Shown here: piece by piece, positions 1 through 64,000 of the stretch
Layout: every line of letters begins with the position of its first letter
How positions within the stretch are numbered: the first letter of the stretch is position 1
From: Alphaproteobacteria bacterium
GTDB taxonomy: Bacteria; Pseudomonadota; Alphaproteobacteria; MPNO01
DNA length: 64,000 nucleotides
Reading direction: 5' to 3'
Assembly: GCA_965248835.1 (NCBI GenBank)
Contig: CBDFLJ010000001.1
Coordinates: forward strand, 128,001 to 192,000
Position numbers and translations under genes: made by a program
The notes under the pieces: generated by a model
What the model was told of the DNA's origin: nothing
The model's database searches: none
What the model saw: the letters and a program-made list of their open reading frames with translations, nothing else

Positions 1-2
1 AT

Positions 3-716
3 TTGCATCGGGGAGAAAGGCTCTTGGTCGGACGCCGCGGGCGGACGAACGATTACCGCGAAATCCCCGCCTATACGGTCTGGGAGGTGGCGCATTACCT
101 CACCGTGCCCGCGGCGACCATTCGCTATTGGTCGGTGGGTCGGGACGACTATGCGCCACTGATCGAAGTGCCCGAACGCTCCCCGACGCTTCTGTCGTTC
201 CTCAATCTCGTGGAGCTTCACGTTCTTGCCGCCATCCGGCGCAAGCACGAGGTGAAGATGCCAAGCTTCCGAAGGGCGATCCAATACCTGGCGGAGCACG
301 CGCGACGACCGGCCGACAAGCGGCATCCACTGATCAGCCGGGAGCTGGAAACGGACGACCTCGACCTGTTCACCGAGCAGTACGGGCAGCTGATCGCTAT
401 CAGTCGCGAGGGTCAGACGGCCATGCGGAAAATCATCAGCGCGGCGCAGCGCCGCATTGACCGCGATCCGGAAGGCGTTCCGATCAAGCTATATCCGTTT
501 ACCCGAACCGACATGGGTGAGGCGCCTGCAATGGTCGTCATCGACCCGGCGCTCTCCGCTGGACGGCCCGTCATCGCTGGCACCGGACTCGCCACCCAGC
601 TCATTGCCGAGCGCTACAAGGCCGGTGAATCGGTCTGCGAATTGGCGCGGGACTATGCGCGCGAAAATGCGGAAATTGAAGAAGCGATCCGGTGTGAGCT
701 CCAAGCCGCCGCTTGA
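3..716 (+). CDS. DUF433-domain antitoxin (VapB45/Rv2018-like, N-terminal HTH); start uncertain at the window edge
   Basis: PAYTVWEVAHYL..ATIRYW HTH, LSFLNLVELHVL, and C-terminal DUF433 motif IDPALSAGRPVIAGTG..IAERYKAGES..ELARDY..IEEAIR. Confidence 0.85.
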   Translation: MHRGERLLVGRRGRTNDYREIPAYTVWEVAHYLTVPAATIRYWSVGRDDYAPLIEVPERSPTLLSFLNLVELHVLAAIRRKHEVKMPSFRRAIQYLAEHARRPADKRHPLISRELETDDLDLFTEQYGQLIAISREGQTAMRKIISAAQRRIDRDPEGVPIKLYPFTRTDMGEAPAMVVIDPALSAGRPVIAGTGLATQLIAERYKAGESVCELARDYARENAEIEEAIRCELQAAA

Positions 717-1400
717 AGCGCCGGACACCCTGGCAAGCGTTCCGGGACGGCTTGCCAGCCACCGACAAGCCAAGAAAAATGAAACAGGAGGAGAAATGAA
801 AAGCCGATTAATCACCCCCCCACGCGCACGCGTGGAAACGGGGCGGTAGTGTCAGGTGATTACCCTCTCTGTGCATTCAGGCAGGCACTAATTAGCAATT
901 TCAAAAATCGGCAGTGCAAATCGAGCAAGTGCGGTTAGATCGCGATGCCTTTTAATTTGCGATAGAGATCGAGTGCAAATCGGTCTGTCATTCCCGAAAT
1001 GAAGTCGGTTACTCGCAACCAAGATTCGTACCGGCTAGTTACGCCTAAAAATCGATCGGGGATAAGACGAGCCAGCATTTGGGACGGACCTGATAATTTG
1101 TTAACATCCCATCCTGCATGTTCTATGTCGACGACAACGGGAAGGAATAACTCCAAAAGGCCAGAAAGTATTTCCGAACCAGCTATCTCTATCACTGTCT
1201 TTCGTTCTGAGTGGTAAATTTTTTCTCTCGCAATTGATTTCGCCTCTTCGATATTCTTCTTGTACTGAGTATCGGCAATTAGCTCCTTTGTGTATGTCCC
1301 ACCTAATAATGCCTTTTCATTGTCTCGAAATGCCTCAGATGCCGAGTCGACGAGTTCGCCAATTGCGACAGCACGGAGCTTAGCTATAATTTCCGGCTTA

Positions 1401-2342
1401 GAGCCCTTCCGGAAAGTTCTTGAATCGGAAGAATCGTTTGTGATTCTGTGCTGGGCATCCGGTTTACAGGAGGAAGCCCGATGTGGACTGCGGAACACCG
1501 CCGCGCGGCGGAGCGTCGCGGACTTCGCTATCCGAGTGATCTGACCGACGCCGAGTGGGCGCTGATCGCGCCAATGATCCCGCCTGCCAAGCGCGGCGGG
1601 CGCAAGCGCTCAGTCGACGTGCGCGAGGTTCTGAACGGCATCTTCACCGTGCTGTCCACGGGCTGCCAGTGGAATGCACTGCCCAAGGATCTGCCGCCGA
1701 AGTCGACGGTGTACGACTATTTCGATCTATGGGAGTGGGATGGCACGCTGGAGCGGATCCATCATGAACTCTACGTCGCGGTGCGCGATGAGGAAGGACG
1801 CGAAGCCAGCCCGTCGGCCGCGGTCATCGACAGCCAGAGCGCCAAGGCGGCGCAAAAAGGGGGGCGTCGATCGACGATCAAGGCTTCGATGCGGGCAAGA
1901 AGGTCACCGGTCGCAAGCGGCACATCATGGTCGACACGCTCGGCCTGATGCTGGGCATCGTGGTGCATTCCGGCGACGTTCAGGATCGCGACGGTGCCCA
2001 CGAGCTCTTGCGCCGCACCCGGCGACGGTTCCCATTCATCGAGGTGATCTACGCCGACGGCGGCTATCAGGGACCGAAGATGGCCGCGACTGTCGCCAAG
2101 ACCGGGGGGTGGCGGCTCGAGATCGTCAAGCGCAACGACGTGCCCCGCTTCGAGGTGCTGCCAAAGCGTTGGATTGTCGAACGCACCTTCGCCTGGATCA
2201 GCCGCAACAGGCGCCTCGCTCGCGACTTCGAACGTCACGTTCGATCCGTCGTCGCCTTCATCCGACTCGCCATGATCCGCATCATGCTGCGCAGACTCGC
2301 CGCAACCCACTCACCATAGATTCAAACTTTCCGGATCGGCTC
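1401..2342 (+). mobile_element. IS5-family element (IS1031-like), copy 1, 942 bp
   Basis: Terminal IRs GAGCCCTTCCGGAAAGTT / AACTTTCCGGATCGGCTC; TTA at 1398-1400 and 2343-2345; two-ORF transposase. Confidence 0.95.
1481..2319 (+). CDS. IS5-family transposase in two overlapping ORFs (1481-1948 and ~1860-2319), probably joined by a -1 frameshift
   Basis: YPSDLTDAEW, WNALPKDLPP, IDSQS; [26 protein letters not shown]; slippery A5G6 run at 1854-1864. Confidence 0.9.
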
Positions 2343-2345
2343 TTA

Positions 2346-3287
2346 GAGCCCTTCCGGAAAGTTCTTGAATCGGAAGAATCGTTTGTGATTCTGTGCTGGG
2401 CATCCGGTTTACAGGAGGAAGCCCGATGTGGACTGCGGAACACCGCCGCGCGGCGGAGCGTCGCGGACTTCGCTATCCGAGTGATCTGACCGACGCCGAG
2501 TGGGCGCTGATCGCGCCAATGATCCCGCCTGCCAAGCGCGGCGGGCGCAAGCGCTCAGTCGACGTGCGCGAGGTTCTGAACGGCATCTTCACCGTGCTGT
2601 CCACGGGCTGCCAGTGGAATGCACTGCCCAAGGATCTGCCGCCGAAGTCGACGGTGTACGACTATTTCGATCTATGGGAGTGGGATGGCACGCTGGAGCG
2701 GATCCATCATGAACTCTACGTCGCGGTGCGCGATGAGGAAGGACGCGAAGCCAGCCCGTCGGCCGCGGTCATCGACAGCCAGAGCGCCAAGGCGGCGCAA
2801 AAAGGGGGGCGTCGATCGACGATCAAGGCTTCGATGCGGGCAAGAAGGTCACCGGTCGCAAGCGGCACATCATGGTCGACACGCTCGGCCTGATGCTGGG
2901 CATCGTGGTGCATTCCGGCGACGTTCAGGATCGCGACGGTGCCCACGAGCTCTGCGCCGCACCCGGCGACGGTTCCCATTCATCGAGGTGATCTACGCCG
3001 ACGGCGGCTATCAGGGACCGAAGATGGCCGCGACTGTCGTCAAGACCGGGGGTTGGCGGCTCGAGATCGTCAAGCGCAACGACGTGCCCCGCTTCGATTC
3101 GGCTGCCAAAGCGTTGGATTGTCGAACGCACCTTCGCCTGGATCAGCCGCAACAGGCGCCTCGCTCGCGACTTCGAACGTCACGTTCGATCCGTCGTCGC
3201 CTTCATCCGACTCGCCATGATCCGCATCATGCTGCGCAGACTCGCCGCAACCCACTCACCATAGATTCAAACTTTCCGGATCGGCTC
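2346..3287 (+). mobile_element. IS5-family element, copy 2 (direct tandem repeat), 942 bp; second ORF disrupted by indels
   Basis: Near-identical to 1401-2342 at offset 945, followed by TTA at 3288-3290; 1-nt deletion at ~2952 and a compensating change at ~3097-3103. Confidence 0.93.
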
Positions 3288-4459
3288 TTAGACATATCAG
3301 ACGATGAATTTGTCTCTTTCGCAATAGGACACAACAAATTTTTTGCTTCTTCAAAAGTGAGATACCCAAGCGCAAAACCATCTTCTATGTCGATAATCGC
3401 GTAGCAAATGTCGTCCGCCGCCTCCACGAGAAACGCGAGCGGATGACGGCACCAGTAATGCAGTTGCCTGTTACGCTCTATTAGACCCACCCCGGAAGCA
3501 ACCTGTTCGAAATAGCCTCGTTCAGAGTCAAAGAAACCAATCTTCTTCCCGCCTACATACGAATCATTGGGGATCGGATGGATCACAGATGAGCGAGGGT
3601 ATTTCGCAAATGTACCAAGTACGGCGTAGGTCAATTGCAGACCACCAGACCAACGGCAATTTTCGAGCTGCGTCAGAATACGAAAGCCTTGAGCATTGCC
3701 TTCAAAATATTTTAAATCATTCTTTTCAACATCTTCCATATCGAGCCCAAATATCTCCGACGATCGCTCTGGAGAATTAAACCATCTGCGTATTGTATCT
3801 TCCCCACTATGGCCGAATGGAGGGTTGCCGATGTCGTGGGCGAGGCAGGCTGCTTGCACGATGTACCCGAACGTATCGGCGGTAACCTGGGGATCGTTCA
3901 GGCTATCCGCGATCTGCGAGCCAACCATCGTACCCAAAGACCTGCCAACCGATGCGACCTCGATACTGTGGGTGAGTCTCGTGTGAACGTGATCGTTGTC
4001 GGATAGAGGGTGTACCTGTGTCTTGTGAGCAAGCCGTCTAAACGCAGCGGAGAAGACTATGCGGTCGAGATCCTGTTGGAACGGGCTGCGCCCCGGCTGT
4101 GATCGGCATCTGGACGCATCTGGACGCTCTAGTCGTTGTTCCCCGAGTAAGGTTTTCCAATCCATCATTAGCTCCTCCCTACAGTCTGCCAGCATGTCTA
4201 TCTATATAAGTAGCCACCGCTGTCCAAGATAATCGTAAGTGTGCACAGGTTTGCATCGTCGCCGTCGAGTGATTGAATCCCAAGGCAACCGAAGATCGCC
4301 CGATCCGTGAGCTTCGTCCCCCGCTGAATCCAACAGGATGGACAAATCCGATAGATGAATGATCAAGGACGCGCGAGAGGAATGTGCACGCCTTGCGAAT
4401 GAGGCCGCGTAGAGAGCCGAGGGAATTGAGGACTTGCACACCGGCACGATCACGGGGCC

Positions 4460-4720
4460 GCCTGTAGGCTGACGCCGAAAACGGCTGAAGACCTCGACGG
4501 AATCTATGAGTGCACGATCGTGAATTTTGGATTGGAGCAGGCGCAAGATTGCCTGAACGGTCTGCACCGGCGTTTCGGGGACCTCGCGGGGCTGACGGGC
4601 TCGTGCCGGGGTTGAGGCGTTACCCGTATCGACCCCACGCTGTGTTCTAGATGCCGGAGGACAAAGGTGTGCTGATCGCGCGCGTGCTGCACGAGAGCAT
4701 GGATGCGCCGAGGCATTTCG
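4460..4720 (+). pseudogene. parE: ParE/RelE-family toxin pseudogene
   Basis: Manual translation: CRLTPKTAEDLDGIYECTIVNFGLEQAQDCLNGLHRRFGDLA, frameshift, ADGLVPGLRRYPYRPHAVF*MPEDKGVLIARVLHESMDAPRHF. Confidence 0.75.
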
Positions 4721-4822
4721 TTTCCACCGACCGATCGTCTCTGGCACGACCGCCGGAGGGCACGATGGCCACGAACTACTATCGCGGCAGTCCCGCGGTG
4801 GCGATGGTGCATTAAGGGCCAC

Positions 4823-4861
4823 GAACAACGGTTGTGAACAACGGTTGTAACGTCGGTTACA
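4823..4861. promoter_or_regulatory. Putative operator array: two tandem 13-mers GAACAACGGTTGT plus palindrome TGTAAC-N4-GTTACA
   Basis: Direct repeats at 4823-4835 and 4836-4848, each containing ACAAC-G-GTTGT; palindrome at 4846-4861 abuts ATG 4861. Confidence 0.5.
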
Positions 4862-5063
4862 TGCCCAATCGCAAGGAAACAGCGGCGCAACGCCGGACAA
4901 GTCGGATCGGCCGGAGGATTGGTGCGAACAGATCAGAGCCGACCTCGCCGCCCAAGTGGAAGCCGGGGGAACGCTCTACGGCGTCCGGCGGGACGGAGCC
5001 TATATCGCGCGGACCAGAAACGGAGACCGGGTTATCAGGCGGCCCGTCCACAAGACCGCCTGA
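4861..5063 (+). pseudogene. Small frameshifted ORF upstream of the zeta-like toxin (putative antitoxin)
   Basis: Protein-like frame SDRPEDWCEQIRADLAAQVEAGGTLYGVRRDGAYIARTRNGDRVIRRPVHKTA* is out of frame with ATG 4861. Confidence 0.4.
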
Positions 5064-5087
5064 ATTGGCCTGCCGGCGCTTTCGGCC

Positions 5088-5623
5088 ATGCGACGCTTTT
5101 CGTTGTCGCCGGGCCGAACGGATGCGGCAAGTCGACCCTGTCGCGCACCACGTGGTTCGATAGGGTGGAGGTGATCGATCCCGATGCGATCGCACGCGGC
5201 CTGGTGCCCGGTACTCCCGACCAGGCGGCACGCGAAGCAGTGCGGCGACGCTGGCCGGCGATCGACGCGGGCAGGACGCTCGTGGTGGAAACCACAATCG
5301 CCGGCCATGGCATTCTCCACCTCATGGAGGCCGCGCGGACAGCCGGCTACCGGATCGAACTGCACTACGTGTCGGTGGATTCGCCCGACCTTGCACTCGA
5401 CCGCATCCGGAACCGGACGTGCGGCGGCGGTTTGTCCGGTCGCTGGACCGCCTGCCGGCCGCAATTGCACGGTCCGACGAGGCCCGTCTCTACGACAACA
5501 CCGACCCCGACCATCCCCACCGCGAGGTTGCGATCCTCACAACCGATACTACGGTGGACCGCGGAGCGTCTTCCGGGCTGGGTGATCGCGGCAATCGCAC
5601 GTATCGCGTCGCTGCGCCGCTGA
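5088..5623 (+). pseudogene. Zeta-toxin/AAA_33-like P-loop kinase pseudogene
   Basis: TLFVVAGPNGCGKST, IDPDAIA, LVVETT, GYRIELHYV..ALDRIRNR; after a deletion/frameshift RRRFVRSLDRL..LYDNT; ATG 5088 is out of frame with the P-loop. Confidence 0.8.
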
Positions 5624-5908
5624 TGCGGCCCCGGGATGCTCGACAGGCCCCGGCAATCAACACGGCGTCACGGTGCAAAACCTTCCATAAAATCTGAAGG
5701 TTGCAACGGATCAGATCGCAATTACGAGCGAATGTCGATCCCGATGGTTACGCGGGGGCGCGCGACCATCGGGCGGTTGTATATTTGGGCCGGCGGGACC
5801 ATGTTGGCTGTGGGATGGGCGCATCGAAACCTGAACGGCGGCACGCCGAACGCGATGCGACGGACGGGACCGGGCCAGGAGCTAACCGATAAGGAGGATT
5901 CCAAGACG

Positions 5909-6769
5909 ATGCGAAACACGGGCCTCATCGCCGCGGGCGCGCTTGCGGCAACCATGCTTGCCGGCTGCAACGGCTTTGAGCTGCGCAACGCCCAATCGCT
6001 CGCCGCGCCGGGCGAGACGTTCGACAGGAGCCTGTTTGCCGGCTACATAAGCTTGGCGACGTCCGAATATGAAGAGGGCGACTACCGCGATTCGGACAAA
6101 TTCGCCGTCCGTGCCGCGAAGGTTTCCGACGGCCGGATCGTTGCCCCGGAAGAGATCGCCATGCGCGCGTTGCCCAAGGACAAGCTGGGCGCGATGACCG
6201 ATGCGCGCAAACGCCTCGTCGCCGCCCTGGTTTCGGGCGCGCGGGAAAAGGCCCCGGCGACCGCGGCCAACGCCCAGATCCGGTTCGATTGCTGGATGCA
6301 GGAGCAGGAGGAGAACTTCCAGCCCGACCACATCGCGTACTGCCGGGATGGTTTCCTGTCCGCGATGGCCAGGATCGAAGCGGCAATGACGCCGCCGCCG
6401 AAGCCGGTCGCGGCCAAGCCGGCGCCGAAGCCGGCCAAGCAGGTTTTCGTCGTCTACTTCCCCTTCGACAGCGACCAGATCACGCCGGCGGCCAAGCGCC
6501 TCATCCTCGACGCCATCGATGCCGCGAAGACGATGGGCCCGACGCGGATCGCGGTCTTCGGCCATACCGACACCGCCGGTCCGAGACGCTACAACGCCGT
6601 GCTGGCCGAGGCGCGCATGCGGGTCGTTGCCAAGGAGCTCGCCAACGCCGGCTTCGCCGAGGGCCGCATGAACCTGGGCTCGTTCGGCGAGATGCTGCCG
6701 GCGGTGGCGACCGGCGACGGCGTGCGCTCGCAGAAGAACCGCCGCGCGGTGATCGAGATCTCCCGCTAG
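5909..6769 (+). CDS. OmpA-family lipoprotein
   Basis: AAGGAGG RBS; lipobox LAGC; FDCWMQEQEEN domain; OmpA_C motifs VYFPFDS, GHTDTAG..YN..LAEAR, NRRAVI. Confidence 0.9.
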   Translation: MRNTGLIAAGALAATMLAGCNGFELRNAQSLAAPGETFDRSLFAGYISLATSEYEEGDYRDSDKFAVRAAKVSDGRIVAPEEIAMRALPKDKLGAMTDARKRLVAALVSGAREKAPATAANAQIRFDCWMQEQEENFQPDHIAYCRDGFLSAMARIEAAMTPPPKPVAAKPAPKPAKQVFVVYFPFDSDQITPAAKRLILDAIDAAKTMGPTRIAVFGHTDTAGPRRYNAVLAEARMRVVAKELANAGFAEGRMNLGSFGEMLPAVATGDGVRSQKNRRAVIEISR

Positions 6770-6880
6770 CCGGCGCGCAGCGCCGCCAAGGAATTTGATG
6801 CGCCCGGTGCCGCATGGCGGTAAGCTTGGTCCTCGTCCCAGAGGCGACCAGACAATGCAAATCAAATCGAAGGGAGAAGT

Positions 6881-7873
6881 TTGGTGACACATCTCGGCAG
6901 AATTGCCGCCGCGGGCGCGGTGTTGGTCCTCGGCTTGGGCGGCGGCGCGGTCGCGACGAGCTCCGATGCGGCTGCTGCATGGAAGCCGCGCAAGCCGATC
7001 GAATTCGTCATCATGGCCGGCAAGGGCGGCGGTGCGGACCGCCTGGCACGGTTCATCCAGGGGATTGTCAAGAAGCACAACCTGTCCGCACTGCCGCTGG
7101 TGCCCAAGAACAAGGGCGGCGGCTCCGGCGCCGAGGCGCTGCGTTACCTCAAGGACCGGCAAGGCGACGCGCATGTCATCATGGCGACGCTGAACAGCTA
7201 CTACACCACCCCGCTGCGCAACCCGAGCCTCGGCGTGGACATCGAGCAGTTCACCCCGATCGCCCGGATGGCCGAGGATACCTTCCAGCTTTGGGTCCAC
7301 TCCGACAGCGATATCAAGTCTGTCGACGACTATGCCGCCGCCGTCAAGAAGGCGGGGATGGCGTGGAAGATGGGCGGCACCGGCAAGGGCCAGGAAGATT
7401 CGCTGGTCACCGCGATGCTCGAGAAGGCCTATGGCATCAAGGTCACCTACGTGCCCTTCAAGGGCGGCGGAACCGTCGCCAAGCAGCTTATCGGCAAGCA
7501 CATCGACTCCACGGTCAACAACCCGTCCGAGCAGATGGGCTTCTTCCAGGCCGGCAAGTCGCGCCCGCTTGCGACCTTCACGCCGAGCCGGTTGAAGGTC
7601 TTCCCCAACCTCCCGACCTTCCGCGAGCTCGGCCAGGACATGGTCTATTTCATGCAGCGTTCGGTGGTCGCCCCGGGCGGCATCCCCGACGAGGCGACGG
7701 CCTACTATGTCGCGCTGTTCGAGAAGGTCTATCAGTCGAAGGAATGGCAGGACTATCTGTCCAAGAAGGGGCTGCTGCCGGGCTGGCTGACCGGCGCGAA
7801 GCTGCAGGCGTATTTCAGCGCCGAGCGCGAGGCCCATCGCACGCTGCTGACCGCGATGGGAGAGATCAAATAG
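6881..7873 (+). CDS. tctC: Tripartite tricarboxylate transporter substrate-binding protein (Bug/TctC)
   Basis: Signal peptide; WKPRKPIEFVIMAGKGGGAD, NKGGGSGA, YVPFKGGG. Confidence 0.92.
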   Translation: MVTHLGRIAAAGAVLVLGLGGGAVATSSDAAAAWKPRKPIEFVIMAGKGGGADRLARFIQGIVKKHNLSALPLVPKNKGGGSGAEALRYLKDRQGDAHVIMATLNSYYTTPLRNPSLGVDIEQFTPIARMAEDTFQLWVHSDSDIKSVDDYAAAVKKAGMAWKMGGTGKGQEDSLVTAMLEKAYGIKVTYVPFKGGGTVAKQLIGKHIDSTVNNPSEQMGFFQAGKSRPLATFTPSRLKVFPNLPTFRELGQDMVYFMQRSVVAPGGIPDEATAYYVALFEKVYQSKEWQDYLSKKGLLPGWLTGAKLQAYFSAEREAHRTLLTAMGEIK

Positions 7874-7887
7874 TCTGAGCCGTCGGA

Positions 7888-7925
7888 CGGCGCCGATCCC
7901 GGACCCGGTTCCGGGATCGGCGCCG
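7888..7925. other. 16-bp perfect intergenic hairpin between tctC and tctB (probable mRNA-stabilising stem)
   Basis: CGGCGCCGATCCCGGA-N6-TCCGGGATCGGCGCCG, no U-tract. Confidence 0.6.
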
Positions 7926-7964
7926 GCGCATTCCCGCCAACGCTGAGCGCAGGAGACCGCCGCC

Positions 7965-8462
7965 ATGCGGCGTGCCGAGTTCGTCATGGCGGCGGTCATG
8001 GCGCTGTTCTCGCTCTATATCATGTGGAAAGCGACCGAGCTTCCGATCGGCTGGATCGAAGGCGCGGGCCCGGGCGGCGGCGCCTTCCCGTTCTGGCTGG
8101 CCGTCGGGATGCTGGTGTGCTGCGGCTGGATCATGCTGCGCTGGTTCCGCCGGCAGAGCGCGCCGGCGCGCTCCGCCGAGCCCTATATGGACGGCCGCGG
8201 GCTCAAGCTGTTCGCGGTCGGCGCCGGATCGCTGGTCGTCATGATCGGGCTGATCCATCTGGTCGGCGTCTATGTCGTGGTGCCGCTCTACCTGATCTTC
8301 TACATGCGCCTGCTCGGCCGGCACCGCTGGTCGGTGACCGTGCCGCTGGCGGTCGCGATGCCGGTTGCGACGTTCTTCTTTTTCGAGATCGCGCTCAAGA
8401 TCACCCTGCCCAAGGGCCTCACCGAGCCCGCGTTCTACCCGCTCTACGAGATGTTTTTCTGA
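7965..8462 (+). CDS. tctB: TctB small membrane subunit
   Basis: Several hydrophobic segments, GPGGGAFPFWL, LKITLPKG; lies between tctC and tctA. Confidence 0.9.
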   Translation: MRRAEFVMAAVMALFSLYIMWKATELPIGWIEGAGPGGGAFPFWLAVGMLVCCGWIMLRWFRRQSAPARSAEPYMDGRGLKLFAVGAGSLVVMIGLIHLVGVYVVVPLYLIFYMRLLGRHRWSVTVPLAVAMPVATFFFFEIALKITLPKGLTEPAFYPLYEMFF

Positions 8463-8474
8463 GGCGGCCGGCCG

Positions 8475-9992
8475 ATGGAGATCCTCAACCTCCTCCTCGA
8501 CGGGTTTGCCGTCGCCCTTCAGCCCCTCAATCTGGGGCTGATCGTCGCCGGCTGCATCGCCGGGCTGTTCATCGGCGCGATGCCCGGGCTGGGCTCGGTC
8601 AACGGCGTGGCGATCCTGCTGCCGATGACGTTCCTGGTGCCGCCGACCTCGGCGATGATCTTCCTGGGATCGCTCTATTACGGGGCGATGTATGGCGGGG
8701 CGATCTCCTCGATCATGCTGGGCATCCCCGGCGCCTCCACCGCGGTGGCGACCACGTTCGACGGCCGGCCGATGGCCCTTGCCGGGATGGCCGACAAGGC
8801 GCTGGTCGCCGCGGCGACCGCTTCGTTCACCGGCGGGACGATCTCGGTGATCCTGTTCACCTTGTTCGCACCGCCCTTGGCCGAAGTGGCGCTCGCCTTC
8901 GGCCCGCCGGAGGAGTTCGCGCTCTTGATGCTCGCGTTCGCCACCTTCATCGGGCTGGGCGGCGACGACATTCCCAAGACCTTCTTTTCGATCTTCGTCG
9001 GCCTGGTGCTGAGCGCCGTCGGGCTCGACGTGGTCAGCGGCCAGCCGCGGCTGATCTTTGGCGATATCACCGGCTTCTATCACGGCATCAACTTCCTGGT
9101 CCTGGCGATCGGGATCTACGGGATCGGCGAGATCCTGTGGACCGTCGAATCGACCAAGGGCGAGATGGTCGTCTCGCGCGTGGCGGTGAGCTTCCGCGGA
9201 ATCTTGCGCGCCCTGGCCGCCCTGCGCGGCAGCGTCCGCACCATGGTGATGGGCTCGCTGCTGGGCTATTTCGTCGGCATCCTGCCGGCGGCCGGCGCGA
9301 CGCCCGGCTCGCTGATGGCCTATGGCGTCGCCAAGACGATCTCCAAGGACCCGGAGTCCTTCGGCAAGGGCAATGTCGAGGGGGTCGTCGCACCCGAGGC
9401 GGCCAACAACGCCGCCAGCACCGGCTCGATGCTGCCCATGTTGACGCTCGGCATCCCCGGCTCGCCGACCACCGCGATCCTGTTGGGCGGCATGGTGATC
9501 TGGGGCCTCGAGCCCGGCCCGTTGCTGTTCGTCGAGCACAAGGAGTTCGTCTGGGGGCTGATCGCAAGCCTCTACGCCGCGAACCTGTTTGCCCTGCTGA
9601 TCAACATCGCCTTCATCCCGGCCTTCCTGATGGTGCTGAGGATGCCGTTTACGGTGCTGGCGCCGATCATCTTCATCCTGTGCGTCGTCGGCGGCTATGC
9701 GCCCACCCAGGATATGCACGACATCTGGCTGATGCTGATCTTCGGCGTCGTCGGCTACCTGATGCGCAAGCTCGACTACCCGCTGGCGCCGGTGGTGCTG
9801 GCGATCGTGCTGGGTCCGCTTGCCGAGGCCTCCTTGCGCCAGTCGCTGATCATGGCGCAGGGCTCGTTCGGCATCTTTTTCGACCGCCCGGTCTCTGCGA
9901 CCATCATGGTCGTAGCCATCGGCCTGTTCGTCTGGCCGCTGGTCGTCGTCGTCCGGGCCAGGGCGCGCGCGCGAGGGGGGCAGAAGAGATGA
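8475..9992 (+). CDS. tctA: TctA permease
   Basis: GAMPGLG, YYGAMYGG, PEAANNA, LTLGIPGS. Confidence 0.95.
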   Translation: MEILNLLLDGFAVALQPLNLGLIVAGCIAGLFIGAMPGLGSVNGVAILLPMTFLVPPTSAMIFLGSLYYGAMYGGAISSIMLGIPGASTAVATTFDGRPMALAGMADKALVAAATASFTGGTISVILFTLFAPPLAEVALAFGPPEEFALLMLAFATFIGLGGDDIPKTFFSIFVGLVLSAVGLDVVSGQPRLIFGDITGFYHGINFLVLAIGIYGIGEILWTVESTKGEMVVSRVAVSFRGILRALAALRGSVRTMVMGSLLGYFVGILPAAGATPGSLMAYGVAKTISKDPESFGKGNVEGVVAPEAANNAASTGSMLPMLTLGIPGSPTTAILLGGMVIWGLEPGPLLFVEHKEFVWGLIASLYAANLFALLINIAFIPAFLMVLRMPFTVLAPIIFILCVVGGYAPTQDMHDIWLMLIFGVVGYLMRKLDYPLAPVVLAIVLGPLAEASLRQSLIMAQGSFGIFFDRPVSATIMVVAIGLFVWPLVVVVRARARARGGQKR

Positions 9993-11023
9993 CCGGACCA
10001 TTGTTCGAACGGCTGGAGATCGGGCTCTACAGCGTCTCCTCGACCGCGGACAACCGCGCCGTTGCCGAGAAGGCCGAGGCGCGGGGCATCCGGCGGCTGT
10101 GGCTCGCCGAGGACCACCACAGCCGGGATATCTTCGTCCAGGCGACCGCGATCGCCGTGGCCACCGAGTCGATCGAAATCGGGCTCGGCATCGTCAATCC
10201 CTACACCCGGCACCCGGCGCAGATCGCCATGGCGGTGGCCGATCTGGAGGAGCTGGCCGGGCCGCGCTTCGTCCTGGGACTCGGCGCCGGCTGGTCGGCG
10301 ATCGCCGCCCATGGCGTGGCGAACCCACGCCCCATCACCGCGCTGAAGGAGACCGCCGCGATATGCCGGGGAATGCTGCGCGGCGAGCGCGTGGCCTTCG
10401 AGGGCGCGCTCTACCGCCTGCCCGCACCCGGTGCGCGGCTCACCTTCCCGCCGGCGCGGCCCGACGTGCCGCTCTATTTCGGCACCATGGGGCCGCGGAC
10501 CCTGAGGATGGCCACCCCGATCGCCGACGGCGTTTTCTTCAGCGTCTTCACCAGCCCGTCCTTCGCCGGGCATTGCCTCGACCATGCCCGCGCGGCGCTC
10601 GCCGGCACCGGCCGCACGATCGCCGACATCGATGTCGCCTGCTACATCATCTTCTCGGTCGACGAGGACGGCGATGCCGCGCGGCAAGCGGCCAAGCCGT
10701 TGATCGCCCACTATCTCAGACGGATCCCGGACATCATCCGCTTCGAATACGCCGGGCTCGACGTTTCGCGCATGCAGGCGCTGCAGGCCGGGCTCAAGGA
10801 AGCGTTCGCCGAGGACCGGTTCGGCCAGGCGGTCGATGCCCTGCCGGATGACATCGTGGCCGCGCTCGCGGTCGCCGGCACCCCGGATGAATGCATCGAA
10901 GGCCTCAAGCCTTACGCCGCCGCCGGGCTCAAGACCCCGGTGCTCTACCAGGTCCTCGGCCCGAACCGCATGGATTCGATCGATCTGATCGCAGACCGCA
11001 TCCGGCCGGCGCTGGTCGGCTGA
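9989..11023 (+). CDS. LLM-class flavin/F420-dependent oxidoreductase
   Basis: WLAEDHHSRD, GIVNPYTRHPA, RFVLGLGAG, ADGV, AGTPDEC; ATGA overlap with tctA. Confidence 0.88.
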   Translation: MTGPLFERLEIGLYSVSSTADNRAVAEKAEARGIRRLWLAEDHHSRDIFVQATAIAVATESIEIGLGIVNPYTRHPAQIAMAVADLEELAGPRFVLGLGAGWSAIAAHGVANPRPITALKETAAICRGMLRGERVAFEGALYRLPAPGARLTFPPARPDVPLYFGTMGPRTLRMATPIADGVFFSVFTSPSFAGHCLDHARAALAGTGRTIADIDVACYIIFSVDEDGDAARQAAKPLIAHYLRRIPDIIRFEYAGLDVSRMQALQAGLKEAFAEDRFGQAVDALPDDIVAALAVAGTPDECIEGLKPYAAAGLKTPVLYQVLGPNRMDSIDLIADRIRPALVG

Positions 11024-11035
11024 GGCGCTGCCGGT

Positions 11036-12073
11036 CTATTCCGCCGCCGCCGCGCGCCGCGCAGGCGCGGCGGTGAGCACGCGGTCGTGCAGCGCGCGGC
11101 CGGCGATCTGGCCGGCGTCGGCGTTGACATCGATCTTCCACGGCTCCGGGCTGCCCAGCATCGATTGCTGCTGGGCCTCCAGAGCGATGAAGTCCTCGCC
11201 ATAAGCGGCGTCGACGGCGGCCTTGATCCGCCGGCTGGTTTCCGCGTCGTCCTTGCGGTAGTTGCGCGCGAACACCCAGGCATAGAGCGAGGTCGTCTCG
11301 TCGACCGGGGTCAGCGTGATCGCGAGCCGGGCCGCGATCGGGTCGACCCGGCTTCCTTGCGGCGCGCCGGTGCCGGTCGCCGCCACGCCGATGTCGAAGA
11401 AGGTGTGCGACGGCGGCCTGTAGGTGGTGATCTGCCAGCGGTCGCAGCCCGCGTTCCGGCCGATCGCCTCGGCCCAGAACGGTCCGGGGTCGACATCGAT
11501 CATCCAGCGCTCGACCGTCACGCTGTCCGCGCGCCTGGTTACGGTGATCGGGTTGTCGGTGATCGCCTCGGCACCCAGCGTGGAGGCGTGGACGTAAGGC
11601 AGGTGCGTCAGATCGAGCAGGTTGTCGATCGACAGCATGTAGTGGCACCTGACCTCGGCCGCGCCGCCGACCGCCGGCCAGTCCGGATCGCTGTTCCAGT
11701 GGTAGTCGGGGATCGCCGCCGGATCGGCCAGGGCAGGATCGCCCATCCAGATCCAGATGAACAGGTCGCGCTCGACCACCGGATAGGCCTTCACCGCTGC
11801 GCCGGGCGGGATCCTCGACTGCCCGGGCACCGCGACACAGGCTCCGGTCGCATCGAACTCGAGCCCGTGATAGCCGCATTGCAGGCGGTCCCCGATCAAC
11901 CGGCCGAGCGACAGCGGCAGACCGCGGTGGCAGCAGCGGTCGGTCAGCGCGGCCGGGGTGCCCGCGGCGGTGCGGAACAGGACGACCGGGTCCTTGCAGA
12001 TCGTCCGGGCGAGCAGGGCCCGGCCGAGATCCTCGGCGAGCGCGGCGGCGTACCAGGCATTGCGCAGAAACAT
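11036..12073 (-). CDS. Rieske non-heme iron oxygenase, VanA-like
   Basis: MFLRNAWY, DRCCHR..CGYHG Rieske motif, DNLLDLTHLPYVH iron site. Confidence 0.9.
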   Translation of the reverse strand: MFLRNAWYAAALAEDLGRALLARTICKDPVVLFRTAAGTPAALTDRCCHRGLPLSLGRLIGDRLQCGYHGLEFDATGACVAVPGQSRIPPGAAVKAYPVVERDLFIWIWMGDPALADPAAIPDYHWNSDPDWPAVGGAAEVRCHYMLSIDNLLDLTHLPYVHASTLGAEAITDNPITVTRRADSVTVERWMIDVDPGPFWAEAIGRNAGCDRWQITTYRPPSHTFFDIGVAATGTGAPQGSRVDPIAARLAITLTPVDETTSLYAWVFARNYRKDDAETSRRIKAAVDAAYGEDFIALEAQQQSMLGSPEPWKIDVNADAGQIAGRALHDRVLTAAPARRAAAAE

Positions 12074-12156
12074 CGGCGCTCTCCATACTGGGCGGTCGCG
12101 GCGATTCTGGCCCCGGAATCCGGGCGGGCGCAAGCTATTTGACGGGGAGGCGATCG

Positions 12157-13839
12157 GTGTCCGAGCACGACCTGGTCCTCTACAACGGACGCATCATCAC
12201 GTTGGACGGCGCTTCGCGCATCGCCCGGGCGGTCGGCGTGCACGAGGGCCGCATCGCCGCGGTCGGCGAGGACGCGCCGATCCTGGCGGACGCGGGCCCG
12301 CACACAAGGCACGTCGATCTCGCCGGCGCGGCGGTCACGCCCGGCATCTTCGACGCCCATCCCCATATGGATCGCGAAGGGCTGAAGCGCCGGGGCGGGC
12401 ATCCGATCCGGGGGTTGGGCTCGGTGGCCGAGATCTGCGAGGCGGTGCGCGCCGCCGCGGCGCGGACACCGGCCGGCGAATGGATCCTCACCATGCCGAT
12501 GGAGCTCGAGCCCGAAGACGGCATGCCGCGCTATGTCAGCGCGCCGGACGACCTGGCCGAGGGCCGATTCCCCGACCGCCGCGACCTCGACCGCGCCGCA
12601 CCGGACCACCCGGTCCTGATCCGCGGCGTCTGGGGCTGGTGGTCCAAGCCGCCCTTCCCGAGCGTGGCCAATTCACGGGCCCTGGCGCTTGCCGGGATCG
12701 ATCGGGACACAAACGCGCCCTATCGGAGCGAGATCCTCAAGGATGCGGCGGGCGAGCCGACCGGGGTGATGCTGGAGACCAACCGCGCGCCGATCCTCGA
12801 ATACACGCTGCTGGGGTGCGTGCCCCGCTTCACCTTCGAGGACCGGATTGCCGCGGCGCGCATCGGCCCCAAGCTCTACAACGCCGTGGGGACCACTGCG
12901 GGGTACGAGGGCCACGGGCTGACCCCTGCCCTGATCGAGGCCTATCGCCGGGCCGCGGAGTCGGGCGACCTGTCGGTCCGGCTCACCACGACCCTGAGCG
13001 TGCCGTCCGCGGTGATGAACGATGCCAGGGTCGCGGACTTGCTCCATCAATGGGCCGGGCGCATCGCGGCGCCGGGCAGGCGCGAGGGCAATCTGGTCAC
13101 CGACGGCATCTGCCTCGACTTCGGCGATCCCGACGTCGCGCGGATCATTGCCGCCGGCTACCCCTACGAGGCCTGGGCCGGCCATTTCAGCCAGTCGGTC
13201 GCGCCCGGGCGGTTGGTCGCCGTCGCGACGCTGGCCGCGCGGCTGGGCATCCGTTTGGCGTGCATCTGCTATGACATCGAGGCCTTGCTCCAGGCCTACG
13301 AGGCGGTCGACCGAGAGGTGCCGATCAGAGACCGCCGCTGGGTGATGATGCACCTGACCCGGGCAAGCGATGACCAGATCCGCCGGATCAAGGCGCTCGG
13401 CGTGATCGTGACGATGACGCCCAACTTCATGTATCACGCGACCACGCGGCTGGGCCTGGCCGAGCTTGGCGCCGAAGGCACGCCGATCCGCCGGGTGATC
13501 GATGCCGGAATCCCCGTCGCGCTGTCTTCGGACAACGTACCGGTCTCGATGTTCTGGGCGATGTGGTCGGCGCTGACCCGCTATTCCGGGGACCTCGGCG
13601 AGCGGCTGGGCGAGTCCGGCCTGGAGCGCGAGGAGGTGCTGCGGCTGATCGCCCAGACCGGCCACGTCCTGACCTGGGACGAGCACCGGCGCGGCGCGAT
13701 CGCGCCGGGCATGGACGCCGATCTCGCCGTGCTCGACCGCGACCCGCTTGCCTGCCCCGAGGACGAGATCAAGGACATCACGGCCTCGCGCACCTTCCTC
13801 GCCGGGCGCGAGGTCACTGGTTCGCGATCACCGCCTTGA
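12157..13839 (+). CDS. Amidohydrolase-3 (YtcJ/NfdA-like) metallohydrolase
   Basis: NGRIITLD, PGIFDAHPH, GEPTGV, LSSD, GAIAPGMDADLAVLDRD. Confidence 0.85.
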   Translation: MSEHDLVLYNGRIITLDGASRIARAVGVHEGRIAAVGEDAPILADAGPHTRHVDLAGAAVTPGIFDAHPHMDREGLKRRGGHPIRGLGSVAEICEAVRAAAARTPAGEWILTMPMELEPEDGMPRYVSAPDDLAEGRFPDRRDLDRAAPDHPVLIRGVWGWWSKPPFPSVANSRALALAGIDRDTNAPYRSEILKDAAGEPTGVMLETNRAPILEYTLLGCVPRFTFEDRIAAARIGPKLYNAVGTTAGYEGHGLTPALIEAYRRAAESGDLSVRLTTTLSVPSAVMNDARVADLLHQWAGRIAAPGRREGNLVTDGICLDFGDPDVARIIAAGYPYEAWAGHFSQSVAPGRLVAVATLAARLGIRLACICYDIEALLQAYEAVDREVPIRDRRWVMMHLTRASDDQIRRIKALGVIVTMTPNFMYHATTRLGLAELGAEGTPIRRVIDAGIPVALSSDNVPVSMFWAMWSALTRYSGDLGERLGESGLEREEVLRLIAQTGHVLTWDEHRRGAIAPGMDADLAVLDRDPLACPEDEIKDITASRTFLAGREVTGSRSPP

Positions 13840-14110
13840 CGATGTCGCGCCCGACGACCATGGCAGCCGTGTCCTCGCGATAGGCGGCCATGTAGTCGGT
13901 CTGCATGTGATGGTCGACCGCCGCCTGGTCGTCATAGACCTCGTAGAGCCGGACGACGTCGGACGTCCCATCGGGGACAACGATGTCGAACCGCTGGCAG
14001 CCCGGCTCGTTCTTCAGGACCCGCTCGCGGTGCTGCCTTCCACGTGCGATGAAGCCATCACGCTGGCCTTCGGCGATCTTCAATTCGACTAGTAGGACGA
14101 CGGCGCTCAT
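13814..14110 (-). CDS. ABM-domain protein (putative quinol monooxygenase)
   Basis: NEPGCQRFD..LYEVY.D..AVDHH. Confidence 0.85.
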   Translation of the reverse strand: MSAVVLLVELKIAEGQRDGFIARGRQHRERVLKNEPGCQRFDIVVPDGTSDVVRLYEVYDDQAAVDHHMQTDYMAAYREDTAAMVVGRDIVKAVIANQ

Positions 14111-14251
14111 CCGGCCCCTCCCTTTGTCCGTTGGTTCCCGCACCCAGTCTATTCACCGGGCGCCGGCTTGCCCAACACCTGCTTTGCGGTCACGCACGGT
14201 GCAAGAGATTCTACTTGCCCGCTTGCGGGTGCACCTTAGAGGGGGGAGACG

Positions 14252-15271
14252 ATGTCGCGAGGCGCAATCGCAACCGCCGCATGCATCGCCCTGGCCGCGA
14301 CGACGGCCGGGGCGGTATCGGCCAAGACCTGCAAGCTGTCGGCGTTCACGCCCAGGGGCCAAGTGATGTGGGACCAGTACCCGGCCCAGTTCTCCAAGAA
14401 GATCGCGCTGGTTACCGACGGCCAGATCAAGGTCAAGCCCTATCCCTGGGGCGCGCTGGCCAGTGGGTTCGATGGCCACAAGGCGGTCATGGACGGCCGC
14501 GCGGACATGGCCTACCACTACGGCGCCTTCGAGGTGAACCAGAACCCCGAGGCGGTGTTCATCGGCGACATCCCCGGCGGCATGGGGCCGGAGGCCAAGC
14601 TCCAGTGGCTGTTCGAAGGCGGCGGCGAGCAGCTGTGGGTGGAATACCGCCATTCGCGCGGCCAGCACGGCATGTTCTGCGACATCATGGGCTCGGAGCT
14701 GTTCTCCAACTCGCACAAGCGGGTCCAGACCCTGGCGGACTTCAAGGGCTACAAGTACCGCACCGCCGGCGCCACCACCGCGGTGATGCGGGCGCTCGGC
14801 GCGGCGCCGAACCTGGTGCCGGGACCCGAGGTCTTTACCATGCTGGAGCGCAAGGCGATCGACGGGACCGAATACCTGACGCCGTTCGGCAACATCCAGC
14901 CCGGCTTCGTCAAGGTCGCCAAATGCGTGATCTATCCCGGCATCCACGCGCCGTCGGCGCTCCAGGAGCTGATCATGTCGAAGAAGACCTGGGACGGCAT
15001 CTCCAAGACCAACCAGGAGAAGATCCGGCTGGTCCGCGATTCGATCATCGTCCGCGCGCACGCCCACATCACCCACCGCGACATGATGGCCATGAAGAAG
15101 GTCAGGGACGCCGGAGGCAACGAGATGGTCGAGCTCGACTCGTCGGTGATCAAGGCCTTCCACAAGGCCGGCCGCGACTGGGCCGAGGCGAAGAGCAAGG
15201 AGCAGAACGCCAAGGGCAATCCGTGGATGGAGCGCTTCGCCAAGAGCTTCTACGGCTACATGGACACCTGA
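14252..15271 (+). CDS. dctP: TRAP transporter substrate-binding protein (DctP/TakP-like); last ~13 residues probably lost to a 1-nt deletion
   Basis: Signal peptide; TDGQIKVK, DFKGYKYRTAG, EVFTMLERKAIDGTE; shifted frame continues TRNSRHRVSDYE* to 15309. Confidence 0.85.
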   Translation: MSRGAIATAACIALAATTAGAVSAKTCKLSAFTPRGQVMWDQYPAQFSKKIALVTDGQIKVKPYPWGALASGFDGHKAVMDGRADMAYHYGAFEVNQNPEAVFIGDIPGGMGPEAKLQWLFEGGGEQLWVEYRHSRGQHGMFCDIMGSELFSNSHKRVQTLADFKGYKYRTAGATTAVMRALGAAPNLVPGPEVFTMLERKAIDGTEYLTPFGNIQPGFVKVAKCVIYPGIHAPSALQELIMSKKTWDGISKTNQEKIRLVRDSIIVRAHAHITHRDMMAMKKVRDAGGNEMVELDSSVIKAFHKAGRDWAEAKSKEQNAKGNPWMERFAKSFYGYMDT

Positions 15272-15372
15272 CGCGGAATTCGCGCCACCGCGTGAGCGAC
15301 TACGAGTAGACGCGGAACAAGCGGGCGGGACTTGCGGGTCCCGCCCCGTCCATCGGCCTTGAAAGCCGGCCC

Positions 15373-15545
15373 ATGGTTCTTCGTGCCTGCGCCTGGATCG
15401 ACCGGATCACCCGCATCGTCGCCGTCGCGGCAATGTCGCTGTTCCTCGCGCTGACCTCGGTGTCGATGTGCGGGGTGTTCGCGGCGACCACCGGGATCGT
15501 CGGTGCGGTGGAGAGCGTCGTCGGCATGATGGCGATCCTGCCGAT
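15373..15545 (+). pseudogene. Fused dctQ N-terminus / dctM internal fragment (deletion scar)
   Basis: MVLRACAWIDRITRIVAVAAMSL (DctQ-like start) joined to GVFAATTGIVGAVESVVGMMAILPM (DctM-like motif). Confidence 0.6.
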
Positions 15546-15822
15546 GGACCGGGACGAGATCCAGGCCCGGCTCGCCGACAAGCTGATCACGACCGCGACC
15601 GCGCTGGCAAGGCTGCCGGGCACCGGGGCCTTGACCGCGCACAATCCCCGGCATATCTGCCAGGGTGCCCACCAGGGCTTGGTGTGGGTCCTCAATCCGG
15701 TCGAGAGACACGATGATCAATCACCGCAGCGCGCCGATCGAAGGCATGGCGCCGGCACCGTGGCCGAATGCGCCGGTGCGATCGGACGCGGCGCGCGACA
15801 TGAGGCCTTAGCCATTTCCGTC

Positions 15823-16836
15823 ATGGTCTTGCAGGGCAATGCGCCGCGCCGCGTAACCGCGGCCTGGCTCTATGGCTGTGCCGCGATGGTCTTCGCGATG
15901 GTCGTCCTGGGCGGGCTGACGCGGCTCACCGGCTCGGGCCTGTCGATGGTCGACTGGCAGCCGGTCGCCGGGATCCTGCCGCCGATGGATGCGGCGGCCT
16001 GGCAGGCCCTGTTCGACCAGTACAAGACCTCGCCCGAATTCCGGAGGGTCAACTTCTGGATGACGGTCGATGACTTCCGCTCGATCTTCTGGCTGGAGTT
16101 CCTCCACCGGCTGTGGGGCCGGCTGATCGGCCTGGTCTTCGGCCTGCCGCTGGTCTATTTCCTGATCCGCGGCTGGATCGGCTGGGCGCTCGGGCTCCGG
16201 CTGGTCGTGCTGTTCGTCCTGGGCGGCGCGCAGGGGCTGCTCGGCTGGTACATGGTCAAGAGCGGCCTGGTCGACCGGCCGGATGTGAGCCAGTACAGGC
16301 TTGCGGCACATTTGATGCTGGCGGTCGCGCTTTACGGATACCTGCTGTGGACCGCGCTCGGCATCGGTGCCCGTCGTGCCCGCCGGCCGCAATACCGCTT
16401 CCATCTCGGCCTGGTGATCACCGCGATCGCGCTGACCATGACCTGGGGCGCGCTTGTCGCCGGGCTCGACGCCGGCCACATCTACCCCACCTTTCCGCTG
16501 ATGGACGGAAGAGTCGTCCCCGCCGAGATCCTGACGATATCGCCCTGGCCGGCCGACCTGACCGAGAACGCCGCGACGGTCCAGTTCCTCCACCGTGTTC
16601 TCGCTATCACGCTGGTGGTCTTGGTGCTGGCGCTGTGGTGGCGGGGCCGCGGGGCCGAGTACCGCCGCACGCGCAGTCTGGACTGGCTCGCCGCCGTCGC
16701 GCTGATCCAGGCCGGGCTCGGGGTTGCGACGCTGCTCGCCGGCGTGCCGGCGGTGCTGGCGGTTGCCCATCAGGCCGGCGGGCTGGTGCTTTTGAGCATC
16801 GCGGTCCACGCCAACCACGTCTGGCAACGCGCTTGA
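15823..16836 (+). CDS. ctaA: Heme A synthase (COX15/CtaA)
   Basis: GGLTRLTGSGLSM, FWLEFLHRLWGR, GWYMVKSGL, YRLAAHL, QFLHR, AHQ. Confidence 0.93.
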   Translation: MVLQGNAPRRVTAAWLYGCAAMVFAMVVLGGLTRLTGSGLSMVDWQPVAGILPPMDAAAWQALFDQYKTSPEFRRVNFWMTVDDFRSIFWLEFLHRLWGRLIGLVFGLPLVYFLIRGWIGWALGLRLVVLFVLGGAQGLLGWYMVKSGLVDRPDVSQYRLAAHLMLAVALYGYLLWTALGIGARRARRPQYRFHLGLVITAIALTMTWGALVAGLDAGHIYPTFPLMDGRVVPAEILTISPWPADLTENAATVQFLHRVLAITLVVLVLALWWRGRGAEYRRTRSLDWLAAVALIQAGLGVATLLAGVPAVLAVAHQAGGLVLLSIAVHANHVWQRA

Positions 16837-16865
16837 CGCCGCCCCTGGGATCGTAAAGACTGCGT

Positions 16866-16926
16866 CCACGTGGTGATTTGGCCCGATCGGCTTGCGGCCA
16901 CGAAAAACAATCCGCTAAAAGGTCGG
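16866..16926 (+). ncRNA. SAM-II (SAM-alpha) riboswitch
   Basis: CGTGGTGATTTG..GGCTTGCGGCCACG.AAACAA..GCTAAA pattern in the metZ leader. Confidence 0.85.
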
Positions 16927-16935
16927 AGGACTCGC

Positions 16936-16969
16936 AAACCCGCCGACCGTCCGGTCGGGGGGTTTTTTG
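16936..16969 (+). terminator. Intrinsic terminator in the metZ leader (riboswitch expression platform)
   Basis: AAACCCGCCGACC-GTCC-GGTCGGGGGGTTTTTTG: hairpin plus U-tract. Confidence 0.75.
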
Positions 16970-16995
16970 TTATGTGCGCGGAAGGAAAGGACCGG

Positions 16996-18201
16996 ATGAT
17001 GGATGGGAATGCCGCGGGCGCTAGGCGGTGGCGGCGCCAGACGGAGATGGTGCGCGGCGGTCTGCTCAGGTCCCAGCACGGCGAGACCTCCGAGGCGATC
17101 TACGCGACCTCGGGTTATGTCTACGGCGCGGCCGAGGAAGCCGAGGATGCCTTCGCCAACCGCACCGAGCGGTTCATCTACTCGCGCTATGCCAACCCGA
17201 CCGTGGAGATGTTCCAGGAGCGCCTGCGCCTGGCCGAGAACGCGCCGGCGTGCTGGGCGACCGCATCGGGCATGTCGGCGGTCTTCGCTGCGATCATGTC
17301 GATGGTCAAGGCGGGCGATCACGTGGTCGGCGCGCGCGCGCTGTTCGGCTCCTGCCTCTACATCCTGACCGAAATCCTGCCGCGGATCGGGGTGGAGACG
17401 ACGATCGTCGAGGGGCCCGACCTCGAAGGCTGGGAGCGGGCGCTCGCCCGGCCGACGCGCTGCGTGTTCATCGAGACGCCGTCCAACCCGGGGCTCGACA
17501 TCTTCGACATCGCCGCGATCTCCGATCTTGCCCACCAGGCCGGCGCGCTGGTGATCATCGACAACGTCTTCGCCACCCCGGTCCTGCAGCGCCCGCTGGA
17601 GGCCGGCGCCGATATCGTGGTCTATTCCGCGACCAAGCACATCGACGGCCAGGGGCGCTGCCTCGGCGGGGCGATCCTGGGCAGCGAGGAATACTGCACC
17701 GAGATCGTCAAGCCGTTCCTGCGCCATACCGGCCCCTCGCTCAGCCCGTTCAACGCCTGGATCCTGCTCAAGGGCCTGGAGACGCTGGACCTGCGCATCC
17801 GCCAGCATTGCCGCAACGCGCGCCAGATCGCTGCTTTCCTGGAGGGCCAGAAGGGGCTCTCCAGGGTCCTCTATCCGGGCCTGGAGAGCCATCCCCAACA
17901 CGCGCTGGCGAAGAAGCAGATGAGCGATTTCGGCAGCGTGGTCACCATCGAGCTTGCCGGCGGCAAGGAGCGCGCGTTCCGATTCGTCAACGCGTTGTCG
18001 CTGATCGATATCTCCAACAATCTGGGCGATGCCAAGTCTCTGGTCACCCACCCGGCGACCACGACCCACCAGCGGCTGTCGCCGGCCGAGCGTGCCGGGC
18101 TCGGCATCACCGACGGGGTGGTGCGCATTTCGGTCGGGCTCGAGGATCCCGAGGACATCAAGGAAGACATAGAGGCCGCGCTGAAGGCGGCCGGGGCGTG
18201 A
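16996..18201 (+). CDS. metZ: O-succinylhomoserine sulfhydrylase
   Basis: YSRYANPT, ASGMSA, ETPSNP, DNVFATP, YSATKHIDGQGR (PLP lysine), NNLGDAKSL. Confidence 0.95.
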   Translation: MMDGNAAGARRWRRQTEMVRGGLLRSQHGETSEAIYATSGYVYGAAEEAEDAFANRTERFIYSRYANPTVEMFQERLRLAENAPACWATASGMSAVFAAIMSMVKAGDHVVGARALFGSCLYILTEILPRIGVETTIVEGPDLEGWERALARPTRCVFIETPSNPGLDIFDIAAISDLAHQAGALVIIDNVFATPVLQRPLEAGADIVVYSATKHIDGQGRCLGGAILGSEEYCTEIVKPFLRHTGPSLSPFNAWILLKGLETLDLRIRQHCRNARQIAAFLEGQKGLSRVLYPGLESHPQHALAKKQMSDFGSVVTIELAGGKERAFRFVNALSLIDISNNLGDAKSLVTHPATTTHQRLSPAERAGLGITDGVVRISVGLEDPEDIKEDIEAALKAAGA

Positions 18202-18275
18202 GCGTCCGGTGCTTTTACGGCCCGGGCAATGCCTTTAATATCCGTCGGCACCGATGCAAGCGTTGAGGAGCGCCC

Positions 18276-18668
18276 ATGTACACGGCCAAGACCAGGGAGA
18301 TCCGAGTTTCGGTCGAGCCCGCATATCTCGATGAGCAGTCCTCGCCGATCGATGGCCACTTCGTCTGGGCCTATCACGTCAAGATCGACAACGAGGGCGC
18401 CCGGACCGTCCAGCTTCTGAGCCGACACTGGAAGATCACCGACGGCATGGGCCGGATCCAGGAGGTGCGCGGCGCCGGCGTGATCGGCGAGCAGCCGGTC
18501 TTGCAGCCGGGCGAGAGCTTCGAATACACCTCCGGCACGCCGCTTCCGACGCCGTCGGGGATCATGCGCGGCACCTACGGCATGCAGGCGCTTGACGGCG
18601 AGCGGTTCGATATCGAAATTCCGGCGTTCTCGCTGGACAGCCCGCACGAGGCCCGGCGGGTCAACTGA
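18276..18668 (+). CDS. apaG: ApaG protein
   Basis: [27 protein letters not shown]. Confidence 0.95.
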
Positions 18669-18726
18669 GGACGGCCGTTCGAGGCATGATCCGGGCCAGC
18701 ACCCAACCAGAGGGAAGCGTCGCAAA

Positions 18727-19365
18727 GTGTCGTTCAAGCAAGTCAAGCTGTCGTCCCTCGTAACCGCCGAGAACCGTCCGAGCCTCGAAGAGGCCCGCGA
18801 GGCCGTGCGGACCCTGATCCGCTGGGCCGGCGACGACCCTGCCCGTGAGGGGCTGATGGACACGCCAGACCGGGTTGCGAGGGCCTATGGCGAATGGTTC
18901 TCGGGCTATTTCGAGGACCCTGAGGAAATCCTCGCCAAGACCTTCGAGGAGACCGAGGGCTACGACGAGATGGTGGTGCTGCGCAACGTGCGCTTCAACT
19001 CCCATTGCGAGCACCATATGGCGCCGATCATCGGCATTGCCCATGTCGGCTATTTGCCGCGTCGCCGCGTCGTGGGCATCTCCAAGCTTGCCCGGCTGGT
19101 GGAGGTCTATGCCAAGCGGCTGCAGATCCAGGAGAAGATGACCGCCCAGATCGCGCAGGCCGTCATGCATGTCCTCCAGCCCGAAGGGGTCGGCGTGGTA
19201 ATCGAGGCCACGCACGAGTGCATGTCGACCCGCGGCGTCGACAAGCCGGGCGCCACGCTGATCACCAGCCAGATGACCGGCCCGTTCCGCGAAGATCCCT
19301 CGACGCGGCGCGAGTTCCTGGCGGCGATCGGCAACCCCCGGATGGGCCAGTCCTTCTCGGCGTAA
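18727..19365 (+). CDS. folE: GTP cyclohydrolase I (start approximate)
   Basis: [38 protein letters not shown]. Confidence 0.95.
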
Positions 19366-19410
19366 GCCGTCGAGGACGCCGGCCTGCGCCAGGATGGGCA
19401 GGGCCATAGG

Positions 19411-20859
19411 GTGCTCGACTTTCGTCCGATCATCTTCGTCATGGGGATCCTGCTGACCACCCTGGCGCTGGCCATGTGCGTGCCGATGGCGGCCGATCTG
19501 GCCGACGGCAACCCCGACTGGACGGTCTTTGCCGGCTCGAGCGGGCTGACCCTGTTCATCGGCGTGGCCATGGTGCTGACCGCGCGCAGCCCGCGCTTTC
19601 AACTCAACATCCGCCAGGCGTTCCTGTTGACGACGGGGTCCTGGCTGGTGCTGACGATGTTCGCGGCCCTGCCGTTCACCTTCGCGTCGATCGGGCTGTC
19701 CTATACCGACGCCTTTTTCGAGGCGATGTCGGGCATCACGACCACCGGCTCGACGGTGATCACGGATCTGGATAGCGCGCCGGCCGGAATCCTTTTGTGG
19801 CGGGCGCTGCTGCAATGGCTGGGCGGCATCGGCATCATCGTTATGGCGGTCGCCGTCCTGCCGCTGCTGCAGATCGGCGGGATGCAGCTCTTCCGCACCG
19901 AGTCCTCGGACCGCTCGGACAAGGTGCTGCCCCGGGTCACCCAGATCGCCGCCGGTATCGGCCTGACCTATCTCGGCCTGACGGTTCTCTGCGCGCTGCT
20001 GCTGCTGGCCGTCGGCGTGACCGGCTTCGATGCCGTGGCGCACGCGATGACCACGATCGCAACCGGTGGCTTCTCGACCTCCGATGCCTCGGTCGCGGTG
20101 TTCGCCAACCCGACCGCGGAGGTGATCATCACCGTGTTCATGCTGTGCGGCGCGCTGCCTTTCGTCCTTTACCTCCAGGCGGTGCGCGGCGATTTGGGCG
20201 CGATCGCGCGCGACAGCCAGGTCCGCACCTTCATCGCGATCGTCGTGTGCGTGGTCGTCGCGATGACGCTCTGGCGGGTGCTTGCCGCCGGGGTGCCGGT
20301 GCTCCAGGCGCTGCGCCAGGTCGCCTTCAACGTGGTTTCGATCATCACCGGCACCGGCTATGCCACGGCCGATTACGACGGCTGGGGCAACTTCGCGATC
20401 GCGGTGTTCTTTTTCATCATGTTCATCGGCGGCTGCGCCGGGTCGACGACATGCGGGATCAAGGTCTTCCGGTTCCAGGTCCTCTATGTGACCGCCGAAG
20501 CGCAGATCCACCGCCTGATCCAACCCCACGGCGTGTTCGTGCCCCATTTCAACCAGCGCCCGATCGAGCACGACGTGGCAAGCTCGGTGATGAGCTTCTT
20601 CTTCCTGTTCGCCGCCAGCTACGCGGTGCTGGCGCTGCTGCTCGGCGCGCTCGGGCTCGACTTCGTCACCGCGATGTCGGGCGCGGCGACCGCGATCTGC
20701 AATGTCGGCCCTGCGCTGGGCCCGGTCATCGGACCGAGCGGCACCTTCGCGCCGCTGCCCGATGCTGCCAAGTGGGTGCTGTCGGCCGGCATGCTGCTCG
20801 GCCGGCTGGAGCTGTTCACCGTCCTGGTCCTGCTGACCCCGTCATTCTGGAGAGGCTAG
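19411..20859 (+). CDS. trkH: TrkH potassium uptake permease
   Basis: FFEAMSGITTTG, QWLGGIG, IATGGFS, GGCAGST, GRLE. Confidence 0.95.
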   Translation: MLDFRPIIFVMGILLTTLALAMCVPMAADLADGNPDWTVFAGSSGLTLFIGVAMVLTARSPRFQLNIRQAFLLTTGSWLVLTMFAALPFTFASIGLSYTDAFFEAMSGITTTGSTVITDLDSAPAGILLWRALLQWLGGIGIIVMAVAVLPLLQIGGMQLFRTESSDRSDKVLPRVTQIAAGIGLTYLGLTVLCALLLLAVGVTGFDAVAHAMTTIATGGFSTSDASVAVFANPTAEVIITVFMLCGALPFVLYLQAVRGDLGAIARDSQVRTFIAIVVCVVVAMTLWRVLAAGVPVLQALRQVAFNVVSIITGTGYATADYDGWGNFAIAVFFFIMFIGGCAGSTTCGIKVFRFQVLYVTAEAQIHRLIQPHGVFVPHFNQRPIEHDVASSVMSFFFLFAASYAVLALLLGALGLDFVTAMSGAATAICNVGPALGPVIGPSGTFAPLPDAAKWVLSAGMLLGRLELFTVLVLLTPSFWRG

Positions 20860-20969
20860 GGAAACCACGCGAACGATCGATTCGCAGGTGCGTTTTCCGA
20901 GCCATGGTCCATTCGTGGCACAAGACACCGCCGTCATCCTTCGCGCGGCGACCCTCGGCGGGCGTCGTC

Positions 20970-21120
20970 TGAATTTGTGAAGGAAAAGGACCTTCCGAAG
21001 GTCGCTTGGTCGGCGCCCGCATGAGGGGTCGTCGGAGATTGCAGGATCCGACAAGCCGAGGAGTTCGACGCAGGAGTACCGGCTAACGGAGAAAGGGCGG
21101 GTCGCCATCACGCTTATCGC
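20970..21120 (+). pseudogene. Relic of the C-terminal winged-helix tail found in Fic/RecG-like proteins
   Basis: SDKPRSSTQEYRLTEKGR at ~21047-21100 resembles the PDKPRSSKQxYRLTEKG tail; no intact ORF. Confidence 0.55.
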
Positions 21121-21122
21121 GC

Positions 21123-21171
21123 AATTGGGCTCGGGGTCCATTTTCCCGAAAAATGGACCCCGAGCCCAATT
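21123..21171. repeat. Perfect 22-bp inverted repeat just 3' of tRNA-Glu (REP/REPIN-like or bidirectional terminator)
   Basis: AATTGGGCTCGGGGTCCATTTT-CCCGA-AAAATGGACCCCGAGCCCAATT. Confidence 0.85.
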
Positions 21172-21176
21172 ACCGG

Positions 21177-21252
21177 TGGCGTCCCCTAGGGGACTCGAAC
21201 CCCTGTTTTCGGCGTGAGAGGCCGATGTCCTAGGCCACTAGACGAAGGGGAC
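21177..21252 (-). tRNA. tRNA-Glu (anticodon CTC)
   Basis: GTCCCCTTCGTCTAGTGGCCTAGGACATCGGCCT-CTC-ACGCCGAAAACAGGGGTTCGAGTCCCCTAGGGGACGCCA; 76 nt with encoded CCA. Confidence 0.97.
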
Positions 21253-21294
21253 ATCGTGGCGTTCGGCCAGTCTTAGCGCGGTCTGTCGCAAGGA

Positions 21295-21609
21295 TCAAGG
21301 GTGGCGCGCCGGGGCGGGTTGCCTGGCGGTCTCGATCGGGAAGGTCCCGATCCGCCGGCCATGGGCGAGGTCGTAGACGTGGATCGCCATCGTGCCGTCG
21401 GGCAGGCGCAGCCTGAGGGCGATGCGCTCACCCTCGAGGTCGGTCTCGAGGATTTCCGCACCGGCGGGGATAACCAGCGGCCCCGCGGTCCCGGCCGGTC
21501 CGGCCGGCTCGCTTGTGCCGACACGGGTGGCGATGGTGACCGCGACGACGGCGAGGCCGGCGATGATCAGCACCCCCATGCCGATGACGAGAGCCTTGAG
21601 CGCTCCCAC
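21295..21609 (-). CDS. Small single-TM membrane protein divergent from rluD
   Basis: ALKALVIGMGVLIIAG transmembrane start. Confidence 0.75.
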   Translation of the reverse strand: MGALKALVIGMGVLIIAGLAVVAVTIATRVGTSEPAGPAGTAGPLVIPAGAEILETDLEGERIALRLRLPDGTMAIHVYDLAHGRRIGTFPIETARQPAPARHP

Positions 21610-21630
21610 CGATTGTGCTCACTCTCTCCT

Positions 21631-22647
21631 ATGGAAGACCGATCGGACGACCCCGGCCGCGACCGCCGCCACCTTGTCCCGGCGCCCTGCGGTGCCGCCG
21701 GCGCCCGGCTGGACCGGGTCTTGGCCGGCGCGCTGCCGTCGCTGTCCCGGACCCGGCTGAAGGCGCTGATCGAGGCCGGGCATGTCAGCCTCACCGCCGC
21801 TGCGAACAGCGACGCGCGGACGATAAGCGAGCCGTCCCATCGGGTCAAATCCGGTCAAATTTTCGCCGTTTTCGTGCCCGAGACTGTTCCGCCCGAGCCG
21901 GCGGGCGAGGCGATCCCGCTGGCCATCGTTCATGAGGACGAGCATTTGGTGGTGGTGGATAAGCAAGCCGGTCTGGTCGTCCATCCGGCGCCCGGCAACG
22001 CGACGGGAACGCTGGTCAACGCGCTCATCGCCCATTGCGGGGCGGACCTGTCGGGGATCGGCGGCGTGCGCCGGCCGGGGATCGTCCACCGGCTGGACAA
22101 GCTCACCAGCGGGCTGATGGTGATCGCCAAGACCGACGGCAGCCACGCGTCTTTGGCGGCCCAGTTCAAGGCGCGCACCATCGAGCGCGCCTATACCGCT
22201 CTGGTCTGGGGCCGCCCGCGCCAGGCCCAGGGCACGATCGAGGCCAATATCGGGCGCAGCCCGCGCAACCGCAAGAAGATGGCGGTGCTGGCTCGCGGCG
22301 GACGCCCGGCGCTGACCCGCTGGCGGCGGTTGCGCGCGCCGGGCCGTGCGGCCAGCGTGCTCGAATGCAGGCTCGCGACGGGAAGGACCCACCAGATTCG
22401 TGTCCATCTCGCGCATCTGGGCCTGCCGGTGATCGGCGATGCGACCTATGGCGGCGGGTTGACGCCGGCCCGGCGCGCCCTGATCGGCGACGATGACGGC
22501 TTGCGCATGCTGGCGACGCTGGGAAGACAGGCGCTGCATGCCCACCATCTGGGCTTCATCCACCCGGTGACCGGCCGCAGGATGCAATTTGATGCCGATA
22601 TACCTTTTGAATTGAAAGAATTAGAGAATGTTCTGGACAAGGTGTAG
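21631..22647 (+). CDS. rluD: RluA-family 23S rRNA pseudouridine synthase
   Basis: S4-like RLDRVL..SRTRL, VVHPAPG, GIVHRLDK.TSG, TGRTHQIRVH, RQALHA. Confidence 0.93.
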   Translation: MEDRSDDPGRDRRHLVPAPCGAAGARLDRVLAGALPSLSRTRLKALIEAGHVSLTAAANSDARTISEPSHRVKSGQIFAVFVPETVPPEPAGEAIPLAIVHEDEHLVVVDKQAGLVVHPAPGNATGTLVNALIAHCGADLSGIGGVRRPGIVHRLDKLTSGLMVIAKTDGSHASLAAQFKARTIERAYTALVWGRPRQAQGTIEANIGRSPRNRKKMAVLARGGRPALTRWRRLRAPGRAASVLECRLATGRTHQIRVHLAHLGLPVIGDATYGGGLTPARRALIGDDDGLRMLATLGRQALHAHHLGFIHPVTGRRMQFDADIPFELKELENVLDKV

Positions 22648-22767
22648 AAAGGTGGGCGGCGCCATACCATCTCCTGCTTCAGGTGAGTGTCGGTGGAGGG
22701 TTCGCATCCGCAAACTCCCGGCGGGGAGCGCGAGATGAGCCGGAGCGACCCGAAAAAGGATGCGCCT

Positions 22768-23655
22768 ATGACCGCGAGCCTGCCCAGCGTCCCGCAGCTC
22801 GACCCGCAGAGCAACCTGTCGCGCTACCTGCAGGACATCCGCAAGTTCCCGCTGCTGGAGCCGGACGAGGAGTTCATGCTGGCCAAGCGCTGGCGTGAGC
22901 ATGGCGACACCGAGGCGGCGCACCGGCTGGTGACCAGCCATCTGCGCCTGGTCGCCAAGATCGCCATCGGCTACCGCGGCTACGGCCTGCCGATGGGTGA
23001 GCTGATCTCCGAGGGCAATGTCGGCATGATGCAGGCCGTCAAGCGCTTCGACCCCGACCGGGGCTTCCGCCTGGCGACCTATGCGATGTGGTGGATCCGG
23101 GCGGCGATCCAGGAGTATGTCCTGCATTCCTGGTCTCTGGTGAAGATCGGCACCACCGCGGCCCAAAAGAAGCTGTTCTTCAACCTGCGCCGCATCAAGG
23201 GTGAGATCCAGGCGATCGAGGAAGGCGACCTCGACCCGGACAACGTCACCCTGATCGCTCAGCGGCTCAACGTCTCCGAAGACGATGTCGTCCAGATGAA
23301 CCGGCGCATGGCCGCGCCCGACAACTCGCTCAACGCGCCCTTGCGAGCCGACGGCGACGGCGAGTGGCTGGACTGGCTGGTCGACGATTCCGACTCCCAG
23401 GAGACGAAGCTGGCCGAGGCCGAGGAGTTGGAGCGCCGGCGCGAGCTCCTTGGCAAGGCGCTGCAGCAGCTCAACGAACGTGAGCGGCGGATCCTGACGA
23501 TGCGCCGGCTGAGCGAGGAGCCGGCGACGCTGGAGGCGCTTAGCGGCGAGTTCGGCGTCTCGCGCGAGCGAATCCGCCAAATCGAGGTGCGCGCCTTCGA
23601 GAAGATCCAAAAGGCGATCCGCGCCGCGGCCATCGAGCAGCGGCTGCCGACCTAG
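22768..23655 (+). CDS. rpoH: RNA polymerase sigma-32
   Basis: RpoH box TTAAQKKLFFNLRR, LATYAMWWIRA, SRERIRQIE; AAAAGGA RBS. Confidence 0.95.
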   Translation: MTASLPSVPQLDPQSNLSRYLQDIRKFPLLEPDEEFMLAKRWREHGDTEAAHRLVTSHLRLVAKIAIGYRGYGLPMGELISEGNVGMMQAVKRFDPDRGFRLATYAMWWIRAAIQEYVLHSWSLVKIGTTAAQKKLFFNLRRIKGEIQAIEEGDLDPDNVTLIAQRLNVSEDDVVQMNRRMAAPDNSLNAPLRADGDGEWLDWLVDDSDSQETKLAEAEELERRRELLGKALQQLNERERRILTMRRLSEEPATLEALSGEFGVSRERIRQIEVRAFEKIQKAIRAAAIEQRLPT

Positions 23656-23714
23656 CGCCTGTCCGCCTGGACGGATGCGGTCCGGGTTCGACAAGGCTGC
23701 GATCATGTCCCCTC

Positions 23715-25007
23715 TCAGGTGGCGAAGGGATCGCGCACCATGATCGTGTCCTCCCGCTCCGGGCTGGTCGACAGCAGCGCCACCGGCGCCTCGATCAGCT
23801 CTTCGATGCGCCGGATATACTTGACCGCGGTTGCCGGAAGCTCCGCCCAGCTCCGCGCCCCGAAAGTGCTGTCCGTCCAGCCTTCGAGTCTCTCGTAGAC
23901 CGGCTTCAGCGCCGCCTGGTCGCGGCCCAACGCCGGCAGATGGCCAAGCCGGCCTTCCGGGCCGTCATAGGCGGTGCACACCATCAGCGATTGGATCCCG
24001 TCGAGCACGTCGAGCTTGGTCAGCGCGATTCCGTCGATCCCCGCGATCTTGATCGCCTGGCGGACCATTACCGCGTCGAACCAGCCGCAGCGGCGCCTGC
24101 GCCCGGTCACGGTACCGAACTCGCGGCCGCGCTCTCCCAGCGTACGGCCGATCTCGTTGTCCTGCTCGGTGGGGAAAGGCCCGCTGCCGACACGCGTGGT
24201 GTAGGCCTTGGTGATGCCCAGCACATAGCCGATCGAGCGGGCGCCGATGCCGCTGCCGGCCGCAGCCTGGCCGGCCAGCGTGTTGGACGAGGTCACGTAA
24301 GGGTAGGTGCCGTGATCGAGGTCGAGCATCGCACCCTGGGCGCCTTCGAACAGGATCCGCTTGCCGGCGCGGCGGGCCTGGTCGAGCCGCTGCCAGACCG
24401 GTGCGGCATAGGGCAGGATGCGGGGTGCGATCTCGAGCAGCGGATCGAGCACGTCGGCCCGGCCGAGCTGATCGGCGCCCAGACCGCGGAGCAGGGCGTT
24501 GTGGTGGGTGAGCAGATTTTCCACCCGCTCGACCAGCCCCTCCGTGTCGGCAAGGTCGCACACCCGGATGGCGCGGCGGGCGGCTTTGTCCTCGTAGGCC
24601 GGTCCGATCCCCCGCCCGGTGGTGCCGATCCGGTTGCGGCCTCGCGCGGCCTCGCGCGCGCGGTCGACCAGCGGGTGCATGGGCAGGATCAGGCAGGCGT
24701 TGTCGGCCACGCACAGATTTTCCGGCGTGATGTCCACCCCCATCGCACCGATCGTGTCGATCTCCTCCAGCAGCGCCCACGGATCGACCACAACGCCGTT
24801 GCCGATCACCGAGAGCTTGTTCTGGCGCACCACGCCGGAGGGCAGCAGGCTGAGCTTGTATGTCTTGCCGTCGATCACCAGCGTGTGGCCGGCATTGTGG
24901 CCGCCTTGAAACCGCACCACCACGTCGGCGCGCTGCGACAGCCAGTCGACGATCTTGCCCTTTCCTTCGTCGCCCCACTGGGCGCCGACCACGGTGACGT
25001 TACCCAT
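23715..25007 (-). CDS. purA: Adenylosuccinate synthetase
   Basis: [33 protein letters not shown]. Confidence 0.98.
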
Positions 25008-25019
25008 CTGCGCCCCCGG

Positions 25020-26177
25020 TCATGGAACCGGTCGGACTCTGCCGGCCTCGAACAGGTGGCTGCAGCCGAGCCGCGCGGCCTCCGAACCCGAATCCGCCTC
25101 CGTCAGCCCGGCGAGCGTGACCCAGCCTTCGGCGCGCAGTGCGCGGCCGATCTTCGGTGCGGTGCCCACGGGCAGATAGACCCGCTGGCCGGCGCCGGGC
25201 TCGGCAAGCACCCGAAGGATCGTATCGACGTAATGGGTGATCCCGGTCGCCGGCTCGGCGGTCGTCTCGTCCGCGCCGTTGGCGCCGGCCAGGTAGCGCC
25301 CGCCGCTGGCGAGCTCGCCGCGCACGTCCCGCGGAAAGATCGTGAAGCAGATCCCGGTATGGTATTCGAACCCCCGGTTCTCCACCGGATCGGCGGTCAG
25401 GATGAGCTGGGGTGCCGCGGCACGGATCTCCGCAACCACCGTGGCCAGGCGCTCGCGCTCGCGCGCTGCGGCGTCAGGCAAATCGAGCCTGCGCAGGCAC
25501 TCCAGGCAGCGCTCGGCCGTGCCGCAGGCTGCCAGCACGTCGCACAGGACCCCGGCCAGCGGGCCGGCATGGGCGGCAATCGCCGCGGCGTCCTTGTGGT
25601 CCAACGCCTCGCGCAGGTCGCGGTTGTGCTCCAGCGCCAGACCGTTTGCCGCGCAAAGCGCCGGAACCAGGGGGGGCAGGGTCAGATCTACCGTGATGTC
25701 GGCAACGCCGACCGCTGCCAGCGCTTCGGCGGCGAGCACGATCAGCTCCGCGTCCGCGCGCGCGGACGCGGAGCCGATCAATTCCATCCCCACCTGGGCG
25801 AACTGGCGTTCGGGGCGGAGCTGGGTGCCGGTTACTCTCAGGACTTCACCGGCGTAGCACAGCCGGACAGGACGCGGCAGATCACCCAGGCGGGTGGCCG
25901 CGATGCGGGCGATCTGCGGGGTGATGTCGGACCTGAACCCCATCATGCGCTGGGACAGCGGATCCATCAGGCGGAAGGTTTCCGCGGCCATCGCCGCCCC
26001 GGCACCGCTCAGCAGGCTGTCCTCGAATTCGACCAGCGGCGCCTTGACGCGGTCGTATCCGTTGGCGGCGAAATGGGCGATCAGCCGTTCGACGACCTCT
26101 GCCTCCTGTGCCGCGTGCGGCGGCAGGAGGTCCCGCAGTCCGGCCGGAAGCAGCGCCTTGCGTTCCAGATCGGTCAT
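25020..26177 (-). CDS. hisZ: ATP phosphoribosyltransferase regulatory subunit
   Basis: LLPAGLRDLLP, RSDITPQIARIA, RQFAQVGMEL, EYHTG, GGRY. Confidence 0.92.
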   Translation of the reverse strand: MTDLERKALLPAGLRDLLPPHAAQEAEVVERLIAHFAANGYDRVKAPLVEFEDSLLSGAGAAMAAETFRLMDPLSQRMMGFRSDITPQIARIAATRLGDLPRPVRLCYAGEVLRVTGTQLRPERQFAQVGMELIGSASARADAELIVLAAEALAAVGVADITVDLTLPPLVPALCAANGLALEHNRDLREALDHKDAAAIAAHAGPLAGVLCDVLAACGTAERCLECLRRLDLPDAAARERERLATVVAEIRAAAPQLILTADPVENRGFEYHTGICFTIFPRDVRGELASGGRYLAGANGADETTAEPATGITHYVDTILRVLAEPGAGQRVYLPVGTAPKIGRALRAEGWVTLAGLTEADSGSEAARLGCSHLFEAGRVRPVP

Positions 26178-26196
26178 CGCGCGCGTCCCGGCGGCC

Positions 26197-27774
26197 TCAG
26201 AACCTAAGCGCGCGGGCCTGGACGACGCCCGGCAACGCGCGGACCTCGGCCAGGACCTCCAGCGGAATCGCGCCGTCCAGGGCCAACAGCGCGACCGCGT
26301 CGCCGCCCGGCCCGCTGCGGCCAAGGTGAAAGGTCGCGATATTGACCCCGGCGTCGGCGAGCGTCGAGCCCAGCCGGCCGATATAGCCCGGCTCGTCGCG
26401 GTTGACCGTGAACAGCATATGCGGACACAGCTCGGCTTCCAGCGGGATGCCGTTCAGCTCGATGATCCTGGGTTTGTTGGCCGCGAACAGCGTTCCCGAC
26501 ACCGACCGGGTGCGGCGCTCGGTCGTCGCGGTCAGGCGGACCAGCGACTGATAGTCCGAGCGGCGGTCGTGCTTTGCCTCGGTGACGCGGATATTGCGCT
26601 CGCGCGCCAGGACCGGTGCGTTGACGAAGTTGACCGAGTCCAGGATGGGCGAGAGAAGCCCGTGCAGCAGCGAGGTCGATATCGGCTGGGTGTTGAGCCC
26701 GGCGACGGCGCCCTCGTATTCGATGACGATCGTTCCAATGCTGGTCTCGGCGACCTGGCCGGCCAAGCTGCCGATCTGCATTGCGAGCTTCATATAGGGC
26801 GCGAGCTGGGTCGCTTCCTCGCTGCTGAGGGAGGGAACGTTGACGGCATTGACCACCGCCCCGTCGAGCAGATAGTCCGCCATCTGCTCGGCGACCTGCA
26901 CGGCGACCTTTTCCTGGGCCTCGATGGTCGAGGCGCCCAGATGCGGTGTCGCGATCACGGCGTCCAGGCCGAACAGCGCGTACGCGCCGGGCGGCTCCTC
27001 GGGGTAGACATCCACCGCGACGCCGCCGATAAGGCCGCTTGTGATGCCCTCGCGCATGGCCGCGGTATCGATCAGCTCACCGCGCGCGCAGTTTATGATC
27101 CGCATACCGGGCTTCATCGCCGCAATCGCCGCGCCGTCTATCATGCCCCGGGTCTCATCGGTCAACGGCGTGTGCAGGGTGATCACGTCGGCCCGCGCCA
27201 ACAGGGTCGCGAAATCGACCTTGTCGACGCCAAGCTGCTGGACGCGCTCCGGCGTCAGGAACGGGTCGAATGCGATGACCTTCATCTTCAGACCCCGCGC
27301 CCGGTCGGCCACGATCGAGCCGACATTGCCGCATCCGATGATGCCCAGGGTCTTGCCGGTGAGCTCCATGCCGACGAACTTCGAGCGCTCCCATTTCCGC
27401 GCCTGGGTGGAGCGGTCGGCGGCGGGAATCTGGCGGGCGAGCGCGAACATCATCGCGATCGCGTGCTCGGCCGTGGTCACCGCGTTGCCCAGCGGCGTGT
27501 TCATGACCACGATGCCGCGGGCCGAAGCTGCGTCGACATCGATGTTGTCGACGCCGATCCCGGCGCGCCCGATCACCTTGAGATTGGTCCCGGCCCGGAC
27601 CAGCGCATCGGTGACCTTGGTTGCGGAGCGCACCGCGAGCCCGTCATAGAGGTCGATCCGATCGAGCAGCGCCTGCGGCTCGATCCCGATCTCGACATCG
27701 ACCGCGATGCCGCGTTCCTTGAAGACCTCGACCGCCTGCTGGCTCAGTTTGTCCGATATGAGGACGCGGACCAT
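26197..27774 (-). CDS. serA: D-3-phosphoglycerate dehydrogenase
   Basis: GRAGIGVDNID, GCGNVG, INCARG, TPHLGAST, C-terminal ACT domain. Confidence 0.97.
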   Translation of the reverse strand: MVRVLISDKLSQQAVEVFKERGIAVDVEIGIEPQALLDRIDLYDGLAVRSATKVTDALVRAGTNLKVIGRAGIGVDNIDVDAASARGIVVMNTPLGNAVTTAEHAIAMMFALARQIPAADRSTQARKWERSKFVGMELTGKTLGIIGCGNVGSIVADRARGLKMKVIAFDPFLTPERVQQLGVDKVDFATLLARADVITLHTPLTDETRGMIDGAAIAAMKPGMRIINCARGELIDTAAMREGITSGLIGGVAVDVYPEEPPGAYALFGLDAVIATPHLGASTIEAQEKVAVQVAEQMADYLLDGAVVNAVNVPSLSSEEATQLAPYMKLAMQIGSLAGQVAETSIGTIVIEYEGAVAGLNTQPISTSLLHGLLSPILDSVNFVNAPVLARERNIRVTEAKHDRRSDYQSLVRLTATTERRTRSVSGTLFAANKPRIIELNGIPLEAELCPHMLFTVNRDEPGYIGRLGSTLADAGVNIATFHLGRSGPGGDAVALLALDGAIPLEVLAEVRALPGVVQARALRF

Positions 27775-27787
27775 TTCCGAACTCCGT

Positions 27788-28963
27788 TCACGCGGCCGCG
27801 GCCACGTCCTCCTTGACCACCGCATAGGCCCAGTCGAGCCAAGCCAACAGCGCTTCCAGGTCGGCCGTCTCCACCGTCGCGCCGGCCCACAACCGCAGCC
27901 CGGGCGGGGCCGCCCGGTATCCGTTGATGTCGTAGGCCACCGATTCGCGCTCGAGCAGCGCCTCGATCTTCCGCGGCACCGCGGCCTTCGCATCTCCGGA
28001 CAGCGCTTCGAACCAGGGATCGACGATCTTCAGGCAGACCGAGGTGGGCGAGCGCGTGGCGGGCACCGCGGCCAGGAACGCGATCCAGTCGGATTGCGCG
28101 ACCCAGATGGCGATCGCTTGCATATTGGTCCGGGTGCGCGCGATCAGAGTGTCGAGGCCGCCGATCTCCTCGGCCCATTTCAGACCGTCCAAGGCATCTT
28201 CGACGCACAGCAGGGAGGGCGTGTTGATCGTCTCGCCGCGGAAGATGCCCTCGATGAGCTCGCCCTTGGCGGTCAGCCGGAAGATTTTCGGCATCGGCCA
28301 CGGCGGGGTGTAGGACTCCAGCCTGGCGACCGCGCGCGGGGACAGGATCAACACGCCGTGGGCGGCCTCGCCGCCCATCACCTTCTGCCAGGAATAGGTC
28401 GCGACATCCAGGCGGTCCCAGGGCAGGTCCAGCGCGAAGACCGCAGAGGTCGCATCGCAGATCGCAAGCCCCTTGCGATCAACCGGGATCCAGTTGCCGT
28501 CGGGCACCCGGACCCCTGATGTGGTGCCGTTCCAAGTGAAGACCACGTCGCGCTCGAAATCGACCGACGACAGGTCGGGCAGCGCGCCGTACGCCGCGCC
28601 GATCACGCGGACATCGTCCAGGCGAAGCTGTTGGGCGATGTCCTCGACCCAGCCGGCGCCGAAGCTCTCCCACGCCAGCACGTCGATGCCGCGCGGGCCG
28701 AGCAGCGACCACAGCGCGATCTCGACCGCGCCGGTGTCCGATGCAGGAACGATGCCGATCCGGTAGCTCTCCGGCACCCGCAGGATCGCGCGGGTCCGAT
28801 CGATGACTTCCTTCAGCCGGGCCTTGCCGGGCCCCGACCGGTGCGATCGGCCGACCAGCGCCTCGGACAACGCCTGCGGCGACCAGCCGGGCCGCTTGGC
28901 GCACGGCCCGGAGGAGAAGCACGGGTTGCGTGGTCGAACGCTCGGCATGGCCGGTCGAGCCAT
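27788..28963 (-). CDS. serC: Phosphoserine aminotransferase
   Basis: [34 protein letters not shown]. Confidence 0.95.
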
Positions 28964-29182
28964 GATCTCTTCGTCCTCATCGGGGTTCGATGCGAAAATC
29001 CGGATCGCGCAATCGGCCGGCGGCTCCCCGAGCCCCGGCTTCGGCGACACCCTAGAAATCAAGCCGGGCATCGTCAATTGGCAAATGCGCCTTTGTTGTC
29101 AATAATTTCCGGTCGATTGGCCCGGCATGGAAGACGTGGTATTGCTCGGGCGCGAACACCGAAGCGGACGCGGGAGCCGGAC

Positions 29183-29875
29183 GTGACGATCACCCTCTAT
29201 GAGCTGTGCGGGCGCGACGACCGCAGGTTCAGCCCCTATTGCTGGCGGACCCGGCTGGCGCTCGCGCACAAGGGCCTCGACTACGAGACCGTGCCGGTGC
29301 GTTTCACGGCAAAGGAGGTCATCGCCTTCAGCAATCAGGACCGTGTGCCGGTAATTCGCGACGGCGAGACGGTGGTCAACGATTCCTGGTCGATCGCCTG
29401 CTACCTCGAGGACGCCTACCCCGACCGGCCGTCGCTGTTCGGGGGCGAGGACGGCCGTGCGATGACCCTGTTCTTCAACGCATGGACGGATTCCCAAATC
29501 AACTCCAGGATCGTCTCGCTGGTCGTCAGAGACGTCTACGAGCTGACCGATGAGGCCGACCGGGACTATTTCCTGGAGACGCGCGAGCAGCGCTTCGGCA
29601 TCAGCCTGGATGCGCTGCACGCGGCCCGGGACGAAACGCGCGCCGCGGTTCGGGCCGCTTTCGCGCCCGCCCGCACGGTGCTGGCCAGCCGCGCGTTCTT
29701 CGCCGGTGCCGCGCCGGGCTATGCCGACTACATCCTGATGGGGACGCTCCAATGGCTGCGTATGGTCAGCGGCTACCGGGTCCTCGAGCAGGATGATCCG
29801 ATCATCGCCTGGCGCGCGCGCATGTTCGATCAATTGGGCAAGGTCCTGCTGGACGCGCCGGCCTTCGATCCCTGA
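29183..29875 (+). CDS. Glutathione S-transferase (beta-etherase LigE-like N-terminus)
   Basis: LYELCG..RRFSPYCWRTRLALAHKGL, DSWSIACYLE. Confidence 0.88.
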   Translation: MTITLYELCGRDDRRFSPYCWRTRLALAHKGLDYETVPVRFTAKEVIAFSNQDRVPVIRDGETVVNDSWSIACYLEDAYPDRPSLFGGEDGRAMTLFFNAWTDSQINSRIVSLVVRDVYELTDEADRDYFLETREQRFGISLDALHAARDETRAAVRAAFAPARTVLASRAFFAGAAPGYADYILMGTLQWLRMVSGYRVLEQDDPIIAWRARMFDQLGKVLLDAPAFDP

Positions 29876-30000
29876 GGCGGCGCGTTTCTCGGCGGTGATA
29901 CCCGTCTACGCACACTCCCGCAGACTTGCCTGATCGCCATCGGGCTGGAGTCCACTCCGGCGGGCGGCGCAAGGGCGAGGCTCCACGTCCCGGTGTGATC

Positions 30001-30336
30001 TCAGAACAGCCGGCCGCCGTCGGGGACCTTCAAGTCGGTCCCGACCAGGCAGACCGCGCCGTTCTCGTCGGGAAAGCCGAGCACCAGGACCTCGGACATG
30101 AACGGCCCGATCTGCCTGGGCGGAAAGTTCACCACTGCCGCGACCTGCCGGCCGAGGAGGTCGGCCGGGGTGTAGTGCACGGTGAGCTGGGCGGACGAGC
30201 GCTGGAGCCCGACCTCCGGGCCGAAGTCGATGGTCAACTTGAGTGCCGGCTTGCGCGCCTCGGGGAACGAATCGACCGCGGTGACGGTTCCGATCCGGAT
30301 GTCGATTTTGGCGAAATCCTCGTAGTCGATGGGCAC
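30001..30336 (-). CDS. csaA: tRNA-binding protein / chaperone CsaA
   Basis: DIRIGT, SSAQLT, VVNFPPRQIG..SEVLVLG. Confidence 0.92.
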   Translation of the reverse strand: MPIDYEDFAKIDIRIGTVTAVDSFPEARKPALKLTIDFGPEVGLQRSSAQLTVHYTPADLLGRQVAAVVNFPPRQIGPFMSEVLVLGFPDENGAVCLVGTDLKVPDGGRLF

Positions 30337-30959
30337 TAGGTCGCCGGGTCCGCGCTCGCCGTTGCTCGGCCCCGGCGCCAATCGAACGGACGCAGCCGCG
30401 ACATCATCGCGTCGGCCCGGCCAAGCGCGCGGTCGAGCCTGGCCATCGTGCGGGCGAGATCGGTGCTGTCGTCACGCAGGAACACCATCAGCGTTGCCAG
30501 ATAGATCGCCGCGAGCCCCTTGACCCTCAGGCGGCCGAGCGGACCCGAGGTGCCGATCCCGGCCGCCTCCAGCGACCAGGACATCGTGCGCATCAGGCGG
30601 CACCCGGCCGCAAGGCCGGCCTCGGGCGCCAGCAAGGCGTCGCAGACGATCGAGCCCAGCGCGGAGCGATGCGGCCGCAGCGCTTCGAAGCGGCGCACCA
30701 GGATGTCGAACAGCCGGTCGCGCACCGGCTCGGCCAGCGCTTCGGCATCGGTGCCGGCGATCACCTGGGCGTCGATCCGGTCGGTGAAAGCGGTAACGAT
30801 CGCGCCCTTGCTGCGGAACATGCCGTGCAGGCCGTCGAGGCCGATACCGGCGGCCTCGGCGATGTCGCGCATGCTCACCTCGCGCCAGCGCCGCTCGGCG
30901 GCAAGCCGCATCGCGGCGTCGATCACGCGGTCCGGGTTGGGTCGTCGAGGTGCGGCCAT
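30336..30959 (-). CDS. TetR/AcrR-family regulator-like protein
   Basis: N-terminal HTH; RDRLFDILVRRFEAL; TMARLDRAL. Confidence 0.85.
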   Translation of the reverse strand: MAAPRRPNPDRVIDAAMRLAAERRWREVSMRDIAEAAGIGLDGLHGMFRSKGAIVTAFTDRIDAQVIAGTDAEALAEPVRDRLFDILVRRFEALRPHRSALGSIVCDALLAPEAGLAAGCRLMRTMSWSLEAAGIGTSGPLGRLRVKGLAAIYLATLMVFLRDDSTDLARTMARLDRALGRADAMMSRLRPFDWRRGRATASADPAT

Positions 30960-31121
30960 CGTCTTCGATCCACTGCCGTTCCTGCCGGGACAAGTCTAGA
31001 TCGAAGGCGGACGTTTCGGAAGCCTCGCTTTGGCCGGGGCCGCCGCCGCGTATTGCCCCGGGGCGTCCGCCATGCGAATGTGCCGCCTGCGGACCCCGTC
31101 GGGATGTGGAGCCTTCTCGTC

Positions 31122-31844
31122 ATGGGACTCGGTGTCGGTCGGCCCGCGCGGGCGCCGCGGGACATAGCGTTGAGCCGCGAGGAAGAGATCGATCTCGCCG
31201 CCCGGACCGCGGCGGGCGACCGGCTGGCCGCGACACGCCTGGTCCGCGCCCATCAGCGCTTCGTCGTCTATCTCGCCAAGCGTCACCGGCGCTACGGGAT
31301 ACCGTTCGCCGATCTGATACAGGAAGGCATGGTCGGGCTTCTGGAGGCGATCCGGCGGTTCAATCCGGAACGCAACGCGCGGCTTTCGACCTACGCGGTG
31401 TGGTGGATCCGGGCCGCCATCCAGGACCATATCGTCAAATCGGTGCCGCTGGCGCGGCTCGGATCGAGCGCTGCCCGACGGGCGCAGCTCTTCGGAGCCA
31501 GGCGAGACCAAGCGCAGGCCGAGCCGCAGCGCGAGGCGATCGTGCCCGTGGACTCGCTGCCGTCTGCCGAGCCCTCGCCCGAGGAGCGGCTCATGAGCGT
31601 CCGCCAGTGGGCTCAGCCGCTGCGGCTGCTCCCCGGAGCGCTCAAGTCGCTGTCGCCCCGCGAACGGCTGATCATCGTGCGGCGCTTCCTCAACCAGCCC
31701 GCGCGCAGCCGCGCCGCGATCGGCCGGGAGCTCGGGTTGTCCAAGGAACGGGTGCGTCAGCTCGAGATCCGGGCGCTTGCCCGGCTCCGGGCGGTGATTC
31801 AGCCTGGTCCGGCTCGCTCGGAACAGGCCCCGGAGCCGGGTTAA
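31122..31844 (+). CDS. Shortened RpoH-like sigma-70 factor (regions 1.2, 2 and 4; region 3 largely absent; start uncertain)
   Basis: LSREEEIDLA, DLIQEGMVGLLEA..RFNPER..RLSTYAVWWIRAAIQ, LSPRER..IGRELGLSKERVRQLE. Confidence 0.8.
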   Translation: MGLGVGRPARAPRDIALSREEEIDLAARTAAGDRLAATRLVRAHQRFVVYLAKRHRRYGIPFADLIQEGMVGLLEAIRRFNPERNARLSTYAVWWIRAAIQDHIVKSVPLARLGSSAARRAQLFGARRDQAQAEPQREAIVPVDSLPSAEPSPEERLMSVRQWAQPLRLLPGALKSLSPRERLIIVRRFLNQPARSRAAIGRELGLSKERVRQLEIRALARLRAVIQPGPARSEQAPEPG

Positions 31845-33412
31845 CGCAGGCGGATCAGCCGGCCCGGCGACGGGTCGCGCCGGGCGCTCTCGGCAAGGAC
31901 GCGCAGCTCGCGCCTGAGCACCTTGCCGGCCGCATTGCGCGGCAGCGATTCGAGGAACAGATAGCCCCGCGGCCGCTTATAGCCGGCAAGCGCGCTGTCC
32001 CGGCAACGGGCGTCGAGCGCCTCGGCGTCCAGCGCCGCATCGCCGCGCACCACGCAGGCCAGCACGATCTGGCCCCAATGCGGATCGGCCAGGCCGATGA
32101 CCGAGCAGGCGGCCACACCGGCATGGGCGTCGAGCACCGACTCGATCTCCTCGGGATGGATGTTCTCGCCGCCCGAGCGGATCATGTCGTCGACCCGGCC
32201 GCGCAGCGTAAGGTCGCCGTCGGCCTCCTGCAGGACGATGTCGCCGCTGTAGTACCAGCCGTCGCGGACCTTCTCTGCGGTGACCTCGGGCAGGTCGAGA
32301 TAACCCGAGAATGTGGCGTCGGCGCCGGCATCGATGATCAGCTCGCCCTCCTCGCCGGGCGCTACGGTCTCATCGGGCGCGCCGCCGAACCGTATCGCCC
32401 GGGTCCGGGAATAGAATCCGGGCCGGAGCGTCGCCGGGCGCGCGACCGGCTCCGGGTTGTAGAGCGAGCACATCGTCTCGGTGGTGCCGTAGATATGCCG
32501 GATGGCGGCCGTCCAGTTCCGGTCCATGTGCGCGATCAGCGCGGGATCGATCATCGCCCCGCCATAGAGCACGAGATCGAGCGAGGCGAGCCGTTCCGGC
32601 GCGTAGCCGGGTGCGGAGACCATCGCGTGGTACAAGGTCGGGATCGCGAACAGGTAGGTGATCCGGTGGCGCTCGATCGCCTCGACCGCCTTGACGGGAT
32701 CGAAACCCGACATGACGTAGTAGGTGCCGCCGTAGGCGAGCGTGACCAGGAACACGCCGTAGAAGCCGATGGCGTGGCTGAGCGGCATGAACCCCAGGGT
32801 CCGGTTGTGGGCGCCGTGCCGCAGCCCGGCCTGGGTCGAAAGCCAGATCACCCGATGCTCGGTGGTCCGATGCGCCAGCACCACGCCCTTGGGCAGACCG
32901 GTTGTCCCCGAGGTGTAGAAGATGAACGCCGGGTCCTCGCGGTTCGGGCGCGGACGCGGCCCGAGGGCCGCTGGGTCTGCTCGGCAGCGGGCGAAGTCCT
33001 CCGCCCGCCCCGCAGCGCCGCCGCAGGCGAGGATCGGCGCGCGATCGGGCAGCGCGGCCGCGGCCGCGGCGGCCAGGGTCTCCTCGGCCGGGATGATCGC
33101 CGCTTCCATCCTGCCGCTGGACAGAAGCGCACGAATGTCCGCCGGGTTGAGCCGCAGATTGATCAGAGCGGGCACGGCGGCCAGCCGCTGCAGCGCGAGC
33201 AGCGCGATCGCGTGGTCGAACGTCGACGGCAGCACCGTTGCGACCCGCGCGCCGGCGCCGATGCCGCGCTCCGCCAGCCCGGCGGCGACCGATTCGATCT
33301 CGTCGATCAACGCGCCATAGCTCAGCTTGCGTTCGGTCCGGTCGTCGACGATCGCCGTCTGAGCAGGCGTGCGCTCGGCCGAAAGCCACACCAGGTCGAA
33401 TGCGGTTTGCAC
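31841..33412 (-). CDS. Aryl-CoA ligase, 4-chlorobenzoate-CoA ligase (FcbA)-like
   Basis: AFIFYTSGTTGLPKG, LSTQAGLRHG.HN..LG.MPL.H.IGF, IYGTTE.M.SLY, PGFYS, SGGENIHP. Confidence 0.8.
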   Translation of the reverse strand: MQTAFDLVWLSAERTPAQTAIVDDRTERKLSYGALIDEIESVAAGLAERGIGAGARVATVLPSTFDHAIALLALQRLAAVPALINLRLNPADIRALLSSGRMEAAIIPAEETLAAAAAAALPDRAPILACGGAAGRAEDFARCRADPAALGPRPRPNREDPAFIFYTSGTTGLPKGVVLAHRTTEHRVIWLSTQAGLRHGAHNRTLGFMPLSHAIGFYGVFLVTLAYGGTYYVMSGFDPVKAVEAIERHRITYLFAIPTLYHAMVSAPGYAPERLASLDLVLYGGAMIDPALIAHMDRNWTAAIRHIYGTTETMCSLYNPEPVARPATLRPGFYSRTRAIRFGGAPDETVAPGEEGELIIDAGADATFSGYLDLPEVTAEKVRDGWYYSGDIVLQEADGDLTLRGRVDDMIRSGGENIHPEEIESVLDAHAGVAACSVIGLADPHWGQIVLACVVRGDAALDAEALDARCRDSALAGYKRPRGYLFLESLPRNAAGKVLRRELRVLAESARRDPSPGRLIRLR

Positions 33413-33431
33413 GGCTTATCTTGCGTTTGGC

Positions 33432-34658
33432 TCAGCCGGCGATCAAGTGGCCGAGCCGGGCGAGGCAGGCATCGCGGTCGGGTGCGAAGCCCTCGTCGAG
33501 CCACCAGTCCTCGACCGCGCGCAGGAGCGCGCCGATGCGGGGGCCAGCGGCCACGCCGGCAGCCAGCACGTCTGCACCGACGAGCGGGAAAACCGGCGGG
33601 GTCCAGTCCGCGAGCGCTGCGGCCTGCCGGTCCCAGCGCGACGCGGTGCCGGGATCCGACGCGGCGGCGACCACCAGCGCATCGGCGAAGCCCGCAGCGC
33701 CCCAGCGGTAGAGCGCGCGAGGGGTCGACCACGCGCCCGAAGCGAGCGCCGCACCGCGCCCGACCGCTGCCGCCAGACGATCGGACTCCGCGCGCGACAT
33801 TCTGAGCCTGGCACAAAGCCCTGGAACCTCGGCGGGCGCGCAATCGAGCGCTGCGGCAAGCCGCCGGACGGAAGAGGGCGCAAGACCCAGCCGATCCTCG
33901 AAATCCGCCGCGCCGGCAAGACGATGCGGCCGGCGCGCCTCGCCGAGTACCCGGGCGAGCACGCCGGCCTCGCTCATCAAGACGAATATTGCGGCCGGAT
34001 CCGGTGCCAGCAGGGTTGTCGAAATCTCCGACCAGACCCGCTCGGCCGATAGTCCCGAAAGCATCGGCGCCATCTCTCGGCACGCCGCCATCGCGTCCGG
34101 GTCCGGAACGCCCTTGCCGTACCAGGCATGGAACCTGAAGAACCGCAACAGCCTGAGAACGTCCTCGGCGATGCGCGCCCGCGCCTGCCCGACGAAGCGG
34201 ACCCGGCCGGCGCACAGGTCGGCAAGCCCGCCCGTCGGGTCGTAGATCGTCCCGTCCGGATCGCAGTAGAGCGCGTTCATGGTGAAATCGCGGCGGGCGG
34301 CGTCGGCGGCCCAATCGTCGGTAAAAGCGACCACCGCGTGGCGCCCGTCGGTCTCGACGTCGCGCCTTAGCGTGGTGACCTCAAACCCCGCGTGATCGAT
34401 CACCGCCGTCACGGTGCCGTGGGCAAGCCCGGTGGGCACGCAGCGGATGCCCGCGGCGGCAAGCAGGCCCATGACGTCTTCCGGGGGCCGCGGCGTTGCG
34501 ATGTCGATGTCCTTGACGGCACGGCCCAGATAGCCGTCGCGCACACAGCCGCCCACGAAGCGCGCCGGCGTGCCCTCGGCGGCGAGCGCGGCGATCAGCG
34601 CGCGCGCGGCAGGCGAGGTCATCCACGGCTGGGGGCTGATCCTGCCGGCCGCGATCAC
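33432..34658 (-). CDS. cca: CCA tRNA nucleotidyltransferase
   Basis: VGGCVRD..DIDIAT, EVTTLRRD, DAARRDFTMNA, EDVLRLLRFFRF. Confidence 0.93.
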   Translation of the reverse strand: MIAAGRISPQPWMTSPAARALIAALAAEGTPARFVGGCVRDGYLGRAVKDIDIATPRPPEDVMGLLAAAGIRCVPTGLAHGTVTAVIDHAGFEVTTLRRDVETDGRHAVVAFTDDWAADAARRDFTMNALYCDPDGTIYDPTGGLADLCAGRVRFVGQARARIAEDVLRLLRFFRFHAWYGKGVPDPDAMAACREMAPMLSGLSAERVWSEISTTLLAPDPAAIFVLMSEAGVLARVLGEARRPHRLAGAADFEDRLGLAPSSVRRLAAALDCAPAEVPGLCARLRMSRAESDRLAAAVGRGAALASGAWSTPRALYRWGAAGFADALVVAAASDPGTASRWDRQAAALADWTPPVFPLVGADVLAAGVAAGPRIGALLRAVEDWWLDEGFAPDRDACLARLGHLIAG

Positions 34659-34673
34659 GGTTCCGGCCGTTGT

Positions 34674-34982
34674 TCAGTCGCCTGGCTCGGCCCTGTCCCG
34701 GGCAGGTTCGACCACCTGCTCACCGGGCACGACCTTGCCGTCGACGACGCGCGCGGGCGTGTAGACGTTGCCGGGCTCCGCCCCGGTGAACAGCGCCAGC
34801 GAGCCCAAGGTCAGCGACAGCGCGACGACTCCGGCGATGCCGAGCTTGTCCCACGGCGCGGCCGCCCAGCCGGTCTTGCGGTCCGGTGCCCCGGTTTTGC
34901 CGGGCGACAGGTGGTTCCACAGATACCAGACGATCGCCGGCAGCACCAAGGGCACCAGATAGGTGATCAGGATCCGGGTCAT
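34674..34982 (-). CDS. Small membrane protein (DUF6111-like)
   Basis: Two TM segments; YTPARVVDGKVVPG. Confidence 0.75.
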   Translation of the reverse strand: MTRILITYLVPLVLPAIVWYLWNHLSPGKTGAPDRKTGWAAAPWDKLGIAGVVALSLTLGSLALFTGAEPGNVYTPARVVDGKVVPGEQVVEPARDRAEPGD

Positions 34983-35596
34983 CGCCGCCGCAAGACTCTC
35001 GACAGATCGACCACGAAGCGCGCCGTCAGCCCCCAGATGAAATACTGGCGATAGGGGATGGCATAGAACTGGCGTTCGATGTTGCCGCGCACTCTGGTCT
35101 CGAAGCGATGATTGGCCGGCTCGATGAGAAAGTCGAGCGGAACCTCGAAGATTTCCGCGACCTCGTTCTCGTCGGGGACCAGGGACAACGGCGGCTCGAT
35201 CACGCCGACGACAGGGACGACCCGGTAGCCCGATCCGGTCTCGCGGACGTTGAGCCGGCCGGCGATACGGACGCGCTCCGCCGGCAGTCCGATCTCCTCG
35301 GCGGTTTCGCGCAGCGCAGTTGCCTCCGGCGAGCCGTCATCCGGCTCCATCCGCCCGCCGGGGAAGGAGATCTGTCCCGAGTGAGATTTCAGGTGATCGG
35401 TCCGCCGGGTGAACAGCAGCGTCAGCCCGTCGGACCGTTCGACCACCGGGACCAGCACGGCGGCGGCGCGGAACGTCTGGCCGTTGCTGCCGCGCGGCCA
35501 CGCGGTGATCCAGTCCGGCCCGTCCCGACTGGGATCGGCCCCGACGCCGGGATCGGCGAAGGATGCAAAGATGTGCTCGCCTGCAAGGCCCGTCAC
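34979..35596 (-). CDS. Nudix CoA pyrophosphatase (start approximate)
   Basis: AAVLVP, HSGQISFPGG, ALRETAEEIG, IWGLTA. Confidence 0.92.
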   Translation of the reverse strand: MTGLAGEHIFASFADPGVGADPSRDGPDWITAWPRGSNGQTFRAAAVLVPVVERSDGLTLLFTRRTDHLKSHSGQISFPGGRMEPDDGSPEATALRETAEEIGLPAERVRIAGRLNVRETGSGYRVVPVVGVIEPPLSLVPDENEVAEIFEVPLDFLIEPANHRFETRVRGNIERQFYAIPYRQYFIWGLTARFVVDLSRVLRRR

Positions 35597-35606
35597 GTCC
35601 GGCGTC

Positions 35607-36173
35607 TCAATCCTCTCCGGTGCGCCCGAGCGCGAAGAACCGTCCACAACTCCATACTCCCAGCACCGGGCCGTCGGTGTCGGCCTTCTCCTCGCCGAGT
35701 TCGACCAGATCATAGAACACCGAGCGGACGATCAGGGCTTCCAGACCGTCCCTGACCGTCAGATAGGGCGCCGGCTGTCCGGTTTCCACGTCGACCGCAA
35801 CCCGCAGGGGATGCGTTTCATCCAGGGTGACGATGTCATCGACGTTGGTGCGGAACCGCAACCGGCGCTCGGATCCGGTACCCTCGACAAACATCTCCAC
35901 CGCCGTGAACGGCGCGTCATCGACCTGGATGCGGGCCTTCTCCACCGGGGTTTCAAGCCAGAACTCGCCGTCGGAGTCGCGCCGCAGAACGCCCGCGAAC
36001 AGCTTGACCAGAGGTTTGCGGCCGATCGGGGAGCCGTGGTAGAACCATGTGCCGTCGCGCGCGATGCGCATGTCGATGTCGCCGCAGAATTGCTGGGCCG
36101 GCGGCGTCGGTCCTTCGGCCGGCGGCGGCTTTCGAAGGCCTTGCGTCAATCGGGCGAGATCAGACTCCGACAT
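35607..36173 (-). CDS. DUF1285 protein
   Basis: FCGDIDMRIARDGTWFY.GSPIGR, LETPVEK, VDDAPF. Confidence 0.9.
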   Translation of the reverse strand: MSESDLARLTQGLRKPPPAEGPTPPAQQFCGDIDMRIARDGTWFYHGSPIGRKPLVKLFAGVLRRDSDGEFWLETPVEKARIQVDDAPFTAVEMFVEGTGSERRLRFRTNVDDIVTLDETHPLRVAVDVETGQPAPYLTVRDGLEALIVRSVFYDLVELGEEKADTDGPVLGVWSCGRFFALGRTGED

Positions 36174-36200
36174 ATCGGCCCGTGCCAATCCGAGGTTGCC

Positions 36201-37223
36201 GTGTCCGACGCCCCGATCGAACCCGCAAATCGCCCGCCGGACGAGACGCCGCGCGCCACCGCGGAAATCGAGGCCTTGGGCCACCGCATGGCCATGGCAC
36301 GCGACCGGATCGGCCGCGTGATCTTCGGCCAGGAAGAGGTGATCGAGCAGACTCTTACCACGCTGCTCGCGGGCGGTCACGCGTTGCTGATCGGCTATCC
36401 CGGGCTCGGCAAGACGCGGCTGGTCGAAACGCTCGGCACGGTGCTCGGGCTCGATGACAAGCGGGTCCAGTTCACCCCCGATCTGATGCCGGCCGACATC
36501 CTGGGCTCCGAAGTGATGGAGGAGAGCGAGACCGGCCGCCGCGCGTTCCGCTTCATCTCGGGCCCGGTCTTCTGTCAGCTCCTGATGGCGGACGAGATCA
36601 ACCGCGCGAGCCCCCGGACCCAGTCCGCGCTGCTCCAGGCGATGCAGGAGCACCGCGTCTCGGTCGCCGGCCAGTACCACCCCCTGCCCCAGCCGTTCCA
36701 CGTGCTGGCCACCCAGAATCCACTGGAGCAGGAAGGGACATACCCGTTGCCGGAGGCCCAGCTCGACCGGTTTCTGTTGCAGATCGATGTCGGCTACCCC
36801 GACGAGCTCGCCGAGCGCAGGATGCTGATCGCAACGACCGGCATCGAGGAGGTGCCTGCCGAGCGGGTGATGTCCGGCGAGGATCTCCGCGCCGGCCAGC
36901 GCCTGGTTCGCGGCATTCCGGTCGGCGAGGAGGTGGTCAAGGCGATCCTCGCGCTCGTCAGGCGCGGCCGCCCGGAGAGCTCGGACCTTCCCGAAGTGAT
37001 TGAGCAGGTCGCCTGGGGCCCGGGCCCGCGGGCGAGCCAGGCGCTGATGCTGGCAAGCCGCGCCCGCGCGCTGCTGGACGGCCGCCTCGCGCCGTCGATG
37101 GATGACGTGCTCGCGCTCGCGCCGCCGGTGCTGCGCCACCGGATGGCCGTCAACTTCGCCGCACGGGCGGACGGGGTGACGGTTGACGACATCGTTGCAC
37201 GATTGTGCGCGCGCCTCGGCTAG
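36201..37223 (+). CDS. MoxR-family AAA ATPase
   Basis: GYPGLGKT, RVQFTPDLMPAD, ADEINRA, ATQNPLEQEGTYPLPEAQLDRF. Confidence 0.95.
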   Translation: MSDAPIEPANRPPDETPRATAEIEALGHRMAMARDRIGRVIFGQEEVIEQTLTTLLAGGHALLIGYPGLGKTRLVETLGTVLGLDDKRVQFTPDLMPADILGSEVMEESETGRRAFRFISGPVFCQLLMADEINRASPRTQSALLQAMQEHRVSVAGQYHPLPQPFHVLATQNPLEQEGTYPLPEAQLDRFLLQIDVGYPDELAERRMLIATTGIEEVPAERVMSGEDLRAGQRLVRGIPVGEEVVKAILALVRRGRPESSDLPEVIEQVAWGPGPRASQALMLASRARALLDGRLAPSMDDVLALAPPVLRHRMAVNFAARADGVTVDDIVARLCARLG

Positions 37224-38125
37224 GCCGGCTGCCGCGGCTCGGATCGTCGACACCCGGCGCACCGGCGCTGCGCCGCGCCGCCGAGGAAGCGGCTGCACGC
37301 ATCCCCGACCTGATGGTGGCCGCCGAGCGGATCGCCGCGACCGTCATTCAAGGCGTGCACGGCCGCCGCCGGGTCGGCCAAGGCGATACCTTCTGGCAGT
37401 TCCGCCAGTACCAGCAGGGAGACCCGGCCCAGGCCATCGACTGGCGCCAAACCGCCAAGTCGCGCGCCGCCTTCGTGCGCGAGAACGAGTGGGAGGCGGC
37501 CCAGAGCGTGTGGATATGGTGCGACCGTTCGCCGTCGATGCGGTTCGCCTCGGCGGCGGCCCGGCCCGACAAGCAGGCGTGCGCCTCGGTGCTCTCGCTT
37601 GCGCTGTCGCTTCTGCTGATCCGCGGCGGCGAGCAGGTCTCGCTTCTGGGCTCGGGCATGGCGCCCGATAACGGCCGGGCGGCAGGCCTGCGCATTGCCG
37701 AGATGCTCGCCCGTGAAGACGAGCCCGGCCCGAGCCTGCCTCCGATCGAGCCGCTGCCGCGCTATGCGCGCCTTGTGATGTTGTCCGACATGCTCCAGCC
37801 GATCCCCGAGATCGAGAGCTGCGTGCGGGAATTTGCCGCGATGGGGGTCGATGGCCATATCCTGCATATCCTCGACCCTGCCGAGGCGAACCTGCCCTAT
37901 GATGGCCGTGTTCGGTTCGAAGGGCTTGAAGGCGAAGGCGCCATCCTGATCGGGCGCGTCGAGGGCATACGCGAGGACTATGTCAGCGTCATGCGGCGCC
38001 ATCGCGACGGGCTAAGCGATCTGGCCCGGTCGGTCGGCTGGACCTGCGCCAGCCACCTGACGGATACCCCGCCGCAGACCGCGCTGTTGGCGCTTTATGC
38101 GGCGCTTGCCGGGGATCGAGTCTGA
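37205..38125 (+). CDS. DUF58 (VWA-like) protein
   Basis: GVHGRRRVGQG.TFWQFRQY..GD..IDWRQTA. Confidence 0.92.
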   Translation: MRAPRLGRLPRLGSSTPGAPALRRAAEEAAARIPDLMVAAERIAATVIQGVHGRRRVGQGDTFWQFRQYQQGDPAQAIDWRQTAKSRAAFVRENEWEAAQSVWIWCDRSPSMRFASAAARPDKQACASVLSLALSLLLIRGGEQVSLLGSGMAPDNGRAAGLRIAEMLAREDEPGPSLPPIEPLPRYARLVMLSDMLQPIPEIESCVREFAAMGVDGHILHILDPAEANLPYDGRVRFEGLEGEGAILIGRVEGIREDYVSVMRRHRDGLSDLARSVGWTCASHLTDTPPQTALLALYAALAGDRV

Positions 38126-38128
38126 GAG

Positions 38129-40885
38129 ATGCTGACGCTGGGCACGCTCGGCTTTGCTTCACCCTGGATCCTGCTGGCCGGGCTGAGCCTGCCGGTGATC
38201 TGGTGGCTGCTTCGGGTCACGCCGCCCGCGCCGAGATTGGTGAATTTCCCCGCCGCCCGGCTGCTTCTCGCTCTGCGCTCGGCGGAGGAACAGCCGGCGC
38301 GCACGCCGCTGTGGCTGGTGATCCTGCGCATCCTGCTCGCGGCCTTGATCATCCTCGCCCTGGCCGAGCCGATCTTCAACCCGCCGGCGGCGCTGCGCGG
38401 CTCGGGTCCGCTGGTGCTGGTGATCGACAACGGCTGGGCGGCGGCGCAGAACTGGCAGGAACGCCGGCAGGCATGGGAAGCGCTGGTCGACCAGGCCGAT
38501 CGCGAGAACCGCCCCGTCCATCTGATCGCTACCGCCCGCACCGAGCGCGACATGCCCATCGCGTTCTCCGATCCGCTGCGCCCCGACGAGGCTCGCGAGG
38601 TCCTGCGGGCGATCCATCCGGTCCCGTGGAAATCCGACTACGCGGCCGTGCTGGCCGCCGCCGAGGCGCTCGGCGTGGAAGGCTCGGCCCATGTCACGTG
38701 GCTGTCCGACGGCATCGACGGCGAGGGGGCGGTCCGCCTTGCCGAGCGGCTGCAGCGTCTGGGAAGCCTCGAATTGATGACCGGGAACGCGGACGGCACC
38801 GCGCGGCTCATCGATCCGCCCGAGGGCGATTCCCAAGGTCTCGACATATCGGTCCGGCGCGCTTACGGCGCCGGCAAGACGTCGTCCTGGGTGCGCGCGG
38901 TCGCGCCGGACGGGCGCGTGCTGGCGCGCGGCGAGGCGGTCTTCGAGGACAGCGCGCGGCGCGCGAAGGTCCGCTTGGCACTGCCCGGCGCACTGCGCAA
39001 CGCAGCGGCCAGGCTCCAGATCGAGAACCAGACGACGGCCGGCGGGACCTTCCTGCTCGACGAGCGCTGGCGCCGCCGGCCCGTCGGCACGGTCTCCGGC
39101 GGATCGATCGAGGCCGATCAGCCGCTGTTGAGCGCGCTCTACTACCTCGAGCGTGCGTTGCGGCCGTTCAGCGACGTCACCCGCGGTACCATTGCCGACC
39201 TCCTGGCCCGGAACTTCGCGGTGATCGTCCTCGCCGATATCGGCAAGCTCGGCACCGGCGAAGCCGGCCGGCTTGGTGCCTGGGTCGAGCGCGGTGGAGT
39301 CGCCGTGCGGTTCGCCGGGCCAAGGCTCGCGCGCGGCGCGGACGCCTTGCTGCCGGTCAAGCTGCGCCGCGGCGGGCGGGCGCTCGGCGGCGCCCTGTCC
39401 TGGACCAAGCCGGCGCTGCTGTCCCCGTTCGCCGAATCCTCGCCGTTCTTCGGTCTGCCCGTTCCGGGGGACGTCAGGGTGCGGCGCCAGGTTCTGGCCG
39501 AGCCGTCGCTGGCGCTGAACGACAGGACCTGGGCGCGGCTGACCGACGGCACGCCCTTGGTCACCGCCGAGCGGCGCGGCAAGGGCTGGCTGATCCTGGT
39601 GCACACCACCGCCAACACCGACTGGTCGAACCTGCCGATTTCGGGGCTGTTCGTGGAAATGCTTCGCCGGGTGGTCAATCTCTCCCAGGGCGTGGTCGGC
39701 CATGACCCGAACGCGGTGCTGCCGCCGCTGCTCACGCTGGACGGGTTCGGCCTGCTGGGCGAGCCGCCCGCCGCGGCTGCGGCGGTCTCGACCGAGGCCC
39801 TGGCCGGATCGCGGATCGGGCCGCGCTCTCCGCCGGGCTATTATGGCAGCGATACCGCCAGGCACGCGCTCAACCTGGCGCCGGCGGTCGAGGCTTTCGA
39901 GCCGCTTGGCAGCTTGCCGGCGGGCGTCTCGCGAACCGGCTACGGCCGCGATTCGGCGATCACCATGAAGCACTGGCTGCTGGTCGCGGCTTTGGCGCTG
40001 GCGATCGCCGATACGGTGATCGGGCTGGTGATGCGCGGCCTGGTGCGGCTGCGCCCGGCCCGGGTCGTGGCGGCGAGCGCGATCGTCCTGTTGTCGCTGA
40101 TGCCGGGCGGCCCGTCGGAGGCGCAAACCCGTGTCGGCGGGCAGGTGCCGGCCGGTCTGGATGCCAAGGCCTTGCTGGCGACCCTGGAGACCCGGCTGGG
40201 CTACGTCCTGACCGGGGATTCGCCGGTGGACTCGGTCTCCAGGGCCGGGCTGTCCAGCCTGAGTGCGGTTCTGCGGCAGCGCACCGCCGTCGAGCCCGGC
40301 GAGCCGCTCGGGGTCAATATAGAATCCGATGAGCTGGCTTTCTTTCCGCTGCTCTACTGGGCGGTCTCCACCCGCCAGAGGCCGCCGTCGGACCGGGCGC
40401 TGGAGAAGCTCAACCAGTATCTGCGCAGCGGCGGCACGATCCTGTTCGACACCCGCGAGCGCGGCGATTTCACAACCGGCGCGTTCGCCGGCTCCGGGGC
40501 GGCGAGCCGGCATCTGCGCAGCCTGCTTCGCGGGCTCGACATTCCGATGCTGATCCCCGTCCCGCGCGATCACGTGCTGACCAAGGCGTTCTATCTGATA
40601 TCGGATTTTCCCGGGCGTTGGACCGGCGGCCGGGTCTGGGTCGAGCGCCGCGGCGGGCAGCACAACGACGGTGTGTCCTCGGTCGCCATCGGCTCGAACG
40701 ATTGGGCCTCGGCCTGGGCGGTCGACCGGTTCGGCAATCCCATGTTCCCCACCGTCCCGGGCGGCGAGCGCCAGCGCGAGATGGCCTTCCGGTTCGGCGT
40801 CAACTGGGTGATGTACGCGCTGACCGGCAATTACAAGACCGATCAGGTCCACGTGCCCGCGATCATCGAGCGGTTGGGCCAATGA
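38129..40885 (+). CDS. BatA N-terminal / DUF4159 domain membrane protein
   Basis: WWLLRVTPPAP..RTPLWL; C-terminal FFPLLYW, GNYKTDQVHV. Confidence 0.9.
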   Translation: MLTLGTLGFASPWILLAGLSLPVIWWLLRVTPPAPRLVNFPAARLLLALRSAEEQPARTPLWLVILRILLAALIILALAEPIFNPPAALRGSGPLVLVIDNGWAAAQNWQERRQAWEALVDQADRENRPVHLIATARTERDMPIAFSDPLRPDEAREVLRAIHPVPWKSDYAAVLAAAEALGVEGSAHVTWLSDGIDGEGAVRLAERLQRLGSLELMTGNADGTARLIDPPEGDSQGLDISVRRAYGAGKTSSWVRAVAPDGRVLARGEAVFEDSARRAKVRLALPGALRNAAARLQIENQTTAGGTFLLDERWRRRPVGTVSGGSIEADQPLLSALYYLERALRPFSDVTRGTIADLLARNFAVIVLADIGKLGTGEAGRLGAWVERGGVAVRFAGPRLARGADALLPVKLRRGGRALGGALSWTKPALLSPFAESSPFFGLPVPGDVRVRRQVLAEPSLALNDRTWARLTDGTPLVTAERRGKGWLILVHTTANTDWSNLPISGLFVEMLRRVVNLSQGVVGHDPNAVLPPLLTLDGFGLLGEPPAAAAAVSTEALAGSRIGPRSPPGYYGSDTARHALNLAPAVEAFEPLGSLPAGVSRTGYGRDSAITMKHWLLVAALALAIADTVIGLVMRGLVRLRPARVVAASAIVLLSLMPGGPSEAQTRVGGQVPAGLDAKALLATLETRLGYVLTGDSPVDSVSRAGLSSLSAVLRQRTAVEPGEPLGVNIESDELAFFPLLYWAVSTRQRPPSDRALEKLNQYLRSGGTILFDTRERGDFTTGAFAGSGAASRHLRSLLRGLDIPMLIPVPRDHVLTKAFYLISDFPGRWTGGRVWVERRGGQHNDGVSSVAIGSNDWASAWAVDRFGNPMFPTVPGGERQREMAFRFGVNWVMYALTGNYKTDQVHVPAIIERLGQ

Positions 40886-42945
40886 CCAGCGTCGCCTTCG
40901 CCCCGCTGGTCGATTGGACGGTGCTGTCGGCGCTCGGCGGGCTCGCGCTCCTCGTGCTGGCGCTCGGCGCGTTCAGGCGCGCGCGCGGGACGGCGTGGCG
41001 GGCCGCGGCCATCGCGCTGTTGTGGCTTGCGCTTGCCAACCCCGCTCTGGTCGAGGAGGAGCGCGAGCCGATCCCCGACCTGGTTACGGTGGTCGTCGAC
41101 GATTCGCTCAGCCAGGGAATCGACGGACGCGAGGCGCGTACGGCCGAGGCGCTGGAGCGGATCACCGACCGGCTGGGCAAGTACGACGGTCTCGATGTCC
41201 GTGTCGTGCGCGCCGGCGCGAAGGCCGGCGAGTCGGCGGCATCGGCCGAGGACACGCGGCTGTTCGAGGCCATCGGGCGGAGCCTTTCCAACGTTCCGCG
41301 CCGCCGCATGGCGGCGACGATCCTGCTGACCGACGGGCAGGTCCACGACGTGCCCGAACAAGGCGACGCGCTGTCCTTCGGGGGGCCGTTGCACGTCGTG
41401 CTGACCGGCAAGCGCGTGGAACATGACCGGATCCTGTTCATCGACAGCGCGCCGGGCTTCGCCCTGGTCGGCAAGAAGGCGACTATCCGGGTGCGCATCG
41501 AGGACGACAGCGCCGATGGCGGGCTCGCCCGGCTGACGGTCTCCCGCGGCGGCCGGATTCATCAACGGCTTACCGTGCCGATCGGCGTGGTCCACGACCT
41601 TGAGGTCGAGATCGACCGTGCCGGCGCCAACATCGTCGAGCTCGAAGTCGCCGGCCGCGCCGACGAGCTGACGATGCTCAACAACCGCAACCTGGTCGAG
41701 ATCAGCGGCGTGCGCGAGCGCCTGAGGGTGTTGCTGGTCTCCGGCGAGCCGCACCCGGGCGAGCGGGTCTGGCGCAACTTCCTGAAGGCCGATCCGTCGG
41801 TCGATCTGGTCCATTTCACCATCTTGCGGCCGCCCGAAAAGCATGACGCGACCCCGGTGCGCGAGCTGTCGCTGATCGCCTTTCCGATCCGCGAGCTGTT
41901 CGAGGTCAAGTTGGAAGACTTCGATCTGATCATCTTCGACCGCTATCGCCGGCGCGGCGTGCTGCCGGGGGTCTATCTGGAAAACATCGTCAAATTCGTA
42001 GAGAACGGCGGTGCGGTGCTGGAGGCAGCCGGGCCGTCCTATGCTTCCGCGCTCAGCCTGCACCGGACGCCCCTCGGCGCGATCCTGCCGGGCGCGCCGA
42101 CCGGCCGGGTCTTCGAGCGCGGGCTCAAGCCGATCGTCTCCGATATCGGGCAGCGCCATCCGGTGACTGCCGAACTGCTCGGCGCGGCCGGCGACCGGTC
42201 GCGCTGGGGCCGCTGGTTCCGCCAGATCGAGGTCGAGGCGACGCGCGGCCTGACCCTGATGAGCGGCGCCGAGGCCAAGCCGCTCCTGATCGTCGACCGG
42301 GTCGGCAAGGGCCGGGTTGCCCAGCTTCTGAGCGATCATATCTGGCTGTGGGCGCGCGGCTTCGAGACCGGCGGGCCGCATTCGCAGATCCTGCGTCGGC
42401 TGTCTCATTGGCTGATGAAGGAGCCGGAACTGGAGGAGTACGACCTCCGCGCGGTCTCCGACCATCGCGGGCTGACGATCCTCCGGCGCAGCATCGAGCC
42501 CGATCATCCGCCGGTCCAGGTGACGGCGCCCTCGGGCAAGACCACGACCGTTGCGCTGGACCCGGGGCCGGGCGGCCGGGCGCGCGCGCGGACTCCGGTC
42601 GATGAGGTCGGGCTGTATCGCGTCAGCGACGGACAGCGTACAGCCCTGGTCGCGGTCGGCAGCGTCAACCCGGTCGAGTTCTCCGACATGCGCACCTCGC
42701 CGCGGCGCCTGGAACGGTTGGTCCGCGCGACCGGCGGGGGGATCGGCTGGCTCGAGGACGGCCTGCCGTCGTTCAGGCGCGTGCGGGCCGGGCGCGACGC
42801 GGCCGGCAGCGGCTGGTTCGGGCTGGTCGCCAACCGCGACTACCGCGTGCTCAGCATCGTCGAGGTGCCGTTCCTGCCCGGGTTGGTGGTGCTGATCCTG
42901 GGCCTGGGCGCGCTGATGCTCGCGTGGCGGCGCGAGGGGTCCTGA
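40882..42945 (+). CDS. Conserved membrane protein with glutamine-amidotransferase-like domain (MoxR operon)
   Basis: LLTDGQVHD, LLVSGEPHPGER.WRN.LKADPSVDLVHFTILRPPEK, WRREG; ATGA overlap. Confidence 0.88.
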   Translation: MTSVAFAPLVDWTVLSALGGLALLVLALGAFRRARGTAWRAAAIALLWLALANPALVEEEREPIPDLVTVVVDDSLSQGIDGREARTAEALERITDRLGKYDGLDVRVVRAGAKAGESAASAEDTRLFEAIGRSLSNVPRRRMAATILLTDGQVHDVPEQGDALSFGGPLHVVLTGKRVEHDRILFIDSAPGFALVGKKATIRVRIEDDSADGGLARLTVSRGGRIHQRLTVPIGVVHDLEVEIDRAGANIVELEVAGRADELTMLNNRNLVEISGVRERLRVLLVSGEPHPGERVWRNFLKADPSVDLVHFTILRPPEKHDATPVRELSLIAFPIRELFEVKLEDFDLIIFDRYRRRGVLPGVYLENIVKFVENGGAVLEAAGPSYASALSLHRTPLGAILPGAPTGRVFERGLKPIVSDIGQRHPVTAELLGAAGDRSRWGRWFRQIEVEATRGLTLMSGAEAKPLLIVDRVGKGRVAQLLSDHIWLWARGFETGGPHSQILRRLSHWLMKEPELEEYDLRAVSDHRGLTILRRSIEPDHPPVQVTAPSGKTTTVALDPGPGGRARARTPVDEVGLYRVSDGQRTALVAVGSVNPVEFSDMRTSPRRLERLVRATGGGIGWLEDGLPSFRRVRAGRDAAGSGWFGLVANRDYRVLSIVEVPFLPGLVVLILGLGALMLAWRREGS

Positions 42946-42985
42946 ACCGCGCCGCGCCCGCGGCCGCGATGGGGAACGCAGCCGG

Positions 42986-43117
42986 CTATTGGAAGCCGAG
43001 GCCGCTGCAGACCGCGAGCACGATGTTCTGGATCAGATAGACGTCCTTGACCAGCGGCAGCGACACCGCGCCGAGGAGCAGAAGGCCGCCGACCAGAATG
43101 TATTCGCTCTTGCCCAA
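42986..43117 (-). CDS. Putative 43-aa hydrophobic small protein (not in ORF track)
   Basis: TTG start: (M)GKSEYILVGGLLLLGAVSLPLVKDVYLIQNIVLAVCSGLGFQ*; strong G/C third-position bias; weak RBS. Confidence 0.5.
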   Translation of the reverse strand: MGKSEYILVGGLLLLGAVSLPLVKDVYLIQNIVLAVCSGLGFQ

Positions 43118-43237
43118 GACCCGACCCGGAAAGGTACGGCCGTTCGCGCCGGCCGGACAGCGCAATCAATCTGAGAGATGAATGTAGACCCTGCGCAATG
43201 CGAAGGCCAGCCTGCGAATCGGCTTGAAACCGGGCCT

Positions 43238-43265
43238 TTGAAATAGGATACTGACCGCTTAGTAT
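43238..43265 (+). promoter_or_regulatory. Putative promoter with overlapping TetR-type operator ATACTGACCGCTTAGTAT
   Basis: TTGAAA (-35-like) and TAGTAT (-10-like); imperfect palindrome at 43248-43265 upstream of the TetR gene. Confidence 0.55.
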
Positions 43266-43301
43266 GTAAATATACCCGTGCGCAGGGAAACCACGGCCAC
43301 C

Positions 43302-44012
43302 ATGGCGACGATCGCACCGCTGCAAGCCGAGCCCCGCCCGGCCGCACCCGCGGCAAGGCGCGGTCCGCGGACCAAGAAGGAACAGCGCCGGGTGTCGACC
43401 GAGCGGCTGCTGGCGGCGGCGCTCAGGCTGTTCATCACGCAGGGCTACCTCGCCACCTCGGTCGAGGAGATCGGCCGCGCCGCGGACCTGACCAAGGGCG
43501 CGGTCTATTTCTATTTCGGCGCCAAGGCGCGGCTGTTGCTGGCCTTGCTGGACCGGGCCGAGGCGCTGACGGTGGAGCCGACGATCGCCGCGGTCCGGCA
43601 ACGCGACGGCTCGGCGCGGGACAGGCTGGTCGCCTTCATGCACTCGCAGTCGAGCGTGGGCGCCGAGCACGGCGCGCTGATGATGCTGGCGATCCTGATG
43701 GCGACCGAGTTCCACGGCTCGGGCGATCCGATCGAGCACCGGCTGGACGGATTGATGGGCCGGCTCGCCGCGCTCCTGGAAGAGATCGTCGAGCAGGGAA
43801 GGCGCGAGGGGGTGCTGCGTGCGGACCTCGGGGCGCGCGAGACCGCGAGCATGCTGATGGCGGTCAATCAGGGATGTTTCGTCGAGTGGTACCGCCGCGG
43901 CCGCGACCTCGACGGTCCGGGCTTCGTGCGCGCCATGCGCACGATCGTGCTCGACGGGGTGGGTGCGGGCGGGCACGGCGCGTTAAGCGAATCGGAAGCG
44001 GGAGAAAGCTGA
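43302..44012 (+). CDS. TetR-family regulator heading the Paa-like operon (alternative GTG start 43278)
   Basis: ERLLAAALRLFITQGY.ATSVEEIGRAADLTKGAVYFYF. Confidence 0.92.
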   Translation: MATIAPLQAEPRPAAPAARRGPRTKKEQRRVSTERLLAAALRLFITQGYLATSVEEIGRAADLTKGAVYFYFGAKARLLLALLDRAEALTVEPTIAAVRQRDGSARDRLVAFMHSQSSVGAEHGALMMLAILMATEFHGSGDPIEHRLDGLMGRLAALLEEIVEQGRREGVLRADLGARETASMLMAVNQGCFVEWYRRGRDLDGPGFVRAMRTIVLDGVGAGGHGALSESEAGES

Positions 44013-44013
44013 C

Positions 44014-44970
44014 ATGGCAACGTCGATCAAGTCCGATCCGGCCGGAGACGCGCGCGAGCGCGCGCTGCAGGAGCGCATCAAGGCCGGCTTCGTGCTGGAG
44101 GATGAAGACGAGATGACGCCGCGCTATCGCGACGTGCTGGTCAACACGATCCACATCGCCGCCGATCTGGAGGTGGTGACGCTGCCGACCTATTCGCCGG
44201 CGATCAGGACTTCGCCGACGTTGGAGGACAAGATCGCCATCGCCGCAGCCTGCCAGGACGAGCTCGGCCACGCCCAGGTGATGTACCGGATCCTCGAGGA
44301 TTTCGGCTACGACACCCACGACTTCCTGTTCGAGCGCGACCCTGAGAAGTGGCGCACCTTCCAGATGCTGGAGTTCCCGCACGAGGACTATATCGAGTCC
44401 GTGGTCTCGATGTGCTACGGCGACCGTGCCGGCTACATCACCACGACCGATCTGGAGGAAAGCTGCTCTTATGCGCCGTTCGCCCGCTCGCTGCGCAAGG
44501 TGAACTTCGAGGAGACCTTCCACGTCGGTCACGGCGAGCGCTGGGTCCGGTTCTTTTTCAACTATACCGCCGAAACCCGCCGGCGGGTGCAGGAGGCGGT
44601 CGATTTCTACTTCCCGCTCTGCGCGTCCTGGTTCGGCATGCCCGACCATCTGAAGACCCGGACCGATCAGATCTCCTACAAGATCCGCGGCGCCTCCAAC
44701 GACGAGATGCGCCAGAAATGGATGTCCGAGATCGTGCCCTATTCGGAAAGCGTCGGCATCAAGGTGCCGGCCCATTTCGACGAGGAGACCGGCAAGTACG
44801 TGCTCGACTACGAGCCCCCGATCCATCTCGACGAGGAGACCCGGACCTGGCACTACGACCGGCAGATCACCTGGGAAGAGCAGCTCAAGGTCTGGAAGAC
44901 GGGCTCCAGGCACAAGGTCCCCTCGATCACCCGGGTGCAGCAGGAGGTCTGGGGCAAGGACCTCTGGTAA
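44014..44970 (+). CDS. paaA: PaaA-like ferritin-fold diiron monooxygenase catalytic subunit (divergent)
   Basis: GFVLEDEDEMTPRYR; ligand motifs ADLE, QDELGH, DRAG, EETFH; SCSYAPFARSL; SNDEMRQKW. Confidence 0.85.
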   Translation: MATSIKSDPAGDARERALQERIKAGFVLEDEDEMTPRYRDVLVNTIHIAADLEVVTLPTYSPAIRTSPTLEDKIAIAAACQDELGHAQVMYRILEDFGYDTHDFLFERDPEKWRTFQMLEFPHEDYIESVVSMCYGDRAGYITTTDLEESCSYAPFARSLRKVNFEETFHVGHGERWVRFFFNYTAETRRRVQEAVDFYFPLCASWFGMPDHLKTRTDQISYKIRGASNDEMRQKWMSEIVPYSESVGIKVPAHFDEETGKYVLDYEPPIHLDEETRTWHYDRQITWEEQLKVWKTGSRHKVPSITRVQQEVWGKDLW

Positions 44971-44975
44971 GGACC

Positions 44976-45293
44976 GTGACGGCGACCCGCGATCAGGTGA
45001 TCGACGCGCTGGAGCGCGTCCACGACCCCCATGTGCCGGTGAGCCTGCGCCGCATGGGCATGCTGCGCGATATCGAAGTCGGGCCGGGCGGCGTGGTCAG
45101 CATCGCCGTCTGCATCCCGTGCATGGCCTGCCCCGGGACGGCGATGATCCGCGCCGGCATCGAGGAGGCGGTCGGTGCGCTCGACGGGGTCAGCGAAGTC
45201 CGCGTGCTCGAAGGATGGCACCTGCCGTGGTCGCGCGAGATGATCGAGCCCGAGGTGCGTGAGCTGATGCGCGCCAACGGCATCCAAGTCTGA
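44976..45293 (+). CDS. paaD: PaaD/DUF59-like metal-cluster assembly protein (N-terminal domain only)
   Basis: ALERVHDPHVPVSL..MGMLRDI, CIPCMACP, PWSREMI. Confidence 0.8.
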   Translation: MTATRDQVIDALERVHDPHVPVSLRRMGMLRDIEVGPGGVVSIAVCIPCMACPGTAMIRAGIEEAVGALDGVSEVRVLEGWHLPWSREMIEPEVRELMRANGIQV

Positions 45294-45308
45294 ACGAGCG
45301 AGCAAACG

Positions 45309-45572
45309 ATGACGGCAAGGCACAAGAAGATCGACCGGCCGCGCGAGCGCGGCGGAGTCGCGCCGAAATACTACGAGGTGTTCGCGCGCAGGACGTCGGC
45401 GGACGCGCTGGCGCATGTCGGCTCGGTCGAGGCGCCCAACGACGACCTCGCCCAGATCCGCGCCTGGTACATCTACGATCAGCACCGCTGGAAGGAGATG
45501 TGCGTGGTGCCGCTGGAGGCGATCATCACGGTCACCGAGCACGGCCGGTCCACCAAGATAAAGATGAACTGA
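45309..45572 (+). CDS. paaB: PaaB-like subunit
   Basis: YEVFARR..HVGSVEAP..LA..RA..Y..MCVVP. Confidence 0.8.
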   Translation: MTARHKKIDRPRERGGVAPKYYEVFARRTSADALAHVGSVEAPNDDLAQIRAWYIYDQHRWKEMCVVPLEAIITVTEHGRSTKIKMN

Positions 45573-45573
45573 G

Positions 45574-46356
45574 ATGACCTACAAAGTCGCGGAGCTCGAA
45601 ACCAGCCTCGATCCCGGGCTCGAGACGGACCTGCTGGCCATCGCCGACACCAAGCTGGTGCTGGGCAACTGGTATGCCGAATGCGTCATGAATGGCCGCT
45701 CGCTGCCCGATTTCGCCGGCATCCTCGGCATGTGCACGGTCAATTACGGCCACACCAGGGCGATCTACCAGCACCTCGACCGGCACGGCCACGACTACAA
45801 GCGACTCGAGCGCGGCCGCGGGGCGGACGAGATCCACGCGATGAACCTGCTGGACGCCGCGCCGACCGGCTGGGAGGATTTCATCCTCACCGTCTGGCTC
45901 GCCGAGCTTGCGACCTGGCAGCTCATCTCGGGCTATCTCGGCCATTCCGACCGGGCGGTCGCGGGCATCGCGCGGAAAATCGGCGAAGAGGCCTATTTCC
46001 ATCTCAAATACGCCCATGGCTGGATGCATATCATCGGCGAGGACGCCGATGAGCGCGCACGGTTCGCAGACGCGTTCGTGGCGCGCTACAAGCTGGCGCT
46101 GCAATGGCTCGGACCGGACTCCGCAACCGATCCGGTCTTCGATGCCGGCGAGCGCGACATGCCGCTTGCAGAAATCCGGGCGGCGTTCGTCGCCGAGGCC
46201 GGCAAGGCGGCCGAGCATCTGGGCGGCCCCGCGCTGGCGGTACCCGACCGGGCGGACCTGCCCGCCGATTGGCGCGACGACGCCCGCAGGCTCGGCCCGC
46301 TGCCGGCCGGGCTGTTCGAGGTCGTGCGCTTCAAGGACCCGGAGCTCGCCCATTGA
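45574..46356 (+). CDS. paaC: PaaC-like structural subunit
   Basis: LAIADTKLVLGNW, GHTRAIY, IARKIGEEAYFH..A..W. Confidence 0.8.
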   Translation: MTYKVAELETSLDPGLETDLLAIADTKLVLGNWYAECVMNGRSLPDFAGILGMCTVNYGHTRAIYQHLDRHGHDYKRLERGRGADEIHAMNLLDAAPTGWEDFILTVWLAELATWQLISGYLGHSDRAVAGIARKIGEEAYFHLKYAHGWMHIIGEDADERARFADAFVARYKLALQWLGPDSATDPVFDAGERDMPLAEIRAAFVAEAGKAAEHLGGPALAVPDRADLPADWRDDARRLGPLPAGLFEVVRFKDPELAH

Positions 46357-46577
46357 GCGCCGCGCGAGCCAACGCCGAGCACCGAGCCGTTCATTCCGGC
46401 GATCCCGACTTTGCGGGCGTGTGCTGCCCCGACTGCGAGGCAACCGATCTCGAAGTCGTTTCGCTGTTCGGCGGCGCGGCATCGGAGGTCCTGTTCCGCT
46501 GCAACCGCTGCACGAGCTGCTTCAACTGGATCAAATGGCAGGGCGCCCTGCCGCCCAGCGCCCACGGCCGCGATTAA
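46353..46577 (+). CDS. Stand-alone PaaD-type zinc-ribbon protein
   Basis: CPDCEAT....SLFGGAASEVLFRCNRCTSCFNWIKW parallels the PaaD C-terminal CPxC..FG....CxxC..F..K; TTGA overlap with paaC. Confidence 0.75.
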   Translation: MSAARANAEHRAVHSGDPDFAGVCCPDCEATDLEVVSLFGGAASEVLFRCNRCTSCFNWIKWQGALPPSAHGRD

Positions 46578-46606
46578 AATTCCTCAACCCGGGACCGCGG
46601 GCCGCC

Positions 46607-47737
46607 TCACCCCAGGGCGTCGGCGACGATGTCCCGAAAATCCGCCTCGTCGGGGCGCAGCGGTGCCGTGGCGTTGAAATGGGCCTTCGCGGCGTAGGCC
46701 GCGAGCGCGTCGAGATCGTTGCGGGGATAGCCCAGCGCACGCACGGAGTTCGACAGGCCGAGCCGCATGTTCAGACCGGTGATGCCGTCGGCGACGTCGG
46801 TTCCGGTCTCGAGGCCCATCGCATCGGCGACGGCATCGAGACGCTCACCAAGCGCGGCGTCGCCCTTGGCGCGGTAATAGCGCATCACCGCGGGCCCCGA
46901 GGCGGTGATCAGCGCGCCGTGGTGGAGCGGGCCGTCGGCGAAGGTGTGCCCCAGAGCGTGCACCGGGCCGAGCCCCATATAGATCGCCATGCCGCCTTCG
47001 AGCGCGGCCATCATCATGTGCCAGCGCGCCTCACGGTCGCCGCCGTCCGCATACGCGCGCTCGATATAGGCCGCCACGCGCCGAATGCCGTCGAGGGCGA
47101 CGGCCTCGAGCGGCGGGTTGGAGACGTTGGACAGAAAGCCCTCGATGCAGTGCCCCAGCGCATCCATCCCGGTCGCGGCGGTGAGCCCGGGCGGCAGGCT
47201 CAGGGTCAGATCCGGATCGCAGACCGCGACATCGGGTTTGACATGCGGGCTGCGGATGCCGAGCTGATGGGCGCCCGGGCTCGGGTGGATGCCGCCGCCG
47301 AAGGTGATCTCAGCGCCGGTGCCCGAAGTGGTCGGGACGCTCACATAGGGCGCGACGCCGGCGGTGATCTTCGACGGGTCCTCGAGATAGGCGATCACCG
47401 GCTCGGGATGCGTAGCGACCACGCGCAGAGCCTTGCCCGAATCGAGCACCGAGCCGCCGCCCAGCCCGACGATCCCGTCGCAGCCCCGTTCGCGGTAGAC
47501 CGCCAGCGCGCCTTCGATTCCGGCGATCGTCGGATTCGGCGGTATGCCGTCGAACACCGCCGCTTCGATACCGGCCGGCAGCGCCGCGCGTACCCTGTCG
47601 GCGATGCCGTGTGCGGCCAGCCCCTTGTCGGTGATGATCAGAGGTCGCGCGACGCCGCGGGCGGCGAGCACGCCGCCAAGATCCGCGATCGCACCGAACG
47701 CGAAATGCACCGGCGGCAGGCTGGGCAGAACCGTCAC
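46607..47737 (-). CDS. Iron-containing alcohol dehydrogenase
   Basis: GGGSVLDSGK, PTTSGTGAE, TGMDALGHCIE, HALGH, HHG. Confidence 0.92.
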   Translation of the reverse strand: MTVLPSLPPVHFAFGAIADLGGVLAARGVARPLIITDKGLAAHGIADRVRAALPAGIEAAVFDGIPPNPTIAGIEGALAVYRERGCDGIVGLGGGSVLDSGKALRVVATHPEPVIAYLEDPSKITAGVAPYVSVPTTSGTGAEITFGGGIHPSPGAHQLGIRSPHVKPDVAVCDPDLTLSLPPGLTAATGMDALGHCIEGFLSNVSNPPLEAVALDGIRRVAAYIERAYADGGDREARWHMMMAALEGGMAIYMGLGPVHALGHTFADGPLHHGALITASGPAVMRYYRAKGDAALGERLDAVADAMGLETGTDVADGITGLNMRLGLSNSVRALGYPRNDLDALAAYAAKAHFNATAPLRPDEADFRDIVADALG

Positions 47738-47879
47738 GTGTCTCGCTCCCCTGAAGTGTTCGAAACGGCGCATTGCCCCGGCGATGCCACCGCGTGGACC
47801 CCGGGATTGCCCATCGCTTGCGCCGTGTGTTCGGCGGCGATGGTCACCGTAAGGCGGCCGGCGAGGCCCGGCTGCAGCA

Positions 47880-48908
47880 TCAGCCGACCCGCCGGTACCG
47901 GGTCTTGCCGTCGGCCTCGTCGGTGATCTTTTCCAGCGCGCCCTCGGTCACCAGGTAGTTCAGGTGCGACAGCGCCTCGCCCATCGCGAAGCCGATCTGG
48001 TGGCTGTCCAGCTCGCGGTGAAACAGCACCGGGATCAGCTCGATCGCCGTGCGGGGCTCGGAGCAGAAGTCCAGCGCGGCATCGAGCCGCTCCCGGTGGT
48101 GCTCGGTGAGATAGTCGAGCCGGTCGTGCAGGCCGTAGAACGGCCGGTTATGCGAGGGCAGCACGAACGTGTCGGCGGCCAGCGGGCGCATCGGCTCGAA
48201 GCTCTCCAGGAACTGACGCAGCGGATCGCCGTTGGGCTCGGAGAACCAGACGCTGATGTTGGTGGTGATCCTGGGCAGCACCTGATCGCCGGAGATCAGC
48301 ACCGCGATCTCCGGGCAGTAGAGCGCGGCGTGCTCGGGCGAATGGCCGCCCCCGATGATCACCTGCCATTTGCGGCCGCCGATATCGATCTCCATGCCGT
48401 TCCAGATCCGCTTGACCCGGCGCGGCACCGGTGCGGTCCAGCGTCCGAAATTCTTCACCCCGGCGCGATAGGCATCCACGCTCGGCCGGTCGAGCCCGTT
48501 GGCGATGAAAAACGCCATCCAGTCGTCGACGTCGTGCGTGACATCCTGGGTCCAGGCGAGATGCGATTGCAGCCATTCGCCGTAGGTCATCCAGAGCTCG
48601 GTGCCGAATTTGTCGGCGAGCCAGCCGGCGAGCCCCAGATGGTCGGGGTGGAAGTGGGTGACGATCGCGCGCTTGAGCGGCTTGCCGCCCATCGGCCCCT
48701 GCATGACACCGACCCAGTGCGACCTGACATCATCGCCGTTCCAGCCGGTGTCGACCACCGTCCAGCCGTCGCCGTCTTCCAACAGGTAGAGATTGATGTG
48801 ATCGAGCGCGAACGGCAGCGGCATCTTCAGCCACCAGATCCCGGGCGCGACCTGCAAGGTCTGGCCGTATTCCAGGTCTTCGTGGGGATAGCGCGGCTGG
48901 TTGGTCAT
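47880..48908 (-). CDS. MBL-fold metallo-hydrolase
   Basis: PLPFALDHIN, THFHPDHLG, GHSPEH, SGDQVLP, LPSH. Confidence 0.92.
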   Translation of the reverse strand: MTNQPRYPHEDLEYGQTLQVAPGIWWLKMPLPFALDHINLYLLEDGDGWTVVDTGWNGDDVRSHWVGVMQGPMGGKPLKRAIVTHFHPDHLGLAGWLADKFGTELWMTYGEWLQSHLAWTQDVTHDVDDWMAFFIANGLDRPSVDAYRAGVKNFGRWTAPVPRRVKRIWNGMEIDIGGRKWQVIIGGGHSPEHAALYCPEIAVLISGDQVLPRITTNISVWFSEPNGDPLRQFLESFEPMRPLAADTFVLPSHNRPFYGLHDRLDYLTEHHRERLDAALDFCSEPRTAIELIPVLFHRELDSHQIGFAMGEALSHLNYLVTEGALEKITDEADGKTRYRRVG

Positions 48909-49114
48909 CACTGTCACTCCGGGGCGCGTTGCGGAGCCGAAATCCGGGCTGCCAGCGCCCTTGATCGTCATCGCGTCGGTCCCGGGGAGGCGCGCGGACC
49001 CTATCAGCGTGACCCGGTTGCAGCAACCGCCCGGACCGGTGTCTTGTGGTCGCCGACCGGCATCCCCTAGACTGTCTCCGCCGGCCCCGATCGGGGACCC
49101 AGGGAGGCCATCGC

Positions 49115-49507
49115 ATGCGCCAGGAGATCCATATCCCGAGCCTCGGTCCGGCGATCAGCCACTATACCGAGGCGGTCCGGTTCGGCGATCTGCTCTATGT
49201 CTCGGGCCTGGTGTCCTGCGACAGCGAGGGCAAGGTGGTCGCCCCCAACGATGCGGTCGGCCAGACACGGCAGATCTTCAAGATCATGAAGGTGATCCTG
49301 GACGAGGTCGGCGCCGGGTTCGAGGACGTGCTCAAGCTGAACCTGTTCCTGACCGATATCAACGACCGGCCGCGGATCAATCCGATCCGCCAGGAGGTCT
49401 TCGGCGATGCCAGGCCCGCCAGCACCCTGGTGCAGGTCGCCGCCCTGGTCTATCCCGAGCTCTGCATCGAGATCGAGTCCGTCGTCGGCATTCCCTCCAA
49501 AAGCTGA
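49115..49507 (+). CDS. RidA/YjgF-family protein
   Basis: SHYTEAV..GDLLYVSG, PASTLVQVAAL..PELCIEIE. Confidence 0.9.
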   Translation: MRQEIHIPSLGPAISHYTEAVRFGDLLYVSGLVSCDSEGKVVAPNDAVGQTRQIFKIMKVILDEVGAGFEDVLKLNLFLTDINDRPRINPIRQEVFGDARPASTLVQVAALVYPELCIEIESVVGIPSKS

Positions 49508-49520
49508 GAAAGGTGAGCTT

Positions 49521-50729
49521 ATGGATACGATCGAGCCCCGCCGCGAGACGCACACGCTCGAGGAGCTCGTGCGCAACTCCGGCACTCGCGACATCCTGGC
49601 CCATGCGGTCCGCCAGGCGCAAGCGCGCAACTTCGACGATTACCTGATCATCGATGTCGATGCGCACCACTTCGAGACCCAGTCCTGGCCGGAGATCGTC
49701 CAATACATCCCCGACCCGGTGGTCCGCGACATCGCGTCGAACTTCCGCACCGCCCAAGGCGATATCCAGCCCGGCATCATCCAATCGAGCGGCTGGCCGC
49801 TGCACCAGAACGTCGGCGGGCGCATCCCGCACGACCCGGGCATGCTGGAGCCGGGCGAGCCCGGCGAGCACCGCGACGTCAGCCTGATCCGCCGGGCGAT
49901 CGAGAGCTTCGGGATCGACTACCAGGTCACGTTTCCCACCCCGATGCTGGCGCTCGGGCTGCATCCCGAGCTCGATGTCGAGATCGCGCTGGCGCGCGGC
50001 TACAACCACTGGGTCACCGAACAGCTGCTCTCGGCCGATGAGCGCATCAAGACGCTCCTGTACCTGCCGTTCAACGACCCTCCGGCGTGCGAGGAGATGG
50101 TCGAGCGCTTCGGTGAGACCAAGGGCGTGGTCGGGTTCATGGTCACCTCGGTGCGCTACCGGCCGGTTCACCACAACGCCTACATGCGGCTCTACCGGAT
50201 GATCGAGGAGCGCGGGCTCGCGCTCGGCTTCCATGCCGGGCCTAACTGGGGCGGCGACGGCTATGTCCGCCAGCTCAACCGGTTCCTGACCATGCATGCG
50301 ATCTCGTTCTCGCTGTGCAACATGGTTCATCTGGCCAACTGGGTGATGAACGGGCTGTGCGAGCGCTTCCCCGACCTGCCGGTGGTCTGGATCGAAAGCG
50401 GCATCGCCTGGCTCGCCTTCATGATGCCCAGGCTGGACAACGAATATCTGATGCGGTCCTCCGAAGCGCCGGCGCTGAAACGGCTGCCGAGCGCGTATAT
50501 CGGCGAGATGTACTACACCTCCCAGCCGCTGGAGCGCACCAACATGAAGCTGCTCGAGGCGACGTTCGACGCGTTCAACGCGCCGACCCAGCTCATGTAC
50601 GCCTCGGACTGGCCGCACTGGGATTTCGATGCGCCGAGCGTGATCTACGACCTGCCCTTCCTCGACGAGCAGGCCAAGCGCAACATTCTCGGGCTCAACG
50701 CCAAGCGGGTCTTCGGGATCGATACCTGA
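49521..50729 (+). CDS. Amidohydrolase-2 fold protein; candidate dinuclear oxygenase (PtmU3/AibH-like)
   Basis: IIDVDAHH, FPTPML, ARGYNHW, GFHAG, WIESGIAW, ASDWPHWDFD. Confidence 0.8.
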   Translation: MDTIEPRRETHTLEELVRNSGTRDILAHAVRQAQARNFDDYLIIDVDAHHFETQSWPEIVQYIPDPVVRDIASNFRTAQGDIQPGIIQSSGWPLHQNVGGRIPHDPGMLEPGEPGEHRDVSLIRRAIESFGIDYQVTFPTPMLALGLHPELDVEIALARGYNHWVTEQLLSADERIKTLLYLPFNDPPACEEMVERFGETKGVVGFMVTSVRYRPVHHNAYMRLYRMIEERGLALGFHAGPNWGGDGYVRQLNRFLTMHAISFSLCNMVHLANWVMNGLCERFPDLPVVWIESGIAWLAFMMPRLDNEYLMRSSEAPALKRLPSAYIGEMYYTSQPLERTNMKLLEATFDAFNAPTQLMYASDWPHWDFDAPSVIYDLPFLDEQAKRNILGLNAKRVFGIDT

Positions 50730-50730
50730 A

Positions 50731-51951
50731 ATGACCGATGCCCGTGCGCGGGCCCGGGATTTCGACCTGGGCCGGCTCACGGCCGCGTTCCTGGAGGACC
50801 CCTACCCGACCTACCACGCGCTTCGCGCACACGACCCGGTGCACCGGATGGCGGACGGTTCGGTCTTCCTGACCCGCTATGCCGACATCGTGGATGTCTA
50901 CCACGACGCCGAGCGGTTCTCGTCCGACAAGCGGATCGACTTCAAGCCGACCATGGGCGATACCGCGCTCTACGAGCACCACACGACCAGCCTGGTGTTC
51001 AACGATGCGCCCTACCACACCCGCGTGCGCAAGCGGCTTTCGCCGGCGTTTACCCCGCGCGCGCTGCATGCGCTGCGCTCCCGGGTCGAGGCCCTGGTCG
51101 ATGCAATGCTCGACCGGATCGAGGACGCGGGTTCGTTCGACCTGATCGAGGACCTCGCCTCCGCCCTTCCCGTCGAGTTGATCGGCGACATGCTGGGAGT
51201 GCCCAGGGAGGAGCGGGGGCCGCTGCGCGGCTGGTCGGTCGCCATCCTGAGCGGGCTCGAGCCGGTGCTGAGCGACGACCAGCGCGCGCGCGGGGCGGCC
51301 GCGGTCGAGGATTTCAAGGACTACCTGCGGGACCTGATCGCGCGGCGCACCAAAGGCTCCCGGTCCGGGGACGAGGCCGAGGTGCTGTCCAAGCTCATCG
51401 GCCCGGACGAGGACGGCGCGGCGTTGTCCGAACTCGAGCTGCTGCACAACTGCATATTTCTGCTGAACGCCGGGCACGAGACGACGACCAACCTGATCGG
51501 CAACGGCATCGAGGCGCTGATGCGCTTCCCCGACGAATACCGGCGGCTGCGTGCGGACCCGGGCCTGATCGTGTCCGCGGTCGAGGAGTTACTGCGCTTC
51601 GAAAGCTCCAACCAGATCGGCAACCGTCGGCTCGCGGTCGCGGCCACGCTGGGAGGCGTGGCGTTGGAGGCCGGCACCTACATCCATATCGGCATCGGCG
51701 CCGCCAACCGCGATCCGGCCGCGTTCCCCGATCCCGACCGGCTCGACATCGGCCGCGAGCCCAACCGACACCTCGCCTTCGGCGCGGGCGTGCATGCCTG
51801 TGCCGGGCTTTCGCTGGCACGGATGGAGGGCCGGGTCGCTATCGGCAAGCTGGTCGCCCGCTTCCCGGGCCTGCGCCTGGATGGGACGCCGGTACGCGGT
51901 GGCCGCGCGCGATTCCGCGGCTTCACCGCCTTGCCGGTTGCGATACGATAG
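50731..51951 (+). CDS. Cytochrome P450
   Basis: AGHETT (I helix), EELLR (ExxR), HLAFGAGVHACAG (heme Cys). Confidence 0.95.
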   Translation: MTDARARARDFDLGRLTAAFLEDPYPTYHALRAHDPVHRMADGSVFLTRYADIVDVYHDAERFSSDKRIDFKPTMGDTALYEHHTTSLVFNDAPYHTRVRKRLSPAFTPRALHALRSRVEALVDAMLDRIEDAGSFDLIEDLASALPVELIGDMLGVPREERGPLRGWSVAILSGLEPVLSDDQRARGAAAVEDFKDYLRDLIARRTKGSRSGDEAEVLSKLIGPDEDGAALSELELLHNCIFLLNAGHETTTNLIGNGIEALMRFPDEYRRLRADPGLIVSAVEELLRFESSNQIGNRRLAVAATLGGVALEAGTYIHIGIGAANRDPAAFPDPDRLDIGREPNRHLAFGAGVHACAGLSLARMEGRVAIGKLVARFPGLRLDGTPVRGGRARFRGFTALPVAIR

Positions 51952-51976
51952 GCCGCAGATCAACGGGAGACCGCAC

Positions 51977-54286
51977 ATGCCGGACGGCAGCCGCAGGAGA
52001 TTGGGAACCAGCCATTGGGGCGCGTTTACCGCCGAGGTGAGCGAGGGCCGGCTGGTCGGCGTCACCCCGTTCGCGCATGACCCCCACCCGGCGCCGCTGC
52101 TGCAGACCTTGCCGAGCGCGGTCCACGCCGCGTGCCGGATCGAACAGCCGATGGTCCGCAAGGGCTGGCTCGACGCCGGGCCGGGCGGCAGCGGCGCGGC
52201 GCGCGGCACCGATCCGTTCGTCGCCGTCGGCTGGGACGAGGCGCTGGGACTGGTCGCCGATGAGTTGACCCGCGTGAAGGAGTCTTATGGCAACGAGGCG
52301 ATCTATGCCAGTTCCGGCTGGGGCAGCGCCGGCAGCTTCCACCATGCCCGCAGCCAGCTTTCGCGCTTTCTCAACCTGTTCGGCGGCTTCGTCGATCAGG
52401 TGACCAACTACAGCTTCGGCGCGGCGATGGTGATCGTGCCGCGCATCGTCGGCTCACTGTCCCCGGTCGTCGGCCCGGTCAATTCCTGGCCGACCATCGT
52501 CGAGAACACCGAGCTCATGGTGCTGTTCGGCGGCATGGCGCCAAAGAACAGCCAGGTCAACCAGAACGGGGTCGGCGTCCACGACCTTGCGGACTGGCAC
52601 GCCAAGGCGCATGCGGCCGGGACGCGCTATGTCTGCATCAGCCCGATGCGCGATGACACCGCCACCGCTCTGGACGCCGAGTGGATCCCGATCCGGCCCA
52701 ACACCGATGCCGCTCTGATGCTCGGACTGGCCCATACGCTGCTCGCCGAGGACCTGCACGACACGGCGTTTCTCGAACGCTGCTGCACCGGCTTCGAGCG
52801 GTTCGAGGCCTATCTGAGCGGGGCGGCCGATGGCCAGCCGAAGGATGCCGACTGGGCGGCCGCGATCACCGAGGTGCCGGCCGAGACCATCCGCGGCCTG
52901 GCCCGGCGCATGGCCGCTGCGCGCACCCTGATCGGGGTGGCCTGGTCGATCCAGCGTGCCGATCATGGCGAGCAGCCCTACTGGATGACCGTCACCCTGG
53001 CCGCGATGCTGGGCCAGATCGGCTTGCCCGGCGGCGGGTTCGGCTTCGGCTACGGTGCGATGCACGGCATCGGCGGCGCCCGCCACCCGGTCGCGCCGCC
53101 CAGCCTGCCCAAGGGTGCGAACGCGGTGGAAAGCTGGATCCCGGTCGCGCGGCATGCCGACATGCTGCTCGATCCCGGCGGGTCTTACAGCTTCAACGGC
53201 GCGCTGCGGACCTACCCCGACATCCGGCTGGTCTACTGGTGCGGCGGCAACCCGTTCCACAAGCAACAGGACCTCAACCGGCTGCTGCGCGGCTGGGCCA
53301 AGCCCGAGACCATCATCATCCACGAGCCATGGTGGACGCCCGCTGCGCGGCGCGCCGACATCGTGCTGCCCTGCACCACGACGCTCGAGCGCAACGACAT
53401 CGCGGCATCGGACTTCGACAGGTTCCTGTTCGCCAGCCAGCAGGCGATCGCGCCGCTGGGCGAGGCGCGCAACGAATACGAGATCTATTCCGACCTTGCC
53501 GGACGGCTGGGCTTCCGCGAGGCGTTCACCGAGGGCCGGAGCGAGATGGACTGGCTGCGCCACCTCTACGACATCTTTCGACAGCGCGCCTCGGGCGTCG
53601 GCGTCGAGATGCCGAGCTTCGAGGGGTTCTGGGAGACAGGCTTCGTCGAACTGCCGGCGCCGGAAGACCCGCCGATCCCGTTTGCCGGTTTCCGCGACGA
53701 CCCGGACGCGGCGCCGCTCAAGACCCCTTCGGGAAAAATCGAGATCTATTCCGAGACCATCGCCGGGTTCGGCTACGACGACTGCCCCGGCCACCCGGTC
53801 TGGCTCGAACCGGCCGAGTGGCTGGGCGGCGCGGCCGCCGAACGCCACCGGCTGCACATGATCTCCAACCAGCCGCGCGCGCGGCTGCACAGCCAGCTCG
53901 ATTGCGGCGATGTCAGCCGCGCGGCCAAGGTCGCCGGACGCGAGGCGCTGCGGATCAACCCCGACGATGCCGCCGCGCGCTGCATCGCCGACGGCGATGT
54001 CGTGCGCGTGTTCAACGACCGCGGCCAATGTCTGGCGGGCGCGGTCGTCACCGATGCGCTGCGCCCCGGAGTCATCGAGCTCGCCACCGGTGCCTGGTAC
54101 GACCCGCTGGACGCGTCCGAGCCCGGCAGCCTGGACAAGCACGGCAACCCCAACGTCTTGACGCTGGACAAGCCGACATCGCAGCTCTCCCAATGCAGCG
54201 CCGCTCAGACCGCGCTCGTCGAGGTCGAGCGTTACGACGGCACCGTGCCGGAGATCACCGCCTACGACCCGCCGGCGATCCTCTGA
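51977..54286 (+). CDS. Cytoplasmic Mo-bisPGD S/N-oxide reductase (BisC/TorA/DMSO reductase family)
   Basis: SHWGAF, PMVRKGWL, GWGSAG, NYSFGAA (Ser ligand), RLHSQLD, HGNPNVLTLD; no Tat signal visible. Confidence 0.9.
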   Translation: MPDGSRRRLGTSHWGAFTAEVSEGRLVGVTPFAHDPHPAPLLQTLPSAVHAACRIEQPMVRKGWLDAGPGGSGAARGTDPFVAVGWDEALGLVADELTRVKESYGNEAIYASSGWGSAGSFHHARSQLSRFLNLFGGFVDQVTNYSFGAAMVIVPRIVGSLSPVVGPVNSWPTIVENTELMVLFGGMAPKNSQVNQNGVGVHDLADWHAKAHAAGTRYVCISPMRDDTATALDAEWIPIRPNTDAALMLGLAHTLLAEDLHDTAFLERCCTGFERFEAYLSGAADGQPKDADWAAAITEVPAETIRGLARRMAAARTLIGVAWSIQRADHGEQPYWMTVTLAAMLGQIGLPGGGFGFGYGAMHGIGGARHPVAPPSLPKGANAVESWIPVARHADMLLDPGGSYSFNGALRTYPDIRLVYWCGGNPFHKQQDLNRLLRGWAKPETIIIHEPWWTPAARRADIVLPCTTTLERNDIAASDFDRFLFASQQAIAPLGEARNEYEIYSDLAGRLGFREAFTEGRSEMDWLRHLYDIFRQRASGVGVEMPSFEGFWETGFVELPAPEDPPIPFAGFRDDPDAAPLKTPSGKIEIYSETIAGFGYDDCPGHPVWLEPAEWLGGAAAERHRLHMISNQPRARLHSQLDCGDVSRAAKVAGREALRINPDDAAARCIADGDVVRVFNDRGQCLAGAVVTDALRPGVIELATGAWYDPLDASEPGSLDKHGNPNVLTLDKPTSQLSQCSAAQTALVEVERYDGTVPEITAYDPPAIL

Positions 54287-54292
54287 GATCGC

Positions 54293-54877
54293 GTGCGCGT
54301 CCTGCTGGTCTTCGCCCACCCGCTGGGCGACAGCCTGAACGGGGCGATTCGCGACCGGGCGGTCGCCGCGCTCGAGCGGAACGGGCACGAGGTCGATCTG
54401 TTCGATCTCTATGCCGAGGGGTTCGAGGCCGTGCTGAGCGCGGCCGAGCGCCGGGCCTATTTTGATGTGGCGGCGAACCGCGCGCGCAACGCGGCTTCCA
54501 TCGAGCGCCTGTTCGCCGCCCAGGGGCTGGTCTTCGTGTTCCCGACCTGGACGCTCGGCCCGCCGGCGATCCTGAAGGGCTTCTTCGACCGGGTGATGGT
54601 GCCGGGCGTGTCGTTCCGGCTGGACGAGCACGGCGCGCTGCACCCCAATCTCGGCCATATCACACGGCTTGCCGCGATCGTCACCTACGGCCGGGCGCGG
54701 CCGGTCCTGTGGTGGTTCGGCGACCCGCCGCGCAAGATGTTCACCCGCTATATGCGCTGGTTCCTCGCCCGCGGCGCGCGGGTGCGCTATCTCGGCCTCT
54801 ACGGCCTGCACCGTCCACGCGGCGACAGGATCGAGCGCTTTTTCCATCGCATCGAGCGCGAGATGGCGCGGTTCTGA
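54293..54877 (+). CDS. Flavodoxin-like NAD(P)H-dependent oxidoreductase
   Basis: LVFAHP..S, DLYAEGF, FPTW..PAILKGFFDRV. Confidence 0.9.
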   Translation: MRVLLVFAHPLGDSLNGAIRDRAVAALERNGHEVDLFDLYAEGFEAVLSAAERRAYFDVAANRARNAASIERLFAAQGLVFVFPTWTLGPPAILKGFFDRVMVPGVSFRLDEHGALHPNLGHITRLAAIVTYGRARPVLWWFGDPPRKMFTRYMRWFLARGARVRYLGLYGLHRPRGDRIERFFHRIEREMARF

Positions 54878-54946
54878 GCGCCTGCGGCCGGCAGTGGTTC
54901 ACGCGCGCGGCGACAACCGGCTCCGGCGGCGCTCCAAGCCGGGCGT

Positions 54947-55525
54947 TCAGATCCGGGTCGAAAGCCAGATCGCCAGCCGGGAGCCCGCCTTGATGCCTCC
55001 GGTCAGGAGTTCGTAGGCCGGGGCGTGACGGGCCTCGTGCTCCAGTGCCGCCTCGCGGTGGGCGATCTCGTCGGCGCGGAAGGACTCGATGGTCGCGCGC
55101 AGTTCGGACTCGTCCTCGCCGAGCTGCGCGGCCTGTTCGGCGTAGTGCTCCTCGATCACGTCCTCGACGGCGAGCGTGCAGGCCATGGCCGCACGCTCGC
55201 CCATCAACCCGGTCACCGCGCCCAGCGCGTAGCCGGCCAGGTGCCACAGCGGCATCAGCGCCGTCGGGCGCACGCCGCGCTCGCTGACAAGCCGGTCGAA
55301 GGTCGCCAGATGCTCGGCCTCCTTGGCGGCCATCTCGGCCACCGCATCGGCCGCCGGGCCGTCGCCCAGGACCGCGCGCTGGCCGGCATAGATCCGGACC
55401 GCGCCGTACTCGCCGGCATGGTCGACCCGGATCATCCGCGCCAGGATTTCCTGCCGCGACGGATCGCCGGGCAGCCGGTCTTCGGCCGTCTCCTTCGGAC
55501 CCGCCCGGTCGCGATCGGTCATCAA
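54947..55525 (-). CDS. coq7: Demethoxyubiquinone hydroxylase
   Basis: IRVDHAGEYGAVRIYAGQ, EAEH, AVEDVIEEHY, DEIAH. Confidence 0.93.
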   Translation of the reverse strand: MMTDRDRAGPKETAEDRLPGDPSRQEILARMIRVDHAGEYGAVRIYAGQRAVLGDGPAADAVAEMAAKEAEHLATFDRLVSERGVRPTALMPLWHLAGYALGAVTGLMGERAAMACTLAVEDVIEEHYAEQAAQLGEDESELRATIESFRADEIAHREAALEHEARHAPAYELLTGGIKAGSRLAIWLSTRI

Positions 55526-56028
55526 GCCGTCCGCCCCCTTCTCGATGCCGCTATCGCGCTGGCGACGGCGAGCGCGGCCGAAACGATGAAATTGTAGCCG
55601 GCGAGAGAGATCCCGAACATCGACCAGGGGATCTCATCGCAGCGCACGACCGGGGCGGCCTCCAGGAGCCGCTTCAGCTCCTCGATCGACCGGGCATCGA
55701 TGCCGACGCCCGAGCACGTCGCGGGGCCGGCGAACCAGCCCTGCTCGACGCCGGCGTGGTAGAAGGCGATCCCCGCGCCTACCGCGAAGGCGGCCGCGCA
55801 GAGGCCGGTGAGCCGCCGCCGCGCCGACCGGCCGCGCAGCGCCACCAGCCCGGCCAGCGACAAGGCGATTGCGACCGCATAGGGCCAACGCTGGTAGAGG
55901 CAGAGCTCGCACGGCGCGAGCCCGCCCCAGTACTGCGCGGCAAGCGCGGTGCCGAGGACGGCGATGCTGGCCGCCAGGATGGCGGCCGGCGCGTTTGCGG
56001 CATCAAGCAACGGCGTTCGGGCTCTCAC
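55522..56028 (-). CDS. dsbB: Disulfide bond formation protein B
   Basis: LAPCELCLYQRWPY, YHAGVEQ..GPATC, VRCD..W. Confidence 0.9.
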   Translation of the reverse strand: MRARTPLLDAANAPAAILAASIAVLGTALAAQYWGGLAPCELCLYQRWPYAVAIALSLAGLVALRGRSARRRLTGLCAAAFAVGAGIAFYHAGVEQGWFAGPATCSGVGIDARSIEELKRLLEAAPVVRCDEIPWSMFGISLAGYNFIVSAALAVASAIAASRRGRTA

Positions 56029-56606
56029 ATCCCATATTTGGCAACCGCGAAGCCGCCGAGCAAGAGCGCGCAGAAGGCGATCGCCACCATGCCGAGGCGC
56101 TTTTCGATGAACCTGCGGATCGGCGGGCCGATCCAATAGAGCAGCCCCGCGACCAGGAAGAAGCGCAAGCCGCGGGCGGCGATCGAGGCGAAGGTGAAGA
56201 CCACCGGGTCGAGCCCGGTGGTCCCGCTCAGGATGGTGATCACCTTGTAGGGGAAGGGGGTGAGGCCGGCGATGAACACCGCCCAGGCGCCCCATTCGTT
56301 ATAGCTGGCGCGGAACTGGGCGAACTTCGCGGCATGGCCGTAGAATTCCAGCACCGGCCGGCCCGCGGTCTCGAACAGGAAGGAGCCGATGGCATAGCCG
56401 AGGAGCCCGCCCAGCACCGAGGCGATGGTGCAGATGGCCGCGAACCGCCAGGCGCGGTCGCGCGCGGCCAGTACCATCGGGATCAGGAGCACGTCCGGCG
56501 GGACCGGAAAGACCGAGCTCTCGATGAAGGCGACCGCCGCCAGCACCCAGACCGCATCGCGGCGCGCGGACAGGTCGATGACCCGGTCGTAAAGGCGCTT
56601 CAGCAC
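56025..56606 (-). CDS. YqaA/DedA-family membrane protein
   Basis: AFIESSVFPVPPD, AGLTPFPYKV. Confidence 0.9.
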   Translation of the reverse strand: MLKRLYDRVIDLSARRDAVWVLAAVAFIESSVFPVPPDVLLIPMVLAARDRAWRFAAICTIASVLGGLLGYAIGSFLFETAGRPVLEFYGHAAKFAQFRASYNEWGAWAVFIAGLTPFPYKVITILSGTTGLDPVVFTFASIAARGLRFFLVAGLLYWIGPPIRRFIEKRLGMVAIAFCALLLGGFAVAKYGM

Positions 56607-56667
56607 GTCTGCAGGCTCCCGGCGCGTGGCTGACAGTCCTACGCCGCAGCCAACGGCGCCAAAAGCC

Positions 56668-57600
56668 TTAATTTTTCGATGACAGCGGTCTTGTCTGGCC
56701 GATCGCCCGGTCGAGCGTCTCGCGGAACCGCGCCAGGCTCGCCGGGGCGTGGAGGCGGCCGATGTCGATCGGCCGGCCGGCGGGGTGTGTCCTCGGCATC
56801 GAGTTGGCGCAGCGGTCGACCCACAGGACCGTGCGGTAGCCCCGCAGGCCGAGCACATGGTCGAGGCGGCCGGCGAGCGTGCTGTCGAACTCGCCGAACG
56901 GGACGGCAAAATCCCTCGGGACCACGCCGAGCTCGGCCGCGAAAGCAGCCTCGGCGGCATCGATCTCGGCGGTGATCGCCGCAATGTCCATCAGATCCAT
57001 CCGGCGATGGGTGGCGCCGTGATTGACCAGCCCGATGCCGGGCTTGCCGGTGTACTCGGCGCGCAACGCCTCCCAGGACAGATAGGCCTTGCCGGCGCGC
57101 AGCTCCGCCGCCGCAGCGCCGGTTTGCGCGAACAGCGGGTCGATCAGCCTGGTCTCGATTTCCTCGGGGATACGGTCCCGGGCCTTGGTGAACCGGTAGA
57201 AGCTCTCCTGCTGGGGACCGAAGGCGGCCTCGACCGCCGCGGCGATCGAATCGGGCGCCAGCCGGTCGATGATCCAGTTGACCTTGTCGCGGACCCCGAA
57301 CCCCTGCGTGGTGATCCCGGTGGCGGGGCAGACGTGGAACGGGATCCGCTGGTCCAGGAGCCACCGGCGGACGGCGGCGACGCTTGCGGAGACGTCATCG
57401 AAGGTGAGCAGGAACGACACGCCGTCCGGCAATCGTCCAGCGGACACGTCGTCCAGGCTGACGAACGGCCCGCGGGCAAGGGCATGGGCGATCTGCGCCT
57501 CGAACACGCCGCGTCCGACGGTATGGGCGCGATGGAGGGGATTCGCCGGGTCGCGCCCGCCGATCCGGTGATAGTTGAGCCCGACGAGGATCGACGCCAT
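56668..57600 (-). CDS. Polysaccharide deacetylase family protein
   Basis: NYHRI, LTFDD, NHGATH, FAVPFG. Confidence 0.82.
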   Translation of the reverse strand: MASILVGLNYHRIGGRDPANPLHRAHTVGRGVFEAQIAHALARGPFVSLDDVSAGRLPDGVSFLLTFDDVSASVAAVRRWLLDQRIPFHVCPATGITTQGFGVRDKVNWIIDRLAPDSIAAAVEAAFGPQQESFYRFTKARDRIPEEIETRLIDPLFAQTGAAAAELRAGKAYLSWEALRAEYTGKPGIGLVNHGATHRRMDLMDIAAITAEIDAAEAAFAAELGVVPRDFAVPFGEFDSTLAGRLDHVLGLRGYRTVLWVDRCANSMPRTHPAGRPIDIGRLHAPASLARFRETLDRAIGQTRPLSSKN

Positions 57601-57740
57601 TGCCGGACTATACCAAACCCGCCGGCATTGTTGAGCATCCTGCCGCCGCAACCAATCAAACTCCTGAAAACAAATGCGTCTTCGGGGGTTTCTTATGTCC
57701 TGTCCAAACCCCGTCCGTAAGACGCAAGCATTCCGTAAGC

Positions 57741-58080
57741 GGCTTCAATACGGCTCCTGCGCCGCCTGATGGAGGCCCGCACGGTCAAGGCGGGGCGCGG
57801 CGTACGTACGCGCAGGTCCTGCGGCTGCCGGCGGCCTCAGGGACGAAGGACCTGCATGCCGCGCGGTGAAGACCGCTCTGCGCATGGGCGTGGTGGGCGT
57901 CAATGCGGTGAAGCACCTGGCGCTGTGCCGGGTCGAGAAGCGCCCGCCGAAGCGCGGACTCGATTTCTACCCGTTCCTGCCGAAGGCCGCTGTCGGCAAG
58001 ATCTCCGCCGCCGGCTACAGTGCCTGCTGTCGGAGGGTGCGGCATGACGGACACGCCCACATCCTGCCTGCGCATCGCCC
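57741..58080 (+). pseudogene. IS21-family relic (istA C-terminus and istB start)
   Basis: LRRLMEAR.VKAG, YAQVLRL, AAVKTALRMG..NAVKHLALCRVEKRPP..DFYPFLP, then MTDTP; several frameshifts. Confidence 0.7.
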
Positions 58081-58121
58081 ACGCCCGCTTCGCGCCGGTG
58101 GGTGTAGACCAGCACATTGGT

Positions 58122-58256
58122 GTCGAGGTGGTGCCCGATTCCGATCCACCCCGGCTCAGGCTAATTTTCGCCAATCCGGCCTATGCCAACTACACGTGCG
58201 ATCCCGAGGACGCCCATATTGTCGGCAAGGTGCTGTGGACCTTGAGACGTGTGTGA
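58122..58256 (+). pseudogene. C-terminal fragment of an S24 (CI/LexA-like) repressor
   Basis: VEVVPDSDPPRLRLIFANPAYANYTC...AHIVGKVLWTLRRV*. Confidence 0.7.
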
Positions 58257-58599
58257 CCGCCGATCCCGTGCTCAGAAGCGCAACTGCCCCAATCATGATG
58301 CCGTTCTCCGCGGTGGCGCTGTTGACCGCCTCGCGGCATTCACCCTCATGGCTCAGATTGAGTGACAACCAGAGCTCGCCACCGAGAACGGACGAGCTTT
58401 TGCCGAAAGCTACAGCTTGCCAGGCACAGCTGCGCCTTCGGGCGCCTCAAGCGGTCGGGTCGTCGATTTCTGCGGATTCCCACGCGATTCCACGGGGACT
58501 GTGACGCTTCCCCTTCTTTTAGCGAAGATCCCTGGCAAGTGAAGGGAATCCGCCAGACCCTACCGAAGACCGCCGATGACCAACCCGCCGACCAGCACA

Positions 58600-58784
58600 C
58601 CACCTCATATTGAGGCCACGATATGATCTCGAAGCCGCCTTAGAAAAATGTCGCCGCTTCCGTCCGGGCACGGCTCACCCGACGTGCTAGCGAGCGCAAG
58701 GAAAACGTTCAGCTCGCGCTCACGCGCTACGCCATCGAACGGCTCCCGCTGCTCGACATGCCGGCGCCGCGGCTGCGAGCCTAA
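58600..58784 (+). pseudogene. AbiE type IV toxin-antitoxin relic (possible AbiEi tail plus internally deleted AbiEii)
   Basis: PHIEATI* then KNVAASVRARLTRRASERKENVQLALTRYAIERL joined to PLLDMPAPRLRA*. Confidence 0.7.
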
Positions 58785-58973
58785 GGCACCCAATCGCGGC
58801 GGCAATGATGCGAGCTGTGATGGCAAGGCCGTGCAGGACGAAACACAGAAAAAGGACTGGAAGCCGCGGCGCAGGCGCGACCTTAAGCCGAAAATGTAGA
58901 GCTGGTAGAAAGACGAAGGCCGACTACCTCTTAAAGCTACACAATTGTGTATCCAACGGCTACACTCCGGCCG

Positions 58974-59171
58974 ATGAAGGACGTGGGGCTACGTATAAGG
59001 GTTCAGCGCGATCTGCGGGATCGTTTTGTCGCTGCATGCCGGGCGCAGGACAAACCTGCTGCTCAGGTGCTGCGCGAGTTCATGCACGCCTACATTGCTG
59101 AGCATGCGGAGCGGCCGGACAGCGAACCAGGACAGAGAGCGGGGTCCGCTGTCCGGAGGAAGCCCCGATGA
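58974..59171 (+). CDS. Small ribbon-helix-helix (CopG-like) protein
   Basis: MKDVGLRIRVQRDLRDRFVAACRAQDKPAAQVLREFM: beta-alpha-alpha pattern. Confidence 0.75.
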   Translation: MKDVGLRIRVQRDLRDRFVAACRAQDKPAAQVLREFMHAYIAEHAERPDSEPGQRAGSAVRRKPR

Positions 59172-59374
59172 CAAAGGCCAGCAAAAATCAGAATCCGGAG
59201 CAGATCGCAGACGACAATACCAACCTGGACGTATTCTGGCTCAAGGACAAAAGCCTGACCGACCTCGACAACCTGCCCGAGCCCGACGATATGGCCGAAG
59301 AGATCATCGAGAATCTGGAAGCCGGGCTGAATAGTTTCCGTGAGGTTTTGGCAGGGCTTGAGAAGGCCTCGTAA
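59168..59374 (+). pseudogene. 68-aa ORF consisting of a type I RM HsdM C-terminal segment
   Basis: NLDVFWLKDKSLTDLDNLPEPDDMAEEIIENLEAGLNSFREV; ATGA-coupled to the RHH gene. Confidence 0.7.
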
Positions 59375-60058
59375 CGATCTGACTTTGCGGGAACGGGGGT
59401 CTTGTGAACCTAAACGAATTAATCGCAGATACCAGGACGTCGCTGGACAAGACTATCAAGCAGCATATTGAGGCGGCGGGCTTCAGGCGCGATCAGAGAC
59501 AGCTTGCACGTTTTAAGTTCTGGACTGGAGCCGGCAATCAGCCACATCTGTGGGAGCATCAAAAGGCGGCTATCGCGACCGTCACCGCTTACCTCAACGG
59601 CGACAAGTCCATTCCGGAGCGGCCGGATCACACCGAGGCGGCGCTGCTAAAGCTTCCCACCGGCACCGGCAAGTCCGGCATCATCGCCGTCCTTGCCCGG
59701 TGCCTCCCGGCGATTCGCAAAGTCCTTATCCTTACCCCTCGTACAGCGTTGACCGAACAGCTCCTGCACGACATCAGATACCGTTTCTGGGGACATCTCG
59801 GCTACGAGATTCAGGACGGGGAGCTCTTCACTGCGGAGGCGGCCGCGTTCGGTGCAGCGCTTGAAAATGTCTATACCGAAACGTTTCTGCCGAGCCGCTG
59901 CCAGAGCATGTCCTTGCATCTGGAGACCTCTAACAACCGGGAGATTTGACGAAGATTTCGGTGTGCTGTCCGACTTTCGCTGAGATCGGCGGTGTTGACG
60001 TCCGCAATCCTCCGCCGTTTCGTTCTCGGCGGAGGGTTTTGGCGCTATTCGGGCGGAC

Positions 60059-61180
60059 TCATGCCATGGCGGCGCTGCGCTCATGGAAGATCAGACGCTG
60101 GAAATTATAAGCCAGGTTGGCGAGGCCGATCTTGGCCGCCGCCCGCTCGAGCCCGATGGTACGGACGAACAGGCCCATGCGATCCTTCTGCTGGGCGAAG
60201 ACGTGCTCGACATGCGCACGGACCGCTGACTTGCGGGCATTGGCCCGGGCGGTCGCCTTGGGCATGGCCCGGCCCGGCGGCTTCTTGCGGTGGATGTGGG
60301 AGACCCGACCCTTGCCGGCCAGCCACGCCTCGTTGGCCTTCGAGCGATAGGCGCTGTCGGCCCACACGCCGGCGGCCAGATTGTCGCCGGTGACGAGATG
60401 ACGCAACATCTTGCCGTCATGGCGGGCGGCATCGGTCACTGCCGAGCTGCGGATGAAGCCGTAGGCCCGGTCGATGACGATGTGGGCTGCGCGGGCTTAC
60501 GCCGCGCCACTGGCGCGACGGTCCTGCTCGCTGTAGCCGAACACCGGGATCGCGATGTCGGGCATGCGCCGTTGCGCCCCGGCGGGGTTCTTGCGCCGCC
60601 CGGTCTTCACCGTCCACCGCGCATCCGTGTCCTTCTGCGCCGCCTTGGCCGGCTGATCGGGCCAGATCTCGGATGCTCTCTTGCCTGCCTTGATCGCCGC
60701 CTTCTCGTCGTCGCTGTTGCGCTGCTTGGGCGCCGATACCAACGTCGCATCGACGATCTGCCCGCCCATCGCCAGATAGCCGCACCGGCGCAGTTCGCCA
60801 TCGAAGGCGGCAAACAGCTTATCCATCGCCCCGGCCCGGACCAGACGCTCGCGAAAGATCCATATGGTGTTGCGGTCCGGCGTCGGCGCTCCGAGATCGA
60901 AGCCCAGGAAGCGAAGCCAGCTCAAGCGGTCGCGGATCAGAAACTCCATCCGCTCGTCGCTCACCGTGTGCCGCGCGGCCAGGATCAGTACCTTGAACAT
61001 CGCCACCGCATCGTAGGCCGGGCGGCCGCCTTTCGATCCGTCCGAATAGCCCAGCGCCGCCTCAAGCGGCGCGCGGAAAATCTCGAAGTCGACGACCTGC
61101 GCCAGCACCTCCAACGGATCACCCGTCGCCGATAGCTTCCGAAGATGATCCGGTAAGCCGAACAGACCAGCCTGCCTCAT
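60059..61180 (-). pseudogene. IS5 transposase interrupted by an in-frame TAA within a short insert
   Basis: GGRPAYD, DRLSWLRFLG, GQIVDAT, QKDTDARW, PVFGY[insert]AHIVID, WADSAY, RAHVEHVFA; both halves in the same frame. Confidence 0.88.
60486..60532 (-). repeat. ~45-bp palindromic insert inside the transposase
   Basis: AGCGAGCAGGAC-CGTCGCGCCA-G-TGGCGCGGCG-TAAGCCCGCGCAGC lies where the FGY-K-x-H motif normally has one codon. Confidence 0.65.
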
Positions 61181-64000
61181 CAATACCCCCACTCGAATCG
61201 AACCACCGTAGAGAATCACAACCAGGCAAAATTCGCGAGGTAAATGGAGGCGTCCATCTTGACGACGTGGACCGTGCCATTCTGGTCGGCACGCATCAGG
61301 CGCTTGGCAACATCCGCAAGTCCGCTTGCGATCTGGATGAGCCTGATGAAGCTAGCCGTCGACTGCTCGATCAGATCAAGAACAGCTTTCATCTCGTTAT
61401 CGTTGATGAAGGACACTACGAACCGGCGGTATCGTGGTCACGCGGGGTCAGGGGCTTCAACCTGCCGACCCTGCTGCTGAGCGCCACGCCGTACCGCAAT
61501 GATTATAAGTCCTTCCGGGTGCGCGGCCGGTACGTCTTTAACTACCCTTACGCTGATGCCGTCCGCGATCGGATCATCCGCCCGGCCGAGATCGTGATTC
61601 CTAATATTGCTCCGGAAGGCGAGCGGCCGGCAGCGGTGAAACAGTTTGTGCGGATGCTCAGTGCGGAGTTGCCGCCACGGCTGGCGCAGACCGCGCGGTG
61701 GTTCAATGACGAAGACGCCATGCCCAAAGTGATGGTGCGCGCGGACGATCTCGATACTCTGGAACTTCTTCAGGCCGAGATCGACCGCGTCTTCGATACC
61801 CGGTCGGTGCTGGTACATGATCGCGCCAAAAAGACGGATCAGAATCCGAACAGATTCACGTCCGTATCGTCGGCCATCCGGGCGCGCGAAGATGCGCAAT
61901 TCTGGGTGCACCAGAGCAAACTGATGGAGGGCATCGATGATCCGTCCTTCGTCGCGGTGGCGATATTCGATCTGATGGGTAACGCCCGCCAGCTTGTGCA
62001 GCAGATCGGCCGCGCGACGCGCTATTCCAAAGGCGACAGGCGGCTGCGGCAAACCGGCTGGGTGTTCGGATCACCCGCCAATGCAAATCGTATTCAAACA
62101 TCCTGGAATCGCTACATCTCCTATGAAGAGTATGTGGCCCGCAACACCGCCTTCGTAGTGACCAATGAAGTCACCCTGCCGGATCGCCTTCTCGACTATA
62201 TGGCCGACTATCAGTACATCAGCGGCGAGTTCCGGGGACGATTCGAAGTTGAAGCGCCGCTTGCGGCACATGACATTCAGCTGCCGCGCTCCGCGGCTGT
62301 TCTGAGCCTGCGGGCACCGTTGGCCGACATTGCCGCGATAGCGGACACGGTTGAAGAGGCGATCATGGACAAGGATCGCTTCAAGATCACACCGATCGAG
62401 GGAATGCCCGAAAACGCAATCGGCTTTTCCTACTATGCGTGGCGCAATTCCTCTTACCCGGTGGATCGCTTTTTCTCGGAATGGAAGCTCGGCATCTTTA
62501 TCGCGGTGAAGCAGGGTCAGTTTGTCTTCATGCACGATACGGAAGGGCTGGTCGTCGATATGGACCGCCTCGGTTTGAAAAGGGCCGGCCGCTCCCTGAT
62601 GGAGAAGGCTTTCCCTGCGCAGGATGACGACACGACGACGAGGCTCTCGCGCATGTCGTTCTCATCGCTCGAGATGTCGCAGCAGACGATCCGCAGCATG
62701 GCGCTACGGACCCGTTCTTTCGAGGATGTCTTCACGGACCTGCTTGAACCCTCGCTTGTGCCTGCGACAGCCTTCGGCTTTGTGAACGGCATCGGCCGTT
62801 ATGTCGGATTTGCCCGCGCGCGCCTCCGCGAGGCGGTAGAGCGTTACGTCCCGACACAGGCGTATTTCGACTGGACAGCGCAGGTTGCGCGGGAGCTTGC
62901 CGACGCAGAGCGGAAAAGAAGCAACGTCTTTGGACGTTACGCGTCGGTGGTCGATGGTCTGTCGGAGGACGATGCCCAGCCCGTGTCCATTCTTCTCGAC
63001 CCGTCCCAGGATATGTTTCTCGATATGCGCGAGGACGAGGCTGTCGCGGCGGCCGCGATGGCCCAAGAGGATGTCGATTACGACGATCTTTGCGCAGATG
63101 TCGATCCGGAGACCGGTGGGTTTCTTGCCAGGATCAAAGCCGAGGATGTCCCGTGCACGATCGAGTACCAGGAGAAGACCGGTAAATACCGGCTTTACAG
63201 CGAGCGGCTCAACGAGCTGTTCCCGGTCAAGGAGGTCGATGGCCGGCGTCAGGGACAACCGCTCGTTCAGCGCCTGAATCAGGCCCAGGCGTTTCGGGTG
63301 CTGGTGCAGCGTAACGGCGTCGTCTATTCCGAAGGCAGCTTCTATGAGCCGCGCCTGCACTGGGTAACAGATAACGGCGCCCAGCCGGTGCTCGATTACA
63401 TCTTCGCGGCGGGCAGCCTGGTTGCTGTCGAGTCCGAAAAGGGCGAAGGCTATTTTGCGGCTGATCGCGCAGAGTGGCACAGGCGGTCGATATTCGGGCT
63501 GTTCGAAGCCGTCGCTGAAGGTCGGCTCGAAGCGCTGGGCATCGAAGCCGACGATCTCACAAACGCGATTTCCGGCTATCCAATATGGCTGTGCGACGAC
63601 GATTCCCAGGAAATCACCGATTTCATCGGCGCTGACGAGGAAGGTAAGCGGCTTGTGTTCGTTCACGCCAAGACGGGTGACATGGCTCCCGGCGGTCAGG
63701 GCTTCAACGTGCCAAGCCTTCAAGTGGTTGGCCGTCAGGCCCTTGCCAGTCTGGGATTTATCTCACGAGGAGATGCCTCGCCCAAATGGTCTGCAGAGCG
63801 CTGGGCCGATGACGTTCAGGCCAATGCCGTCAGGCTGGCAGGGCGCAACCGCATCTTTCGCAGTCCTCAAGGGTTGACCGCTGCCGCCCTGAATGAGCGG
63901 CTGTGCCAAGCCTGCCGTAACCCGTCCTTCGACAAAGAAATCTGGATTGTCGGCGCAAACATGACCCGGCGCGCGGCGTTGGCCGCAGGCCTCGCGGCGG

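Follow-up and report, generated by a model that had tools for sequence, protein, structure and literature searches.

A gene cassette in the window, the 64-kb stretch of alphaproteobacterial DNA analysed here, most probably encodes (at a probability of roughly 0.7) a TetR-gated aryl- or acyl-CoA oxygenase of the PaaABC type, which would act on a substrate other than phenylacetyl-CoA and receive electrons from an unlinked donor. The A subunit does not belong to the clade of canonical PaaA proteins, and comparison of loci indicates that A-DUF59-B-C-Zn is the ancestral gene order, fixed throughout a widespread sister lineage of the Paa oxygenases. From homology and gene context we infer that a complex forms, that its substrate is a CoA ester, which kind of oxygenation it carries out, what the DUF59 and Zn-ribbon proteins do and where the electrons come from.

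Organization and control of the cassette

The cassette spans positions 43224-46577 of the forward strand and comprises a promoter/operator region, tetR and the A, DUF59, B, C and Zn-ribbon genes (Table 1), called on that strand from open reading frames and Pfam profile matches. The tight spacing of five genes behind a TetR gene that had been read from the sequence is apparent in the intergenic gaps (tetR-A, 1 nt; A stop to DUF59 GTG, 5 nt; DUF59-B, 15 nt; B-C, 1 nt) and in the overlap of the Zn-ribbon TTG start with the C stop, and tetR-A-DUF59-B-C-Zn would form a single transcription unit. The DUF59 gene most likely starts at GTG 44976, just downstream of an AAGGA, rather than at the A stop; for tetR, GTG 43278 is the first start and ATG 43302 the likelier one. 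All six reading frames are intact and under purifying selection, with dN/dS values of 0.06-0.38 (0.06-0.12 for A, 0.22-0.38 for tetR, and 0.08-0.26 against L011, an equally reduced locus).

Table 1. Features of the cassette and of the genes that follow it
Feature	Position	Strand	Evidence
Promoter-like region with TetR operator	43224..43265	+	sigma-70-like site scan, motif count
TetR-family repressor	43278/43302-44012	+	TetR_N 55.9 bits (cut-off 24)
A, PaaA-type catalytic alpha subunit, 318 aa	44014..44970	+	PF05138 179.8 bits
Stand-alone DUF59 protein, 105 aa from GTG 44976	44976..45293	+	PF01883 60.6 bits
B, small PaaB-like subunit, 87 aa	45309..45572	+	PF06243 26.8 bits (cut-off 27)
C, PaaC-like structural subunit, 260 aa	45574..46356	+	PF05138 67.2 bits
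Stand-alone four-Cys Zn ribbon, 74 aa from TTG 46353	46353..46577	+	PF23451 38.9 bits (cut-off 27)
Fe-dependent alcohol dehydrogenase	46607..47773	-	Fe-ADH 140.9 bits
MBL-fold hydrolase, LACTB2-type C-terminal domain	47880..48971	-	PF00753 82.7 bits, PF21221 72.7 bits

The palindromic operator postulated for the TetR protein was also recovered. The palindrome ATACTGACCGCTTAGTAT at 43248-43265 overlaps both of the only two sigma-70-like sites in 43000-46800 (43224-43252 and 43238-43265), and its two half-sites coincide with two candidate -10 hexamers. Its relaxed form, ATACT-N8-[AG]GTAT, occurs once in the window, where one arm carries a mismatch, and 27 of the 28 related loci have it ahead of tetR (18 of them in the strict form ATACTG-N6-CAGTAT), with no further occurrence in 318,255 bases of related loci. 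The tetR gene lies directly upstream of A in 28 of the 29 loci with room for it and, since its stop here falls 1 nt before the A start, is probably co-transcribed with A and autoregulated. TetR would occupy the palindrome overlapping the -10 region and come off on binding a ligand, which is probably either the substrate itself or the corresponding CoA ester. Control by TetR through a conserved operator is characteristic of inducible genes for catabolism or efflux.

The A subunit and its relation to PaaA and BoxB

Alignment mapping places all six diiron ligands of A (E53, E83, H86, D137, E167 and H170) in the ADLE, QDELGH, DRAG and EETFH contexts that the sequence-only reading had singled out. 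Of the 11 further rows in the orthologue group of A (nine labelled as orthologues, P0082 and its sister P0121), 10 keep all six ligands intact, as A does; P0121 presents a Gln at the fifth ligand position. A is about 28 % identical to PaaA, as read off the alignment by eye, and its closest solved structures are the PaaA proteins of E. coli and Klebsiella (best PaaA match, E 6e-23; E. coli 3pvr_A, E 7e-23). A phmmer search of 1.84 billion representatives returned a single full-length match above 50 % identity, the next best being 41 %.

Subunit identity was judged by NCBIfam equivalog cut-offs, and every cassette subunit falls far below them, A scoring 128.5 bits against TIGR02156 (cut-off 280). 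In a 65-row tree obtained by a "quick" tree search, A falls within a 25-row clade (SH-aLRT 94), and the PaaA rows, 11 canonical and 8 sub-threshold, all fall in a separate 31-row clade. A tree constrained to unite the orthologues and the PaaA rows is worse by 69 lnL units (p-AU 0.0003, for a clade chosen after seeing the tree); A hence does not nest among the PaaA proteins, a placement that the earlier reading, jointly with oxidation of phenylacetyl-CoA, had named as incompatible with it. In addition, the Lys68/Glu49 pair found in 11/11 canonical PaaA rows is replaced in A by A79/Y60, and Phe108 by Leu119. The pair is likewise absent from the aligned sequences of all nine other orthologue rows and of 18/18 "divA" rows. 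It constitutes the lysine bridge of canonical PaaA, proposed for electron entry in the review PMC4498308.

The cassette shares with the phenylacetyl-CoA 1,2-epoxidase PaaABC(D)E of E. coli, Pseudomonas sp. Y2 and Klebsiella (PDB 3PW1, 4IIT) a ferritin-like diiron alpha subunit with E/ExxH/D/ExxH ligands, a non-catalytic partner homologous to it, a PaaB-type small subunit, and an accessory function supplied by DUF59 and a Cys4 ribbon. It differs in its order (A-D'-B-C-Zn instead of A-B-C-D-E), in a split PaaD whose DUF59 part carries CxxCxxCP, in an A subunit that forms part of a separate clade and lacks Lys68/Glu49 and Phe108, in the lack of PaaE, PaaG, PaaZ, PaaK and PaaX, and in being regulated by TetR instead of PaaX/PaaR.

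The DRAG context of A had been likened to the DRDG of BoxB, and the true BoxB that this genome encodes (849 bits) does carry DRDG, with an Arg after the Asp ligand in both proteins. BoxAB, the benzoyl-CoA 2,3-epoxidase, belongs to the same superfamily and epoxidises a CoA ester at a diiron centre. According to the review PMC4498308, its product passes to a crotonase-family ring-cleaving enzyme, comparable to the hydratase that follows the cassette in relatives, but BoxB is monomeric, of about 475 aa, and operates with no C or B partner. Moreover, A does not match TIGR03225 at E 0.01 or better, and no BoxA-type reductase is present at the locus.

Accessory and structural subunits

The proposed division of PaaD into a DUF59 gene and a zinc-ribbon gene is borne out by complementary coverage of the 146-position PaaD model TIGR02159, the DUF59 protein matching positions 1-88 (46 bits, cut-off 108) and the Zn-ribbon protein positions 100-144. 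In canonical alphaproteobacterial PaaD both parts reside in one reading frame (15/15), with a single-Cys motif TPTY[ST]GCP (15/15). In its place the window protein has CIPCMACP, or C46-x2-C49-x2-C52-P (nt 45111-45113, 45120-45122 and 45129-45131, counted from GTG 44976). The three-Cys motif noted earlier is thus present in the window, but its first Cys is not invariant among orthologues (28 of 30 aligned sequences, Arg in two); the second and third Cys occur in every one of the 30 (the window and 29 loci). The sister clade does not have the motif. The Zn ribbon conserves CPDC and CNRC, preceded by a conserved H-S/T-G-D-P-D-F, in an alignment of 27 orthologues.

The window DUF59 protein resembles SufT and the DUF59 Fe-S maturation factors in matching their models (SufT, 56.5 bits; PF01883, 60.6 bits) and in keeping the conserved Cys-Pro. 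Unlike SufT, however, it scores under the SufT cut-off (143.4) and resides inside an oxygenase operon, and two additional Cys precede its family Cys. DUF59 proteins are linked to Fe-S maturation in the abstracts of PMC4982691 and PMC9045647. The two halves of the split PaaD, the DUF59 protein and the Cys4 ribbon, would most likely act in maturation or in loading metal, the role put forward for canonical PaaD.

B scores below both equivalog models (TIGR02157, 25.5 bits, cut-off 85; TIGR04031, 35.4 bits, cut-off 57). In the PDB, the two best matches of a profile of 14 B orthologues (mean column identity 79 %) are PaaB 4iit_B (E 0.024) and 3egr_A (E 0.22), suggesting, at a statistically weak E of 0.024, that B is a distant homologue of the bridging PaaB subunit. 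C reaches 27.2 bits against TIGR02158 (cut-off 133), has a degenerate ligand set (K27, N57, H60, E111, a register-shifted EEAYFH and H143) and clusters in the tree with the PaaC rows (SH-aLRT 99), its own branch being very long (2.56).

Gene order and genomic context

All five genes appear in the order A-DUF59-B-C-Zn in 26 of the 31 loci examined, that is, in every complete locus, the other five being four cut contigs and one A-B-C paralogue. The same order is observed in a sister clade from metagenomes with A proteins 36-43 % identical to the window A: DUF59 follows A in 65/66 loci, with B in 60/61, a C-like gene in 50/50 and Zn in 22/42, and a second DUF59 gene lies upstream of A in 10/56 loci (about one in six). 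The operon had been described as rearranged; its order does differ from paaABCDE, but it has stayed constant in two deep clades and hence did not arise by recent shuffling, and no local rearrangement is involved. The protein-atlas clusters nearest to the sister clade belong mostly to Gemmatimonadota and Actinomycetota. The clade shares with the window cassette the DRAG and QDELGH contexts in its consensus and the lack of a lysine bridge (13 "divA" rows inside the 25-row clade of A). It differs in its DUF59 motif, TFTATACP[CA], which lacks CxxCxxC, and in having no TetR, hydratase or nitroreductase neighbour in 12 loci examined. In these loci no CoA-metabolism gene and no reductase was detected among the 58 of 81 called ORFs scanned, and the unrelated neighbours include genes for ribonucleotide reductase, FeoB, aconitase, ribose-5-P isomerase and GGDEF proteins.

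Most orthologous operons of Alphaproteobacteria run on into a nitroreductase-family flavoprotein gene (after Zn in 16/24 related loci) and an enoyl-CoA hydratase gene (same strand, 18/24; 87-98 % identical among most loci). A convergent unit facing the cassette in relatives encodes an MBL hydrolase, a hot-dog thioesterase and a TRAP binding protein (TRAP-SBP). Further neighbours are acyl-CoA ligase, FlK-type thioesterase and DctP genes; L012 carries LigAB, and L033 an AMP-ligase directly after Zn. These neighbours, in particular the hydratase, hot-dog thioesterase, acyl-CoA ligase, TRAP-SBP and LigAB, fit the earlier suggestion of a CoA-ester substrate other than phenylacetyl-CoA. The absence of downstream genes, also noted earlier, is true of the window but reflects a loss in its genus, which would have shed these partners while retaining the core of the oxygenase. 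A tblastn search of the whole genome (E 1e-10) detected neither a nitroreductase nor a FlK homologue, and since these CoA-pathway partners are missing here, the CoA-ester argument rests on the relatives.

The MBL gene, found in 13/31 loci at 45 % identity or more, is the sole survivor here of its unit. It is linked to the oxygenase by synteny only, and its closest structures are unannotated structural-genomics entries. The alcohol dehydrogenase gene occupies the place of the relatives' thioesterase and TRAP-SBP genes. It reaches 358 bits against a 4-hydroxybutyrate dehydrogenase model (cut-off 500), and none of the 31 related loci holds a homologue; it is probably a lineage-specific neighbour outside the system.

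The earlier observation that paaE, G, Z, K and X are missing from the window holds, and extends at cut-off to the whole genome, where the best matches were 67.6 bits for PaaE (cut-off 420.8), 244.7 for PaaK (646.3), 120.1 for PaaZ (562.8) and 193.2 for PaaG (345.15), with no match for PaaX. No PaaA at the equivalog cut-off, nor any other canonical paa gene, was found in the genome, and canonical PaaA was present in 1/61 related genomes. With no PaaE-type reductase beside the cassette or genome-wide at cut-off, electrons must come from an unlinked donor. The different electron route suggested previously also fits the missing lysine bridge and the nitroreductase-family gene of 16/24 relatives.

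Alternative explanations

An ordinary phenylacetyl-CoA 1,2-epoxidase, its genes drifted and shuffled and its PaaE and lower pathway encoded elsewhere, would agree with the PaaA, PaaC or PaaI labels of close relatives in public sources, with the E. coli and Klebsiella PaaA structures being the closest, and with the presence of all four protein types of PaaABCD. We rejected it as highly improbable, given the scores of every subunit far under the equivalog cut-offs, the separation of A from the canonical clade, whose union with it the AU test rejects, the missing lysine bridge and replaced Phe108, the genomic absence of PaaE, K, G, Z and X at cut-off, and a gene order fixed across two deep clades. 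A remnant heading for pseudogenisation after losing its reductase, hydratase, thioesterase and transporter appears equally hard to credit. Four partner genes of most relatives are indeed gone from the locus, two with no homologue genome-wide, and the unrelated alcohol dehydrogenase stands in their place; yet the six reading frames are intact, dN/dS against L011 is low, the operator is retained but for one arm mismatch, and L012, L019 and L033 likewise lack both partners.

The TetR protein with its conserved operator and the same-strand, highly conserved hydratase of 18/24 orthologous loci also argue against a self-contained, non-catabolic diiron module, which would modify a cofactor or non-CoA metabolite or handle iron or oxidative stress, the CoA genes being a secondary association. 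So does the use of CoA esters by PaaA and BoxB, the two characterised enzymes of this kind, as described in the review PMC4498308. Such a module would nevertheless account for the 12 sister-clade loci beside unrelated genes, none with a reductase or CoA genes among the ORFs scanned, for the core retained alone under purifying selection in the window and L011, and for the missing dedicated reductase in both clades, and it would fit the link of DUF59 proteins to Fe-S maturation; we regard it as unlikely.

Proposed function

As a CoA-ester oxygenase, the cassette would encode a PaaABC-type hydroxylase by homology, with A as the diiron catalytic subunit, C as a ligand-degenerate structural partner and B as a small bridging subunit. 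The enzyme would activate O2 and epoxidise or hydroxylate a CoA thioester other than phenylacetyl-CoA. In related alphaproteobacteria the product would go to the co-transcribed enoyl-CoA hydratase/isomerase, with the hot-dog thioesterase, MBL hydrolase and TRAP transporter alongside. No characterised member of the lineage of A was found. Since the sister clade occurs in housekeeping contexts with no CoA genes, we infer a catabolic CoA-ester role for the subclade of the window A only, and the cassette in itself does not have to be catabolic.

Operon organization and putative operator

ORF listing, inspection of the raw sequence and Pfam searches outlined six co-directional genes, coding for a TetR regulator, a PaaA-like subunit (A), a DUF59 protein, PaaB- and PaaC-like subunits (B and C) and a zinc-ribbon protein (Zn). 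Both A and C exceed the 28.5-bit gathering score of PF05138 (PaaA_PaaC), which belongs to the ferritin-like diiron oxygenase superfamily, and the most probable start of the DUF59 gene is a GTG codon preceded by AAGGA. The intergenic gaps measure 1, 5, 15 and 1 nt, and the start of Zn overlaps the stop of C. Only two promoter-like sites, overlapping each other, were detected in 43000-46800, and no terminator-like site within the operon. Given their tight co-directional packing, the sole promoter-like region and the absence of an internal terminator, the six genes look like one transcription unit.

Features of the operon and its promoter region (window positions)
Feature	Position	Strand	Product length	Evidence
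Two overlapping promoter-like sites	43224-43265			
Putative TetR operator	43248-43265			ATACTGACCGCTTAGTAT
Six-gene operon	43278-46577	+		
TetR regulator (first gene)		+		TetR_N HTH, 55.9 bits
A		+	318 aa	PF05138, 179.8 bits
DUF59 protein	likely start GTG 44976	+		PF01883, 60.6 bits
B	45309-45572	+	87 aa	PaaB Pfam model, 26.8 bits, just under its gathering score of 27
C		+		PF05138, second and weaker match, 67.2 bits
Zn		+	74 aa	PaaD zinc ribbon PF23451, 38.9 bits

The half-sites of the putative operator coincide with candidate -10 hexamers. Its relaxed motif, ATACT-N8-[AG]GTAT, occurs once in the window; 27 of the 28 related loci carry it ahead of tetR, and it has no further occurrence in the 318,255 bases of those loci. 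Judged by this recurrence, the candidate TetR operator is a real phylogenetic footprint. Upstream of the operon lies an unrelated MoxR/DUF58/Bat-like operon, a position kept in several related loci, and downstream, on the opposite strand, genes for an Fe-dependent alcohol dehydrogenase and an MBL-fold hydrolase. Past the MBL gene (49118-54286 and 54947-56295), the forward strand encodes RidA, an Amidohydro_2 protein, a cytochrome P450 and a molybdopterin oxidoreductase, and the reverse strand COQ7 (another diiron hydroxylase) and DsbB. The GC content is 0.648 at 44001-46000, compared to 0.70 in both flanking 2-kb bins. A search of sequencing runs listed no RNA run containing the source DNA, and four DNA runs, all from one study, that contain it in full.

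The A subunit falls outside the canonical PaaA and BoxB families

The sequence-only reading had described an A subunit that keeps six iron ligands, and the alignment agrees with it: the diiron ligands that the available part of PMC4498308 gives for E. coli PaaA (E42, E72, H75, D126, E155 and H158) align to E53, E83, H86, D137, E167 and H170 of A. The same part of that source describes a lysine bridge (Lys68-Glu49) that adjoins the diiron site and is the proposed electron path from PaaE, and assigns to Phe108 the positioning and orientation of the phenylacetyl group. The window equivalents of Lys68, Glu49 and Phe108 are A79, Y60 and L119. All three residues were found in 11 of 11 canonical rows of the alignment, and the Lys/Glu bridge pair in no row of the divergent groups.

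On the PaaA equivalog model (TIGR02156) A scored 128.5 bits against a cut-off of 280, with canonical representatives ranging from 283 to 581 bits. A phmmer search with A against 1.84 billion cluster representatives returned 792 matches at E 0.001 or better, among which a single full-length representative was more than 50 % identical to A and the next stood at 41 %. After NCBIfam labelling of 62 representatives, we inferred a tree of 65 rows by a quick IQ-TREE search. A and its orthologues form a 25-row clade (SH-aLRT 94), and the canonical (11) and sub-threshold (8) PaaA rows all fall in a separate 31-row clade (94); A does not, as it might have, nest within the PaaA clades. Constraining the orthologues to unite with the PaaA rows, a group named after the tree had been seen, costs 69 log-likelihood units (p-AU 0.0003).

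The reading of this enzyme as an ordinary phenylacetyl-CoA epoxidase was rejected on the sub-cut-off scores of its subunits, its separate clade, the AU rejection and the lack of both lysine bridge and Phe108; as far as these sequence features can tell, the operon enzyme is not a phenylacetyl-CoA epoxidase. A also differs from BoxB, which is a single chain of about 475 aa, and did not match the BoxB equivalog (TIGR03225) at E 0.01 or better. In the protein atlas, its nearest clusters are auto-named PaaI or 'phenylacetic acid catabolic' and come mostly from Gemmatimonadota and Actinomycetota.

PaaD is encoded as two separate genes

The proposal that PaaD is split, with CIPCMACP replacing its usual motif, is borne out by the profile comparisons. 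Of the 146 positions of the PaaD model, the DUF59 gene spans 1-88 and the Zn gene 100-144, and in the window the two genes are separated by B and C; on the equivalog the halves score 46 and 28.9 bits against a cut-off of 108. In a canonical sample of 15 PaaD genes from 151 alphaproteobacterial genomes, both parts lie in one ORF with the motif TPTY[ST]GCP in 15/15. Across the window and 29 related loci, the DUF59 motif keeps its second and third Cys without exception, and the first is replaced by Arg in 2 of 30. The DUF59 protein scores 56.5 bits on the SufT equivalog (cut-off 143.4).

A fusion of A and DUF59 was also observed (P0091, a 422-aa protein), as a single sequence on one 2-kb contig. 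It may reflect a lost stop codon, so it was not used as evidence of binding between A and DUF59. Complex prediction for the two proteins yielded a score of 0.00 in two runs without controls, a value that speaks neither for nor against binding.

Divergent B and C subunits

B and C also fall below their equivalog cut-offs (25.5 vs 85.45 bits on PaaB; 27.2 vs 133.35 bits on PaaC). A profile of 14 B orthologues retrieved PaaB as its two best, weak PDB matches (E 0.024 and 0.22), and C groups with PaaC rows in the 65-row tree (SH-aLRT 99) on a very long branch. These comparisons support the homology of B and C to PaaB and PaaC. In C, at least three of the six ligands are missing or displaced, as expected for a structural subunit.

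Six representatives passing the PaaC cut-off (P0152, P0182, P0198, P0230, P0241 and P0257) retain a complete set of ligand-type residues (E, E, H, D, E, H) in the alignment, in a subunit usually described as non-catalytic; they were chosen by similarity to A and are therefore a biased sample. In addition, B scores better on TIGR04031, the 'Htur_1727 family rSAM-partnered candidate RiPP' model, than on the PaaB model (35.4 vs 25.5 bits), and this haloarchaeal family may itself be PaaB-related.

A conserved architecture in two clades

The gene order had been read as rearranged, a view overturned by the comparative analysis. We assembled 31 orthologous loci from species-representative genomes, with A 66-95 % identical, all of them in alphaproteobacterial or unclassified MAGs save one labelled Rhizobacter. 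The A-DUF59-B-C-Zn cassette is complete in 26 of them, always in the same order, and TetR lies directly 5' of it in 28 of 29 loci; the other five comprise four cut contigs and one A-B-C paralogue flanked by TRAP binding proteins. A metagenome scan with a profile of the next clade identified a further 80 loci, with A 36-43 % identical to that of the window. Where these sister-clade loci had room, DUF59 follows A in 65/66, B is present in 60/61 and a C-like gene in 50/50; the Zn ribbon was detected in 22/42, at tblastn sensitivity. The sister-clade DUF59 motif is TFTATACP[CA], without CxxCxxC. Since the order is fixed in both clades, the A-DUF59-B-C-Zn arrangement and its split PaaD are a hallmark of a sister lineage and ancestral to it, not a local rearrangement.

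In one relative, L023, a 904-aa SNF2-family helicase gene (6940-9651, reverse strand) splits the cassette between A and DUF59. L038 holds a second A-B-C copy lacking DUF59, Zn and TetR, followed by four tandem TRAP binding-protein genes, in a MAG that also holds a full cassette (L035).

Paa genes and PF05138 paralogues in the source genome

A search of the whole source genome for a canonical paa cluster or paaE left the sequence-only reading standing. The best matches to PaaE, the reductase with an FNR-like domain and a [2Fe-2S] cluster (67.6 vs 420.8 bits), PaaK (244.7 vs 646.3), PaaG (193.2 vs 345.15) and PaaZ (120.1 vs 562.8) all lie below the equivalog cut-offs, and PaaX returned no match. 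Canonical PaaA is absent from the source genome and was found in only 1 of 61 related genomes. The source genome does encode a true BoxB (TIGR03225, 849 bits; 151453-152886 of contig C2, a different contig from that of the operon), flanked by acyl-CoA ligase-like genes. The presence of BoxB and the absence of paa genes indicate that this genome has a benzoyl-CoA epoxidase route and no paa route.

Other PF05138 genes of the genome were considered as suppliers of the missing parts and rejected, as each lies within its own cluster. Outside the window, a second Paa-like system of different build (contig C1, about 1723400-1728300; loci L008 and L002) comprises a MetE-like protein, a [2Fe-2S]-FAD-NAD reductase, an SDR, a MarR regulator and one PaaA-like gene (PF05138, 82.4 bits; TIGR02156, 89.7 bits); most genomes of the same family contain PaaA-model matches in this score range (about 73-89 bits). 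A third paralogue (C2, about 2091890-2101900; locus L004; 258 aa, 48.9 bits) lies back-to-back with the sub-cut-off PaaK-like ligase, near enoyl-CoA hydratase, acyl-CoA synthetase and DctP genes. Three segments (C1:3977-4885, C1:2280491-2281399 and C2:2601279-2602187) gave identical scores in two family searches and are repeated segments. The estimated contamination of the assembly is 9.5 %.

Neighbouring genes and electron supply

Among the 24 orthologous loci with enough sequence, the operon continues with a nitroreductase-family flavoprotein in 16 and with an enoyl-CoA hydratase in 18, with both partners in 14 and neither in 4. A convergent unit facing the operon in this clade encodes an MBL hydrolase, a FlK-type hot-dog thioesterase and a TRAP binding protein, and an acyl-CoA ligase is sometimes found upstream. 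A neighbour scan covering 43 of 61 called ORFs identified LigAB after the ribbon at L012 (A 90 % identical), and an AMP-ligase after the ribbon and a MaoC dehydratase upstream at L033. PDB sequence searches with the TRAP binding protein of locus L013 and with the MBL hydrolase returned only unannotated structural-genomics relatives and no substrate clue.

Nitroreductase, hydratase, thioesterase and binding-protein genes are absent at the window locus and at its closest relative, L011, and no nitroreductase or FlK homologue was detected in the source genome at E 1e-10; an Fe-dependent alcohol dehydrogenase occupies the place of the missing partners in the window. The claim that the operon lacks downstream genes hence holds at this locus, but as a loss in this genus, since most orthologues carry the partners. 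The genes that remain in the operon are not decaying; dN/dS was 0.06-0.38 in four pairwise comparisons (0.08-0.26 against L011).

The orthologue context follows a scheme much like that of the paa and box pathways, with a ligase, an epoxidase, a crotonase-type ring opener and a rescue thioesterase, and it is mainly on this likeness that a CoA-ester substrate is proposed. The sister clade, however, counts against a simple catabolic reading: in 12 long loci of this clade the cassette lies amid ribonucleotide reductase, FeoB, aconitase, ribose-5-phosphate isomerase, GGDEF proteins and other unrelated genes, with no reductase or CoA genes among the 58 scanned of 81 called ORFs. Neither clade showed an FNR-, ferredoxin- or Rieske-type partner in any locus examined, which suggests that the cassette is self-contained except for electrons. 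Overall, we read the operon as encoding a TetR-gated Paa-type diiron oxygenase with a probably CoA-activated substrate and an unlinked electron donor, at a probability of roughly two in three (0.68). The earlier interpretation, a CoA oxygenase for another substrate with a different electron route, was right in direction, with ancestral architecture now in the place of rearrangement.

According to the available parts of PMC4498308 and PMC9493321, PaaA, PaaB, PaaC and PaaE are sufficient in vitro, and PaaD, a protein of no known function with a possible role in maturation, is required in vivo. A bolder reading, which we consider improbable, would make the split PaaD not only a maturation factor but the electron-entry module of reductase-less Paa-type oxygenases. 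The idea stems from the ferredoxin-like C-x2-C-x2-C-P of DUF59, which would hold an Fe-S cluster, and from the free Cys4 ribbon, which would act like rubredoxin. Jointly, the two halves would stand in for PaaE's [2Fe-2S] domain and for electron entry over the lysine bridge; their electrons would come from the nitroreductase-type flavoprotein in most relatives, and in this genome from a general cellular reductase.

Implications for the Paa-type oxygenases

The available part of PMC4498308 recognizes only two kinds of characterized CoA-ester ring epoxidases, PaaABCE and BoxAB; the operon described here represents a third lineage, deep, widespread and consistently organized. The full-text literature searched, which leaves most subscription journals outside, contained no description of a Paa-like oxygenase that is organized in this way, has its PaaD split or is partnered by a nitroreductase. 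Databases label members of this lineage as PaaA, PaaC or PaaI, despite the absence of canonical PaaA from the source genome and 60 of 61 related genomes. A 2026 pathway survey (PMC13186573), whose available part does not mention the lineage, puts PaaA and PaaC forward to mark phenylacetate potential; 'phenylacetate degradation' calls based on these markers would wrongly count it. This widespread lineage is mis-annotated. It raises the questions of which acid abundant aquatic alphaproteobacteria channel through this operon and of how a diiron centre is reduced without a dedicated reductase, and it makes that electron supply testable. Furthermore, the halves of PaaD are here separate proteins, each of which can be studied alone, making the role of PaaD testable as well.

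Follow-up and report, generated by a model that had tools for sequence, protein, structure and literature searches.

Among the described defence systems close to the gene analysed here is Hna, a helicase/nuclease abortive-infection protein of Sinorhizobium meliloti that serves as a working model for ATP-gated nuclease activity (PMC13381803). Hna is a single polypeptide on accessory DNA with an N-terminal SF2 helicase and a C-terminal PD-(D/E)xK nuclease, an arrangement that our gene appears to share; Hna is 845 aa long, with a DinG/XPD-like SF2 helicase, a reduced Arch domain and no RdgC-like module (PMC13381803). In contrast, the helicase-nuclease that we have reconstructed is 1120 aa long and has an XPB/UvrB-like core and an extra RdgC-like module. 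Hna was our first thought because of rhizobial relatives, and it was ruled out by its size, its helicase type and the lack of a sequence match: no Hna chain appeared among 5 PDB sequence matches at E≤1 or among the best 60 rows of a profile search. A PADLOC scan likewise returned no Hna match, from a library that may not include an Hna model. Type III Res subunits also place a ResIII-type helicase before a C-terminal restriction-fold nuclease. Our gene differs from them in having no adjoining Mod methyltransferase and about 385 aa of RdgC-like region between motor and nuclease, a module that Res subunits are not known to have. Mechanistic work on single-protein helicase-nuclease defences, Hna among them, is under way, and the present family is a separate, widespread lineage.

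In the window, by which we mean the whole 64,000-nucleotide stretch of DNA that was analysed, the gene is present in two pieces. The initial annotation had noted that the ORF track shows only a 181-aa stub, and our ORF check found it at 59404-59949, together with a second open frame running from 61267 to the window end. The 5' part of the gene (59404..59921, + strand) supplies the codons for residues 1-172 and the first two bases of codon 173; the remainder of the helicase core (61260..62151, +) resumes at the third base of that codon, and the 3' half including the stop spans 61260-64104 (+), colinear with residues 174-1120 of homologues. Excision of the insertion sequence (IS) at 59922-61255 with one copy of ATCT keeps the frame, as had been proposed: codon 173 becomes CT+T, encoding Leu. 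P0001, an intact homologue of 1120 aa, aligns without gaps, its residues 1-172 to the N part (172 aa) and its residues 174-1120 to the C part (947 aa), and its residue 173 is likewise Leu. Identity to intact 1120-aa homologues is 84% for the N part and 93% for the C part, and the N part also aligns with residues 1-172 of the intact homologues P0002, P0004 and P0009. When downstream genome sequence was added, the stop codon was found at window coordinate 64102-64104, 104 bases beyond the window, which turns the predicted hidden protein of >1080 aa into one of 1120 aa. Since the gene stops at 64104, partner genes are unnecessary for completing it. Partners had been suggested to lie possibly past 64000; the family has no conserved partner.

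The interrupting element is a 1334-bp IS5-family insertion sequence (59922..61255, transposase on the - strand) bounded by a 4-bp direct repeat, ATCT, at 59918-59921 and 61256-61259. Its transposase ORFs (60497-61219 and 60059-60439, both -) give Pfam matches to DUF772 (E 6e-20) and DDE_Tnp_1 (E 8e-9), and the family assignment follows from a DDE transposase with a DUF772 N-domain, a length of about 1.3 kb, a short target duplication and multiple copies. Five more full-length copies, 99% identical, are present in the same genome; these are 1332 bp long and carry ORFs of 238 and 133 aa. The insertion that split the gene is recent, and the element responsible is multi-copy and active in this genome. 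The IS cuts the gene at codon 173, and this copy is unable to make the full enzyme and is inactive.

Judged by its sequence, the N-terminal part is an SF2 ATPase/helicase core of the XPB/UvrB/ResIII-like kind. The motifs that had been called intact are all in place on the + strand, and a motif scan located them at 59548-59562 (motif Q), 59656-59676 (motif I, Walker A, PTGTGKS, with Lys90), 61402-61416 (motif II, DEGH), 61480-61491 (motif III, SAT), within 61909-61941 (motif V, EGID) and at 61999-62022 (motif VI, QQIGRATR). The 5' part matches Pfam ResIII (PF04851, E 6.5e-9), 61260..62151 gives weak ResIII and Helicase_C matches, and at E≤0.1 the two gene halves together match only ResIII, DEAD and Helicase_C. 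A family profile searched against solved structures recovered XPBII (7e-13), UvrB, HsdR and Rad25, with the helicase core alone aligned in the best 60 rows. Matches to the housekeeping helicases RadD, PriA, DinG and UvrB and to DpdE/F in NCBIfam are weak, partial and far below curated cut-offs, and in PADLOC, NCBIfam and PDB sequence and profile searches neither a named system nor a housekeeping helicase matched over the full length.

About 450 aa following the helicase had been described as unrecognised, a description that no longer holds for residues ~506-890 (62257..63411, +), since the model of this middle region (pLDDT 92, pTM 0.87) predicts an RdgC-like fold across ~385 aa. RdgC (2owy_A) is the top Foldseek match in the PDB (E 2e-3, probability 1.00), no match to the module reaching E≤1e-3; VIA-align aligned RdgC (2owl_B) over 198 residues with Z 6.8 and Iml3 with Z 7.0; and the best BFVD matches are phage RdgC proteins (E 4.8e-5 and 2.8e-4). 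Pfam RdgC gave no match at E≤0.1 in either gene half, and the ESM Atlas had no usable match for module residues 40-430. RdgC is a recombination-associated DNA-binding protein that antagonizes RecA, and its fold also occurs in phage recombination proteins. The middle region shares that fold with RdgC and the phage RdgC-like proteins, but here it sits inside a helicase-nuclease, whereas RdgC is a free ring-forming dimer. The module is presumed to bind DNA and may encircle it.

The C-terminal domain (residues 891-1120; 63412..64000 and on to the stop at 64102-64104, +) was assigned as PD-(D/E)xK-like from a model, VIA-align and motifs. The model of this 230-aa domain (pLDDT 95, pTM 0.92) has the secondary-structure order H-E-E-E-H-E, and all of the best 19 VIA-align rows are restriction-endonuclease-fold nucleases, with Z of 4.8-7.6 and none at 8 or above: CdiA-CT 7.6, FokI 7.1, NucS 6.7, BspD6I 6.7, SduA 5.9, HamA 5.9 and Hna 5.1 (a weak superposition of 113 residues on 9yhn_A residues 675-789), with Upx also in this group. 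Because Foldseek with the nuclease domain found no PDB match at E≤1e-3, the nuclease assignment rests on these VIA-align scores below 8 together with the motif pattern. A restriction-endonuclease-type fold, as anticipated in the initial annotation, is supported at the level of the predicted structure. The D..(E/H)xK..Q arrangement anticipated there is present in its HxK form with further invariant acidic residues, giving a variant E..D..HxK..Q motif. On the + strand the motif scan found SEKG (63433-63444), CDDD (within 63589-63603), EITDFI (63610-63627), FVHAK (63658-63672) and GRQA (63730-63741), and the conserved residues are E899, D953, E957, D960, H975-A-K977 and Q999. An alignment of 103 family members shows no variation at the E, D, E, D and Q and at least 90% conservation of H-A-K, and the window copy keeps all of these residues. 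D960 opens strand 2 and K977 lies on strand 3, both conserved, and D953 and E957 occupy the preceding hairpin. At the usually acidic position of (D/E)xK, at least 90% of family members have His (His975), so catalysis is not assured. The restriction-endonuclease-like core is common to HamA (Hachiman), SduA (Shedu), FokI and the CdiA-CT(EC869) DNase, but the likeness is at fold level (7-11% identity), the other domains are unrelated, and the helicase-nuclease differs from these four in its D..HxK motif with extra invariant D and E. Prediction of a nuclease-domain homodimer scored 0.00, a 'no answer' that is neutral either way.

The helicase-nuclease is an accessory gene of a widespread but sporadically distributed family. 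A homologue search returned 448 matches, mostly of 1089-1150 aa, and representative clusters numbered 881 at E≤1e-3 and 324, with full-length alignments, at E≤1e-30. Members occur in the Alpha-, Beta- and Gammaproteobacteria; others, with 23-27% identity, lie on Bacillus and Mycobacterium plasmids and in a prophage; no viral contig matched the family pattern. The gene is absent from all 440 related genomes searched, comprising 40 relatives and 400 sampled from the class, and its GC3 of about 0.71 is lower than the value of about 0.88 in neighbouring core genes. Shorter proteins with the C-terminal module (471-785 aa) come mostly from short contigs or appear truncated, and among them no genuine helicase-free form could be demonstrated.

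There is a database precedent for part of this protein. PDC-S71 (PDLC05077), a computational phage-defence candidate, matches the C part of the window gene over profile positions 128-544 of 589, modestly (E 5e-15), and by hmmscan scores alone (PADLOC-DB 2.0.0) it is the best PADLOC match in 18 of 18 family members tested (E ~1e-15 to 8e-52). In every case the match falls on the C-terminal half, and in distant members it extends over almost the whole profile. The 589-position model covers the RdgC-like region and the nuclease domain; it differs from our gene in having no helicase, and the clade to which our gene belongs scores low against it. The earlier statement that the protein cannot be assigned to a named system stands for the full length, with the qualification that its C-terminal half matches this candidate. 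A literature search found no paper naming PDC-S71 and no tested member of the family.

Enrichment of homologues near defence genes was borne out. At E≤1e-20 over ≥70% of the profile, a coverage filter that was picked after both outputs were known, 16 of 112 neighbouring ORFs in 11 of 15 metagenome loci (of which L024 and L025 are closely related) match PADLOC models, compared with 1 of 137 ORFs and 1 of 11 loci in a control placed at random in the window's genome and drawn from that single genome (Fisher p = 1.6e-5 by ORFs, 1.7e-3 by loci). With the coverage filter dropped, the figures are 21/112 versus 7/137 ORFs and, in what is a weak contrast, 12/15 versus 7/11 loci. The neighbours matched include ZacA, HmaA, type IIG RM, a CBASS effector with capP/capH, AbiEi/AbiEii, DRT-associated SbcB and PDC candidates; some counted matches, namely an RT with RNase H, lone methyltransferases and an SbcB-like exonuclease, are possibly not defence genes. 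In addition, SIR2, AbiV or a Gabija-like pair adjoins the gene in 3 of 7 annotated records.

We favor the explanation that the family is a stand-alone, single-gene helicase-nuclease defence carried on mobile elements, the window copy being disabled; this seems to us reasonably probable. The window protein belongs to a widespread family found among anti-virus genes on mobile DNA and is therefore probably a disabled one-gene immune protein. Defence function, ATP-driven translocation and nuclease activity are plausible for the family, and the initial proposal of a single-gene anti-phage candidate is upheld by the architecture and the defence-rich context, while the defence function itself is something that we infer. 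An unlikely alternative is that the protein serves mobile elements in maintenance, transfer or repair, for example in processing plasmid DNA as it enters or resolving recombination intermediates, and has no immune role. It draws on two plasmid lineages in which the gene has partition, relaxase and leading-region genes beside it instead of defence genes. RepABC/ParB genes flank it on one side and H-NS, SSB, DUF932 and RadC genes on the other, both on a Sulfitobacter plasmid and in the metagenome loci L010/L011, which are near-identical; on a plasmid of Bradyrhizobium, MobC and the relaxase come before it. Furthermore, RdgC is itself recombination-associated and RdgC look-alikes are encoded by phages. 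However, one would expect a maintenance gene to hold a fixed backbone context, whereas the family occurs on plasmids and integrative elements and in defence islands, most other loci have defence genes and not plasmid backbone genes nearby, and the gene is also found in chromosomal islands, with a serine recombinase, tyrosine integrases or a Tn7-like element next to it. Cargo positions in mobile islands are typical for defence genes.

We consider it quite improbable that the protein is one component of a multi-gene system with variable or distant partners and would do nothing alone. Candidate partners are a 103-aa ORF overlapping the gene start by 4 bases (L024/L025), a 640-aa ORF that stops 12 bases 5' of the gene (L028) and SIR2, the upstream neighbour on the same strand of a Rhizobium leguminosarum plasmid, but such neighbours vary by locus and are missing from most, both flanking genes are on the opposite strand in L010, L013 and L019, and no neighbour recurs across the loci. 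The 'S' in PDC-S71, which we take to be PADLOC's mark for a single-gene candidate, also counts against this idea. Very improbable, in our view, is an orphan or degenerate type III-like Res subunit whose methyltransferase partner was lost here. The Pfam ResIII match and Res-like domain order agree with it, one source labels homologue P0065 'Type III restriction enzyme, res subunit', L019 and L025 each have methyltransferases within 7 kb of the gene, and a methyltransferase relic lies just upstream. That relic, a 68-aa ORF (59168..59374, +; PADLOC MTase_I PDLC03026, profile 421-479 of 487, E 5.1e-13) ending 30 bases before the helicase start, however retains no more than the C-terminal tail of HsdM, which is a type I methyltransferase and not a type III Mod. 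No methyltransferase directly adjoins the gene in the 15 metagenome loci or 7 annotated records, and no PADLOC or NCBIfam type III model matches.

Under the stand-alone defence explanation, the SF2 motor would load onto foreign or replicating DNA and then move along or remodel it, the RdgC-like module would hold DNA, and the nuclease would cut it, such that phage or plasmid DNA is destroyed or infection aborted. A more specific version, which we put forward tentatively and regard as doubtful, is that an RdgC-like clamp couples the XPB-like translocase to the HxK-variant nuclease and senses not methylation but phage recombination or replication intermediates, or the proteins coating them, with ATP-gated DNA cutting; this would constitute a new single-gene immune system. 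The family, so far a database candidate only, has an extra RdgC-like module and a variant active site. If defensive, it would couple a DNA motor to a nuclease in a new way and might link immunity to recombination intermediates.

The immediate flanks of the window gene consist only of the HsdM tail and IS elements. Upstream, the stop of a 74-aa ribbon-helix-helix ORF (58947..59171, +; Pfam RHH_9 E 4e-4 and RHH_10 E 2e-3, both under curated cut-offs) overlaps the start of the HsdM relic; this ORF is context only. The setting had been described as one of AbiE, HsdM and IS relics; HsdM and IS are indeed there, but AbiE was not found among the 32 window and downstream ORFs scanned. Nothing informative came from scanning the region for promoters and terminators, Rfam families or tRNAs. 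Elsewhere in the window, a second defence-type gene is likewise split by an IS, and two such genes suggest that insertion sequences are eroding the immune repertoire of this strain.

The gene highlighted in the initial annotation is real: it is an IS-inactivated copy of a widespread family of helicase-RdgC-like-nuclease proteins that PADLOC lists as a defence candidate. Both the ORF listing and the raw sequence give a 181-aa ORF (59404-59949) and a long open frame that runs from 61267 to the end of the window, and when this frame is read on in the genome sequence its stop codon is reached at 64102-64104. Removal of the IS and one ATCT makes codon 173 a CTT (Leu) and yields a product of 1120 aa. 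The two parts align without gaps to P0001, an intact homologue of 1120 aa that also has Leu at residue 173; the N-terminal part (172 aa) matches residues 1-172 with 84% identity and the C-terminal part (947 aa) matches residues 174-1120 with 93% identity. Gapless colinearity of both parts was also seen with three other intact homologues (P0002, P0004 and P0009), and the proposal of a single gene, split by an IS and joined in frame on its excision, is thus borne out. No partner sequence is required to complete the gene, and it contains no stop or frameshift other than the IS interruption. In this genome it is a pseudogene: the 181-aa stub lacks motifs II-VI, and Walker A would be absent from any product initiated downstream of the IS.

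The interrupting element (59922-61255; 1334 bp) lies between ATCT sequences at 59918-59921 and 61256-61259. Its transposase reads on the minus strand and matches both DUF772 (E 6e-20) and DDE_Tnp_1 (E 8e-9), which is the pattern of the IS5 family. Five further full-length copies with 99% identity, plus fragments, are present in the same genome; overall, the two contigs carry at least six that are full-length (99-100% identity) as well as several half copies. The others measure 1332 bp and have ORFs of 238 and 133 aa; the one inside the helicase gene is 2 bp longer, and its ORFs are laid out differently. The IS has evidently been mobile recently in this genome, and the 99%-identical sister copies, together with the lack of any other lesion in the helicase gene, point to a recent knock-out. 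Four close homologues located in long contigs (P0059, P0097, P0040 and P0069) were called as truncated proteins of 680-998 aa; disruption of the gene may be common, or these may merely be differing gene calls.

All seven helicase motif positions named in the initial annotation are present in the reconstruction and agree with the family consensus. Pfam matches to the gene were limited to ResIII, DEAD and a weak Helicase_C, and the NCBIfam models for RadD, PriA, DinG and DpdE matched weakly and partially, far below their cut-offs. A single-sequence search of solved structures returned only XPB/Rad25 (E about 0.4), and a search with the family profile returned XPBII (7e-13), UvrB, type I HsdR, Rad25, RadD and others, with the best 60 rows all within profile positions 38-405, that is, the helicase core. 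For the sequence that follows, we built a 103-sequence family alignment and folded the 658 residues after the core (pLDDT 92.2, pTM 0.87). The best Foldseek match of this model in the PDB was RdgC (2owy_A; E 2e-3, prob 1.00, about 310 columns), and with VIA-align model residues of about 44-260 matched Iml3 (Z 7.0), RdgC (Z 6.8; 198 residues aligned) and CENP-N (Z 6.5). Against viral models the top Foldseek matches were phage RdgC proteins (E 4.8e-5 and 2.8e-4), and 7 of the first 16 rows were annotated as RdgC or recombination-associated protein. The predicted middle region is, by these comparisons, an RdgC-like fold. This stretch had been described as unrecognised, which is true of the Pfam sequence models, blank there, but not of structure comparison.

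The initial annotation had also predicted a nuclease fold at the C-terminus. The last 230 residues folded alone with a pLDDT of 95 and a pTM of 0.92, and the best 19 VIA-align rows for this model, all with Z below 8, agree with that prediction: CdiA-CT EC869 (Z 7.6), FokI (7.1), NucS (6.7), R.BspD6I (6.7), CdiA-CT of Yersinia (6.2), SfsA (6.1), Shedu SduA (5.9), Hachiman HamA (5.9), Upx (5.7), AF1548 (5.6), N.BspD6I (5.6), Can2 (5.2), EcoT38I (5.1), Hna (5.1), Card1 (5.0), McrC (4.9), LlaBIII (4.9), a second Can2 row (4.9) and HamAB (4.8). From their titles we take all of these to be PD-(D/E)xK-type nucleases or nuclease domains. With no VIA-align row at Z 8 and no Foldseek match at E<=1e-3, the assignment of the model to the restriction fold rests on the consistency of the match list, no single match being decisive. 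In the model, the conserved residues appear to map to the active-site location of that fold: strand 2 begins with D960, strand 3 carries H975-A-K977, Q999 is on the helix after strand 3, and the invariant D953 and E957 are in the strand 1-2 hairpin. E899 (of SEKG) is just ahead of the domain's N-terminal helices. His975 replaces the canonical acidic residue of (D/E)xK. In some variants within the PD-(D/E)xK superfamily, SxK for example, another part of the protein supplies the acidic residue, and nuclease activity of the predicted domain is plausible. As far as prediction and comparison go, we take as shown how the gene is built, that it is inactivated, that the protein has three parts and which residues are conserved.

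In PADLOC the sole substantial match of the helicase gene was PDC-S71, a computational phage-defence candidate (E 5e-15). PDC-S71 was the best PADLOC match in all 18 family members tested (E down to 8e-52), always on the C-terminal half, with near-full profile coverage in distant members. A literature search found no mention of PDC-S71, and listings and abstracts on Hna, on RdgC with an anti-phage role and on PDC candidates contained nothing on the family. The gene is a member of a PDC-S71-related family that lies outside every characterised system; the earlier remark that it could not be assigned to a named system stands for characterised systems and needs amending for this candidate, which matches the C-terminal half. 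The nearest characterised analogue is Hna, which combines an SF2 helicase and a PD-(D/E)xK nuclease in one polypeptide and is ATP-gated and triggered by a phage SSB (PMC13381803). Hna has 845 aa, as opposed to 1120 aa here, with a DinG-like helicase and no RdgC-like module (PMC13381803). On these differences, and with no sequence match in the single-sequence search or among the best 60 rows of the profile search, Hna itself was rejected.

The family comprises 448 matches in a 90%-clustered collection, mostly of 1089-1150 aa and mostly annotated just as 'DEAD/DEAH box helicase'; 881 representatives were found at E<=1e-3 and 324 at E<=1e-30, with full-length alignment. Mlr5479 of Mesorhizobium japonicum and a protein of Phaeobacter inhibens are examples of intact members. 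None of the 40 relatives examined and none of 400 genomes sampled across the class carried the gene, and members were found in 16 of 72,556 plasmid records and one of 50,697 phage records (a Mycobacterium prophage). GC3 is about 0.71 in the helicase gene versus about 0.88 in the adjacent core genes (COQ7, DsbB and a deacetylase), which end near 57650. Sporadic occurrence and low GC3 mark the gene as accessory and horizontally moved.

That homologues lie near defence genes was supported by their neighbourhoods. Seven annotated records, out of 17 matches, were opened: (i) one has SIR2 directly upstream of the family member, and a RES-Xre pair; (ii) one has AbiV directly downstream; (iii) one has a TOPRIM/OLD-like and UvrD pair (Gabija-like) and HNH genes; (iv) one has a Tn7-like element and an AAA ATPase; (v) one is a prophage with three tyrosine integrases; and (vi) two are plasmids with partition, relaxase and leading-region genes as neighbours. 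A metagenome scan gave 31 loci, of which 18 had ORFs called and 13 were too short for this. Of the 18, we left out L011, which is identical to L010, as well as L012 and L014, whose upstream region is that of L013, and compared 112 neighbouring ORFs (>=90 aa, within 7 kb) of the other 15 with PADLOC; as a control, the same procedure was applied to 137 ORFs near 11 randomly placed positions, all in this genome. At E<=1e-20, 21/112 neighbours versus 7/137 control ORFs matched (12/15 versus 7/11 loci). When at least 70% of the profile had to be covered, a filter picked after the data were seen, the counts were 16/112 versus 1/137 ORFs (Fisher p 1.6e-5) and 11/15 versus 1/11 loci (p 1.7e-3), kin loci L024 and L025 being included and several of the counted matches being genes that need not be defence genes. 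Control matches at E<=1e-20 comprised a dGTPase-like gene, a RecD-like helicase and ABC ATPases that matched mad3 or AriA in part. The strong neighbours were ZacA, HmaA, a type IIG enzyme, a CBASS effector with capP/capH, AbiEi/AbiEii, a DRT-associated SbcB, two methyltransferases, an RT and four PDC candidates. Among PADLOC-negative neighbours, Pfam detected marks of mobile elements (serine recombinase, integrase, IS110 transposase, ParB/H-NS/SSB) and patatin, RES and SNase domains. At the level of these comparisons, we regard the accessory, mobile, defence-island context as shown.

We favor, with moderate confidence, the possibility that the family is a stand-alone defence acting by ATP-dependent DNA cleavage. 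By analogy with its XPB, UvrB and HsdR-type relatives the motor would translocate on DNA, the RdgC-like region may bind DNA and the nuclease domain would cut it, the outcome being protection against phages or plasmids; the protein would in this respect work much as helicase-nuclease defences do. Because there is no methyltransferase partner, our guess is that the trigger could lie in the structure of DNA, in the form of intermediates of replication or recombination, or, as in Hna, be a phage protein. Three less probable alternatives share what remains. One is a role in mobile-element maintenance, to be weighed with the plasmid settings on one side and the defence-gene neighbours on the other. 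Another is a partner-dependent system; partner genes had been envisaged beyond 64000, but the gene is complete at 64104 and no neighbour gene recurs across the metagenome loci. This lack of recurrence, together with several loci in which the genes on either side run in the other direction, fits a stand-alone gene. The last is an orphan Res-like enzyme: the domain order is shared with type III Res, and there is no Mod partner here.

In two of the metagenome loci the family member has very large, unannotated ORFs as neighbours. The protein in L028 (12529-21838) has 1624 aa, matches RNA-polymerase alpha-CTD and sigma-70 region 4, and precedes a DruE-like helicase (E 6e-172), and in L009 (5163-9392) a 1409-aa ORF without Pfam or PADLOC match adjoins the family member.

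In the window, a dGTPase-like HD phosphohydrolase gene (935-4195, minus strand) is a second defence-type gene broken by an IS. It is split in two by an insertion at about 1448-2893 of IS4/5 type, which carries a DDE_Tnp_1 ORF and a pair of DUF4096 ORFs with the same score; the PADLOC dGTPase profile matches over positions 27-237 at 3227-4195 (E 1e-60) and 255-371 at 935-1498 (E 2e-9). Ahead of the helicase gene (58947-59374), a ribbon-helix-helix ORF of 74 aa shares an ATGA overlap with the beginning of the next ORF (68 aa), which corresponds to no more than about the C-terminal 60 residues of a type I HsdM, the rest of the methyltransferase being missing. Downstream, at 6623-9017 of this genome's own locus L001 (window 65623-68017), a minus-strand element of IS3 type, with HTH_Tnp_1 and rve ORFs, is followed by a gene for an S24 peptidase/LexA-like repressor, and both again point to a mobile island. 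Past the window, at L001 9738-19885 (window 68738-78885), a same-strand cluster of four large ORFs (636, 359, 507 and 1833 aa) shares the low-GC3 island with the helicase gene and could be another uncharacterised system. Its first three ORFs are without Pfam match, the first (636 aa) has weak similarity to SspF (E 4e-5), and the 1833-aa protein has a C-terminal AAA+ ATPase with a RuvB_C winged helix.
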